Below are positions 1 to 64,000 of a stretch of 64,000 bases of DNA, in pieces; the stretch's first letter is position 1, and each line of letters begins with the position of its first letter. The notes beneath the pieces are model-generated. The model saw nothing but the letters and a program-made list of their open reading frames with translations. It ran no database searches and was not told the DNA's origin. Source of the DNA: Nitrosopumilus sp. (GTDB taxonomy: Archaea > Thermoproteota > Nitrososphaeria > Nitrososphaerales > Nitrosopumilaceae); NCBI GenBank assembly GCA_965214775.1, contig OZ243974.1, forward strand, positions 1,568,001-1,632,000. Direction: 5' to 3'. The translations under genes and the position numbers were made by a program.

Positions 1-227
1 TTGTACAAGCACCTTCAAATGCGTCATTCCTAAAACAAACTCCCCGTCTGTTTATCATCTGCCCACACGTCTTTGGCTGTAACAGTCAGGCTCTGGAAGC
101 TCAGGCATGAATTTTGCCACTAATGAATCCGATCAAAATAGAATCTGTGCCTAAAACCAGAAAGGGTTTGCAGAACCCGATCAGTTGCCAAATTAGTCTT
201 TATACGATACCTTGATCCAAAAACAGT

Positions 228-1124
228 ATGGGCCGTGGCTATTCTGCTGAAGGGATTCGTGAAAAACTGATTTCGATTTTAGAGGATTCAGAGTCTGGAA
301 TGTCCGGTGTCGAGATTTCAGACAAAATCGGAATCAATAGAATCACCATAGCAAAATATCTGAAGGTCTTTGCCGCTGAGGGATTGCTGCGCCAAAAAAA
401 TATTGGAAATACCACCCTGTGGTTTTTAGAGCCTGGACAAGAGGCATACGATTTCCCGGATGATTATTTCAAAGTGGCGCCACAATACCTTGACTTTCTG
501 GTAAAGGGCTCTGAGGAACAGGTATTCTCGCTGATTAGAAACTGCCTTCGCTCCGGCGCAGCAGCAAGCAGGCTGGTTTTAGAGGTCATTCTTCCGGCAA
601 TCGAGGCGGCAAACCAACTGTTTGAGGACGGAAAGATCGGGACTGCTGAAAGAAATCTTCTTAGAACGACAATTTCCAAGTCGTTGCAGATTTTCAACCA
701 TACGCAAACTGCCTCAGAACAGAAAAAGAACGTCGTCCTGATTGCAGCAGATTCCAACAGCAGCCTGGTTTCTGAAGCCGCTGCTGCTGCATACCATTCA
801 GAAGGATGGAGGGTTTCCAATCTTGGCGACATGTCATCTGCAATCGACGTTCTATTTGACTTGGATTTTCAAAAATTGGTAGGAAAAGTCTGGAAACAAA
901 AGCCTGGAATTCTAATAGTTGTGGTTTTTTCAGAAACTGACGAGGGTCTCAATTTTTTCGCAGATTCAATAAATCCCACCAGGGAAAAATCCGGCAAAAA
1001 AATGAAGCTGGCACTGTGGGGGAAGACTTCCAAAAAAAAGGCCAAGTCCCGTTCCAACTTGACATCTGAGAAAATCGAGGATATCCTGCAATGGTCCCAA
1101 TCAACGTTTGAAAATATAAGGTAA
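228..1124 (+). CDS. HTH plus cobalamin-binding-like domain transcriptional regulator
   Basis: N-terminal wHTH (SGVEISDKIGINRITIAKYL), then a B12-binding cap-like segment (LVLEVILPAIEAANQLFEDGKIGTAE) and a Rossmann-like C-terminus. Confidence 0.7.
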   Translation: MGRGYSAEGIREKLISILEDSESGMSGVEISDKIGINRITIAKYLKVFAAEGLLRQKNIGNTTLWFLEPGQEAYDFPDDYFKVAPQYLDFLVKGSEEQVFSLIRNCLRSGAAASRLVLEVILPAIEAANQLFEDGKIGTAERNLLRTTISKSLQIFNHTQTASEQKKNVVLIAADSNSSLVSEAAAAAYHSEGWRVSNLGDMSSAIDVLFDLDFQKLVGKVWKQKPGILIVVVFSETDEGLNFFADSINPTREKSGKKMKLALWGKTSKKKAKSRSNLTSEKIEDILQWSQSTFENIR

Positions 1125-1139
1125 GACGGGGCGCCCCGC

Positions 1140-2636
1140 TCAGGCGATCTCGAGCCGGTCGTCGATGCTGACCCTTCTGACATTGCCGTGCAGTTTGTGG
1201 AATTCGCCGGCCTTTTCGGTGTGTATCGGGATCAGCGTATTTGGCGAGGAGCCGTCGATGACGTCCTTGATCTGGTCGCGCGTGCCGTGTCCCGAAACGT
1301 GGGCAGTCGTCCACGACTTGTCACTGGATAGCAGACCAAAGTGGATCAGCCAGCGCTTGACGCGATCCTGGTCCAGCTTCATCTCGTCGTTGAATGGTTC
1401 TGTGGATGACCGGACATAGCCGGATCCCTCCTCTGGTCTCACGTCTATGAGGTTCTGCAGCTGAAAGTCCGAGCAGTAGAAGATGAATTTTTTCTGATCC
1501 TTTCTGACGTCCCTGTAATCCACATAGTTAGGATAGTCCAGAAACTCGCGCTCCCATCCCCTGTAGTCTGCCTGGATCTGGCTCTCCGGCCAGACATTCC
1601 TGTCCTTGTCCAGCAGTCCCCACGACTTTCTGGAGACGAACACCTTGATGTTGGGATCCGTCGGTGCGGGGTACTCGCCCTTCCACTCGTCTGATGTCTG
1701 GAACAGCTTTAGCAGGTAGGCCTGCTTTGTGTCTATCACCAGGTCGCGCCCCGTGGCCTTGGCGGCATTATAGAATGACACCATCCTGTCCAGATCCCTC
1801 GTGGGATATGTGCAGACGACCATCTTCTCGGTCCGGTTGATCACGTCAGTCACGTCCTCCTCTACCTTGAACTCGGTGACACTGTCGCTCTTGTCTATCC
1901 TCGTGCCCTCGCACAGCAGATAGTCCATGTCCTCGTCACCGCATCTGTCCACGAATTTCTGGCTGTATTTTTTACGTCTCCCGTGGAACCTGATGTCTGC
2001 AGTATACCCGATGCTGCCCTCGGACGTGTGTATTATGAACCCGTAGACGCCCGGCAGCGAGTGATCTATGGGGATGGATTCTACTGAGATCGAGTCAAGA
2101 TTCAGCTGCCTTGATGGGCCGATCGTCTTTATGTTCCTCGGAGTCTCCTCCCTGTGCTTGTCTGACTTTGCCCTGCTTATCCCTCCTCTGCTGTTCTCGT
2201 ACGTCCTAAAGTTCTCCTTGTACGTGATGTACTCCTCGCCCCCGCCCGTGTCCTGGAAGCACTGCATGATCAGTTTGCTTGCATCCGAGCAGTACACGGG
2301 GATCTCCGGCCTCAGGTAGTGTATGTAGGCGCAGTGATCCACGTGGGCATGGGACAGCAGAACCCCGTCTATCGACGTCTCCTGGCCGTGATCCCCGTAT
2401 TCCATGTGCCTAGAATAGTCCCTGCGGTAGATCCCCTTGATGTCAGGCAGAAGATTGAACTCGAACATGTCCCCCATGCCTGTAAGCTTTCTGGGGTTGG
2501 CAAACTCTGCAAAGTATTCGTTTACCTTGCCCATCTGCATCCCAAAGTCAAGGAACACCTTGGTCCCCTTGTCCTCGAGAAGTATCTTGGTTCCACCGAT
2601 CTCGTCGACTCCCCCGTAGAATGTAAGTGACGTCAC
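1140..2636 (-). CDS. RNase J-like metallo-beta-lactamase/beta-CASP nuclease
   Basis: GGVDEIGG, SHAHVDH, DHSLPG, YTAD, CEGT, HVSGHG and IPIHTE motifs. Confidence 0.85.
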   Translation of the reverse strand: MTSLTFYGGVDEIGGTKILLEDKGTKVFLDFGMQMGKVNEYFAEFANPRKLTGMGDMFEFNLLPDIKGIYRRDYSRHMEYGDHGQETSIDGVLLSHAHVDHCAYIHYLRPEIPVYCSDASKLIMQCFQDTGGGEEYITYKENFRTYENSRGGISRAKSDKHREETPRNIKTIGPSRQLNLDSISVESIPIDHSLPGVYGFIIHTSEGSIGYTADIRFHGRRKKYSQKFVDRCGDEDMDYLLCEGTRIDKSDSVTEFKVEEDVTDVINRTEKMVVCTYPTRDLDRMVSFYNAAKATGRDLVIDTKQAYLLKLFQTSDEWKGEYPAPTDPNIKVFVSRKSWGLLDKDRNVWPESQIQADYRGWEREFLDYPNYVDYRDVRKDQKKFIFYCSDFQLQNLIDVRPEEGSGYVRSSTEPFNDEMKLDQDRVKRWLIHFGLLSSDKSWTTAHVSGHGTRDQIKDVIDGSSPNTLIPIHTEKAGEFHKLHGNVRRVSIDDRLEIA

Positions 2637-3044
2637 TGTATTGGATGCTGTTTTGCATTATATGAAAATTATGTCCGCCGTAGTATGTTGTATGACCCTG
2701 ACTTTAGGCACAAAAGATTGGCTGTTTTTACGCGCCACGGTAAGAGTGGACTCTGCAGATTCTGCCGATGGTATATGATGACGAGATCTGTGGCGGGCAG
2801 ATTCAGATCTGGAACAAGATCTAGCTTACAGAAAAACAGCAAGTGACAGCCGTCTGGAGGGCGTAGAATTGGATGCAAGGGATCTTACAAAAGGATGAAT
2901 GCAGGCAAGAATCGGCTACGTGTATGGTTTGATGGGGAAAAGTCAAAATTTTCTATCATTTTCACAAGAGATGGATTGGCTGCGGAGGAACTTTTGAAGG
3001 CAAGCCAGATAATTTCCCTGCCTGCAAATCTTTTCTAGTAGGAT

Positions 3045-4163
3045 TTACTGAAAGTCAATCTCCCTGTACTCGATGCCGTCTGCGGCAAGCAGCTCCCTCA
3101 GCTTTTCTGGAATCTTGGGGGCGACTACGATAAACCTGGAATCTGTCCTGCCGGACTTTCGCTCATAGTCGTTTTTGTATCCCAGTATCTGCCGCTTTAC
3201 GCCAGTCGGAGCCGACGGATACTTTAGCTCCAGCCCGACTGCAACCCCGTTTGCATCCCTGCACAGAAAGTCAATGGGTCCCGTCTCCAGCCTGTACTCT
3301 GACTTTTCCAGCAAAAGCCCGTCCTCTACCAGATGCAGGTTGTCCCTTATGTAGTCCTGGTACTGGCTCTCTTTTCTGACGGTGCTATCCAGCCTCTTTT
3401 GCAGCCAGTCGGGATTGTCGACATAGCTGTAAATCCACTCGTACTCGGGTGCCAGGTAAAACGCGGATATCTTCTTGGCCTCGACAATGCCGCCGTCTGC
3501 CAGTCTTTTGAGGAACTTGTCGCAGCTGGACTTGGGGATTCCCTCCGATACGATGAGATCCTCCTCGGCATCGGGCGCCAGTCCCCCGTTTAGCAGCTTA
3601 ATCAGCTTGCACTGCCAGTTCAACGTCCTGATCTGCTGCGAGTCAAACAGTGATTCGAGTACCTCCATCCTCTCTGCGACCTCGTCGGCGCCCAGCATCT
3701 TCTCGATTCGCTCCTTGAGATCCTCAAACTCCTCCCTGGATACGCTGTTCTGGGCCAGGTGGCTGCTTGCGTGCTCTGTAATCGTCTGCGTCGCGTTTTT
3801 TATCATCTCGTCCCTTGTCTTGTTCAGATCCTCGGTGGTGCCGAGCTTGAACTTGTCCATCTGATCTGTTATGTCCTCCTTTAGAATTGTAAAGTCAGAA
3901 CAGAGCCTCTGCATGTTTTCCTGCATGGATGTGACCTCGTTTGTATGCGGCAGGTTGGTCTTCAGGGATGTCAGATCCTCGTATGCCGTCTTCAGGTCGG
4001 TCTCGATTCTCGATACATCGTACTGAATCTTCGGATCCAGGCCGCTCAGCGGCTGCAGCCTCTTGTTGATTGCAGATATTCCCCTCCGGGACATGCCGTA
4101 AAAGACCGCGCTGATTATGACTGCGGCAGCTATTGCCAGAATGACGGCAGCGCCCGGTTCCAT
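3045..4163 (-). CDS. Membrane-anchored coiled-coil protein with C-terminal NucS/EndoMS-like PD-(D/E)XK nuclease domain
   Basis: Hydrophobic N-terminal helix (AAVILAIAAAVIISAVFY), coiled coil, C-terminal ESQYQDYIRDNL..EYRLETGPIDFLCRD..GLELK; start chosen at ATG 4163. Confidence 0.7.
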   Translation of the reverse strand: MEPGAAVILAIAAAVIISAVFYGMSRRGISAINKRLQPLSGLDPKIQYDVSRIETDLKTAYEDLTSLKTNLPHTNEVTSMQENMQRLCSDFTILKEDITDQMDKFKLGTTEDLNKTRDEMIKNATQTITEHASSHLAQNSVSREEFEDLKERIEKMLGADEVAERMEVLESLFDSQQIRTLNWQCKLIKLLNGGLAPDAEEDLIVSEGIPKSSCDKFLKRLADGGIVEAKKISAFYLAPEYEWIYSYVDNPDWLQKRLDSTVRKESQYQDYIRDNLHLVEDGLLLEKSEYRLETGPIDFLCRDANGVAVGLELKYPSAPTGVKRQILGYKNDYERKSGRTDSRFIVVAPKIPEKLRELLAADGIEYREIDFQ

Positions 4164-4494
4164 CTGCAGGGGTATCTGAATCAATACGGAGTCCACGGAT
4201 GCGCGGATTTTATGTGTTTGTGAGCGGGATCCGGACGGTATTGCATGAACGCCACGTTTGCTATAGCTAAGCGAAAAGTATCCCGGATCTGACGTCAGAG
4301 TGGGGTTGGACTCCCTGACATGATAAACCGTCATACCTTCATGGGAGATGATGATCCGAAATCAGAAACTGCAAATGCCCGGATTTTTCTGTACATTTGC
4401 CAAGTAACTTACAGATGACTCGTCATTTGCAAGTCATGAAGCCTTTCTGCCGGGACGCAGCAGACTGTCTGAATCAAAAACCAAATCACTACAA

Positions 4495-5049
4495 CAGTCT
4501 TCACAGAAATACCACATCAGATTGTCCCAGGCTAGAAACAACTCAGATACTCAGATGAGGTCGCCTGCAGATCCGCATGCTCTCTCCTGTACCGCCGCGA
4601 GTCGGTCACTTTTAGGAAGGCTGGATCCGCACGATACACCATGGTCATCACAAAGAGAAGGAAAAAACGGTCAGATAGGATCAGGGAGGAGGAGCTACCT
4701 GCACAAGAACGGCTCATCGGATTTGCAACCGGCGTGCCCGGAATAGATCCTGACGGGTACAGCCGCAGGTAGGGATCGAGACAGGATACCGGATGATAGA
4801 GAGCGCAAGGATTAGGATCCACAGCAAGAGCTAGGTCGCAAGGATGCCGTACTTTGTGTACTCTGGCAGTCTTCAATGCGTGGGTCATGGCAAACGCGAT
4901 GATGAGGTACATGACGGGGATCAGTACCGAGGATCCCCTGATCACCCAGCAGTGTCTCAAGGACGTGATCAAGCTCAACATAACAGACTGTAGGATGATG
5001 CCCCAGCCCCCTCCGCCAGCGCCTCCCTGAGTTACTTCTGGGAAGACTG
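4495..5049 (+). mobile_element. Internally deleted ISH3/IS4-like element (transposase C-terminal remnant)
   Basis: TIRs CAGTCTTCACAGAA / TTCTGGGAAGACTG; decayed frame YSRR*..IETGYRMIESARIRIHSKS. Confidence 0.75.
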
Positions 5050-5094
5050 CCAACACACAAATATATTTAACATGCATCTATTCCTAAAAATCAG

Positions 5095-5955
5095 ATGAGT
5101 CATGATTTAAATATCAACATCAACATTGATGAAATCCTAGGCGATGTACCTGCACAATACCTGCCAATTGATAAGCTGATTACGGGAAAGAATCAGGCCA
5201 GACAATCCAAAGTGAAGGTGAGTGAAGATTCAAAACTAGTTGATCAGATTAGAAAGGTCGGCGGACTGCTGCAACCAATTATCGTAAAAAAACTCAAAGA
5301 TGAAACCTATGAGATAATTGTAGGCCAAAGGCGTACTGGAGCATATCGTATACTAAGTAAGGAAGATGACAAATTCAAAAAAATCAAGGCATATGTAATA
5401 ACAAAGGATCTATCACAAGATGAGATTAAGGTCATATCGTTCATAGAAAACTATGGGCGTGATGACATGGACAAAGCGGATTATGTAAACGTCATAGAAT
5501 ATTTTTATCAAAAATATGGAAAGATAGCAGGTGCTGCCAAGGCTTTAGGAATATCACCAAATGATGCCAAAAAATACCTCACTCATGCAAGACTGAGTGA
5601 CAAAGTAAAGGAATGTATTGCTAGAAAAGAGTTCACTATAGACACTGCAATGAAGGCTCTAAAGGCGCTAGGTGACGACGAGGACTCTGTGGATGAGGAC
5701 ATGTTAATTGAAACGGCAAGAGAGTTGAAAAAACTCAAACCAGCTAAACGGAATAAGGTAGTCAAAAAGATGCAGAGTGGTACACCATTGAAAACTGCAA
5801 TAAAGATCCAGCAATCCACCACAACATTAAACATAGATATAACAGATGATCAGTTGGACAGACTTGAGACATATAAGAGCAAGTATGGTTACGAAAACAA
5901 AGAAGATGCCGCCACTGAAGCACTTGATGTGGCTTTACTGCAAGATTTGACGTAA
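5095..5955 (+). CDS. ParB/Srx-family protein (ParB N-domain, HTH, RHH-like C-terminus)
   Basis: GLLQPIIV..YEIIVGQRR (GxRR motif), SFIENYGRDDM, HTH IAGAAKALGISPNDAKKYL. Confidence 0.85.
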   Translation: MSHDLNININIDEILGDVPAQYLPIDKLITGKNQARQSKVKVSEDSKLVDQIRKVGGLLQPIIVKKLKDETYEIIVGQRRTGAYRILSKEDDKFKKIKAYVITKDLSQDEIKVISFIENYGRDDMDKADYVNVIEYFYQKYGKIAGAAKALGISPNDAKKYLTHARLSDKVKECIARKEFTIDTAMKALKALGDDEDSVDEDMLIETARELKKLKPAKRNKVVKKMQSGTPLKTAIKIQQSTTTLNIDITDDQLDRLETYKSKYGYENKEDAATEALDVALLQDLT

Positions 5956-5971
5956 AGGGAACACGGCCACA

Positions 5972-6706
5972 ATGGGTATTTTTAATGATCCAAAAAGACT
6001 GGCTAAATTATTAATGTGCTTCAAGGTTCACGAAAGTGCCCGTCCACTGTCCCCTATAGCGGTAGCAGAATGGCTAAAAGAGGCGGAGGATGAATTGGGC
6101 AATGCACAGGATGTCATGAAACGGGTGGGTATAGAGAAATTCATGTGGGATGGGTTCAGAACACTACTATCGATACATGGGGAGTTTAAAGATCAGGTGA
6201 AATGGGGGGCAAGTAACCCAAGGACGATGCAGATTGGAATGAGTGCGGCCAGAGTCATAGGCACTTTTAAGCCTGAAGACCAGAACATATTGATTGGATC
6301 CATGTGGGACTATGGAACACCGTTTGGGTATGAGGAACTCAGAAGGATAAAAGCATGCTACACATCAGAATCACTGACACTGCCAGAGGCAATCAAAAAG
6401 ATTATGAAGTCAGATCGCATACAGCGAACGGTTATCTTTATGTTCATTTCTGGACTGGATGAGAGTATAAGAGACAACCTTTCCAGAGAATCGGATAAAA
6501 GGGGCATTCCACTAAACGACCTGACCAAACAAATTCTATCGGAACATCTTCCAGAGAACTCAATCACGAGTGTAAAAATACTTCAAAACGCAATCAGAAT
6601 TGTATTTACGGAAAATGGAAAAAAAGAGTTTGACAAACTAATAAAGTCAGAATCGATCAACAAGAACGACATGGTGAATCACATGTTGAAAGCCGGGGGG
6701 TTTTAA
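5972..6706 (+). CDS. ParB-like central HTH domain protein lacking the N-terminal CTPase domain
   Basis: LSPIAVAEWLKEAEDELGNAQDVMKRVGI..LLSI..IGMSAARVI resembles the ParB middle domain; two RHH-like segments at the C-terminus. Confidence 0.5.
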   Translation: MGIFNDPKRLAKLLMCFKVHESARPLSPIAVAEWLKEAEDELGNAQDVMKRVGIEKFMWDGFRTLLSIHGEFKDQVKWGASNPRTMQIGMSAARVIGTFKPEDQNILIGSMWDYGTPFGYEELRRIKACYTSESLTLPEAIKKIMKSDRIQRTVIFMFISGLDESIRDNLSRESDKRGIPLNDLTKQILSEHLPENSITSVKILQNAIRIVFTENGKKEFDKLIKSESINKNDMVNHMLKAGGF

Positions 6707-6709
6707 ACA

Positions 6710-7768
6710 ATGTCTGATATAAACGCGTCAGTAACGCAGGACGGTGCTATATTATTGGGAAAACTGTTCTCATGTGATGGTCATGTGTATGGCAGAGGAC
6801 ATTTTGTATTTTCCCACATGCATTCGGATCATACAGACAAGCTGTCAAAATGCCTCCACAACGGAAAAATATACCTGTCAAAACCAACCCGTGATCTGTT
6901 AGAGGCAATCAATGATGAAAACTATGGAAGTGATCCACAAATGATAAAGAGAAGCCAGATAGAAATTTTGGATTTTGGACGTAAAAAAATCGTAAACCAT
7001 GACGACGTGACGGAAATATTGACACTGCATGAGTCAAACCATGTTCTTGGTGCAAGCCAGGTGGAGGTAATCACAAAGGAGGGACAAAAAATAGTGTATT
7101 CGGGAGATATCACCAATTCGGACCAACCGCTAAAGGATATAAACACGCTAGTTCTTGACGCCACACATGGTCATCCCCAATATTCCAAATACTCTGACAA
7201 AGAAAGTGTCGAAAGGCGATTCATAGATAAAATTGACGAGGTCATTCATAATGACAGGGCTCAGCCGGTGGTCATTCACGCACATCAGGGCAAGCTGCAG
7301 GAAATCATGTCCTTGATTTCAAATCATAGCGAGTTTAATGATTTTCCACTACACACATCCTCAAAAAGCATACGCATATCCAAGGTATACCAAAAATATG
7401 ACTTTAATATAAGAGATGATCTTGTAGATGAAAAGTCGGACGAGGCAGAGACGGCAAGAGAGAGCGGATGGCCATACATACAATGTACGTCACATTTTAG
7501 CAAAAAAACCTATGAGATCAATGGAAAGGCATATTCGATTTTTGTATATGATTCACTTCCAGACGGTTCCCAGATAAATGAAAACGAAAACAGTACGTCA
7601 TTTTCTACCACATCCCATGCGGATTTTGATAATATAATCAAATATGTTCAAAATGCCTGCCCTAAATTCATAATTGTAGACTCGACAAGAACTAACCAAT
7701 ACAAGTCGCTAGTCAAGGAACTTCGTGATAGGGGATTCAACGTACAATATCAGCCAAAAAGGAAATGA
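6710..7768 (+). CDS. MBL-fold beta-CASP nuclease
   Basis: SHMHSDH, SNHVLG, YSGD, LDAT and SHAD motifs. Confidence 0.8.
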   Translation: MSDINASVTQDGAILLGKLFSCDGHVYGRGHFVFSHMHSDHTDKLSKCLHNGKIYLSKPTRDLLEAINDENYGSDPQMIKRSQIEILDFGRKKIVNHDDVTEILTLHESNHVLGASQVEVITKEGQKIVYSGDITNSDQPLKDINTLVLDATHGHPQYSKYSDKESVERRFIDKIDEVIHNDRAQPVVIHAHQGKLQEIMSLISNHSEFNDFPLHTSSKSIRISKVYQKYDFNIRDDLVDEKSDEAETARESGWPYIQCTSHFSKKTYEINGKAYSIFVYDSLPDGSQINENENSTSFSTTSHADFDNIIKYVQNACPKFIIVDSTRTNQYKSLVKELRDRGFNVQYQPKRK

Positions 7769-7769
7769 T

Positions 7770-9035
7770 ATGAAACTCAATAATACACAAGTTGGGATAT
7801 TCTGGGATATTGTTTCATACGTCAAAAACAATAACATCAATTCTTCAAATATAGACACGATCAGTGATTCACCATCATTGAAGGCATGGGCAAACGTTCT
7901 AAAGGCACTGTGCAATTCTCAAAAAATCAGCATCACAAATCAGGATGCAAAATCCCATGTACTGGACATAATAGTACAATTCCTTAATACCGCTACTAGA
8001 AACAATCGCTCAAAATTGGCGAAAATATTAGATGATTTTATGTATTACTTGGAAAATGAAAAAAAATGGCTGTATTATTTTGTTCCAATATACAATCTTG
8101 ACTTTGATGGAAACGAGCTGGAAATTGATAAATTTATGAAGATTAGAAAGATATCAGATGAGCAGAAATCTTATCTGAGGGCAGAATATGAGGGATTTGC
8201 ACCAATCAGGGTGAATGTGGGCAAGATCCGACACATCTTTGTAGTTCGCGTAGAGAGGAACGATACAGATCCAGCAAGAACCATACGTAATAGGGTTGAT
8301 GTGGTTCTGAACAAGTTTAGATTGCTCAAATCAGGAGATATAGTTGCAGGCGGACTGTACTGTTTTGAGAAAAGCGAGAACTGGAACCCTTATGGTAAGA
8401 TAGACAAGATAAACCCAGAACCTACGGGCATAGTGTCATCTAACATGTATGTATTGACAGAATCCCACAGGGAGAAGTTTCTCAGTCTACTGTGTGTGAT
8501 AAACAACAGGTATCCGGTAGCAAAAGGTGGTGATTATTCAAAGAAATATGGTGATTATTTTGAAAAAACAATACAAAGATTCAACGAGTCGCTTTTAGAA
8601 CGAAATGTCAATTTTAGGATGGTGTACTTGGTACTTACACTTGAGGTGCTTCTCGTATCAAGTCCCGGAGACAATACAAGTAAGATATCGCAGAGAACTG
8701 CGCTGTTCATAGGTAGAAACGATGATGAAAAAAAGAAAATATGGGAACACATGAGACAGTTCTATAATTTTCGCAGCGGCCAGATACATGAGTATGTTGA
8801 ACGAACCATAAAGGTGGATTCCAAGACAATTCCGATCAAAAAGGCAACTGCCATGTTAGAGACATGGACAAGGAGGTCAATCCTGCAGATGATATTTTTC
8901 AGTCAGGAAAAAGATACGCTCCAGTTTGACAAGGTGGAACTGTGTAAGAGTATAGAGACATCAATGTTTGATAGGACACTCAACTCTAGGTTTTCCACAC
9001 TGCATAAAAAAATACTAAATCAGATCAATTTTTGA
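7770..9035 (+). CDS. ApeA-like HEPN domain protein
   Basis: C-terminal LEVLL..KISQRTALFIG..YNFRSGQIH (RxxxxH); start ATG 7770 just after the upstream stop. Confidence 0.7.
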   Translation: MKLNNTQVGIFWDIVSYVKNNNINSSNIDTISDSPSLKAWANVLKALCNSQKISITNQDAKSHVLDIIVQFLNTATRNNRSKLAKILDDFMYYLENEKKWLYYFVPIYNLDFDGNELEIDKFMKIRKISDEQKSYLRAEYEGFAPIRVNVGKIRHIFVVRVERNDTDPARTIRNRVDVVLNKFRLLKSGDIVAGGLYCFEKSENWNPYGKIDKINPEPTGIVSSNMYVLTESHREKFLSLLCVINNRYPVAKGGDYSKKYGDYFEKTIQRFNESLLERNVNFRMVYLVLTLEVLLVSSPGDNTSKISQRTALFIGRNDDEKKKIWEHMRQFYNFRSGQIHEYVERTIKVDSKTIPIKKATAMLETWTRRSILQMIFFSQEKDTLQFDKVELCKSIETSMFDRTLNSRFSTLHKKILNQINF

Positions 9036-9959
9036 GGTCGCATGGTTTGCCACAATCAATGTTTTGTGACTGACGGATGTAAGCCGGGCATTCGTGATTT
9101 TTATCATGGTGCCTGGTTGTAGTTTCTTCTCCATCGAATGTTCTAGTATGAGGGGTGTTGATTTCAAAGTTTTGTCTACAAGAACAAACTTGTTTACCGA
9201 CTGTTTTGATTTGTTCTTTTCTAGCATCCCGTAGATGTTGAATTTTTTACTCTTTGCACAAAAGAACTTTGCCTGTACTATTTTGTCAAAAAAGTCCTTG
9301 TGTTCATGCTTTATTTTAACAGCACTTCCGTTGACCCAACGATGCAAAAGATTACAGGTTCTTGGATCTGCATTCTTGTTTCCGACCTTGCAGGTGTCCT
9401 CATAAGCACAATTCATACAGGGATTGTCCATCAATGACTCAAACTGGGAATTTATGTGGGGCTTCTCAATGTATTCAGTCAGCATCCAGGCATTTTCACT
9501 ATCAGAATATTTTATCAAACCATCATGTTCAAGTTTTAAAAGATCTAATCCCTTGAATTTGTCAGTCAATATTTTTCCTGAAACCGGCTGATTCTCACAC
9601 AAGAACTTTAGTGCGTATTGTTCCATGTGCATGGTGAAATGACTTCTAATATTGGCATTGCCGGTGATCAGTTTGAGACATACCCTACATCGCATCTCGT
9701 TTTTGTCCCTCTGTGCCTTTACCACCCCTGACATATTATCAAACTCCTCAAACTCATCATTTGACTCGTCATCTGACATGGTATTGATGACATCAAACTC
9801 ATCATTTGACTCGTCATCTGACATGGTATTGATGACATCAAACTCATCATTTGACTCGTCATCTGACATGGTATTGATGACATCAAACTCATCATTTGAC
9901 TCGTCATCTGACATGGTATTGATGACATCAAACTCATCATTTGACTCGTCATCTGACAT
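9015..9959 (-). CDS. Multidomain protein: acidic repeats, C2H2 zinc finger, wHTH, TFEbeta/C34-like Cys cluster, OB-fold
   Basis: MSDDESNDEF repeated five times; CRVC..SHFTMH; PCMNCAYEDTC..DPRTCNLLHRW; C-terminal VLVDKT..LQPGTMIKITNA. Confidence 0.55.
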   Translation of the reverse strand: MSDDESNDEFDVINTMSDDESNDEFDVINTMSDDESNDEFDVINTMSDDESNDEFDVINTMSDDESNDEFEEFDNMSGVVKAQRDKNEMRCRVCLKLITGNANIRSHFTMHMEQYALKFLCENQPVSGKILTDKFKGLDLLKLEHDGLIKYSDSENAWMLTEYIEKPHINSQFESLMDNPCMNCAYEDTCKVGNKNADPRTCNLLHRWVNGSAVKIKHEHKDFFDKIVQAKFFCAKSKKFNIYGMLEKNKSKQSVNKFVLVDKTLKSTPLILEHSMEKKLQPGTMIKITNARLTSVSHKTLIVANHATSKIDLI

Positions 9960-9971
9960 GGTATTGATGAC
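9748..9971. repeat. Perfect 45-bp tandem repeat, about 5 copies, coding
   Basis: Unit recurs at 9751, 9796, 9841, 9886 and 9931. Confidence 0.95.
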
Positions 9972-10003
9972 GGGGTTGTCGCCTAATAGTCTTTATGCGT
10001 AAT

Positions 10004-10081
10004 AGACCTTATGCGTATTTGCCAAAAATGACGTAAAAGCTGCCTAACTTTTTTGATCTGAACCGATTACGCAAAAGGTCT
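10004..10081. mobile_element. About 80-bp MITE related to the IS5-family elements in this window
   Basis: AGACCTTATGCGTA...TACGCAAAAGGTCT with AAT on both sides; an extra solo TIR at 9987-10002. Confidence 0.8.
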
Positions 10082-11300
10082 AATATTTTTCAAGCTGATT
10101 GTTCTTCGACATGCTGATCTTTGCGATATTCTTTATCACTGATATGATTTCATCTGTCGCAAACTTAATTTCCTCTTCTGTGTTAAATCTGCCACATCCG
10201 ATCCTAATTGATTCATGTGCTTGCTCTGATGTCAATCCAAGTGCTAGGAGGACGTGCGAGGGCTCTACTGCTTGGGTCGTGCATGCAGAGCCTGCAGAGA
10301 TGGCCAGCCTCTTGGATACGGAGTTGATGATGGCCTTGCCCTCGATTCCGTCAAATCTGACATTGAGGTTGTGTGCAAGCCTATTCGTGGGATGCCCGTT
10401 TTGAATCCCGCCAATCTCCGCAAACCTGTCCAGCATCTGCCTTGTCCAGCTCCTGAACCTGTTGTTTTCCTGCTCCATCTCGCTGTTGGCAATCTCCAAG
10501 GCCTTTGCAAAGCCCACGATTCCGGGAACGTTTAGGGTGCCAGAGCGGATGCCTCTCTCCTGCCCACCTCCATGCATTATCGAATCCAGTCTTACGCGCG
10601 GCATGACTCCTCTTGCATAAAGCGCGCCAATTCCCTTGGGTCCGTAAATCTTGTGGGAGGAAAACGACATCAGATCAACATTGAGCCTTTGCACATCGAT
10701 ATCCATGTGGCCGACGGCCTGGGCCGCATCTGTATGAAACAGCACGTTATTGTCGTGCGCTATCTTGCCGATCTCTGCAATGTCTGCAATCGTTCCAATC
10801 TCATTATTTGCAAACATCACCGAAATCAGGACTGTCTTGTCCGTTATCGCGTCATTTACTGCCTTGGGATCAATCATGCCAAATTCGTCAACGGGCAGGT
10901 ATGTCACATCCATGCCCTGGTCCTCAAGACGTCTTGCCGTATCTAGGACTGCCTTGTGTTCTGTAACGCACGTGATTAGGTGGTTCCCACGATCCGCATT
11001 CTTTGTCATGACGCCGCACAGTGCAAGGTTGTCTGATTCCGTGGCACCTGACGTGAATATGATCTCATCCATGTGTGCGTTAATTGCACGGCCGATCTTC
11101 TCACGGGATGCCTGGACAACCTGTGATGCGTCATGGCCATACGAGTGATCCAGGCTTGACGCATTCCCAAACACCTGCGTAAAATACGGGATCATCTCGT
11201 CTAGGACGCGCGGGTCCACCGGCGTAGTTGCATGCGAGTCCAGATAGACGGGTTGACCGGATTTGGCCTCGGAGAAAGACTGCATTTTATCCGTCCGCAA
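10080..11300 (-). CDS. dndA: Cysteine desulfurase DndA/IscS
   Basis: YLDSHATTP, HTDAAQ, SSHKIYGPKG, SAGSACT; last gene of the dnd operon. Confidence 0.9.
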   Translation of the reverse strand: MRTDKMQSFSEAKSGQPVYLDSHATTPVDPRVLDEMIPYFTQVFGNASSLDHSYGHDASQVVQASREKIGRAINAHMDEIIFTSGATESDNLALCGVMTKNADRGNHLITCVTEHKAVLDTARRLEDQGMDVTYLPVDEFGMIDPKAVNDAITDKTVLISVMFANNEIGTIADIAEIGKIAHDNNVLFHTDAAQAVGHMDIDVQRLNVDLMSFSSHKIYGPKGIGALYARGVMPRVRLDSIMHGGGQERGIRSGTLNVPGIVGFAKALEIANSEMEQENNRFRSWTRQMLDRFAEIGGIQNGHPTNRLAHNLNVRFDGIEGKAIINSVSKRLAISAGSACTTQAVEPSHVLLALGLTSEQAHESIRIGCGRFNTEEEIKFATDEIISVIKNIAKISMSKNNQLEKY

Positions 11301-11682
11301 GTCGGAACTTGCCGGGATTCATCTCCCTGACGAATCCGTATACGTCAGAGAGGCCGTCGATCCTCTGTTTTAGCGATATGGCCCCCCGGTTGAGATGGGC
11401 CCTGGTCATCTCTCCGAGATACGTCTCCGGATCCAGTCCGTCCTGGTTTAGGCGGTTGATCATGAGTGCAAGGTACATGTTTTCATCTCCGGCAAACAGT
11501 CTTGCCGGTTCAAACTCGCTGCCCTTCTTGTTGTATTCGTCAGGATTGGGAATTCCCCTCTGCTTTATGGACAGGCACAGGGACAGGCGGGCCCAGGCCT
11601 CCGGTTCCACGGCAGTGCTGTACCTGAGCATGCCAAACAGATGAGTCGTGCGCGAGCTTGCCCTGATGTTCTCAAACTGCAA
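11287..11682 (-). CDS. dndE: DNA sulfur modification protein DndE
   Basis: Lies between dndD and dndA; ARLSLCLSI, GSEF and RAHLNRGA motifs; TTG start right after the dndD stop. Confidence 0.8.
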   Translation of the reverse strand: MQFENIRASSRTTHLFGMLRYSTAVEPEAWARLSLCLSIKQRGIPNPDEYNKKGSEFEPARLFAGDENMYLALMINRLNQDGLDPETYLGEMTRAHLNRGAISLKQRIDGLSDVYGFVREMNPGKFRLADG

Positions 11683-11683
11683 C

Positions 11684-13696
11684 CTAGCTGCCTCCCCTGC
11701 TCCCAAAGTATCCGTCGTTTACAACGCTCGTGTCGCTACTGGGATCATACTGGATAAGCATGGCCTGTGAGACATGCGGCCTTATCATCTCATAGTACGA
11801 GTCCACGACCTCGGTGTTTGTGGAAAATATGATTATCTGGTGTGATGCCTCTGGGTAAAAGTTGCGGATCAGGTTCTCCCTGTGCTCCACATCCAGCCTG
11901 GCAAGCGGTGTATCCACTATCAGTGGCAGCGGGCGTCCTGACGTCTTGGCCAGCCCCCATACGATTGCAGTCACGTACAGCTGGAGCTCGCCCTGCGACA
12001 GGGTGTCCCTAGAGATCTCGTCCTCCCTGCTGTATAGCGTGATCCTGTATGTCTGGGGATCAATTGAGACTGACGTGATGAGCCTTGACTTATGGAAGCA
12101 CCTTTTGATCCCCTCCAGTATGTTGGATTCCAGCAGCGTGATCTTTTTTGCCCGCAGCCTGGCAGAGTACTCCTCTAGAGCATCCTGTATCCTCGGGGCC
12201 AGCTCCAGTCCCAACTGGTTTCGGTGGCTGGATCTTTTCGCTGCAAGGTGCTTTCGTATCTTGCTGTTTAGCAGGACTATTTTGGATTTTTCCTGCGCCT
12301 CTAGCACCTCCAGCGTATGGCATTCCTGCTCCATCTCCCCTATCTCAAGGGTGATCTCCTTGATACTCGAATACAGGGGACCCACCTCGTCTTGCTGTGG
12401 GGCGATGTCCAACTGCGCAGATATCCCGTCTAGCCGGTCTGCATATTGTTTTTGACTCTTGTGATATACAGACAAGTGCTCGTGTTCCTGATCCAGTATC
12501 CTGTCAATCCTTTGCCTCATTGCCGCCATCTCGGACAGCGAAAAGTCAAAGGTGAGGCGTCTCTTGTCAGACAGCGAGCTTGTCCTTGCATCTGCAATGT
12601 CCCTGAGCCTTTTTACCAGCGCCTTTTTGGTCTCCGGGTCGTCCAGCTCTAGGTGCGCCTCAAACTCTCCTATCATATGGTCATAGGCTGCCCTCACCGT
12701 ATCGCCTGAAAGGTTGGATTTTATGCTGTCCTCGTCCTCTTGGAGTTTTTCTCTGACCTGCCTTATCTGATCTGGCACTATTGCAAGCGGCAGGTCTTTT
12801 TTGATCATGTCTCTTATTTGGGATTCCACAAAATTGAGGGACTTTGAAATCTCATCTCTCTCATTTACCAGCCTTTTCCGGTCTTTTGCATGGCTGCCAC
12901 CCGCCTTGAAGAACTGCTCCTCTTTTCCATCCAGTTCCTTTTTCTTGCGGGAGATGTCGTCGGTCAAAAATGTGTGCTTTTGCTGCATATCCTCCAGCCT
13001 TCTTTCGGCCTCGTCCTTCTCCCTGTTCATCTCCTCGATCCTTGCAAGTACTTCCTTGTCCTCCTCGCCCGAGTTTCGCAGTATGTGCGTGCCGATGTCA
13101 TCCCGGAGCCGGTCGGATATGTCAAGTCCCAGCAGGCTGTCAAAGGACGACTTGATGTAAAGGTGCTCATCGCCTTCCTCTACAATGTCCTTGATTCTTT
13201 CCCCGTCAAAGAAGAACATGCCTGCCACCGCCCTAGGGATCATCTGGTTTATCATCATCTGGATCTGGGAGTCACCCACGGCCTCCACCCTGACGTATCC
13301 CTTGCCTGCATCAGACTGCTTGTACATGGCCAGAAACTCGTCAATACGGCCGTCATTGTTCTGCCAGTTTCGGGTTATCTTGTACTGGAGGATCCTTCCA
13401 TTCTGCGCATATTCAAACTCCAGCGATACGGAGGCCTCCCCGGCCTGGGTCTTTTTGTGCTTGTGCCTGTGAAAGAGCCGTCTGATCTTCTGGTTATACT
13501 GTTTTTTTGTCATCTTTTCATCCATACTGCTCTGTCCGTACAGGCACAGGGGGATCGCCTCAAAGAGGGTAGACTTGCCGGCGCCGTTGGTCCCGCCATA
13601 CAGAACAATGGGCCTCTCAGACGTGGTAGGAAACTCGAACTCGTTGTGCCCCCCGTAGGCGCCAACGTCATCAAGTATCAGCCTAGTTAAACGCAT
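11684..13696 (-). CDS. dndD: DNA sulfur modification SMC-like ATPase DndD
   Basis: Walker A GTNGAGKST, FFFDGE, coiled coil, LSQGE, IVDTPLARLD. Confidence 0.93.
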   Translation of the reverse strand: MRLTRLILDDVGAYGGHNEFEFPTTSERPIVLYGGTNGAGKSTLFEAIPLCLYGQSSMDEKMTKKQYNQKIRRLFHRHKHKKTQAGEASVSLEFEYAQNGRILQYKITRNWQNNDGRIDEFLAMYKQSDAGKGYVRVEAVGDSQIQMMINQMIPRAVAGMFFFDGERIKDIVEEGDEHLYIKSSFDSLLGLDISDRLRDDIGTHILRNSGEEDKEVLARIEEMNREKDEAERRLEDMQQKHTFLTDDISRKKKELDGKEEQFFKAGGSHAKDRKRLVNERDEISKSLNFVESQIRDMIKKDLPLAIVPDQIRQVREKLQEDEDSIKSNLSGDTVRAAYDHMIGEFEAHLELDDPETKKALVKRLRDIADARTSSLSDKRRLTFDFSLSEMAAMRQRIDRILDQEHEHLSVYHKSQKQYADRLDGISAQLDIAPQQDEVGPLYSSIKEITLEIGEMEQECHTLEVLEAQEKSKIVLLNSKIRKHLAAKRSSHRNQLGLELAPRIQDALEEYSARLRAKKITLLESNILEGIKRCFHKSRLITSVSIDPQTYRITLYSREDEISRDTLSQGELQLYVTAIVWGLAKTSGRPLPLIVDTPLARLDVEHRENLIRNFYPEASHQIIIFSTNTEVVDSYYEMIRPHVSQAMLIQYDPSSDTSVVNDGYFGSRGGS

Positions 13697-15107
13697 TTGG
13701 CCTCACCCTTTCCTCCGCATCCCTGTGCTCGAACAGCTCTGCCCTTATCTCGTCGATGTCTTCTCTCCACTCCTTTGCAAGCTCCTTTTTGATCCTCTCA
13801 AATATCTTGGAGTGCGTCGAGCCCGTCTGCAGCTCCACCTCGGCATTTAGCAGGCTGCTTACGATCTTGTACGGAACCTTGTGCTTGGTGCAGACCTGCT
13901 CAAGCAGTGCCTGCTCGTCGTGACCAAATCCCCCCGTGTCGTCAGTGACGGATTCCAGCTGGATTCCCGTTATATCATGGTAAATCCCGTATGCCGTGTT
14001 CTGCCAGTCGCCGTTTTCCATTCTCCAGATGCGCTGTATCTCGTGTATCTCCTCTTCGGAAATCAGGACCATGTCAGGATCATGCTTCTGTATCTTGACC
14101 TGGCCGTTTAGCAGCTTTTGTAGATACTCCTTTCTAAAGTCAAGCGTGTATGGGCCCGGCGTATAGTCGGATCCGTCGTTTTTCAGATCCACCCGACCGT
14201 TTCTGCGCGTTATCTGGCGTACCTTGGGCCATGTCTCGGGATTCTGTGTAAGCTTTAGCTCGTGGCGCAGCTCGGCTAGTGGCTCCATCCATTCCTGACC
14301 GTTCTCAATCATGCTGTCAAGCGACTTTTGCTTGTCCACCACGGTGCAAGTCCAGCAGCCAAACCTGCCGCTGCCGCACGACGGCGTGCTGGTATCTACC
14401 ACGAGGGGGCACTCTGAGGCGTTGGCGTCCTGGTACAGGGCCAGAAGATCCCTGTTGTTGTCCCCCCATGGATTCCTGTTTTGCAGCAGATAGTTCCAGA
14501 CGTCGTCGGTCTCAAAGTCCACCAGGGGGGTATACACGTACGTCTGGGCAAATTTCTTGTGGTGACTCAAAACGCTGTTTTCAATCTCCAGCAGGTTCAT
14601 GCTCTGCTGCCGGGTAGAGCTCTCGCTTTTGCGGGTTCCCAGCAGCACTATGACCTCGCCGTACTCGGATACCTTGTTTTTGATAAAGCGGTCGGCGTTT
14701 GCAATCTTGAGCATGTCGGTACACCACCTAAACATTGAGGTGGGCGCTGGGTATCCGAGGCCGAGAATCCTGACCCAGAACGTGTCGGTAATGGGGGGTC
14801 TCAGGAGGTTGGTCGATATCGGAATGGATGACTTTTTTGCGGCCTTTTCCATCTTGTCCAGCGACGTGGTTATGCGCTCTACGATCTGTGGCGACTCTAC
14901 CAAGGTATCAGAGGATACGACATAGATCTTTTTATCCAGTTTTTCTGCAGGTAGTGCGGATAGAGCCCCCCAGACAAGCTGCACCATGCAGGTCGAGTCC
15001 TTTCCCCCGCTGAATCCCAAAACCCACGGGCGGGAATCGTTGAGGTATACAGTGCGAATCTCCTCGTATATCTTCTCAAGTGGTTTTGAGTCAAACACGG
15101 AAGTCAT
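13683..15107 (-). CDS. dndC: DNA phosphorothioation sulfurtransferase DndC
   Basis: PWVLGFSGGKDS, FRWCT, GTRKSES, ECPLVVD..CGSGRFGCWTCTVV. Confidence 0.95.
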   Translation of the reverse strand: MTSVFDSKPLEKIYEEIRTVYLNDSRPWVLGFSGGKDSTCMVQLVWGALSALPAEKLDKKIYVVSSDTLVESPQIVERITTSLDKMEKAAKKSSIPISTNLLRPPITDTFWVRILGLGYPAPTSMFRWCTDMLKIANADRFIKNKVSEYGEVIVLLGTRKSESSTRQQSMNLLEIENSVLSHHKKFAQTYVYTPLVDFETDDVWNYLLQNRNPWGDNNRDLLALYQDANASECPLVVDTSTPSCGSGRFGCWTCTVVDKQKSLDSMIENGQEWMEPLAELRHELKLTQNPETWPKVRQITRRNGRVDLKNDGSDYTPGPYTLDFRKEYLQKLLNGQVKIQKHDPDMVLISEEEIHEIQRIWRMENGDWQNTAYGIYHDITGIQLESVTDDTGGFGHDEQALLEQVCTKHKVPYKIVSSLLNAEVELQTGSTHSKIFERIKKELAKEWREDIDEIRAELFEHRDAEERVRPNAFN

Positions 15108-16186
15108 TTCTCATACTGCCCCAGTGCCTTTGGTATCTTAGCTCCGCATTCCCTAAGTATGGCGCATGCTCCCAGCGCGATCCCGATGGTCGTACGAACC
15201 ATCTTTTTTCCTTGTATGAGGTTGCCGTCCCACATGGGGTTTGTGCGTGACCAGTCGATTTTTGACAGGGGTCGGAGCCTTCTTTTCCAGCTGTCCGGAT
15301 ACTGCTTGATTATCTCCTTTCCTGCCATTCCAAGCGAGTTCATGCAGTTCGTATGTGCGTTGACATAGTTGGCCCTCAGCTCATCCGGGGATATGTCGCC
15401 CTTGATCAGCATTTGCCACTCTGGAAGATTCTCAGATACAGTCTTCCAAAATTCCAGGATTGTCTCCTTTTGCTCCTTGCTGGGACGTCGTACTGATTCC
15501 TTGCCAAGGAGCTTCCTGGTGGCATCGGATATCCCTCCAAGTGTAAAGACCTCCTTGGCATGTCTTCCTATGGTTGTTTTTTCAAGCTCAACCCTGTCTC
15601 GGAATATCTCTAGGCTCTCTGTCATTTCCACAACGAACTGGGAATATTTATCACGGTTATCGTACAAAATGTTAAGTGATTTTGATGGCTTTACTGCGTT
15701 TTTGTTCAGGTCTGCAAACATCTGCTGGGAGCGTTTTAGCCCCGAGTCCTCAAAGAACACCACCGATATCGACTCGCCTCCAAGCTCGGGCCTTTCCTTG
15801 AGTGCCTCTTCTATTGCCTTGCGCCTGTGCTGGCCGTCGTTTATGAGCAGTCGCGACTCCATGTCAATGAGCAATTTGCCCATCTTGCCGTCAGGACCCA
15901 GATGCTGTGCAGGAATGAACTTCATGTTTCCGTCAACTGATGCCGTTAGCGACGAAAAGATGTACTCGTCTGGATTGCTCAGAATATAGTCCTTGAGGGC
16001 TGGAATCCTAGATTCTCGCAGCGTCCTTTGGGCCCGTATCTTTGCAGGAATCTCATGTTCATTGAATATGAATAGTTTCGGGATTGTCTTCATCGGGCAC
16101 ACTGCTACATAGTATACGCGGTTGGCCTGGACTCCGCGAATGGCATCAAAACTGTAATTTACCGAGCCTGCCTCAGATTCGCTCAT
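15104..16186 (-). CDS. dndB: DndB (DGQHR domain)
   Basis: RAQRTL, INDGQHRR, QQMFADLN. Confidence 0.93.
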   Translation of the reverse strand: MSESEAGSVNYSFDAIRGVQANRVYYVAVCPMKTIPKLFIFNEHEIPAKIRAQRTLRESRIPALKDYILSNPDEYIFSSLTASVDGNMKFIPAQHLGPDGKMGKLLIDMESRLLINDGQHRRKAIEEALKERPELGGESISVVFFEDSGLKRSQQMFADLNKNAVKPSKSLNILYDNRDKYSQFVVEMTESLEIFRDRVELEKTTIGRHAKEVFTLGGISDATRKLLGKESVRRPSKEQKETILEFWKTVSENLPEWQMLIKGDISPDELRANYVNAHTNCMNSLGMAGKEIIKQYPDSWKRRLRPLSKIDWSRTNPMWDGNLIQGKKMVRTTIGIALGACAILRECGAKIPKALGQYEK

Positions 16187-16254
16187 AAATTATATAAAAA
16201 ATGGACGTATAAAAACCCTTTTTTGCAGTATCTTTTATGATTTTGGCAGTATGT

Positions 16255-16458
16255 TTATAGCAGTTTTTTGAGCGTGTCTATATCCTTCTTGCCTAGCTTT
16301 ATCGAAAATACTGCCGCATCAGGGTGTTTGGCGCCCTTTGCAATGGGGTGAAAGACTATCTTGATCTCGCTGCCTTCCTTTTCGATATCCACAGGCCTGC
16401 CGCCGATTACCTCTTTGACCATGGATTTGGATAATCCTTGTTCCTTATAGCCTTTCAA
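16255..16458 (-). CDS. Small hypothetical protein upstream of dndB
   Basis: 67-aa ORF with protein-like composition, co-oriented with the dnd operon. Confidence 0.5.
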   Translation of the reverse strand: MKGYKEQGLSKSMVKEVIGGRPVDIEKEGSEIKIVFHPIAKGAKHPDAAVFSIKLGKKDIDTLKKLL

Positions 16459-16759
16459 TTGTGGTTCAAGATTAGATCACATCCCCTTTGCTGACCAAGT
16501 ATGAAAATCACGACTGCTTGCAAGTTTGTGCTAGCCGTTTAAGGATGGGCTAATACTAATCACTAGTAAAGTCACCTCCCCTCAACCAATCCGGTATGAA
16601 TTCACATGCAGCTGTGATTTTCGCGCCTAGCCAACAAGGGGGACGTGGTCTCAATCCTAATTCATTGGAATTTTTGAAAAACCATCATTGTACAACAAAT
16701 CAAACTTGGCAGCAGTTATGCCGATAATCGCATATGTGATGTGAGACATCAAATCAATT

Positions 16760-18628
16760 CTATGATGCTCCCAATTCGAGTAGTTTTGTCTGAACACTGT
16801 CCTCCGTTTGTTTTATGATGAACTTTCTAGAATCGAGTATGGGTGGCAACAATCTGGCGCCTTTCTGTTTTAGTACATACATGATGTCGTATGGATTTGG
16901 CATGTCACCTTCATGTCCGCCTTCCTTTATCTTTTTTAGAAGACTCTCAGGCCACGTTTCATGCCGATTCAGATTAAAACTTTTCATGAACACATCATAA
17001 GCGGCTTCGGCAATGCTTAAAAATAGGTCCGGTGTGGGATCATTTTTTTTAAGATTTGAGAATTTGTCTATCATTTTGTCTTTTATTTGCCGTCTGTTTT
17101 TATCGTCAATCCCAATCATGGATTCGTAGATGAATCTTAGAATGTAATACTTTACAATGTCCTTACTGATGATGCCTTTTTTCCTCGATATCTCATCTGA
17201 TTGGTTGCTACTTAATTCCTTACACCATCTTCGATGCAATGCATCAAGCATTTGCATAAAGATGTGCGGTACGATAAGCTCCTCAATCTTTCTATTTTTG
17301 AAGATTTTGTAATAATAGCTATCGTCACTTGCCACAGAAAACAAAACTTTGTCGGACATCATTGCCTCATTGGGATCTAATGAATACGCACAATAGGCTC
17401 TTGCAACTGCACTCTTATCCAGTATGCGTCTGCTAGTCACACGAGACCGTGTGGATTTTTTGGCAGCTCCAAACCCCTTCGACTGTCGTTCAAAATAAAA
17501 ATTATTGAACTTGTTTTTACACTGTAGCATTAATTCTGTCATCTCTGGATAATTTGTCACCAGATCTGCCGGTTTGATTGGGTTTTGGGTATTTGTTGCC
17601 TCGCTGATTCGATTACGTTCTATGTCGTCTACTGTTTCATGTATGGTTAGCAGCAAAAACACATCATCTATGGGGTAAGTAGAATTCTCTAACGTGTATG
17701 TCGTCTGTCTTCCGTTTACTACTTTGAAGTTGTCTACCTTGTATGTTCGAGAATCTTCTGTGGCACTAAAATTAGTACAAGTGGCAGTAATGCCGTTGTT
17801 TAACTTCCAGAAATCGCTTCTTGCGAGCTTATCTTGAAGCGTATTAAGAATAGCCTTGTGAGTGGGTGCTGAGCTGCCAAGCGTTTGTCTAGGATTTTCC
17901 AAAAATATCATCTCCTTGTAATCCTTAGTGATTTTAACCAGATCTTTAGCATTTATGTGTCCTATGAGTGATTGTTTTTTTGTTATCTCAGATGTTCGTG
18001 TTATTATATCTCCATCAAACTTGATTTTTAGCGGCGGAGTGTGAGGAATGGTCATGCGTGATAAAATTCCATCTAGATCCAGAATCTCAAGATCTATGTT
18101 GGGATCGTTTCCAAGTCTTTCTTTTTTCCATTTGGGATCATTAACGAGTTCTTGAGCTTGTTCGTTTAGTCTTCCTGTCACTGCAAAGATCATCCTTTTC
18201 CTAATACGCGGATATTGTCTTTCCATCATGATGAATTCTGTGGATTTTTGCTTGAATGTCAGATTTGCCTGCTTTGGACAATCTGTGAGATAGGCTAGCG
18301 TACTTACAAATGATTCGATCTCTTCTCTGTTTACAATATGATTTAGATCTTCGCTAAATTTTGTCTGGATCCAGCATATGTATTGTTCGGTGACATCCCC
18401 GTTGTCGTCAGCATGAAAAATATCAATTCCATAATCGTTTTTCCCACCAATCGACACTACTTCGTCAATTTTGCCTTCATCTGAAATACCTAGTATGTTT
18501 TGACATATCCATCTTGGAAAGGCATCATATTTTGCTACACCTGTTTGCTCACAGATATGTTGGATCTGCTCATTGAACTGGGTTTTGCTGGCGTCTGATG
18601 TCATTTCATTAAAAGGATGTATTTGCAT
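16760..18628 (-). CDS. AIPR family protein with N-terminal restriction-endonuclease-like domain
   Basis: GGKNDYGIDIF..IQTKF; ENPR, FWKLNNGIT, VVNGRQTT, ATNTQN. Confidence 0.85.
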   Translation of the reverse strand: MQIHPFNEMTSDASKTQFNEQIQHICEQTGVAKYDAFPRWICQNILGISDEGKIDEVVSIGGKNDYGIDIFHADDNGDVTEQYICWIQTKFSEDLNHIVNREEIESFVSTLAYLTDCPKQANLTFKQKSTEFIMMERQYPRIRKRMIFAVTGRLNEQAQELVNDPKWKKERLGNDPNIDLEILDLDGILSRMTIPHTPPLKIKFDGDIITRTSEITKKQSLIGHINAKDLVKITKDYKEMIFLENPRQTLGSSAPTHKAILNTLQDKLARSDFWKLNNGITATCTNFSATEDSRTYKVDNFKVVNGRQTTYTLENSTYPIDDVFLLLTIHETVDDIERNRISEATNTQNPIKPADLVTNYPEMTELMLQCKNKFNNFYFERQSKGFGAAKKSTRSRVTSRRILDKSAVARAYCAYSLDPNEAMMSDKVLFSVASDDSYYYKIFKNRKIEELIVPHIFMQMLDALHRRWCKELSSNQSDEISRKKGIISKDIVKYYILRFIYESMIGIDDKNRRQIKDKMIDKFSNLKKNDPTPDLFLSIAEAAYDVFMKSFNLNRHETWPESLLKKIKEGGHEGDMPNPYDIMYVLKQKGARLLPPILDSRKFIIKQTEDSVQTKLLELGAS

Positions 18629-18768
18629 TTTTATAATCTTTTCATGCTGATCGGTCTTTTGGACTGCACCAAGGGGGGGGATCCCTACCCACCTATCTTT
18701 TCAGAGTGGCATCTTAGGCAGACATCTCCTGTTTCATCTTCGATTTCGGATGGGCAAATTAGGGGCAA

Positions 18769-19215
18769 TTACTGCGTGATGTCCAAATACTGTGATACAC
18801 GCAATGTTATGCCTTCATCTTTTGCATCTTTGACAAGTTCTTTGCGACATGTTATCTTGAATATATCTTCATCCCTATTTTCGGAAAGCAGTCCTAGTCC
18901 GCCCTCATCTTCATCTTGTGCATCATTCATCTGCTCTTTTACCACGTCCATGAGAATCTTTAACAGCTTGTCTAGATCTTTTTTGTAGCTGATCTTGTTT
19001 GACACATTTGTGTTAAGATAGAATATCACTTCCAGTTCCAAGGGATTTCCCTTACATTTTGCTTGAAGTTCTCGGATGTGGGGATTTTGATCTACAAATG
19101 CGTCTCGCAGGCGTCTCTTTCTCAAAGTCTTTCTTTTATCCTGGACTGCAGTTTGAGGAATAAAGTTTCTGATGGTTAATTCTCCCAACAATGCCATCTT
19201 GTACAGCCTCATCAT
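18769..19215 (-). CDS. RusA-like Holliday junction resolvase fold protein
   Basis: LEVIFYL..KKDLDKLLKILMD..DEDIF resembles the RusA DxDNxxK..D motif. Confidence 0.55.
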   Translation of the reverse strand: MMRLYKMALLGELTIRNFIPQTAVQDKRKTLRKRRLRDAFVDQNPHIRELQAKCKGNPLELEVIFYLNTNVSNKISYKKDLDKLLKILMDVVKEQMNDAQDEDEGGLGLLSENRDEDIFKITCRKELVKDAKDEGITLRVSQYLDITQ

Positions 19216-19274
19216 TTAACATTAAAAACTGTTATCAATTCGATCAGTCTTTCTCCAAATGATTCATGTACTAT

Positions 19275-20819
19275 AGATCTTATGCGTAATCGACCGGATC
19301 AAAATATTCCGACTGTGGGTCGGCCATACATGCAAAGATGACGGCATCACACAACGTGCACAAGGGCGACACAGTCCGCGTACAGTGCAGCTACGGATCA
19401 TTCCATCTGAGAAAAACTGCAGTGTCGTGCGGTATCGTGTGGCGCCGCAATGCGCTCCGTATCGCGGGATCAGAACCCAAGCCCGGGCTTCTTGCGCCGC
19501 CTGTCCCACAGTATCTTAAAGTTGACAAGCCCGGTGATCACATCCAGCTCCCGGTCAAACTCCCCGGCAGTCCCGTCATACGGGATGCACATCAGCCTGT
19601 ACTGCCTGATGTGACCTGTGGCGTGCTCCACTATGATCCTCCTGCCGCTTATCCTCTTGTTCTGTGCGCGTTGCTTCCTCGTAAGCTTGCCGCCCTTGGG
19701 CTTTTTGTGGGGTTGCTTGAGTATAACGCCGGGATACACCTTCTTGATTCCAAGATATCCCAGATCCGTGAGCAGTTTTACCATCTGGCCCCTGGTATGC
19801 CTTTTGTTGCTGCGCATCCTGGCAGACAGCAGTCCAAGATCCGGGAGATTGTCCTTTATCATGCTGATGTCGTGCGTGCTTCCGGGAGCCGATGCGCTCT
19901 TGTGTATGAGCAGGCCGTCATTGGCAGTCATCATCTGGACGTTGCGCGTAAAGCTCTTCTTCTTGCCCGAGTACGCCTCCTTTCTTGAATCCTTGTTTGA
20001 GGGGCGCCGTATGTCCATGTGCGTGCCGTCGACCATCACGATCAGGTTGGGGACTATTCTCTTGATCTCCTCGATCGTACGGGCGTTTCGTATCCTTTTT
20101 TCGACCTTGGATGCAGTTGGCAGTATCTCGGCAAATATCGTGTTGGCAAACCTGAGGTACCTGCATACCGTGCTCTGGTCTATCCCAAAGAATGCGGCAA
20201 GCTGCTCCTGTGTCGGGGCCCCTGTCTTGCGCATCAGCGACAGCAGTATGGCGTAGCGGTATGGCAGCTTGCATCTGTTGCCGGGAACCTCGTCCCCGTC
20301 CTCTGAAAACAGGGGGAGCTCGGGGTGCTTTCGGGCCTGTCTTATGAACCGGTCGGATATGCAGTCAAACTGGGCGCGGTCCACGGATGTCGTGGCACGC
20401 AACAGCTTGCCACCGATTATGTCCTCGAGTACCTCGCGCCTGTGAAAGAACACGGCGTTCTCTGTTGTGCGCCTGTTGTCATCCTGGGAGGTGGGCCACA
20501 TCTTGCGTTCGGTGTCTGCCTGCCGGCTCACCTGCTTTATCTTCTTCTGATCCTTCTCATGCATTTTCTTGTACTGCGTATTCTCCATCTTGTACTGTAT
20601 GAGATTCATTTTCAGCTGTCGTATTGTCTGGGTCTTGGATTCTGCCATACCGCTACTGCGGGAATGAATCCCGGATCTAACTCAACCGACTGAAAATAGT
20701 TGCGTATTTGATCAAATATGTTGGACACCGCGGCGCCTCACGGTACCGCTTGCCGGCTTGACATGCATGATCGGCTCTCAAAGATAATATTTCGATCCTG
20801 ACGATTACGCATAAGGTCT
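19275..20819 (-). mobile_element. IS5-family (DDE_Tnp_4-type) insertion sequence, copy A
   Basis: TIRs AGATCTTATGCGTAATCG / CGATTACGCATAAGGTCT. Confidence 0.88.
19470..20648 (-). CDS. IS5-family transposase
   Basis: VDGT, YSGKKK, GSTHD, DLGYLG, RIIVEH. Confidence 0.9.
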   Translation of the reverse strand: MAESKTQTIRQLKMNLIQYKMENTQYKKMHEKDQKKIKQVSRQADTERKMWPTSQDDNRRTTENAVFFHRREVLEDIIGGKLLRATTSVDRAQFDCISDRFIRQARKHPELPLFSEDGDEVPGNRCKLPYRYAILLSLMRKTGAPTQEQLAAFFGIDQSTVCRYLRFANTIFAEILPTASKVEKRIRNARTIEEIKRIVPNLIVMVDGTHMDIRRPSNKDSRKEAYSGKKKSFTRNVQMMTANDGLLIHKSASAPGSTHDISMIKDNLPDLGLLSARMRSNKRHTRGQMVKLLTDLGYLGIKKVYPGVILKQPHKKPKGGKLTRKQRAQNKRISGRRIIVEHATGHIRQYRLMCIPYDGTAGEFDRELDVITGLVNFKILWDRRRKKPGLGF

Positions 20820-21042
20820 AATCTAAAAAATGGTAATAATGAAAAACTTTCAGAATGATGAAATAACGACATTAGAAGTCATTCATAAACATCCAAGCTG
20901 GGGTGTAGTTGCTTCTGAATAATTTAGAACGGTGCATTTGTGAATGACTTCTATATTACAAGAGGGGCAAAGGATTTCAAAAACACTGTGAAAGTGTTAG
21001 AAACAATTTTGATAAAATAAAAAATTGAAAATAAAAGAATGT

Positions 21043-21411
21043 TTAGGAGTTTATTGTGTTCTCAATAATCTCCTGTCTTTCGGTTTTTTCTGGATAACTT
21101 TGGAAGGAGTGCGCCTGTGCTATCGCTAAAGCAAATTGTTGCAGCAATCTTAACTCTTGTGCGTCAGAATTCCAACGGTACATCATGGTTTTTCCAATTG
21201 TGCGCTGATTTGTTAGGAAACCCATTTTCTCTAAATTGTCTATTTCTTTGGATGCAGTCTGTATCGATATCTTTGCTTTGTCTGATACTTCAGCCAGTGA
21301 ATAATCAAGATCCCGATGATCCAAAAAGAAATCAATCACTTTTGCTGTAGAACCATTTTGGAAGATTCTTGTCAAGACACCATTTTGCTCTTCTGGAGGC
21401 GTGACTGGCAT
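21043..21411 (-). CDS. Winged-helix transcriptional regulator
   Basis: KVIDFFL..DYSLAEVSDKAKISIQTASKEIDNLEKMGFL..RTIG. Confidence 0.75.
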   Translation of the reverse strand: MPVTPPEEQNGVLTRIFQNGSTAKVIDFFLDHRDLDYSLAEVSDKAKISIQTASKEIDNLEKMGFLTNQRTIGKTMMYRWNSDAQELRLLQQFALAIAQAHSFQSYPEKTERQEIIENTINS

Positions 21412-21545
21412 GAGAATGCTGAAAGATCCCCCTATATGATATTTACTTATGAAATAGTTGACATATAGGATAATCTTAGTTGTTTCAACTGAAAAAATAT
21501 CAAATATATCATAAGTTTTTATAAGATGACGATAAACCCCACTTA

Positions 21546-22337
21546 ATGAACAAATATGGAAAGATTATACTTGAAAATCTCCTAAAGTCTGGCTATGCCT
21601 TAGACCAAAGAGAATTTCTAGATACTATCCCCTCCAGAGACCGACATCATATGCTAGATGCAATTGCACGTTTAGAATCCGATTTACTGGTTACAAGAGA
21701 TTGCTCTGAAGACGAAATTACAATTGTGTTGCCCCAAAATAAAATTCCCGAGGCATTCAACATTGTAAGTTCAATCAAATTTGATGAGCAGGTTTTATCA
21801 CCAATTGAGGAACTAATTCCTAAAAAATACAGTAGACCATTTTTGAGATCCAAGGGAGAGAAAAAGATTCACGGGAAAGTTTCCACTTATGCCTTTTGTA
21901 ATACTTACACAGATTCATATGATGTAACTTGTTTTGTAATTAATCACAAAGGAGACATGCATTCCATACATCTAGGAAGTGTGCATGATCCATCATCAAT
22001 GATTTCTGCATTCATAAAAGAAATTGATGCAAAATTCAAAAATGTATTATTTACAAGAGAGGATCTAAAAACAAGTCTACCAAAAAAGTTAATTCAGAAT
22101 AACCAGCCAACAAAAGCAGCTGTTGAATATCTATGTCATGAAAAATTCCTTATTCGACATGACTACACATCAAACAGATGCTCAAAGTTTGAACGAACAG
22201 GGAAGGTACATCCAATTACAACTATTGAAGAAACGATTGCAGCAAGTCACGACATCACAAAACCAATCACCATGACAATGGAAGGTGCTAAATATGCTTA
22301 TCACGAAGAGGACGGACTTTATCCTGTTCTAGACTAG
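21546..22337 (+). CDS. Hypothetical protein, possible wHTH domains
   Basis: 263-aa AT-rich ORF with upstream TTTTTATA; divergent from the wHTH gene. Confidence 0.65.
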   Translation: MNKYGKIILENLLKSGYALDQREFLDTIPSRDRHHMLDAIARLESDLLVTRDCSEDEITIVLPQNKIPEAFNIVSSIKFDEQVLSPIEELIPKKYSRPFLRSKGEKKIHGKVSTYAFCNTYTDSYDVTCFVINHKGDMHSIHLGSVHDPSSMISAFIKEIDAKFKNVLFTREDLKTSLPKKLIQNNQPTKAAVEYLCHEKFLIRHDYTSNRCSKFERTGKVHPITTIEETIAASHDITKPITMTMEGAKYAYHEEDGLYPVLD

Positions 22338-22547
22338 ATATTATGCGTAATGACGCATTCAATGATCGGTTGAAAATACAAAGTAAAGAATGTGAAAATG
22401 CACATATTGAAAACTCCAGTATAAAACATCTGAGGGCCATGATTGAGACAATTATAGGAGCCGTTGGTAGAATTATTTCTTGGCTTCATAGTGGCAATTG
22501 AAAGTCTTTGATCATCAAAAAGCATCTTACTGTGTAATTCATACCCA

Positions 22548-22626
22548 TGAACCTCATGTGTAATCGGCACAGACCAAAAAATCAGGCGGCTTTTACGTCA
22601 TTTTGGCAGACACGGATAAAGGTCTA
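22548..22626. mobile_element. Second, decayed and inverted copy of the 80-bp MITE
   Basis: Reverse complement aligns along its length to 10003-10082 (GCCAAAATGACGTAAAAGC..). Confidence 0.75.
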
Positions 22627-22637
22627 TTAAAGAAATT

Positions 22638-24226
22638 AGACTTTATGCGTAATCGCCCGGATCGAAATATCCTGTTTGCAAGCTGATCATGCATCAGGCT
22701 GGCAGGCAGCGCCTCGCATTGTCCAAAATATTTGATCAAAACTGCGACTATTTTCAGTCGGTTGATTTAGATCCGGGATCCATCCTCGAACAGGAGTGAT
22801 GGCAAAATCCGAGACCGTGCTTATACGGCAACTGAGCAAAGAGAATGAGCAGTACAGGCAAATGTACGAGCAGGAGAAGATGCAGTACAAGAGGGAGGCC
22901 AAGCAGCAAGGGAGGGAGAATGCACAGTACAGGCAAATGTACGAGCAGGCCCAGGACAAGATAGGGCAGTTAAACCAGAGGCTGGACTTTGAGCGCGGGT
23001 TCTGGCCTGTAACATGGAATGACAAAAGGCGTACCGCAGAGAACGTCGCGTTCATGCACAGGCTCGAGGTGCTCGAGGACATAATCGGCGGCCGATCCCT
23101 GCAGGCCACCACGTCCCTGAACCTGCGTCAGTTTGAATATATATTAAACCTGTATATGGAGAAGGCCAAAAAGCATACAGAATGCCCCCTGTTTTCTGAG
23201 GACGAGGACGACGGGCCCGGAAACCGGTGCAAGCTGTCCTACAGACACGCCTTCCTGCTGGCCCTGATGCGCAAGCGCGGAAACCTCATCCAGGAGCAGC
23301 TGGCGGCATTCTTTGGCATAGACCAGAGCACCGTATGCAGGTACATCAAGTTTTCTGACATCATATTCCTTGAGATACTGCCCACGCCGTATAAAATATC
23401 GCAGAAGATACGAAACACATGCACCATAGAGGATCTGATGAAGATCGTCCCCGACCTGACCGTAGCCGTCGACGGCACGCACATAGACATACAGCGCCCC
23501 ACAGACAGGGAGCCAAGAAAGGAGGCGTACTCTGGCAAGAAGAAGAGCTTTACGCGCAACGTCCAGGTAATGACCAACAAGGACAGGCTGATAATATACG
23601 CAAGCAAGTCGGCTCCGGGAAGCGCGCACGACCTCACCATGATAAGGGACAACCCCCCGGAGCTGGGAATCCTGACTGCCAGGATGCGCAGCAACAGGAA
23701 GCATCCCGATGACGAGAAGGTAAAACTGTTATCGGATCTTGGGTACCTTGGAATCAAAAAAATGTACCCAGGGGTCATATCCATGCAGCCCCACAAGAAA
23801 CCAAAGGGGGACAAGCTTACAAAGAAACAGCGCGCACAGAACAGGAGGACAAGTAGCGAGAGGGTGACAGTCGAGCATGCCATATGGCTGGTAAAACAGT
23901 ACAAGCGGATGCGCGACCCGTACGACGGGACGGCCGAGGAGTTTGACCGGGAGTTCCAGGTGACAGCCGGGCTTGCCAACTTTAGGACGCTGTGGGACAA
24001 GCGGGACAAGAAGCTCAGGCTTGGGTTCTGATATTACGACGCGGAGCGCATTGCGGCGCCACACGATGCCGCACGATACTACAGTTTTTGTCAGCTAGAC
24101 GGGCTCATGACATGCGGTGCGGTGTCCTCTGCCGCCTTTGCACATGCCGTATGACGCTGCCGGTTCTGCATGCATGGTCAGCTTGCAAACGTAATATTTC
24201 GATCCAGTCGATTACGCATAAGGTCT
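22638..24226 (+). mobile_element. IS5-family insertion sequence, copy B (diverged paralogue of A)
   Basis: TIRs AGACTTTATGCGTAATCG / CGATTACGCATAAGGTCT with ATT 3-bp duplication. Confidence 0.9.
22796..24031 (+). CDS. IS5-family transposase
   Basis: VDGT, YSGKKK, GSAHD, DLGYLG, RVTVEH. Confidence 0.9.
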   Translation: MMAKSETVLIRQLSKENEQYRQMYEQEKMQYKREAKQQGRENAQYRQMYEQAQDKIGQLNQRLDFERGFWPVTWNDKRRTAENVAFMHRLEVLEDIIGGRSLQATTSLNLRQFEYILNLYMEKAKKHTECPLFSEDEDDGPGNRCKLSYRHAFLLALMRKRGNLIQEQLAAFFGIDQSTVCRYIKFSDIIFLEILPTPYKISQKIRNTCTIEDLMKIVPDLTVAVDGTHIDIQRPTDREPRKEAYSGKKKSFTRNVQVMTNKDRLIIYASKSAPGSAHDLTMIRDNPPELGILTARMRSNRKHPDDEKVKLLSDLGYLGIKKMYPGVISMQPHKKPKGDKLTKKQRAQNRRTSSERVTVEHAIWLVKQYKRMRDPYDGTAEEFDREFQVTAGLANFRTLWDKRDKKLRLGF

Positions 24227-24227
24227 A

Positions 24228-26456
24228 TTACGAAAAAAGAGTCTTTTCTATCGCCTCTCTTACGGAACTACTTAATGGTTCCTTTGCATGGGGATTTTCG
24301 AAGATCTTCCCTTCTGTCCCATATGACAAATCGTCATAAAGACGTGTTTTATAGCATACAACTGCACTGATCAAATCAGCCTCCGGTTCTAATCCGTGTA
24401 TCGACTCTTTCTCGTCTCTATGAGCATACGAGCCCACCACCTCGGCTTTTTCCTTATCAAAATACACCGTCGATTTTAAGGTTCCAAACAAATAGTCCTC
24501 TACAAAGTCATAATTTACTTCGGATCTTCCTATGTCAACTGCTACAATGACAGGCTGGCCTGTGAAGCCAAGTCCTTTTAGCTGATCCTTAAATTTATCA
24601 TAAATTTTGTCCTTAATTCTATTTGGAATCCCTCTGGCACCCCGGAGCTTTTCTAAAGGCTTGAACATATCTGGGCTGATAATTTCCACATAAACAGATT
24701 GTGTATCAATCTCGATTTTTACATCCAGTTTTTTTGAATCAACTTTGGGCTCAATCTCAACCTCGTATGAAGACAAGAACGGTGCCACAAAATCAATCTC
24801 ACTAAGGGTTGCATCAAATTGAGGCTCGTTTTTTAGCTTTTTAGAATATCTTGTGCTGAAACCAGCATCTTTCAAAGCCTTTATGCTTTGATCAAGTTTG
24901 CATAGAAAGAGGAACGTACTCATGAGGCTTTTTAGTCGTAATACGTCGCCGGATATATCTCGATCAGTCTGTGCTTTTTTTATTGAATTGACTAGTTCAT
25001 CAAATCTTTTTCTTGAAGGCAATCCACATTCCAACATTTTCAGAATTAGGTGAGTACGGTTGTTTTCATTTTGTTTTTGCTCAAACCAAGGAATTCCAAG
25101 CAAATCTCTAATGTTAGAAAACTCATCTAGGTTTTGAAATATAACGTTATAATTAAGAGGTTTTGAACAATATTTTATTCTGTCAATGATGTCTGCGCAC
25201 TGCAGAATCTCATCAGATTCGTCTTTAGTTAGCGCAGCAATGTCAATTCCTCGATCTTTAGCAAGATTGGCAAGGAAGTCAAATAGCTTTGAAGTTAATT
25301 CAGGATCAGTATCCTTGCCATATGTTTCAGAAATTACTTCAAGTAATATATCCAGGCCTTTATTTACAAATTTTGGATCAGAATTAATTAATCGGAATGC
25401 TGGTTCAAGAATGGCTTTCTTGTCTGTTTTAGACACCAGATCCTTGATCATAATTGGAATGTGAAAGCTTAATCGAGAGTTATGCTCTGTCCTAATCCAG
25501 TCCAAAATTATTGTAAGGGCACTTGCCGCGTTTGTTTTACCCAATTCTCCCAACACATATCCCATATCTTCAAAATCATACCCATCTCTGATTGTATATT
25601 TTGCAAGAATTTCAAGCACCTTGTTGGGATATTTTTTAACAAAGCATGCTAGTGCGAAAAGCACATTTCTTTTCACGTTAATGTCGGACTCTTGGGAACA
25701 AATCTCCAAAAAGTGAAGATCGGTTTCCTCATCAAATGGAGAGCGTATCCAGATTCTATAAGCCAACCGGAATTTACATTCGGTGTGACCTCTTGCAAGG
25801 TTTTCAATTATTTTTTTACTTTTTTCTACATCCTTGTCGTAAAAGTCTAGGAATGCTTCCATGGACTCTAATTTTACCTTCATAAAATCAGATTTTGAGG
25901 TTTGTTCAAAAATGGTGAAGATTTTTTCTTTGTCACTCATCTCTGAGTCTTTGTAAGCTATGCGTAGAGCTTTTATTGCAGCAACCTGTTGACGAGGATT
26001 TTCGGAGTGTAGTGATTCTGTTATCAGAGCATTGCTTTCTTCTACTAATTCATGGAACGCTCCTCCTATCAGGAAGCTAGAACATTCAGGACTGCTTGAT
26101 TCAAGCAATTTGCTGGCAATCTTCATGGCTAATCTGGGATTTGATTTTCCAATAGCTGTAAGGGAATCAATGAATGGACCCTGAGCCAAGTCGTCTTTTA
26201 TTTTGTCTATTACGAGCTCAATTATTTCAATAAATTCCTCATCATCCGAAGCTAAATCTTGTATGACATTAGAGACAACATAAAGAAATCTAAAAATATT
26301 TTCTTTAATTAAATACTTGATTAATTCGTATAATTCTTGTCTGTTTAACTCGATGTTTTTTTCGGCAAGATAATCGGTTAGTTTTTTAGATTTCCAATAA
26401 TCCCATTCTTGGTCTTCAATTTGCTTTTTAATGTATTTTATTTGACTTTCATCCAT
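24228..26456 (-). CDS. HEAT/ARM-repeat protein with putative C-terminal PD-(D/E)XK-like domain
   Basis: Helical repeats (SENPRQQVAAIKAL, ESDINVKRNVLFAL); C-terminal EIEPKVDSKKLDVKI..YVEII; start chosen at MDESQ. Confidence 0.6.
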   Translation of the reverse strand: MDESQIKYIKKQIEDQEWDYWKSKKLTDYLAEKNIELNRQELYELIKYLIKENIFRFLYVVSNVIQDLASDDEEFIEIIELVIDKIKDDLAQGPFIDSLTAIGKSNPRLAMKIASKLLESSSPECSSFLIGGAFHELVEESNALITESLHSENPRQQVAAIKALRIAYKDSEMSDKEKIFTIFEQTSKSDFMKVKLESMEAFLDFYDKDVEKSKKIIENLARGHTECKFRLAYRIWIRSPFDEETDLHFLEICSQESDINVKRNVLFALACFVKKYPNKVLEILAKYTIRDGYDFEDMGYVLGELGKTNAASALTIILDWIRTEHNSRLSFHIPIMIKDLVSKTDKKAILEPAFRLINSDPKFVNKGLDILLEVISETYGKDTDPELTSKLFDFLANLAKDRGIDIAALTKDESDEILQCADIIDRIKYCSKPLNYNVIFQNLDEFSNIRDLLGIPWFEQKQNENNRTHLILKMLECGLPSRKRFDELVNSIKKAQTDRDISGDVLRLKSLMSTFLFLCKLDQSIKALKDAGFSTRYSKKLKNEPQFDATLSEIDFVAPFLSSYEVEIEPKVDSKKLDVKIEIDTQSVYVEIISPDMFKPLEKLRGARGIPNRIKDKIYDKFKDQLKGLGFTGQPVIVAVDIGRSEVNYDFVEDYLFGTLKSTVYFDKEKAEVVGSYAHRDEKESIHGLEPEADLISAVVCYKTRLYDDLSYGTEGKIFENPHAKEPLSSSVREAIEKTLFS

Positions 26457-27132
26457 CTTTCTTATCCCCATTATTGTTGGAATATAAAAAAACTTCACTG
26501 TCATTTAAATCGAATGAGATTTTCAGTCGATTTCGTGTATCTGTATATCTTGGTATCTGAATAATTTGTCCAGAATTCATAAATGCAGATACGTCAAACC
26601 CAAATCTTTCCAGATTGCCTACTGACAATACAGTTTCTGCGACATCGCTAATAGATGCAAGTAAACGCTTAGCTACAGCTTCGCATGGTAAGCGGTTGAA
26701 ATTAATATTTCTGACCAGGTGTTTTGTGATTAACTCTGCGTTAGGATCTCCAATAGTTAAAAATCCTGAATCATTCCCATATGAAGAAAATTTATCTCCT
26801 GAAATACGGATCGTTTTAAGTTCAAAGTTGCAGCCGTCTTTAATGACTAAAAATCCTTCAACGTGCCTTGGTTCTTGGAATTCTGCATATGTAGCTTTAA
26901 CAAAGTCTTGTACTGTTGGAATTATGTTAATGGAATCTACATTTTTGGTTGCTAGGGAGGCAAAAAGAGCTTTAGCACTTGTTCCATTTCCTGCCAGAGT
27001 TAGAAAAAATTCTTCGTTTCTTGGTAAATAGTATTTTTGGACTTCATTTCCTTGTACTGTATTGTCACTTTCTTTTCTGTCAGATATAATTACAAACCCA
27101 TCGTTTCCTCTTGCAAAAATAAGTAACGTCAA
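26449..27132 (-). CDS. Proteasome-beta/HslV-like Ntn-hydrolase fold protein
   Basis: N-terminus M-TLLIFARGNDGFVIISDRK matches the Thr1..DGVV..D-R/K pattern; TLAG; TIGD. Confidence 0.6.
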   Translation of the reverse strand: MTLLIFARGNDGFVIISDRKESDNTVQGNEVQKYYLPRNEEFFLTLAGNGTSAKALFASLATKNVDSINIIPTVQDFVKATYAEFQEPRHVEGFLVIKDGCNFELKTIRISGDKFSSYGNDSGFLTIGDPNAELITKHLVRNINFNRLPCEAVAKRLLASISDVAETVLSVGNLERFGFDVSAFMNSGQIIQIPRYTDTRNRLKISFDLNDSEVFLYSNNNGDKKDG

Positions 27133-27222
27133 TGAAGTCTGTTAATATATCGAAATAAATGTATGATCTTGGTGTTGTGTTGCGATTTTTGCAAGCTTTT
27201 TGAGCTCGTCCTTTGTCAGAGC

Positions 27223-27338
27223 GTAACAGGTAGCCCCTGTCTAGAATTGGAGTTGCGTCCCTTGCCGGTCAGGCATGAAAATCATAACTGCAGGCAGTTT
27301 GTGCCTGATTGCTGCCTAGGCAGGGGCTAACCTATCAC
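27223..27338. mobile_element. 116-bp MITE with GTGATAGGTTAGCCCCTGCCTAG-type TIRs
   Basis: Imperfect TIRs and a perfect 8-bp target duplication GTCAGAGC (27215-27222, 27339-27346); homologous to 59571-59684 in inverted orientation. Confidence 0.85.
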
Positions 27339-28810
27339 GTCAGAGCCGGTCGAAACAGGATGCAGTGCACACAGTTGAGAATCAAACATTTTTGTGCCAA
27401 AATAGATACAATATGTCAAAATTATATTCCAATTTTTGATGTGTGTGTTACGGCATCTTCCTGATTTATTCCATCTTCAGCCAGACAAGCCGGAGAATAT
27501 GTGGGCCTTGTCTTTGGGAATAGCACTAATCATCCCGTCCTCGCAGCACCCTCAAGACATCCCACTGGAGGCCATACCGTCTCTGGACGCTGTCCCCATT
27601 CCTAGGCCGTAATGACTAGTGTGGGTGAAAAAGTTCATTTCTCCAACATATCGTCAGGCTTGCTCATCAGATAAACACACGGTATTAACATCACGGGCCA
27701 CACACCATTACACCCAACAGATCCCCCCCACTTCAGATGTCCAGAGTCCAGCAGATATTTTGCACCTTTCCCTCATCTTGGAAATACAGGCATGCAGAAA
27801 AAATAACGAAATTCAAAATCTCAAAAGCCATTCTCGTTAGAATCCAAAGATATCACTAAAAAAACATGATGGAAACATTCAAGTCAGATTATTTTTTCAT
27901 GGTTCGATAGCAACGGTCACAAGTAATTGAGGTCTTTCACGGGCAATCTGACCGTGTTTTGACTCAAAGACTTCTGCGTGTTGCTATAAATCCTTCAAAA
28001 TCTGACTCTGGAAATGACTTTTCAGATATGAAGGCGGATAATCAAACCAAAAGGCCAATTGTAACAGCGAAATTCTGGCGCGTTTTAAGTTAAGAGGTTA
28101 GGAAAGAAACATCTAAAATGGTTGAGTGATTTTACGAATCAAAATCCAGAGCCGACATCATATAATATCGTCAGATTATCATCAGAAAAAATCATGATTG
28201 TGTAAATTTGAGAAGATAGTCTTATCAAATGGGCCGATGATAATCGATGAATGACTAAAAATTCTAGATTTTTGATTGCCAAAAGGTTCAAAAGATTCCG
28301 AGACGTACGGCATATCGTGACAGGATAGAAAGGGAAATAGCCAATACCCTCAGACCATGTTTACAGTCTATCACGCTTCATTGACTCCTGTCATGATTCC
28401 TGACATTCCTCTGGACATGATATCATAATTTTAAAATTAATCATCCGGGGTTAATTGTAATGATTTCAATCCAAGGGGATGATTTTGGCCAGTCGGTTTG
28501 GAGATGGCCGTCTGATTTAATGGAGTCAGGAAATTTTTCACTCAGGTAAGGTTGAGGGACTGGGGCGACTCTGACGTCCCAGAAGGTTGTCGGGGGTCAG
28601 GGATCCACGTCAGGGGGTCCGGGAGTTTTTGGTTTTCAGGCCCCTGAGGGGGCCTGGTGTGTGTGGTGGATGGGAGACCCGGAAGGGTATCCGGAGGAGA
28701 CTTGGCTGGTCGTTTTTGTGTCTGGTGAAGTAATGCGAGAGGTTCGAGGCCGAGTGCCGGAAACTGCGTGCGGGAAAAATAGTGAGAATGTATCTTTTGA
28801 GTGGGGTGAA

Positions 28811-28856
28811 AAGCTACATTTTGTAGAACCAAAAACAGCTAAAAGCTACATTTTGT
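28811..28856. repeat. 32-bp repeat (left part of the array split by IS3)
   Basis: AGAACCAAAAACAGCTAAAAGCTACATTTT recurs at 30111-30140. Confidence 0.85.
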
Positions 28857-28913
28857 TGATCTGGACCCCGTATTTTCGAACCACTTTTTGGGCATTTTTG
28901 CGTAGCTTTGACA

Positions 28914-29750
28914 TCATTTGCCTGCCTCCCTTTGGTGCCGTACGATGAACTCCATCGGAGTGAGATATCCAAGCGAGGAGTGTATTCTATCGTGATTATA
29001 GTCCCTAAATGCCTCCTTTATGACGTCTGAGGCGTCCTGGAAGGAGTCAAACTCAGGGGGCCACAGGTATTCCCTCTTGAGGCTTCCGTGAAACGACTCT
29101 ATGTGGCCGTTTTGCTCTGGCGTCCTGTATGCTATGAGTTCGTGCCTGATTCCCAGCTGTTTTAGGGACTCCCTGAACATGCGCGACGTATACTGAGAAC
29201 CGTTGTCTGTCCGCAGGGTCAGCATGCTGCAGTCCGGATCTGCTGCCGATACCGCATCGAGTACGGCCTGAACCGCATTCTCCTTTTGCGCCGTGGTATC
29301 AAAGGAGTATGCAAGCCATCTGCGCGAAAAGGCATCAAGTACGTTGAAACAGTAGCACCAGCCGTCCCCGCCGCAGTCCACGTATGTAATGTCTGCCTGC
29401 CACAGCCGGTTGGGGGCATCTGGCTTTGTAAGCTTGCGCGAGGCCCGTATTATGTCGTTTTTGGTCTTTTTGGGCTCGATCCAGCCTATCTGGCGGTAGA
29501 TTCGCTGTATCTTTTTGCGGTTTACGCGCACGCCAGTCTCGCGCAATATCTGGTTTGCCATCCTCCGGGTTCCATACGTCGGCCTTTTCTTGCCTATGGT
29601 ACGTATGATTGAGACCGTCCCAGAGTCGGCTTTTCTGGTCCGTCTGTCGACGTCCTTCCTGGCGTAATACCAGGTGCCCTTTGAGACGCCGCAGTATTTC
29701 AGGGCCGTGTTGAGGCCCATCTTCTGGTGGCAGATCTGTACGGCATTCAT
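28914..29750 (-). CDS. IS3 OrfB (rve DDE integrase)
   Basis: YGTRR, WQADITY, RTDNGSQY, PEQNGHIESFH, YNHDRIHSSLGYLTP. Confidence 0.92.
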   Translation of the reverse strand: MNAVQICHQKMGLNTALKYCGVSKGTWYYARKDVDRRTRKADSGTVSIIRTIGKKRPTYGTRRMANQILRETGVRVNRKKIQRIYRQIGWIEPKKTKNDIIRASRKLTKPDAPNRLWQADITYVDCGGDGWCYCFNVLDAFSRRWLAYSFDTTAQKENAVQAVLDAVSAADPDCSMLTLRTDNGSQYTSRMFRESLKQLGIRHELIAYRTPEQNGHIESFHGSLKREYLWPPEFDSFQDASDVIKEAFRDYNHDRIHSSLGYLTPMEFIVRHQREAGK

Positions 29751-30034
29751 CCTTTGCTCAGCTCCATTGTTTTTTTTAAAGCGTCACAGGCCACTGCATA
29801 CTCGCCTATGATGCGTTTGAGATTCTGGTTCTCCTTTTGCAGGGCAGCCGCTACCTTGTCATTCCGGCCCAGGATGGATGCCTTGCCGCCCTCGACGAAC
29901 CTGTCCATCCACCTGCCAAACGTGGTGGGCGCGATGTTGTGCTTGCGGCACAGCTCGGCAGTGCTGATGCTGGTCTTGATGGACTCCATCACTATGTCTG
30001 TCTTTTCGGCCAATGTGAACTTTTGTTTTTTCAT
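29747..30034 (-). CDS. IS3 OrfA (HTH), with A8 -1 frameshift site into OrfB
   Basis: HTH AELCRKHNIAPTTFGRW; TTA AAA AAA ACA (T8 at 29770-29777), whose -1 frame is open into orfB. Confidence 0.88.
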   Translation of the reverse strand: MKKQKFTLAEKTDIVMESIKTSISTAELCRKHNIAPTTFGRWMDRFVEGGKASILGRNDKVAAALQKENQNLKRIIGEYAVACDALKKTMELSKG

Positions 30035-30106
30035 GCCCCGTATGCCCTCCTGTCATATACAAATTCTACGCATTTGGGTGGTTCGAATTTTATGGGGTCC
30101 TCACCA

Positions 30107-30438
30107 TTGTAGAACCAAAAACAGCTAAAAGCTACATTTTGGAGGAGTGAAAAGTTACACTATGTACATTTTGGAGGAGTGAAAAGTTACACTATGTACA
30201 TTTTGGAGGAGTGAAAAGTTACACTATGTACATTTTGGAGGAGTGAAAAGTTACACTATGTTGAATCAGAAATAGTGAAAGTATGGATTTGAAAAGTAGT
30301 GAAAATAGTGAAAGTATGGATTTGAAAAGTAGTGAAAATAGTGAAAGTATGGATTTGAAAAGTAGTGAAAATAGTGAAAGTATGGATTTGAAAAGTAGTG
30401 AAAATAGTGAAAGTATGGATTTGAAAAGTAGTGAAAAT
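30107..30438. repeat. Iteron-like tandem arrays: 32-bp units (about 3.8 copies) and 33-bp units (5 copies)
   Basis: GGAGGAGTGAAAAGTTACACTATGTACATTTT at 30141, 30173, 30205, 30237; AATAGTGAAAGTATGGATTTGAAAAGTAGTGAA x5 at 30271-30435. Confidence 0.92.
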
Positions 30439-30602
30439 CCCATGGGATCACAGGGATGAAAGCCCTGTGAATTACAGGGATTTGAAAGCCATGAAAGTCT
30501 ATGCGGGTTCACAAACCATGGAAGCCGCCACCGCAATGATTCAAAACCATGAAAACACGGGGGGATGGTCTGAACTTGGCAGAATCTAGAGGAACTTGCT
30601 CA

Positions 30603-32111
30603 TCACTGGCTGCCTGAACCCTTGCCAGACCTGCGCATAAGGAATCGCCCGTCGCTTAGCTCCTTTACAATCTCCCAGCCGTTTGAGCTATAGTACACCA
30701 GCTCCTCGTCACTCCCTATGATCCGGCATTCGGACGGTTCGTCATTGCCTGGCACCGTAGCCGGCTCTTTTGGCTTGTCTGCGGCACTGGGCTGTGGGAC
30801 ATCCGGCTTTGAATTGATTATGTTGTCCGGATTGATTCCGTACATCTTTGCCTGTTTGCGCCATAGCTTGCAAAGCATGTCTTTTTTGTGCTTTTCATCC
30901 GTCTTGTCAGGGTCAGTGGAGAGAAACAGTCCGCTCTGCTCATATGCCCTGCACATGTCCTCTCTCATATGCTCTGTAAGACGGCCCTTGTTTACCGTGT
31001 ATCTTGCCTCAATGTCCCCCTTGTGGCCCATAAAGAACACCCGATAGGCATCTGCCATGCAGCCATGGCTTTCGGCAAGCAGTAACTGGGTGTCAAAGTA
31101 GGATCGCAGCGTGTATGGCCTTGAATCTACTATCGGCTTCATCGCTTTTTTTGCCGTACGGGATATGGATGCTGTGACCACGAATGTCTTGACATCCGGA
31201 TCCTCCCTGCGTCTTTTGCGTGAGTTTTGCCTCTCAAGCGTTATGACAGGAGAGTCCGGACAGAGTTTTTCCCCGGCAGATATCCTGTGTTCGAGATATT
31301 TCAGCAGGTGCTGGCACCCCTCCTCTATCAAAAACGTCACATACTTGTTCCTGGTCTTGCTCAGGGACTGTCGGACCACCACCATTGTGGGCATGTTTGT
31401 GAATCTGACTCTTTTTCCCTTCTTCTCTATGACAAGCTCGGGCAGATCCTTGAGGCATAGCCCGTCACTCCTGTCGGCAAGTCCCAGCACCTGTGGCCTT
31501 ACTCCCGAAAAGGCCATGAGGCTCAACACTGCCCTCTGGCGCACGTTGCCGTTTTCCAGCATCTGGTGCAGCTGCTCCTGCTCTGGCACCTTTTCCTTTT
31601 CAAGCGTGGGACAAATTCCCATGTTGGATATCTTTATCTTGCTTTTGATTTCTATCCGGTTGTGGACCAGCCATCCCTTGATTGACTTTATCATGCCGTC
31701 TATGTATCCGGAAGAAAAATTCTGTGATTCCATCCAGGATACGTGATCCATCAGCATGTCCTCTATCTTTTTGGGATCTTCCTTTCCCGTCCGGGCAAGG
31801 GTTGCAGGCGTTGTCTTCAGCCTGTAACAGAACAGATTAAGCCTCCTCAGGCGTACGGCGGCATTAAGCTGGCTGGATCTCTTCATGTTTTCATACCACC
31901 GACGTACGTCGTCATCTTCCAACAGACATCTTGAGGATTGTGTAGCTATTCTTCTTCCACCAGGTGCATTCTTTATCGTCTTTTTCTTATTTATTTTTTT
32001 ATTTTCATTTTCTTTGAGCTGGCCGGTGTCCCTTGTGCTGCTCTGACTTTTTGTACCCTTTTTGTTTGCAGTCTTGTCGGTACTCGTCATCGTTTTTTTG
32101 GGACTCGTCAT
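30603..32111 (-). CDS. Tyrosine recombinase / site-specific integrase
   Basis: FSGVRP (Arg), YTLRSYF, FMGH..ARY (catalytic Tyr); adjacent to a tRNA. Confidence 0.88.
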   Translation of the reverse strand: MTSPKKTMTSTDKTANKKGTKSQSSTRDTGQLKENENKKINKKKTIKNAPGGRRIATQSSRCLLEDDDVRRWYENMKRSSQLNAAVRLRRLNLFCYRLKTTPATLARTGKEDPKKIEDMLMDHVSWMESQNFSSGYIDGMIKSIKGWLVHNRIEIKSKIKISNMGICPTLEKEKVPEQEQLHQMLENGNVRQRAVLSLMAFSGVRPQVLGLADRSDGLCLKDLPELVIEKKGKRVRFTNMPTMVVVRQSLSKTRNKYVTFLIEEGCQHLLKYLEHRISAGEKLCPDSPVITLERQNSRKRRREDPDVKTFVVTASISRTAKKAMKPIVDSRPYTLRSYFDTQLLLAESHGCMADAYRVFFMGHKGDIEARYTVNKGRLTEHMREDMCRAYEQSGLFLSTDPDKTDEKHKKDMLCKLWRKQAKMYGINPDNIINSKPDVPQPSAADKPKEPATVPGNDEPSECRIIGSDEELVYYSSNGWEIVKELSDGRFLMRRSGKGSGSQ

Positions 32112-32233
32112 CCTGTTTTTCGGACTGTCCCCTCTGCTTTTGCACTGGTGTGTTTTTTTGAAGAAATTTTCTTTTTTGATTGTTTTTCTTTCTTTTTTTG
32201 CCTTCTCATTCTCGGATTTGAGAACGAGTCAGA

Positions 32234-32308
32234 TGGGCCCGATGAGATTCGAACTCATGACCTTTCGATTATCAGTCGAACGCTCCAGCCAAGCTGAGCT
32301 ACGAGCCC
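32234..32308 (-). tRNA. tRNA-Ile(GAT)
   Basis: Cloverleaf GGGCTCG..CT GAT AA..TTCGAAT..CGGGCCCA. Confidence 0.95.
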
Positions 32309-32341
32309 ATGAATGGATCTCTAATCTGAGGTCATTTAAGT

Positions 32342-32896
32342 TTAATTTTCTTTCCACTTGATAGAACAACCGATTGATGGGTCAAAGTCTTTTTCAATCT
32401 TTTCACCGTCTAGCAATTTTTGCATATTGTTAATCATTGTCTTCTCTGTGGCTTTATCGTCTGGTTTCATGGCATTATCGATTCTACCGTGAAAAACTAG
32501 TTGTTTTTGACTATTGAACAAAAACGGATCTGGGGTGCACGTGGCACCGTATTTTCTTGCAATCTCTTGGGTTTCATCAAAAAGATAATCAAATTCAAAT
32601 CCCTTCTCTTTGGCAGTCTCCTTCATTGCATCAAAACTGTCTTCAGGATAGTTTGTCGAGTCATTGCTGTTGATTCCGACAACTGCAATCTCCTTTCCAA
32701 ATTTTTCATACAACTCGTTTAACGCATCTACTTTTGCCTTCACATATGGACAGTGGTTGCACATGAAAATTACTAAAACGCCCCTATACCTTTCATAGTC
32801 ACTGAGTGAGTGTTTTTTGTCATCAATTCCTAGCAATTCAAAGTCAGGTGCAATATCTCCGGCTTTTAGCTTGACTTGGGATTCTAAAAGTACCAT
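32342..32896 (-). CDS. Thioredoxin-fold (AhpC/TSA, redoxin) protein
   Basis: APDFEL, CNHCPYV, ATCTPD, GCSIKW. Confidence 0.88.
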   Translation of the reverse strand: MVLLESQVKLKAGDIAPDFELLGIDDKKHSLSDYERYRGVLVIFMCNHCPYVKAKVDALNELYEKFGKEIAVVGINSNDSTNYPEDSFDAMKETAKEKGFEFDYLFDETQEIARKYGATCTPDPFLFNSQKQLVFHGRIDNAMKPDDKATEKTMINNMQKLLDGEKIEKDFDPSIGCSIKWKEN

Positions 32897-32976
32897 AAAT
32901 GGGCGCTCTTGGTTTCAAATAAAATCCTTGCCTCCAAGACAACAATTAAAATCCACACATAACCCAACATTGACAT

Positions 32977-33053
32977 GGGCCGGTAGTATAGCCTGGTAGT
33001 ATACCCGCCTTGCACGCGGGGGGTCACGGATTCAAATTCCGTCCGGTCCACCA
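32977..33053 (+). tRNA. tRNA-Ala(TGC) with encoded CCA
   Basis: GGGCCGG/CCGGTCC stem with G3:U70; loop CT TGC AC. Confidence 0.95.
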
Positions 33054-33134
33054 CACACCACTCTTGTGATGCGATCCCTTCTGATTTTCAGACTGCTGGA
33101 TGGATTTAAATAGGATAAGTTTCGGCTTTCTGTT

Positions 33135-33236
33135 ATGGCAAGCGTAGTAGATGGATGGCCTGTATGGATTCCACTCATTGTTGGTTTAGCACCAGGTTTA
33201 ATATACTGGTTGGCAATTACCGCCAAGAGAAACTAA
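33135..33236 (+). CDS. 33-aa membrane peptide MASVVDGWPVWIPLIVGLAPGLIYWLAITAKRN
   Basis: TTTAAATA box about 25 nt upstream; hydrophobic helix; below the ORF-track size cutoff. Confidence 0.65.
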   Translation: MASVVDGWPVWIPLIVGLAPGLIYWLAITAKRN

Positions 33237-33368
33237 AAATTTGTATCATTTTTATTCTCTTTTTATTATGCTTTATTCCTAGTGCAAACTAGGTTAAACG
33301 TTGTTACCTTTTTTGTCCACAATATGAATTGTTATAGAAAATTAACATGTAATACACATAAAATTCAG

Positions 33369-34436
33369 ATGCAAAAAATTCTTCCACTGGTATTTTTAGC
33401 CGTTCTGCTGATTCCATCCTCCCAAGTCGATGCTCAAGAATATTCTGACACCCCGCCAACACTAGCTGTTTCATTACAAAATGAAACTCCCTTTGTCTAT
33501 CGGGATTCTGAAGGATATTCAGTTGTAGTGGGGATGGTCCAAAACAGCAATGAACTTGCTCCGGTTACAAATGTGCAGGTTCAAGTAAAATTCTATGATG
33601 ATCTAAACCCGCAACCCCTTGAGATTGTAACTGATAATGTCTCCCTTGAAGTCATTCCTGCAAAAGGGGTTTCCCCGTATTCAATTCGTTCAGAATCTGC
33701 CAATCCACATATTACTCAAGCATCGGTTTCTTTGATAGGCTTTGACTCTTCTAATCCTAAAGAAAACGCGCTTGTTGTCTATTCTGACAATGTATCTATG
33801 GATACTGAACTCCACTTTACTGGAACCCTGGAAAATGGGGCCGCTCCAATCTCTGAGACAAATGTGTATTTGGCAGTACATGACGCATTTGTTCCTCCAA
33901 GAATTCTAAGTGTTGAAACGGTGGAAATTGGGCAAGTGGCATCAAATGATAAAATAACCTTTGAATTCAATGGAAAGATTGATGCCCGAGCTGTAGGCTT
34001 TTTTATGGTTGCCGAATCAAATATTTTCTATTCTGATGTTGTGGAGGTGGCAATTCCGCCGCCAGAGATTGCAACCAAAATGGCAACAATTTCCAAAGTT
34101 TCAATTCAAGACAATCAGGGAAATAAACTCTCTGAACTCCAAGCAGGAACTCCGGTAAACATCAAAAGTGAAACTATGATTCAGTTTGTGGCAGACAAGA
34201 AAACAAATGAAACTGCTTACACCTACTATGTTCAAATTAAGGAATCCGGGGAGAAACCCACCGTTGAATACATTGGACAATACGATGGACGATTTGTTGG
34301 TTCGGGACTTGATTCTCAGACAATAGGCTGGGTTCCCCAAAAACCCGGACTGTATTTTATGGAAACCTTTGTCTGGGATAAAAGCAACATTCCAATTTCT
34401 GAGCCGGGCCCCGTAGTTCTCTTTTTGGTAAAATAA
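33369..34436 (+). CDS. Secreted/surface protein with Ig-like (FxLYD-like) domains
   Basis: Signal peptide MQKILPLVFLAVLLIP; VKFYD motif; beta-rich. Confidence 0.7.
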   Translation: MQKILPLVFLAVLLIPSSQVDAQEYSDTPPTLAVSLQNETPFVYRDSEGYSVVVGMVQNSNELAPVTNVQVQVKFYDDLNPQPLEIVTDNVSLEVIPAKGVSPYSIRSESANPHITQASVSLIGFDSSNPKENALVVYSDNVSMDTELHFTGTLENGAAPISETNVYLAVHDAFVPPRILSVETVEIGQVASNDKITFEFNGKIDARAVGFFMVAESNIFYSDVVEVAIPPPEIATKMATISKVSIQDNQGNKLSELQAGTPVNIKSETMIQFVADKKTNETAYTYYVQIKESGEKPTVEYIGQYDGRFVGSGLDSQTIGWVPQKPGLYFMETFVWDKSNIPISEPGPVVLFLVK

Positions 34437-34469
34437 TAGGTTTATTTTCACATTTGTCATAGTATCCCC

Positions 34470-34934
34470 ATGTCTGATTTCTCTCTAGTTGCAACGGGCG
34501 GTACGTTTGATATTATTCACAGGGGTCATCTGACATTGCTTGCAAGTGCATTTTCAAGATCTGACAAAGTTATCATCGGTCTGGCAAGTGACGAATTGGC
34601 CAAAAGAAGAGGAAAATCTCCTCGCAACAACTATCAGACAAGGCTGGCACATCTTCTTGAAGCCCTTTTTCAAGAATTTCCAAAATCGGATTTTCAGATT
34701 AGCCAGTTAGACGATGATTTTGGCCCTGCAGTATTAGAAAAGGAGGTTGAGGCATTAGTTGTTAGTTCAGAGACCCGCAGTCAGGGCCAAAAACTAAATG
34801 AATTGCGAGCAGAAAGGGATCTCCCTCCGGTGGAAATCATTGTTGTTCCGATGCATCTGGCTCAAGACGGGACACGAATTTCAACAACCAGGCTGAAAAA
34901 CTCAGAAATTGACAGGGAAGGAAACTTGTTGTGA
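34470..34934 (+). CDS. coaD: Phosphopantetheine adenylyltransferase (archaeal type)
   Basis: GGTFDIIHRGH, LVVSSET, ISTTRL. Confidence 0.85.
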   Translation: MSDFSLVATGGTFDIIHRGHLTLLASAFSRSDKVIIGLASDELAKRRGKSPRNNYQTRLAHLLEALFQEFPKSDFQISQLDDDFGPAVLEKEVEALVVSSETRSQGQKLNELRAERDLPPVEIIVVPMHLAQDGTRISTTRLKNSEIDREGNLL

Positions 34935-34998
34935 ATTGACAAGAAGCTTGTCTAACTTTGAGTAACTGCCATAAAACAGAACTACGGGATCTGGGTTC

Positions 34999-35328
34999 AT
35001 GGCAATCATCAGTCATATGATGAGGCAAATTGATAATGACGTTTCAAATCTAAAGCAGGGATTGCAGCCTGAGAGTCTCTCGTTTTGGTATGAAAAAATT
35101 ATCCGGGAAACAGTTGAGATGGCACCCCCGTGGCTTCAAGATAAAATCAAAGTCCGCCAGGATCCCGTTCTTACAATGAAGTTCAATCTGGATATCTCAA
35201 AACGTGCTGTCAGATATTTCATGATTGCAGTCGATGACAATATCGATCAAATGCCATATTCGACAAAACTGTATTTTCTCAAAGTTCAAGAGGTAATGTC
35301 CACTGAAATGGACAAGTCCCTTGTCTGA
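34999..35328 (+). CDS. Hypothetical protein
   Basis: 109-aa ORF with core-like composition. Confidence 0.7.
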   Translation: MAIISHMMRQIDNDVSNLKQGLQPESLSFWYEKIIRETVEMAPPWLQDKIKVRQDPVLTMKFNLDISKRAVRYFMIAVDDNIDQMPYSTKLYFLKVQEVMSTEMDKSLV

Positions 35329-36004
35329 TTTTTTCTAGGCACAATCCAAGGCTCAAGGATCATATGTCCATTAAATCCAAACTTGGCATACAATGGAACT
35401 ATGCAAATCACAATATTCTGATGATAAAAAGTCCAGAAAATCCAGGAGATCACAGCGTATCCAAATCATTTGGAAATTCCAGAAATGATGGATTTGTGGA
35501 GAAAGAAAAAGAGAGTTAGCCGCTGCTGCTATTACTATTCTACTGCTACTGCCGCTGCTGTTGTAACATGATGCGCTGGTTGCAAAACCAAATATCTTGT
35601 TCCGTTTGTTCCAAAACACAACAGACCGTCTATTGCAGTGATTGCTTTGGACAAGACAAATCAAGAAAAGCTGATGGTCATAGGCCTTCTAGAAATGATG
35701 CAGCATCAAGACATTCTGGACATGATATGTGATGCCCCCAAAATGGCATCAAGCCATCATAGATAGACTGCATCCCTCAAGGAATGGATCACGTTCTAAA
35801 ACCTCGAGAACTAAAATTCCTAAAAAAAAACAAGAAATCTTTTACCCTGATGACTCGGAGAAATTCTATGAATCCTTGAAGGAAAAACTATGAGATTTTA
35901 GGCCGAAAAATCTGCTCTAGTTGTGAATTCCAAGATGAAAGAAACTGCCTGGGATTTGGACACAAATGCGACAAAAACGCCCCTGATGACACTCATCGTG
36001 CCGG

Positions 36005-36037
<33 letters not shown>

Positions 36038-36271
36038 ACCTTCATGGGGAAAATACGCCTCTGAGCCTGACCTGGCAAGAAGAGAGGATCTTATGGTGCT
36101 CCATTTGAACTGTAATAAGATCAGCCAACCTGCACATGGACTAAAAACCCAATCAAATAAAAAAAGACAAGGAAGAGCAAGCACTTTCAGATGATAATAA
36201 CAATAACAATCTTTGAAATCAGTATTGAGAATTTATTAACACTTTAATTGTAATGATTTGTAGGATACATC

Positions 36272-36358
36272 ATGGCTGGAGACTTTAAGGCATTAGGCCT
36301 GTCTTTGATTGCTATGGTTGGCACTGTAGCCCTTTACACCGCATTTGCGCCTCCTTAG
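36272..36358 (+). CDS. 28-aa membrane peptide MAGDFKALGLSLIAMVGTVALYTAFAPP
   Basis: AT-rich TATA-like upstream region; single hydrophobic helix. Confidence 0.5.
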   Translation: MAGDFKALGLSLIAMVGTVALYTAFAPP

Positions 36359-36645
36359 ATCATCTTTTCTTTTTGGATATCCACACTCTCTTCAATGACT
36401 TTCGTTGAAACCAGCTTGTCCTCCTTGTCAATCACTGACTGTATAAAATCTGCAAAATTCTCTGCATTCTGTTCATTGTAAAGAAGTATGCTGTGTGCAG
36501 ACTTGTCCTTTAACGAGATCACCAGCTCATTTTTAACTACGTTTAGGATCGACGTGATAAATGTCTCCTTTCCGTCTTTGATGAAAATCAGACTTGCAAG
36601 TTTTTGAGCTTCGTGTTTGTCATCACACCTTATGTTGACCTTCAT
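36355..36645 (-). CDS. Hypothetical protein
   Basis: Start overlaps the trpS stop (ATGA). Confidence 0.7.
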   Translation of the reverse strand: MKVNIRCDDKHEAQKLASLIFIKDGKETFITSILNVVKNELVISLKDKSAHSILLYNEQNAENFADFIQSVIDKEDKLVSTKVIEESVDIQKEKMI

Positions 36646-37754
36646 CTGTCCTCAAATAGAAATTCGTCAATCCTGTCTTTGACCTTTTCCCTGTTCTCTT
36701 GGTGTACGGCAAGAAAATTATTCATCTTCTCTATCAGGATTGCCTTTAGTTCCCCAGAAAGCAATTCTCCGGATTTGTAACTGTCATAGATCGTTTTGAG
36801 TTTGCCGTCATCAGGCTCAAAAAATATTCTGAGATATTGAAACGACACATCAATATCGGGATTGCCTCCCAGTCTTCTATGTTCTTTAAGATCCGGCTGA
36901 CCTCCTGAAAACGCGTATTTGTTGATCTTCCTTTTTACCGCATCTGGGTCATCAGTAGTGTATACTGTTCCATTTTCATCTGATGCTGACATCTTGCCTC
37001 CGGGACCTTCCAAGGCTGGAATCATTATGTTGTGAATTAATGCCGGTTTCTGTTTTCCGATTTTTGGGGCGACATCTCTTGTTAATCTAAAATGGGGATC
37101 CTGGTCTACCCCCAGTGGAATCAGAACCGGCTTGTCTTCAATAAAGCAGGGCGCTGATTGCAACGAAGTATAAAATATCATGCCAAGGTTGGTTTCGTTT
37201 GTAAACCCAAACGTAGCTTTTGTGTTTGAAAAATTAATCTTCTTTGCAACTTGGGCTGCTATGGGATACAGGGTTTGAATGTTTCTGGTGTTGATTATGA
37301 TCTTGGTTTTTCTAGGATCAAACCCTAAAGCGATAAAATCCAAGGCGTTCTCAAGGGCAAGTTTTTTTGTGTCCTCCAAAGTGAGATTCTGTTTTGAAAA
37401 GAATTTTTCGTCATCTGTTAGTTGAAAATACATATTCACATCAAATTTTTCTTGCAGCCATTTTGCAAACACCCATGGAACCAGGTGTCCGATGTGGGTA
37501 TGTCCTGATGGCCCCCTGCCAGTATATAGGAAGAACTTGTTTCCTTTCTCATATTCGTCTAGGATTCTGTCCATCTCTCTGTGTGAGAAGAAGACTCCGC
37601 GTCTGAGCATAAAATGATCCTCTGCTGTGATCTTTGTAATTCTGGCCAGTAACTCTGCTGAAATCTTTTCTGTACCGAATCTCTTGGTTAATCTTTCATA
37701 ATCAATCTCGCCCTCAACATGCCAAGGTGTTACAACAAAGTCATCAACTGACAT
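36642..37754 (-). CDS. trpS: Tryptophan--tRNA ligase
   Basis: YTGRGPS, HIGH, GVDQDPHF, KMSAS. Confidence 0.96.
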   Translation of the reverse strand: MSVDDFVVTPWHVEGEIDYERLTKRFGTEKISAELLARITKITAEDHFMLRRGVFFSHREMDRILDEYEKGNKFFLYTGRGPSGHTHIGHLVPWVFAKWLQEKFDVNMYFQLTDDEKFFSKQNLTLEDTKKLALENALDFIALGFDPRKTKIIINTRNIQTLYPIAAQVAKKINFSNTKATFGFTNETNLGMIFYTSLQSAPCFIEDKPVLIPLGVDQDPHFRLTRDVAPKIGKQKPALIHNIMIPALEGPGGKMSASDENGTVYTTDDPDAVKRKINKYAFSGGQPDLKEHRRLGGNPDIDVSFQYLRIFFEPDDGKLKTIYDSYKSGELLSGELKAILIEKMNNFLAVHQENREKVKDRIDEFLFEDR

Positions 37755-37805
37755 TCAATTTGACTTGGGTTAAGGTTTAAAAAGTCTTTTTCGAACTTTC
37801 TGCTG

Positions 37806-39200
37806 TTGTCGCAAGTTTTTCACGATATCGAAAAAAAAATTATTTCATCACTAAGAGCGAACTCCAAGCAATCTTCGGAATCCCTGGAAAAATCAACTGA
37901 TCTGTCTCCTGATCAGATCAGGCGAGGAATTGAATGGCTGAAATTCAAGGATTTGGTCACTGTAAATGAATCAAGAGTCAGTCTTGTAGGTTTGGGGAAA
38001 AACGGCCTTGAATCAATTGAAAAGGGACTCCCTGAAAGACAACTGCTTGATTCGTTAAAAGGTGGACCAAGGAAGCTGTCTGATTTGCAAAGACAACTCG
38101 GTCCCGTGTTTGGTCCTGCGATGGGTTTTGCCAGAAAGAACAACTGGGTAAAAGCTGATTCTGATTCGGTTTCTCTGATCTGCGCGCCTGCAGAAATTCC
38201 CGGCGAAAAAACCATCCGGCAAATTGGAAAGGAAAAGATTCCTAGAGAAAAGGCTGATCCATCTGATCTCCTTGCTCTTTTGAGGCGACCCGATTTCATA
38301 ACAGAAGACATTGTAAAGACAAAAGAGATCTCCCTGTCTGATTCTGCAAAGTCTCTGGAAATATCTGACTCGTCTGCCGGAGCAATTGATGTGGAGGCCA
38401 AAGTGCCCCAAGTTTTTGTTGCAAGAACCCATCCGTTAAAGAACACGATGGATGAGATCCGTGAAATCTTTGTCACCCTGGGTTTTTCTGAAATCGTTGG
38501 AAGCATGGCTCAGTCCAGTTTCTGGAATTTTGATGCGCTGTTTACCCCGCAGGATCATCCGGCAAGGGAGCTTCAAGACACGTTTTACCTGGATGGAATT
38601 TCGGCAAAAAAGATCGCTACGCCTGAACAGATAAGAAAAGTTTCGGATTCGCACAAGAAAAACTGGAGATACCGGTGGGATGTCAACGAAGCGCAAAAAA
38701 TGGTTTTGAGAACCCATACCACCTGTGTTACCATAAGGCACTTGGCCCAAACAAGGCCTGACGAGTCCAGGGTGTTTTCGTTGGGCCGCGTATTTAGAAA
38801 TGAAAAAGTCAGCTACAAGCATCTTGCTGAATTCAACCAGGTTGAGGGGGTCGTTGTCGGCAAAAATGCAACGCTGCGTGATTTGATGGGAATCCAAAAA
38901 GAGTTCTACAAAAGAATCGGCATTACAAAAGTAAAATTCTGGCCGACATTTTTCCCATACACTGAGCCTTCTTTGCAGACTATGGTTTACAATGACAGGC
39001 TGGGAAAATGGGTCGAACTGTTTGGAATGGGAATTTTCAGGCCCGAGGTTACAAAACCGCTTGGAATCACAAAACCGGTCTTGGCCTGGGGCGGGGGAAT
39101 CGAAAGGATTGCAATGCTAAGGTATGGATTAGATGACGTAAGGGAATTTTACGGCAACGACCTTGATTGGCTAAGGAGTGCGTCAAAAAAATGCCAGTAG
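37806..39200 (+). CDS. pheS: Phenylalanine--tRNA ligase alpha subunit
   Basis: WNFDALFTPQDHPARELQDTF, FFPYTEPS. Confidence 0.96.
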   Translation: MSQVFHDIEKKIISSLRANSKQSSESLEKSTDLSPDQIRRGIEWLKFKDLVTVNESRVSLVGLGKNGLESIEKGLPERQLLDSLKGGPRKLSDLQRQLGPVFGPAMGFARKNNWVKADSDSVSLICAPAEIPGEKTIRQIGKEKIPREKADPSDLLALLRRPDFITEDIVKTKEISLSDSAKSLEISDSSAGAIDVEAKVPQVFVARTHPLKNTMDEIREIFVTLGFSEIVGSMAQSSFWNFDALFTPQDHPARELQDTFYLDGISAKKIATPEQIRKVSDSHKKNWRYRWDVNEAQKMVLRTHTTCVTIRHLAQTRPDESRVFSLGRVFRNEKVSYKHLAEFNQVEGVVVGKNATLRDLMGIQKEFYKRIGITKVKFWPTFFPYTEPSLQTMVYNDRLGKWVELFGMGIFRPEVTKPLGITKPVLAWGGGIERIAMLRYGLDDVREFYGNDLDWLRSASKKCQ

Positions 39201-40837
39201 CCGAACTGTCTTATTCCCGCCTCCAAAAGCTAATTGGCAAGTCCTCAAAGAAGCAAATTTCTGACTCCCTGCCGTTTCTTGGCCTGGACATCGAGTCTGA
39301 AGACAGGGATCTAGTCAGAGTTGAATACAGTCCGAACAGGCCTGATTACTCTACTGATTTTGGAATTGCATTGGGAATGCAGGGATTGCTTGGAATCAAG
39401 ACAGGAGCAGTCAAGTTGAAAATCAAAAAATCAAAACAACATCATATTTGTGTAAAATCCGACGTGGCAAAGGTCAGGCCTTTTGTGACTGGAATCGTGG
39501 CCAAGAATGGAAGGATTGATGATAAGGCTATCAGGCAGCTCATGGCCATGCAAGAAGACCTTCATCTTGGAATCGGGAGAAGACGAAAGAAATCCTCAAT
39601 CGGAATCCATGACTTGGACAAGATATCGTTTCCGCTGACGTACTGTACGACTAGCAGAGATCACAGATTCACTCCGTTAAATTCTCAAGAAGATCTTTCA
39701 ATCTCTCAAATTCTAGAGTCAACTGATGTTGGAAGAGACTATGGACACATCCTGGGAAATTCACCAAGGATGCCAATAATTACGGATTCCAGAAATGAGA
39801 CCGTCTCATTTCCCCCGATAATCAATGCGGCAGTCACGACTGTAAGCCCAAAGACCAAAAATCTCTTCGTTGAGGTTACTGGAACCGGCAAGGCTGATGC
39901 AGAAGACGTGCTTTCCGTGGTTGCAACAATCTTGCAGAGTGCGGGATTTGCGTTAGAAGAGGTAAAAATTTCCGGCTCAAATAACTCTACTCCCAAACTT
40001 GAACCGAAAAAAATGTCTGTCAGTCCGACTTTGGTCAACCAAATTCTAGGGTTGAACTTGAACCCGTCAAAAATTGTCTCGTGTCTGAAAAAATCCAGAT
40101 TGGATGCCTCCCTCAGGGGCAGAGACATCCTGTGTGTTATTCCGCCATACAGATTTGATATATTTGGTCCGATGGATCTTGTTGAAGAAGTTGCTTTGGG
40201 ATACGGGGTTCAAAATCTTGAACCCGTCTTGTCACCATCACAAACAATCGGCCAGACAAACCCGGTTTCCCAAAATCTCAGGTCTCTCAGCCAGGTGATG
40301 ATTGGTCTGGGTTATATTGAGGCGCTCAATTCAAGCCTGACAAGCAGTCGGGTCTTGTACGAGATGACAAACAGAAAGCCATCTGAAATCATTTCTGTAC
40401 GTGATTCAAAGAGTCTGGGGCATACCGTTTTACGAGACTCGATTCTGCCAGGACTGCTGGAGAATTTATCTAGAAATATTCACGAGCCATACCCCCAAAA
40501 AATGTTTGAGACAGGTTCTGTTTTTTCAGAGGGGGATCCGATTGATGAAAAAACAAGCTTTGCGGGAATCAGCGCTCATCAGGATGCAAGTTTCACCGAA
40601 ATAAAGTCCGTGTTGCAGTCTGCACTGAAGACAGGATTTGGACTCGAAATTCAAACAAAGACGGCATCCCATCGAGCTTTTGAGGACGGGCGATGCGCAA
40701 GCGTCCTTCTCAATAACAAGGCAATCGGAATCATTGGAGAAATCAACCCTCAAATAATTGAAAATTATAGGATTCGCGTACCTGCTGTGGTGGGATTTGA
40801 AATTTCCTTATCTGATTCCGTTTTGAAAACGACTTAG
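39191..40837 (+). CDS. pheT: Phenylalanine--tRNA ligase beta subunit
   Basis: PNRPD, QEDLH..GRRR, SFPPIIN, DLVEEVA. Confidence 0.95.
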   Translation: MPVAELSYSRLQKLIGKSSKKQISDSLPFLGLDIESEDRDLVRVEYSPNRPDYSTDFGIALGMQGLLGIKTGAVKLKIKKSKQHHICVKSDVAKVRPFVTGIVAKNGRIDDKAIRQLMAMQEDLHLGIGRRRKKSSIGIHDLDKISFPLTYCTTSRDHRFTPLNSQEDLSISQILESTDVGRDYGHILGNSPRMPIITDSRNETVSFPPIINAAVTTVSPKTKNLFVEVTGTGKADAEDVLSVVATILQSAGFALEEVKISGSNNSTPKLEPKKMSVSPTLVNQILGLNLNPSKIVSCLKKSRLDASLRGRDILCVIPPYRFDIFGPMDLVEEVALGYGVQNLEPVLSPSQTIGQTNPVSQNLRSLSQVMIGLGYIEALNSSLTSSRVLYEMTNRKPSEIISVRDSKSLGHTVLRDSILPGLLENLSRNIHEPYPQKMFETGSVFSEGDPIDEKTSFAGISAHQDASFTEIKSVLQSALKTGFGLEIQTKTASHRAFEDGRCASVLLNNKAIGIIGEINPQIIENYRIRVPAVVGFEISLSDSVLKTT

Positions 40838-41071
40838 AAAAGCCATTCCAATCATCCCGATTCCGCCTGAAAGGACAATAATGCCGATTGTAAACTCAAC
40901 GACCAGTCTCTGATAAATCGACTTGTCCTTGACATCTAGCATGTGGTACGATTCCTCGTCTGGGAGGCTTTCAAAGAACTGAATCTGCGGATAATCAAAA
41001 ACCACAACCAGGCCTCCAACGATCAGCAGGGTTATTCCGACAAAAAACAGCGTGATGTTTTTTATCTCCAT
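40808..41071 (-). CDS. Small two-TM membrane protein
   Basis: Two hydrophobic helices. Confidence 0.65.
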   Translation of the reverse strand: MEIKNITLFFVGITLLIVGGLVVVFDYPQIQFFESLPDEESYHMLDVKDKSIYQRLVVEFTIGIIVLSGGIGMIGMAFLSRFQNGIR

Positions 41072-41361
41072 TTTCTGGTTTCTATGTTTGCCGGAGATTT
41101 AATTTTTATTTCTAAACGTGCTTGATCTTCCTCTAAATGGTTTTTAGTAAGAATAATTCCAATATTAAGCGCCCAAGAGCAGCCACGCAGACGGATTGGG
41201 ATGACGTTGATCGTAACGATGCCAATGATTTCTGATTCACCCAGGCGTGGTACACATGGGCAACCAACCCCGGTCAGAAAACCCAAAGGAGGCTTTGGCT
41301 AAATTCCAATGATCTTGTGCGAGTCAGAGCCGGGGGACATTTATATTTGCATTTGCATTTG

Positions 41362-41481
41362 CAGTCTTCCCAGAAGTACCACGTCAAATTATCCCGGGCT
41401 CGAAATAATTCAAACGGGCTGCCTGCATACCCGCTTGCCACCTCCTGAACCGCCACGAGTTGGTTACTTCTGGGAAGACTG
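41362..41481. mobile_element. 120-bp ISH3-type MITE
   Basis: TIR CAGTCTTCCCAGAAGT / ACTTCTGGGAAGACTG, 5-bp duplication ATTTG; left end aligns with 4495 onward. Confidence 0.9.
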
Positions 41482-41546
41482 ATTTGCATTTGCATTTGCA
41501 TTTACAACATCAAAACCCATAAAGCACCAAATTTTCAAGTGGATTC

Positions 41547-41972
41547 ATGGCAAACTATTGGTTGGCAAAACAGGAACCGGGAGGTCCAAGAGGATATAAT
41601 TTTGAGCAGCTAAAAAAAGAAAAGAAGACTGTTTGGGACGGGGTCCACAACAACCTGGCACTAAAGCATATGAGGGAGATGAAACCCAAGGATCTTGTAA
41701 TTTTCTATCATACTGGCGATGAGCGTCAGGCCGTTGGGATTATGGAGGTGACCTCAAAGCCATATCCAAACCCCAAAGAAGGCAATGAGCGCTTTGTTGT
41801 CGTGGATGTAAGATACAAGAAATCTTTCAGGCGTCCAGTAACTTTGGATGAGATGAAAAGAGAGAAAAAGTTCAAAGACTGGGAATTGATTCGAATATCT
41901 AGGCTGTCTGTAATGCCGGTCCCAAAAACCATCTGGGATGCCATTTTAAAGATGTCTCAAAGTCAGGGATAA
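41547..41972 (+). CDS. EVE domain protein
   Basis: YWLAKQEP, WDGVHN, FYHTG, RLSVMPV. Confidence 0.9.
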   Translation: MANYWLAKQEPGGPRGYNFEQLKKEKKTVWDGVHNNLALKHMREMKPKDLVIFYHTGDERQAVGIMEVTSKPYPNPKEGNERFVVVDVRYKKSFRRPVTLDEMKREKKFKDWELIRISRLSVMPVPKTIWDAILKMSQSQG

Positions 41973-42009
41973 TCGGTTTGTTGATATAGTCGGTTTTTGT
42001 AATATTGGC

Positions 42010-42249
42010 ATGGCAACAGCTTATGTTTTAATAAACTGTGAACTTGGTTCTGAAGAAGCAATTATTCAGCAACTAAAGGGCTTGGAAGGTGTCAAGGAGG
42101 TTCATGGAACTTTTGGCGCATACGATATCTTGGCCAAGATTGAATCTGAAACTGTGGAAAAACTTAGGGAGACAATTACTTGGAAAATCAGAAAAATTGA
42201 AAAGATCCGCTCAACACTTACCTTGATGGGCATTGAAGGCCAGACATAA
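42010..42249 (+). CDS. Lrp/AsnC ligand-binding domain protein
   Basis: AYVLINCELG..TFGAYDILAKI. Confidence 0.88.
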   Translation: MATAYVLINCELGSEEAIIQQLKGLEGVKEVHGTFGAYDILAKIESETVEKLRETITWKIRKIEKIRSTLTLMGIEGQT

Positions 42250-42274
42250 ACAACACATACCCTTTTTTCTTATC

Positions 42275-42865
42275 ATGATTCTGCACTTTATTTTTGTCAT
42301 TAAAGAAGACGAGGATCGCCAAAAACGGCAATCCGAGTTTGAATATGTCAAGAAAATGGCGCAGTTTTACAAGCACTGGATAAAAGAAAAGTTTGGAAGG
42401 GACTATGAGGTTCGGTGTGACGAGCTGGTCACAGGGACAAGAGGCATTCTGCAAAGGCTTGACACTCACACACTAGTCCGTGATCATGAGCAGCGCGGAA
42501 AAGACACCCATCATTTCTATCTCACCTATTTCCGACCTCTCTGGACAGATTCTCTGTGTGATGGTTATCATGCAGAAAACTTTGGAATGATTTTTTGGAA
42601 AAAACCAAAGGAATCCGGCGATGATAATAATGATGACGTCTTGTTTCTTGCAGAAAAAAACTGCACGACAGTCTCTTACGAGTTACTTCATGAGTTAATG
42701 AGACAGTCTGGAAGGAAAAGATACGTTCAAGAAATACGCGATGTCTGGACCAAGCATTTCTATGAGCAGTTGGAATTTGAACAGTATGGCCAAGACTTTG
42801 AGATTACCGACGGAAAGCCCATGTTCCTGACAATGAATACCTCGCAGTTGAATCTGGAAAAATAA
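42275..42865 (+). CDS. Hypothetical protein
   Basis: ORF from MILHF with core-like composition. Confidence 0.7.
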   Translation: MILHFIFVIKEDEDRQKRQSEFEYVKKMAQFYKHWIKEKFGRDYEVRCDELVTGTRGILQRLDTHTLVRDHEQRGKDTHHFYLTYFRPLWTDSLCDGYHAENFGMIFWKKPKESGDDNNDDVLFLAEKNCTTVSYELLHELMRQSGRKRYVQEIRDVWTKHFYEQLEFEQYGQDFEITDGKPMFLTMNTSQLNLEK

Positions 42866-42870
42866 TACCT

Positions 42871-43503
42871 CTAGCACTTTGTTACAGAGTAAATGTTGTT
42901 TTCAAAGTTTGCAGTCTTGAAATCCAGCTTGTTTTCAGGATCATCTGATCTTCCTTTGTTCAGGCCCTCAAGCTCCACTAGTGCGTCCCCTCTGAAACCG
43001 ACTGATGAGCCATAAATCGCATCAGTCAGCATGGTTCCATGATCTCCTTTCTTGATGTCATCGACCATATCATAAAACCTGGTGGTTTCTTTTTTGTTTA
43101 CTGGATTGCCTGTCGCCTTGTTGTATGCAACTGCAATATACATCCCGTTGTTTTTTACCGCGACTGGAATTTTGTGATTCTTTCCTGTAGCACCTGGGAT
43201 TGCCTCGTTAACTAGAACCTCGCACTTGTGATACATGCTAGACACGTACGCAAAGAACCTGTATTGGGCAAACTTGCCTGCGTCATCCTCCTCACATCCG
43301 ACAAAGACCTTGTGAAGCAGTTCCAACGCTTCATCATTCATGCTTTGTAGCCTGTCGTCTATTCTTCCTCTTTCAAGAAGTTCGGATTTGCACTCTTTTG
43401 CCACCAGTTCCAAGATAAAGTCAGGCAGATTGTAATTCTTCAACGCTGCAACAAACGCCCCGGCCTGCGACATTCCGAATTTTGGAAATCCCTTATTGAC
43501 CAT
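42871..43503 (-). CDS. Hypothetical protein
   Basis: 210-aa ORF. Confidence 0.75.
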   Translation of the reverse strand: MVNKGFPKFGMSQAGAFVAALKNYNLPDFILELVAKECKSELLERGRIDDRLQSMNDEALELLHKVFVGCEEDDAGKFAQYRFFAYVSSMYHKCEVLVNEAIPGATGKNHKIPVAVKNNGMYIAVAYNKATGNPVNKKETTRFYDMVDDIKKGDHGTMLTDAIYGSSVGFRGDALVELEGLNKGRSDDPENKLDFKTANFENNIYSVTKC

Positions 43504-43662
43504 CCTTACGCCTCATCATAAAAAACATGCAACAACCACGAACCAATCCTCAATTATATACCTGCCTTTGGCTTATAATTGTTAAGAAAATCGATGCCTA
43601 GATTGATGATTTTTTTAATTTTTGATTGTAAATAATAAATTCCGGATAAATTTACGCTTGAT

Positions 43663-45930
43663 GTGCAAACAGAGACTACTCCGAAACTTGTTTCAAACGT
43701 TTATGAGAAATTAAAGGAGAACGTTTCTAAATATCGCCGTGTTGTCGGACGTCCCCTTACACTGACAGAAAAAATTCTTTCAGGCCATCTGCATGAAATG
43801 GCTGAAAGTCCGTTTAATGGAGGAAAAGACTATGTTTTTCTAAAACCAGATCGTGTAGCTTTACAAGACGTGACAGGCCAGATGGTAATGCTGCAGTTCA
43901 TGCAGGCCGGCCTGAAACAAACATCGCTTCCGACGACGGTTCACTGTGATCATCTGATCAGGGCTGAAGTCCAAGGTGACGTTGACATGAAGGTTTCACT
44001 AGATGAAAACAGCGAGGTGTTCAGGTTCCTGCAGTCTGCAGCGGCAAAATATGGCTGTGGTTTTTGGAAACCCGGTGCTGGAATCATTCACCAGGTGATC
44101 CTTGAAAACTATGCATTTCCTGGCGGTCTCATGATTGGAACTGACTCTCATACCCCAAATGCAGGCGGCCTTGGAATGATGGCAATAGGCGTTGGGGGCC
44201 TTGATGCCGCTGAAACCATGGCTGGACTGCCGTGGGAACTGCTCTATCCGAAAAGGATTGGCGTCAAACTTGCAGGCAGACTAGGCGGCTGGGCCGCACC
44301 CAAGGACGTCATCTTAAAAGTCGCCGAACAGCTGACTGTTTCTGGCGGAACTAATTCAATTGTGGAATATTTTGGTCCTGGAACAAGATCAATCAGCTGT
44401 ACGGGCAAGGCCACAATTACCAACATGGGTGCAGAGATTGGCGCAACATGCTCGATATTTCCTTATGACGGGCGCATGGAGACTTTTCTCAAACACACTG
44501 ACCGTTCCGAAATTGCAGAATTGGCCAACCAGAACAAGGAATTACTTGTTGCAGACTCTGATGTTCAAAGCAATCCTGAAAAATATTTCGACAAGGTAAT
44601 TGAGATTGATCTTTCGGCATTAGAGCCGCACATCGTCGGCCCCCATACGCCGGACCTGGCCAGAAGCATCTCTAGTCTGGCAGATGATGTAAGATCACAG
44701 GATTATGTTGATCCCATTTCTGTCGCATTGATTGGAAGCTGCACAAACTCGTCTTATGAGGACATGTCAAGGGCTGCAAGTCTTGCCGAACAGGCAAAAT
44801 CCAAAGGAATCAAGGCAAAAATCCCCCTGCTGGTTACCCCCGGCTCTGAGCAGATCAGAGGCACCATTGAACGCGATGGGCAAATGGACTCTCTTAAGGA
44901 CATCGGCGCAACTGTCCTGGCAAACGCATGCGGGCCGTGCATTGGCCAATGGAACAGGCCTGAATTGGAAAGAGGCGAACGAAACACAATTGTAACGACA
45001 TTCAATCGAAACTTCCCTGGAAGAAACGACGGGCATAGAACGACTCTGAACTTTATCGGAAGCCCGGAAATGATTATTGCACTGGCATTGGGGGGAAAGC
45101 TTTCCTTTAATCCGTTAAAAGACGAACTGACTGCCGCAGATGGAACAAAATTCAGGCTGGATCCTCCAAAACCGGCGCCGGAAGTTCCCGAAGAAGGATT
45201 TGTGAGGCCTGATGGAATTTTTGTTGCCCCTCCTGAGAATTCAGATGATGTTAAAGTGTTAATTGATCCGGACAGCAAGCGCCTGCAAAGACTAGAGCCG
45301 TTCCCAAAATGGGACGGAAGTGATTTTGTTGAGATTCCCGTCATGGTAAAGGCTAGGGGAAAATGCACAACTGATCACATTTCGCCTGCCGGTGCGTGGC
45401 TCTCGCTCCGAGGCCATCTTGATAACCTTAGCGACAACATGCTGCTTGGGGCAGTAAATGCATTCAATGATCAAGTCGGAAAAGGCAAAAATGCCTTGAA
45501 TGGTAAATTGGAGCCCTTTTCACAAATTGCACGCCAATACAAGGAAAGGCAAATGCGTTGGGCAATTATTGGGGACGATAACTATGGGGAAGGCAGCAGC
45601 AGGGAACACGCTGCAATGACTCCACGATACCTTGGATGTGCTGCAGTTATTACAAAAAGTTTGGCAAGGATTCACGAAACAAATCTCAAAAAACAGGGAA
45701 TTCTTGCGTTGACATTTGACAATCATGGCGACTATGAAAAAATTCTTGAGGATGACAGAATCAGCATTGTCGGATTAGGACAATTAGAGCCTCACAAGCA
45801 ACTAAAGTGCGTCATTGTTCACAGTGGCGGAGACAAGGATGAAATCCTTCTAAATCACTCTTACAACAAATCACAAATTGAATGGTTCAAAGCTGGCTCG
45901 GCACTCAACGTTCTGAGAAACAGCCGATAA
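43663..45930 (+). CDS. Aconitate hydratase
   Basis: VHCDH, GTDSHT, IGSCTNSSY, ACGPCIG, FNRNF, GSSREHA. Confidence 0.95.
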   Translation: MQTETTPKLVSNVYEKLKENVSKYRRVVGRPLTLTEKILSGHLHEMAESPFNGGKDYVFLKPDRVALQDVTGQMVMLQFMQAGLKQTSLPTTVHCDHLIRAEVQGDVDMKVSLDENSEVFRFLQSAAAKYGCGFWKPGAGIIHQVILENYAFPGGLMIGTDSHTPNAGGLGMMAIGVGGLDAAETMAGLPWELLYPKRIGVKLAGRLGGWAAPKDVILKVAEQLTVSGGTNSIVEYFGPGTRSISCTGKATITNMGAEIGATCSIFPYDGRMETFLKHTDRSEIAELANQNKELLVADSDVQSNPEKYFDKVIEIDLSALEPHIVGPHTPDLARSISSLADDVRSQDYVDPISVALIGSCTNSSYEDMSRAASLAEQAKSKGIKAKIPLLVTPGSEQIRGTIERDGQMDSLKDIGATVLANACGPCIGQWNRPELERGERNTIVTTFNRNFPGRNDGHRTTLNFIGSPEMIIALALGGKLSFNPLKDELTAADGTKFRLDPPKPAPEVPEEGFVRPDGIFVAPPENSDDVKVLIDPDSKRLQRLEPFPKWDGSDFVEIPVMVKARGKCTTDHISPAGAWLSLRGHLDNLSDNMLLGAVNAFNDQVGKGKNALNGKLEPFSQIARQYKERQMRWAIIGDDNYGEGSSREHAAMTPRYLGCAAVITKSLARIHETNLKKQGILALTFDNHGDYEKILEDDRISIVGLGQLEPHKQLKCVIVHSGGDKDEILLNHSYNKSQIEWFKAGSALNVLRNSR

Positions 45931-45943
45931 AGGTTTTTTGACG

Positions 45944-46096
45944 TGGGGCCGACCGGAATCGAACCGGCGACCTACGGGTCACTACAGCTCCAAACTTACA
46001 TCATCCGTGAGTCAGTTTAGCTTAGTTTACCTCTGGAGCCCTTAGCGGTGATCTGTTCGTAGACACTGTCGCCCTACCAGGCTAGGCTACGACCCC
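45944..46096 (-). tRNA. tRNA-Trp(CCA) with two introns (26 nt at 28/29, 46042-46067; 53 nt at 37/38, 45980-46032)
   Basis: Removing both segments gives a canonical cloverleaf with ACGGG/CCCGT stem and loop CT CCA GA. Confidence 0.9.
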
Positions 46097-46189
46097 ACGA
46101 ACAAGTCTGGAATTGACCTGAATTTTAAGTTATTTTTAGCCACCAAGATTTATTTGCGATAAACGCGATTTTCTAACAGTTAATCGATC

Positions 46190-46726
46190 ATGGTAAAGAC
46201 ATTTCATCTTGTATTGGGCGCAATTCCGGTACTAGTCGCACTTTTGATCTCGGTTCCAATGCTGACAAAAAATGAAATTCCAATCTCTGCTGCAAACTCT
46301 TTTGATACTTTGGAAATCGAATATACAAAACACCAACTAAAGAAACTGTCTTACGGCGGTGTTACTGAGAGAGTCGGAGCAGAAAAAACTGAGATTCTGT
46401 CAATCAAAAACGACGGTGCAGTAAAATACTCTGTAACCGAACATGGGTATCTCCAGCCCGACAAAAGATCCAAGCTTGACGAATCCCAACTGAATAAAAT
46501 CAAGGCACTGATCAAGGAGACTGGATTCATGTCAATTCCCTCCGAATCCTTTCCAATTGTTGAAGACGCTACAGAATATCAAAAATCAAACGTCAAGGTC
46601 ACTCTTAACGGAAGAGTAAACCAGATTCATTGGCCTGAACAAAACGCCACTGATGGTTTCATTCCCCCGATAATCACAATGGTTGAAACGGAACTTGATC
46701 AGATTATATCTGAGATTGGTGAATAG
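46190..46726 (+). CDS. Membrane-anchored hypothetical protein
   Basis: N-terminal hydrophobic helix. Confidence 0.7.
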   Translation: MVKTFHLVLGAIPVLVALLISVPMLTKNEIPISAANSFDTLEIEYTKHQLKKLSYGGVTERVGAEKTEILSIKNDGAVKYSVTEHGYLQPDKRSKLDESQLNKIKALIKETGFMSIPSESFPIVEDATEYQKSNVKVTLNGRVNQIHWPEQNATDGFIPPIITMVETELDQIISEIGE

Positions 46727-46756
46727 GTACAAATAGCCTTTAGCGCCAATTAGTTC

Positions 46757-47728
46757 ATGCTATCTCTATCTGGAGAGCGTGCTGATGCAAAAGGAATCAA
46801 GTATAAAAAATCCGAAGAAAGTGGCGATGCTGTCTGCGGCTCTTTGACTCTGAAGCGTGGATTTGCACATATGTTGAAAAACGGGGTCGTAATGGATGTG
46901 ACGACTGTTGAGCAGGCTCAAATTGCAGAAGAGGCCGGCGCAGTATCCGTAATGGTATTGGACAAACTTCCGTCAGAAGTTAGAAAAGCTGGCGGTGTTG
47001 CAAGAACAGCTAGCATCAGAATTATTGAGGAGATCATGGATTCAGTTACGATTCCTGTCATGGCAAAATGCAGAATTGGACACGTCAACGAGTCTCTTGT
47101 ATTGCAAGAGACCGGCGTTGATATGATTGACGAGTCCGAAGTCCTGACTCCTGCCGATGAATTTAGACATATCTGGAAGTGGGATTTTACAACTCCGTTT
47201 GTAAACGGGGCCCGCTCCCTGGCAGAGGCCCTGAGAAGAGTTGAGGAAGGAGCTGCAATGATTAGAACAAAGGGCGAGCCGGGAACCGGAAATGTCGCAG
47301 AAGCCATCACTCATATCAAAAAAGTCAATGATGAACTAAGAGCAATAAAGTCAGTCTATGATTCTGGGGATAACCAGGAGCTTGTCAGAATGGCAAGGGA
47401 ATTCAAGGTTTCCTATGACATTGTAGAGCAGACAGCAAAACTTGGCAAATTACCGGTAGTGAATTTTGCCGCAGGCGGAATTGCAACCCCTGCTGATGCT
47501 GCCTATCTCATGTCTTTGGGATGTGATGGAATCTTTGTAGGCTCTGGAATTTTTAATGCCGATGATGCAAAAGAGAGGGCAAGGGCAATTGTGCTGGCAA
47601 CTACTTTCTGGAGCGAGTCTGAGAAGGTAAAGGAGGCACAGAAGATGATTGATGAGAGGCAGTCTATGCTGGGATTGGATGTCAAAACATTGGAATTAAG
47701 AATGCAAGATCGTGGAGGCGCCGCATGA
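46757..47728 (+). CDS. pdxS: Pyridoxal 5'-phosphate synthase lyase subunit
   Basis: [30 protein letters not shown]. Confidence 0.96.
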
Positions 47729-48345
47729 GCCTGAATGTTGGAATCCTGTCAATTCAGGGGGATGTACGGGAAAATATTTTGTCAACCCAGGCTGCCTTAG
47801 ACGAGCTGGGAATTGACGGAAACGTAACTGGCGCAAAGGCCACTGAAGACGTAATGAATCTGGACGGATTAATCCTTCCTGGCGGTGAAAGTACGACGAT
47901 TGGCAAGATGTCCCTTGTCAACGGCTCGATGAAGGCAGTAAAGGAAAAGATCGAGGATGGCATGCCTGTTCTTGGAATCTGTGCTGGAATGATCATGCTG
48001 TCTAAAACCGCAGATGATCGCATAGTCGGAAGGACAGGCCAGCCGCTCTTGGACATCTTGGACATCAAGTTGGAAAGAAACTCTTTTGGAAGGCAGCCTG
48101 AGTCCTTTGAGGCAGACGTTTCAATGGACTCCATTGGCATTCCGAACTTTAATGGGGTTTTCATTAGGGCCCCGTCTGTCTCTGACGTGGGTCCTGATGT
48201 GCAGGTCTTGTCAAGATTTAATGGCCGAATAGTTGCCGTAAAAAAGGACAATGTGATTGGCACGGCATTTCACCCCGAACTAACCGGGGACACATCTCTT
48301 CACAAATACTTTTTGAACCTGGTTTGTTCCTCAAAATCCAACTGA
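47725..48345 (+). CDS. pdxT: PLP synthase glutaminase subunit
   Basis: PGGEST, GICAG, FIRAP, FHPEL. Confidence 0.96.
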
Positions 48346-48647
48346 GTTGGCAAATTCTTTCCAAGTGATTCCTTTCTAGTATGGTGGTGGTGGTGGCGGC
48401 ACAGCCGAGATTTCAAAGCGGGCAAAAACGCTGTGTTTATGGAGAGTGTTATCTGCAGTCTTGATTGGAAGCACATTTGGTCTTGTGCCATCTGAGACGA
48501 TGAGACATTTGCTCAAAATGATGATGTCTGTATGTCTATTTGTAGTCGGCCCACGAGTATGCCTAGTTTATAAAAATTATTTTTTTATAAAAAAATTCTT
48601 TGATTTTTGTTTTTATAATATCAGAGCCTTGATCATTAGATTTTACC

Positions 48648-48935
48648 TTGATCCTGAACCATGATTTTTATGACAGTCTGATCTATTCTGGAAAGATTAA
48701 TTTTCTAAGGCCAAAGCTACAGCAGCACGTACAGAATATCTTCAGGCAGATCAAGACCCACAACGAATTCCTGATCCTAGTCAAGAAGATGCAAGACGGT
48801 GCGCCAAGCGAGGAGGTTCCGGAAAATTCCCATCAGTACCATGAATGGATGGACAACCATGAACGGAAACTGCGCCAGGACATACCGCTAATGCAAAAAG
48901 AGCTTAGAGAGGACTTTGACATCAGTCCGCCTTAG
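48648..48935 (+). CDS. Hypothetical protein or C-terminal gene fragment
   Basis: 95-aa ORF with TTG start in an accessory patch. Confidence 0.4.
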   Translation: MILNHDFYDSLIYSGKINFLRPKLQQHVQNIFRQIKTHNEFLILVKKMQDGAPSEEVPENSHQYHEWMDNHERKLRQDIPLMQKELREDFDISPP

Positions 48936-49124
48936 TCGGTGGTCTCGGCTTGCCCGTTTCCATGCCAGGAATGTCCTGTGCCGAAACGGAGTGATACGTT
49001 GGCTTGTCGTCATCGCGCGATAGTTTTTCCTTGCCTGCCTTGGCGTTGTCTGGACTCTCTTCGGTCATGACATTATTCATCCGGCTTGCTATTCAAAAAT
49101 ACCGTGGCCGGCAGCCTGCTCTAT

Positions 49125-49822
49125 TGTACGAAAATTAGGTCGCACTAATTTGAGGAGGATTGCAGGGGATTGCCTTGGGCTTTGCCGATCAAGAAAGCCG
49201 ATGGCTGCAAGGATCAACGCACGTCAGATCAGATATACGGTGTGCCGGGGGACAAAGGCCCTCGGAGGTGGCCGCCGAAATGGGCGTCACAGCAAGGCAC
49301 ACCACACAGATCCCTAGCATTCTCGATGTGGTGCCGCCGGCAGTACCGGCCTGAGAGAGCGCGGGCATACATAGAGGAGTACGAGATCATCCGCACGTCA
49401 ACCGAGGCATGCCTCAAGGCGCAGCGCAGCGACAAGACCAAAACCTACCTGGCGGCGGGATCCGATCCGCTTGAGAACCGCACAAGGCTGCCGTCGCAGC
49501 ACGACACGTTCGTCTTGGATTAAATCAGTGTGGACGGGCCGGGATTCGAACCAGGGACGCCCCGGGTCTGAACCGGGCGCATTACCGCTATACTACCCGC
49601 CCACAAGGTTTAATTTGTGACATGTTCTATACTTGTTAGGTCTGAACCGGGCGGTGGCGCTATGCTACCACCATTATCTTTCTTATTCAAATTAGAAAAA
49701 ATTCTAGGTAACCAAGTCACAGGGCCACTAAGGGTTCTATAACACTTGATCGGTAAAACCCAAGGCAATCCTTTGCAGCCCTCCTCTTCCTCCTCAAATC
49801 AATACGACATAATTTTCGTACA
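49125..49822 (+). mobile_element. IS481-like non-autonomous element carrying a tRNA gene
   Basis: TIR TGTACGAAAATTAGGTCG vs CGACATAATTTTCGTACA (17/18); second right-TIR copy ending 49843; decayed HTH (PSEVAAEMGVTARH); no target duplication seen. Confidence 0.7.
49531..49602 (-). tRNA. Atypical tRNA: alanine-type body with CAG (Leu) anticodon
   Basis: GGGCGGG/CCCGTCC-A acceptor (G3:U70), CCCGG-TTCAGAC-CCGGG anticodon arm, 5-nt variable loop, TTCGAAT T-loop, one T-stem mismatch. Confidence 0.8.

Positions 49823-64000: not shown

Follow-up and report, generated by a model that had tools for sequence, protein, structure and literature searches.

A candidate phosphorothioate-linked effector module of ParB-like, beta-CASP and HEPN-like proteins beside dnd clusters of marine ammonia-oxidising archaea

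It is reported that many dnd clusters lack a known restriction partner; what such 'solitary' phosphorothioate (PT) systems do is a long-standing question (PMC10853773, PMC6459918). In SspE and DndI, ParB-superfamily NTPase domains are reported to sense PT (PMC11662687, PMC12065111), and this sensing is described as modulating NTPase activity and freeing the enzyme from self DNA (PMC11662687, PMC13251355). The PbeABCD cassette is described as comprising a helicase/PLD-like PbeA, an SMC-like PbeC and the small proteins PbeB and PbeD (PMC6459918). Krishnan et al. 2024 report HKD, HNH, REase, URI, HEPN and PIN nucleases beside Dnd genes and propose an alternative restriction or a back-up effector role for nucleases of the dnd neighbourhood, including HEPN (PMC10853773). 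The main text of that paper contains none of the terms 'lactamase', 'MBL', 'metallo', 'CASP' and 'CPSF', while its supplementary neighbourhood tables may list such genes; the text uses 'ParB' for DndB only (PMC10853773).

An earlier note on the window (the whole stretch of Nitrosopumilus sp. DNA analysed here, 64,000 nucleotides) had pointed to four close-set AT-rich genes at 5095..9035, and the ORF coordinates (Table 1) bear this out: g1 to g4 are separated by gaps of 16 (g1-g2), 3 (g2-g3) and 1 nt (g3-g4), and have a GC content of 0.393, as against 0.518 for dndA to dndB and 0.471 for the genome. The start of g4 is the ATG at 7770, within a listed GTG ORF of 7725-9035. The four genes converge on an intact dndBCDEA cluster encoded on the opposite strand. 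We propose that they form the effector or sensor half of a PT-linked defence, with the adjacent dndBCDEA as its modification half (probability roughly 0.55). The module lies beside dnd in many marine ammonia-oxidising archaea, where it probably supplies an effector half of PT-based defence not described before. The earlier suggestion of an undescribed defence module is supported: no known defence family fits g1-g4, which gave no match when checked, as had been advised, against the defence models of PADLOC, and we found neither a PADLOC or Pfam record nor a literature report of the module.

Table 1. Features of the module and its surroundings in the window.
Feature	Position	Strand	Evidence
RNase J-like beta-CASP protein, 498 aa	1140..2636	-	Pfam Lactamase_B_2, RMMBL; TIGR00649 3.7e-18
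Spacer upstream of g1	4335..5094	.	non-coding; three dispersed repeat families
g1, ParB/Noc-like, 286 aa	5095..5955	+	Pfam ParB_N 2.2e-11 (above cut-off); TIGR00180 2.5e-15
g2, g1 paralogue without N-terminal NTPase domain, 244 aa	5972..6706	+	
g3, compact beta-CASP/metallo-beta-lactamase nuclease (predicted), 352 aa	6710..7768	+	TIGR04122 1.2e-11 (below cut-off); Pfam Lactamase_B_2 0.0029
g4, three-domain protein, C-terminal HEPN-like domain, 421 aa	7770..9035	+	AF2 model and VIA matches
g5, possible accessory, 314 aa	9015..9959	-	acidic 15-aa repeats, C2H2-like zinc finger, Cys-rich segment
dndBCDEA phosphorothioate modification cluster	10080..16186	-	Pfam, NCBIfam, PADLOC
dndA	10080-11300	-	PADLOC DndA 2.9e-162; NCBIfam below cut-off
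dndE	11287-11706	-	PADLOC DndE 3.3e-34; NCBIfam below cut-off
dndD	11684-13696	-	PADLOC DndD 2.9e-158; NCBIfam above cut-off
dndC	13683-15107	-	PADLOC DndC 1.7e-181; NCBIfam above cut-off
dndB	15104-16186	-	PADLOC DndB 5.2e-136; NCBIfam above cut-off

The product of g1 is the full ParB with a GxRR motif that had been read from the sequence: an N-terminal ParB/Srx NTP-binding domain (GQRR, EN..R..D) is followed by an HTH in the centre and by an RHH-like beta-alpha-alpha tail at the C-terminus. Besides the ParB_N match, its family profile recovers from the PDB Noc (3.2e-21) and ParB/Spo0J (1e-15 to 1e-17) over both the N-domain and the HTH, with the alignment to Noc 7ol9 spanning profile positions 7-218, central HTH included. 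The residues G77, Q78, R79 and R80 (GQRR) as well as E118 are invariant in 12/12 homologues, and N119 is kept in at least 90% of them. In the mechanism proposed below, g1 would be an NTP switch, its nucleotide probably CTP.

As a partition protein g1 would lack its ParA partner in the window, as already noted earlier: all six CbiA/ParA-family matches of the genome lie elsewhere. This bears on a reading of the genes as a mobile-element maintenance or addiction module, in which ParB would serve partition or silencing and the nucleases would act as a toxin-like stabiliser of the dnd island. The presence of a ParB family protein, the foreign AT-rich composition with repeat elements on the flank, and the insertion sequences that split g4 in one locus (L005) and g1 in another (L025), as expected of costly genes, are all compatible with it. 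However, apart from the missing ParA, no integrase, replication or conjugation genes accompany the module in the loci examined, the loci are chromosomal, and viral contigs searched with the g4 profile contained no relative; we hold this reading to be very improbable.

The second gene has no Pfam, NCBIfam or PADLOC family match, and was earlier described as the ParB HTH alone with an RHH-like tail, a description now confirmed by profile comparison and structure matches. In hhalign, residues 16-183 of g2 align with residues 115-270 of the g1 family (93.5% probability, E 2.4e-7). In its AF2 model (pLDDT 91.2), residues 1-132 resemble the DNA-binding domains of Spo0J, ParB and KorB (Z 9.0-8.3; Foldseek, VIA), while residues 154-244 resemble tandem-RHH proteins, namely AvtR (Z 7.3), single-chain Arc (Z 6.6) and DndE (7x4e, Z 5.4). 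The modelled g2 is thus a ParB-type DNA-binding domain joined to a tandem RHH, with an architecture like that of single-chain Arc and DndE.

The identification of g3 as an MBL/beta-CASP nuclease likewise stands, as a prediction. It shows the MBL motifs I-IV, including HxHxDH (HMHSDH, starting at residue 36), and its profile matches CPSF-73 (1.9e-13, positions 34-242), SNM1A (5e-5), aCPSF, IntS11 and Apollo in the PDB, with homology of the CPSF-73/SNM1 type over the MBL domain and the beta-CASP insert. In 31 g3 sequences H36, D40, H41, H111, H153, H190 and H303 are invariant, and H38 and D133 are found in at least 90%. The C-terminal part lies outside the PDB alignments; there a near-invariant D324 follows the invariant H303 (in 'SHAD'), and by its spacing after H303, D324 may be the motif C position of the CPSF pattern. 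The motif C residue is described as His in CPSF-73 and Val in the SNM1 family (PMC7458816). The substrate of g3 may be DNA or RNA.

For g4, no curated HEPN sequence model of Pfam, NCBIfam or PADLOC matched and a Foldseek search gave nothing; nevertheless, the earlier call of an RxxxxH HEPN protein holds on both motif and fold. The Rx4H motif is RSGQIH at residue 335; across 20 sequences H340 is invariant and R335 is present in at least 90%. In the AF2 model (pLDDT 91, pTM 0.87), residues 252-386 align best with the HEPN protein 4nqf (VIA-align Z 8.3, rmsd 3.5, 119 aligned), a moderate Z for a helical bundle, and HEPN proteins make up 13 of the 16 highest-ranking VIA rows, with Csm6, HEPN-MNT and AbiV following 4nqf. 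Homologues are few, 12 among 5.8e9 proteins. An Atlas feature search placed HEPN_Apea nearest (0.84), which is a lead only.

Two further genes are possible accessories. One is g5, which converges on g4 downstream of dndA and has no Pfam, NCBIfam or PADLOC family match; by tblastn across the module loci compared, a homologue occurs only in L001 (34% identity, E 7e-50), in the same convergent place after g4, and g5 is outside the conserved core. The other is the RNase J-like protein, with homologues directly after g4 in three loci (L002, L003 and L029; 33-35% identity) and nearby in another (L026; 57%), as well as paralogues of 85% and about 50% identity elsewhere in the genome of the window; it is a possible accessory and recurrent neighbour of the module. 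The spacer upstream of g1 is made of dispersed repeats: blastn of four intergenic queries against the genome gave 117 hits, and the matches listed, all from this spacer, include a ~425-bp unit in about seven copies (83-86% identity), besides units of ~130 bp and ~85 bp that recur many times. The listed ORF at 4532-5077 on the reverse strand inside the spacer is probably spurious.

The recurrence and the association with dnd on which the earlier note had staked its claim were both found. The g1-g2-g3 triad occurs in 22 places, the window and 21 others, which comprise Nitrosopumilaceae genomes, one metagenome contig and two bacterial MAG contigs, and protein identities drop to 25-40%. Where the flanks are usable, a dnd cluster lies within 10 kb of the triad in 17 of 21 places (window included); of these 21, one has a dndB remnant and another a lone DndC-like gene only. 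The unit claimed earlier was one of four genes, and of this the triad stands, whereas the HEPN gene is present in about two thirds of the places and absent from about a third: The conserved core is three genes, not four. Relative to dnd, the module is co-directional and directly after dndA in nine loci (gap of 36-157 nt where measured), convergent in six and divergent in two. A second subtype carries an extra SNF2 helicase, as in a bacterial contig (L072) in which SNF2, ParB, ParB_HTH and g3 genes converge on a gene for a DndC-like PAPS-reductase. The linkage of g1-g2-g3 to dnd is strong and proof against rearrangement.

Across 301 sampled Nitrosopumilaceae genomes, with carriers defined by a g3 match at E<=1e-30, dndC is present in 8/9 carriers versus 38/292 others (Fisher p=1.4e-6); the ninth carrier has dndA at a contig edge, adjoining the module. 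PbeA/C lie near 2/17 module-bearing dnd loci versus 13/20 module-less ones (p=0.002), and in a genome holding two dnd clusters, one is accompanied by Pbe and the other by the module, while Pbe or GmrSD-type genes occur with the module in 4/17 loci. The carriers come mostly from a single archaeal family, so that these statistics overstate independence.

These patterns bear on two other readings. In one, g1 and g2 would be KorB/DndB-like regulators, or loaders that set the site or amount of PT, on the modification side, with the nucleases processing nicks or PT damage or turning over dnd transcripts. It would fit the DndE-like tandem RHH at the end of g2, the action of the ParB-family KorB as a transcriptional repressor (8qa8), the reported regulator role of DndB, itself of the ParB superfamily (PMC10853773), and the gene arrangement, which often suggests co-transcription with dndA. 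Yet full dnd clusters with the module already have dndB, most dnd clusters of the family (in about 37 of 46 dndC-positive genomes) work without the module, the exclusivity with Pbe fits a partner, and the equipment is typical of effectors: two to three nucleases whose active sites are intact, a HEPN domain and an SNF2 helicase in one subtype. We regard such a role as unlikely. In the other, the genes would serve defence or abortive infection independently of PT, with a DNA sensor of the ParB type and nuclease and RNase effectors, and dnd would be merely fellow cargo of the island. The surroundings are indeed those of a mobile island rich in defence genes: AIPR/AbiU and an OloA-like gene are present, as are transposases and dispersed repeats, and the module differs from dnd in GC. 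No dnd lies within 10 kb of two diverged triads (L046, L047), both in genomes that have dnd with a second triad, and a relative (G083) without a g3 match carries a dnd cassette that shares 95.8% DNA identity with that of the window. Against this, island cargo predicts varied neighbours, whereas dnd specifically is found in 17 of 21 places, operon-like after dndA in nine loci, a link that holds across three gene orders and at identities as low as 25%, and the module tends to exclude Pbe; we give independence from PT a low probability.

The near-identical cassette of the relative shows that dnd can do without the module and that their juxtaposition in the window is recent. The difference in GC (0.39 versus 0.52) indicates that module and cassette were brought together here and did not arrive as a single inherited block. 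The PT-linked reading is favoured because of the linkage of the triad to dnd, the co-occurrence with dndC and the near-exclusivity with Pbe; because the catalytic motifs are kept (GQRR and the E of EN..R..D in g1, HxHxDH in g3, Rx4H in g4); and because of the link to a DndC-like gene in the bacterial contig, the GC mismatch of module and dnd, and the precedent of SspE and DndI. Counted against it are the cassette of the relative without the module, the two triads without nearby dnd, a genome with triad and dndC on separate contigs (G001), the absence of g4 from about a third of the places and its interruption in L005, and the Pbe or GmrSD-type companions. The dnd cluster had also been called an orphan, which is partly right: DndFGH models (TIGR03236, TIGR03237, TIGR03238) have no match in the genome, although they are also silent in control genomes, leaving their sensitivity unproven. 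On the other hand, elsewhere the genome encodes a solitary PbeA-like protein (1.8e-197) with no PbeC adjoining and a DUF262/DUF1524 'Orf5'/DndI-like protein (C1:1034909-1037032, 2.8e-188); the actual reader of PT could be either one.

For the PT-linked reading we infer the mechanism as a whole, including a DNA-sliding sensor role and a dependence on PT. Dnd would place PT on host DNA, on which g1, with its NTP switch, HTH and RHH tail, and g2 would load and scan. Contact with PT would alter nucleotide turnover and make g1 and g2 let go of self DNA, by analogy with SspE and DndI, while on PT-free invader DNA they would stay and recruit or license g3. Where present, g4, together with the RNase J-like enzyme, may act as an RNA-level or back-up effector. 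A more specific and decidedly doubtful version is that a ParB-type CTP switch and its DndE-like RHH paralogue read the PT state and, on unmarked DNA, deploy a CPSF/FttA-like beta-CASP nuclease, the HEPN RNase and the RNase J-like enzyme, such that restriction would strike nascent transcripts or end transcription instead of cutting invader DNA; this would make a third, mechanistically distinct class of Dnd partners and, in marine ammonia-oxidising archaea, the main alternative to Pbe.

The module is thus a new candidate PT-linked effector module and a concrete candidate for a Dnd partner, with a composition unseen in DndFGH, DndI, Pbe and Ssp. If this is true, a ParB/Noc-type NTP switch, known from chromosome segregation, would operate within an immune system, coupled to beta-CASP and HEPN nucleases. 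It occurs in Nitrosopumilaceae, nitrifiers abundant worldwide about whose defence against viruses little is known, and the g2 family alone numbers 753 metagenome cluster representatives at E<=1e-3.

Among known systems, DndFGH, the Dnd restriction partner, has large ATPase/helicase subunits with no homology to g1-g4. PbeABCD is similarly a four-gene cassette adjoining archaeal dnd, and is its usual neighbour in Nitrosopumilaceae (the 13/20 module-less loci above), but its proteins are not homologous to g1-g4 and the two cassettes are mostly mutually exclusive; g1-g5 have no PADLOC Pbe match, whereas the same models detect true PbeA (7.6e-176) and PbeC (6.6e-86) in L006. DndBCDE(A)-DndI and SspABCD-SspE share with the module the linkage to PT genes and the pairing of a ParB-superfamily NTP-binding domain with a nuclease. 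However, g1-g4 have no PADLOC SspE or Orf5 match and include no DUF262 plus DUF1524 protein: whereas DndI and SspE use DUF262 with a fused DUF1524 HNH nuclease, the candidate sensor of the module is a canonical, Noc/Spo0J-like ParB_N plus HTH protein, its nuclease is a separate beta-CASP protein, and it adds a ParB-HTH/RHH paralogue and often a HEPN protein. With the CTP-dependent clamps ParB, Noc and KorB, g1 shares the box II GxRR, the EN..R motif and the HTH, but it differs from them in lacking a ParA partner, in its RHH-like C-terminal domain and in its setting among nucleases beside a DNA-modification operon.

The four genes of the module are packed with intergenic gaps of 16, 3 and 1 nt at a GC content of 0.393, in a complete archaeal genome of 2.83 Mb with a GC content of 0.471, of which the window covers C1:1568001-1632000. 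They encode a ParB/Noc-like protein (g1), its paralogue lacking the N-terminal domain (g2), a beta-CASP/MBL nuclease (g3) and a HEPN-like protein (g4). The gene layout and spacing reported in the earlier note, and the missing ParA, are confirmed throughout: the ORF calls agree, and all six CbiA-family matches in the genome lie outside the window. Whereas all five dnd genes are matched by Pfam, NCBIfam and PADLOC (E-values as low as 1e-181), g1, g2, g4 and the convergent g5 match no PADLOC model, and the sole PADLOC match of g3 (0.0039) is to a candidate family. The g5 product has an N-terminus of acidic MSDDESNDEFDVINT repeats, encoded by a 45-bp unit repeated perfectly in tandem (5.0 copies, 100% identity, 9748-9971). 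The repeat overruns the listed start codon by 12 nt, and hence the actual start and the number of repeats may both vary. Among the loci compared, a g5 homologue is present in L001 alone.

Features of the module, the dnd locus and their surroundings (window coordinates)
Feature	Coordinates	Strand	Remark
RNase J-like gene	1140-2636	-	
NucS-like gene	3045-4334	-	429 aa
Spacer	4335-5094		NucS-like gene to g1
181-aa ORF	4532-5077	-	probably no gene
g1	5095-5955	+	ORF call
g2	5972-6706	+	ORF call
g3	6710-7768	+	ORF call
g4	7770-9035	+	start taken as the ATG 45 nt into the listed GTG ORF
g5	9015-9959	-	fifth AT-rich ORF, on which g1-g4 converge
dndA-E-D-C-B	10080-16186	-	beyond g5; GC 0.518
AIPR/AbiU-like gene	16760-18628	-	directly upstream of dndB
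Transposase/integrase gene	19470-20648		
Transposase/integrase gene	22796-24031		
OloA-like gene	24228-26504	-	758 aa
Transposase/integrase gene	28914-29750		
HTH-IrrE/M78 gene	56971-58158	-	
Transposase/integrase gene	58201-59331		

By its sequence, g1 is truly of the ParB/Noc type: Pfam ParB_N matches it (2.2e-11), a family profile of 12 sequences retrieves Noc (3e-21) and also ParB/Spo0J from the PDB over N-domain and HTH alike, and the box II GQRR and the Glu of the EN..R..D motif are invariant. Its C-terminal ~45 residues have a predicted beta-alpha-alpha pattern. g2 belongs to no known family and is identified by profile-profile alignment as a paralogue of g1 without the NTPase domain (hhalign probability 93.5%, E 2.4e-7, residues 16-183 on g1 115-270). 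In its AF2 model (pLDDT 91.2), residues 1-132 resemble the domains with which Spo0J, ParB and KorB bind DNA (Z 9.0, 9.0 and 8.3), and residues 154-244 resemble tandem ribbon-helix-helix folds (Z 7.3 to AvtR, 7.0 to a relaxosome chain and 6.6 to single-chain Arc), with a weaker likeness to the archaeal DndE 7x4e (Z 5.4). A Foldseek search with this model reaches E-values of only ~0.03, with ParB proteins in all the top rows.

The conserved HMHSDH motif and further His/Asp residues invariant across 31 sequences, together with profile matches to CPSF-73 (1.9e-13), aCPSF/FttA, IntS11, SNM1A and Apollo, identify g3 as a predicted compact beta-CASP/MBL nuclease. At motif C, CPSF-73 has His whereas the SNM1 enzymes have Val (PMC7458816); the alignments of g3 to the PDB stop short of this position, and its substrate may be DNA or RNA. 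The AF2 model of g4 (pLDDT 91, pTM 0.87) comprises an N-terminal helical, a central alpha/beta and a C-terminal helical domain, the last of which displays the motif R335-x4-H340, with H340 invariant and R335 kept in at least 90% of 20 sequences. Compared with representative PDB structures, this domain has HEPN proteins in 13 of its 16 top rows (4nqf at Z 8.3, Csm6, a HEPN-MNT toxin and AbiV among them); Foldseek of the g4 model against the PDB gave no meaningful match.

A word-indexed search of 5.8e9 proteins recovered 12 homologues of g4, 32 of g3 and three of g2, with the longest contig of eight of the 12 g4 homologues equal in size to that of a g3 homologue. The full HMM search with g2 returned 753 cluster representatives at E<=1e-3, 63 of them at 1e-30, indicating a family far larger than the word search had implied. 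By fetched genomic context, the core g1-g2-g3 triad is found in 22 places: the window, a metagenome contig (L002), four loci from the genome contigs scan (L004-L007), seven loci from 301 sampled genomes of G003's family (L022-L027, L029), eight from 301 sampled genomes of the class to which the window belongs (L042-L049), and one, L072, from the class that includes the bacterial MAG G004. The family and class samples overlap, identical coordinates appearing under two handles. Two further loci, L001 and L003, are fragments with g4 and its downstream gene. We rejected L008 and L009 as unrelated MBL genes (g3 identity 25-26%, no g1 or g2 nearby), and counted the four matches near 1e-11 in ORFs of 420-447 aa (G235, G073, G080, G119) as other MBL genes.

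The triad shows two architectural themes. The window exemplifies the first, g1-g2-g3-g4; in the second (L023, L026, L044, L045, L048, L049), an SNF2 helicase and a ~266-aa gene precede a diverged g1-g2-g3, with or without g4, and L072 also has the helicase. A g4 homologue is present in the window, L001-L003, L005, L006, L007, L022-L024, L026, L029, L042, L043 and L045, and was not detected in L004, L027, L044, L046-L049 and L072; g4 is thus a frequent component and not part of the core. Directly 3' of g4 in L002, L003 and L029, and near it in L026, lies an RNase J-like beta-CASP gene, whose homologue in the window is 2.5 kb upstream of the module on the opposite strand. Two paralogues occur elsewhere in the genome, at 1776979-1778568 (85% identity) and 273971-275471 (~50%), the latter of which aligns as two overlapping pieces and may be frameshifted.

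Linkage to dnd was read by tblastn with the window's proteins together with ORF calls. A dnd cluster lies within 10 kb in 17 of the 21 triad places with usable flanks; the contig of L007, at 3.9 kb, is too short for this reading. In nine of these the module is co-directional and immediately 3' of dndA (L002, L005, L006, L023, L024, L026, L029, L042, L045), in six it is convergent (the window, L022, L025, L027, L043, L049) and in two divergent (L044, L048). L004 has a dndB remnant adjoining the triad and dndC on a separate contig, while the only dnd-type gene of L072 is a DndC-like PAPS-reductase converging on g3. In the 301-genome family sample, dndC (E<=1e-50) is found in 46 genomes: eight of the nine whose g3 match reaches E<=1e-30 (fragment matches in G100 and G036 excluded) versus 38 of the 292 others, a Fisher p of 1.4e-6 that is indicative only, as the threshold was chosen after viewing the list and related genomes are not independent. 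The ninth carrier, G178, has dndA at a contig edge adjoining the module. In G301 (C1:1648001-1686000; L023, L024), two complete dndBCDEA clusters stand in tandem ~16 kb apart, and a separate triad comes after each: the SNF2 subtype in one case, the window subtype in the other. The earlier note had made its proposal depend on the genes recurring together and in association with dnd, and both are found. The module is real, conserved and specifically linked to dnd.

Certain observations nevertheless speak against the module being a Dnd partner. The triads of L046 and L047 are solitary, with no dnd nearby, each genome having a second, dnd-linked triad; module and dnd genes in the window are 12 points of GC apart; and insertion elements break g4 in L005 (DDE_Tnp_4, a DDE transposase; 11026-13620) and g1 in L025 (DDE_3; 13852-15994), which fits a costly or decaying module. 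The range is also narrow, so far essentially one archaeal family plus two bacterial-MAG contigs, one of them only 3.9 kb, where mis-binning could be involved. In the class sample, genomes with a match at E<=1e-25 number 12 of 180 in the window's family and none of 120 in the 14 other families, and the window's genome groups with the Nitrosopumilaceae carriers by both family and genus group. From the genome contigs, the g3-profile scan picked out three Nitrosopumilaceae carriers and one bacterial contig, against at least 15 carriers of this family in the genome samples; being pattern-based and having returned few of the known carriers, that scan says little on range. With the g4 profile, neither the genome contigs nor the viral contigs yielded a relative. 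Further, the 6.3-kb dnd cassette of the window (10180-16524) shares 95.8% DNA identity with that of G083 (L056, 8468-14813), another member of the family, where the flanks differ and g3 has no match. This suggests that the cassette moves as a unit; it has been recently mobile, its pairing with the module in the window is recent, and dnd does not need the module.

In L056, an AIPR gene split by a transposase lies on the other side of dnd. The window's AIPR/AbiU-like protein (Pfam AIPR 3.3e-33, PADLOC AbiU 1.4e-32) has a weak Mrr_cat_2 match at its N-terminus and a 62% paralogue at genome position 602855-604729, and AIPR homologues flank dnd in L056, L067 and L069. The NucS-like protein combines a C-terminal NucS-type endonuclease domain (1.9e-15) with ~300 unassigned N-terminal residues and is kept with the module in none of the loci compared. 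The spacer before g1 is pieced together from three families of dispersed repeats, with units of ~425 bp (~7 genome copies, 83-86% identity), ~130 bp and ~85 bp (many copies each), and the 181-aa ORF lies inside the largest unit. Judging by the four transposase/integrase genes (DDE_Tnp_4 twice, rve and IS110 family once each), the first half of the window is a mobile island rich in defence genes. The OloA-like gene (weak PADLOC match, 1.9e-13) and the HTH-IrrE/M78 peptidase gene (RmrA/CapP models, as low as 8e-17) may also serve defence.

The description of the dnd cluster as an orphan holds for the locus and not strictly for the genome. DndFGH models found no match in the window's genome, nor in the control genomes, leaving their sensitivity unproven, and the PbeC model matches DndD alone, with none found by tblastn using true PbeC. 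The genome does encode a solitary 743-aa PbeA-like helicase (C1:570915-573146, 1.8e-197) and an 'Orf5'/DndI-like DUF262-DUF1524 protein (C1:1034909-1037032, 2.8e-188) adjoining a type II R-M pair, either of which could interact with phosphorothioate (PT). Among 20 module-less dnd loci of the family, fetched with 20 kb, 13 have PbeA and/or PbeC, four a GmrSD/DndI-like gene alone and three neither; in contrast, the 17 module-bearing dnd loci have Pbe in two (L006, and L028, where it adjoins a second dnd cluster in G092), and another two have GmrSD-like genes (L029, L049). The difference (Fisher p 0.002 for Pbe, 0.0002 for either partner) is semi-quantitative, the fetched regions being centred differently in the two sets. 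This rarity of known partners beside the module fits its being an alternative Dnd partner.

In the literature covered, which leaves aside the supplement of PMC10853773 and Ahlgren et al. 2017, either of which may mention such neighbours, we found no description of a ParB plus beta-CASP (with or without HEPN) Dnd partner; the accessible portions of papers on thaumarchaeal dnd name only dndA-E (PMC6790972, PMC7848895, PMC12780485). The module is best read as a novel effector module of putative function, in a new variant of PT-based defence system. By analogy, we infer a mechanism in which Dnd would mark self DNA and the g1/g2 pair would scan DNA, persisting on unmarked DNA and recruiting g3, with g4 and the RNase J-like enzyme possibly adding RNA-level or back-up killing. 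A comparable role has been proposed for HEPN genes at dnd borders (Krishnan et al., PMC10853773). Contact with PT might alter the NTPase cycle and release g1/g2 from self DNA, as described for SspE and DndI, whose DUF262 domains belong to the ParB superfamily (PMC11662687, PMC12065111).
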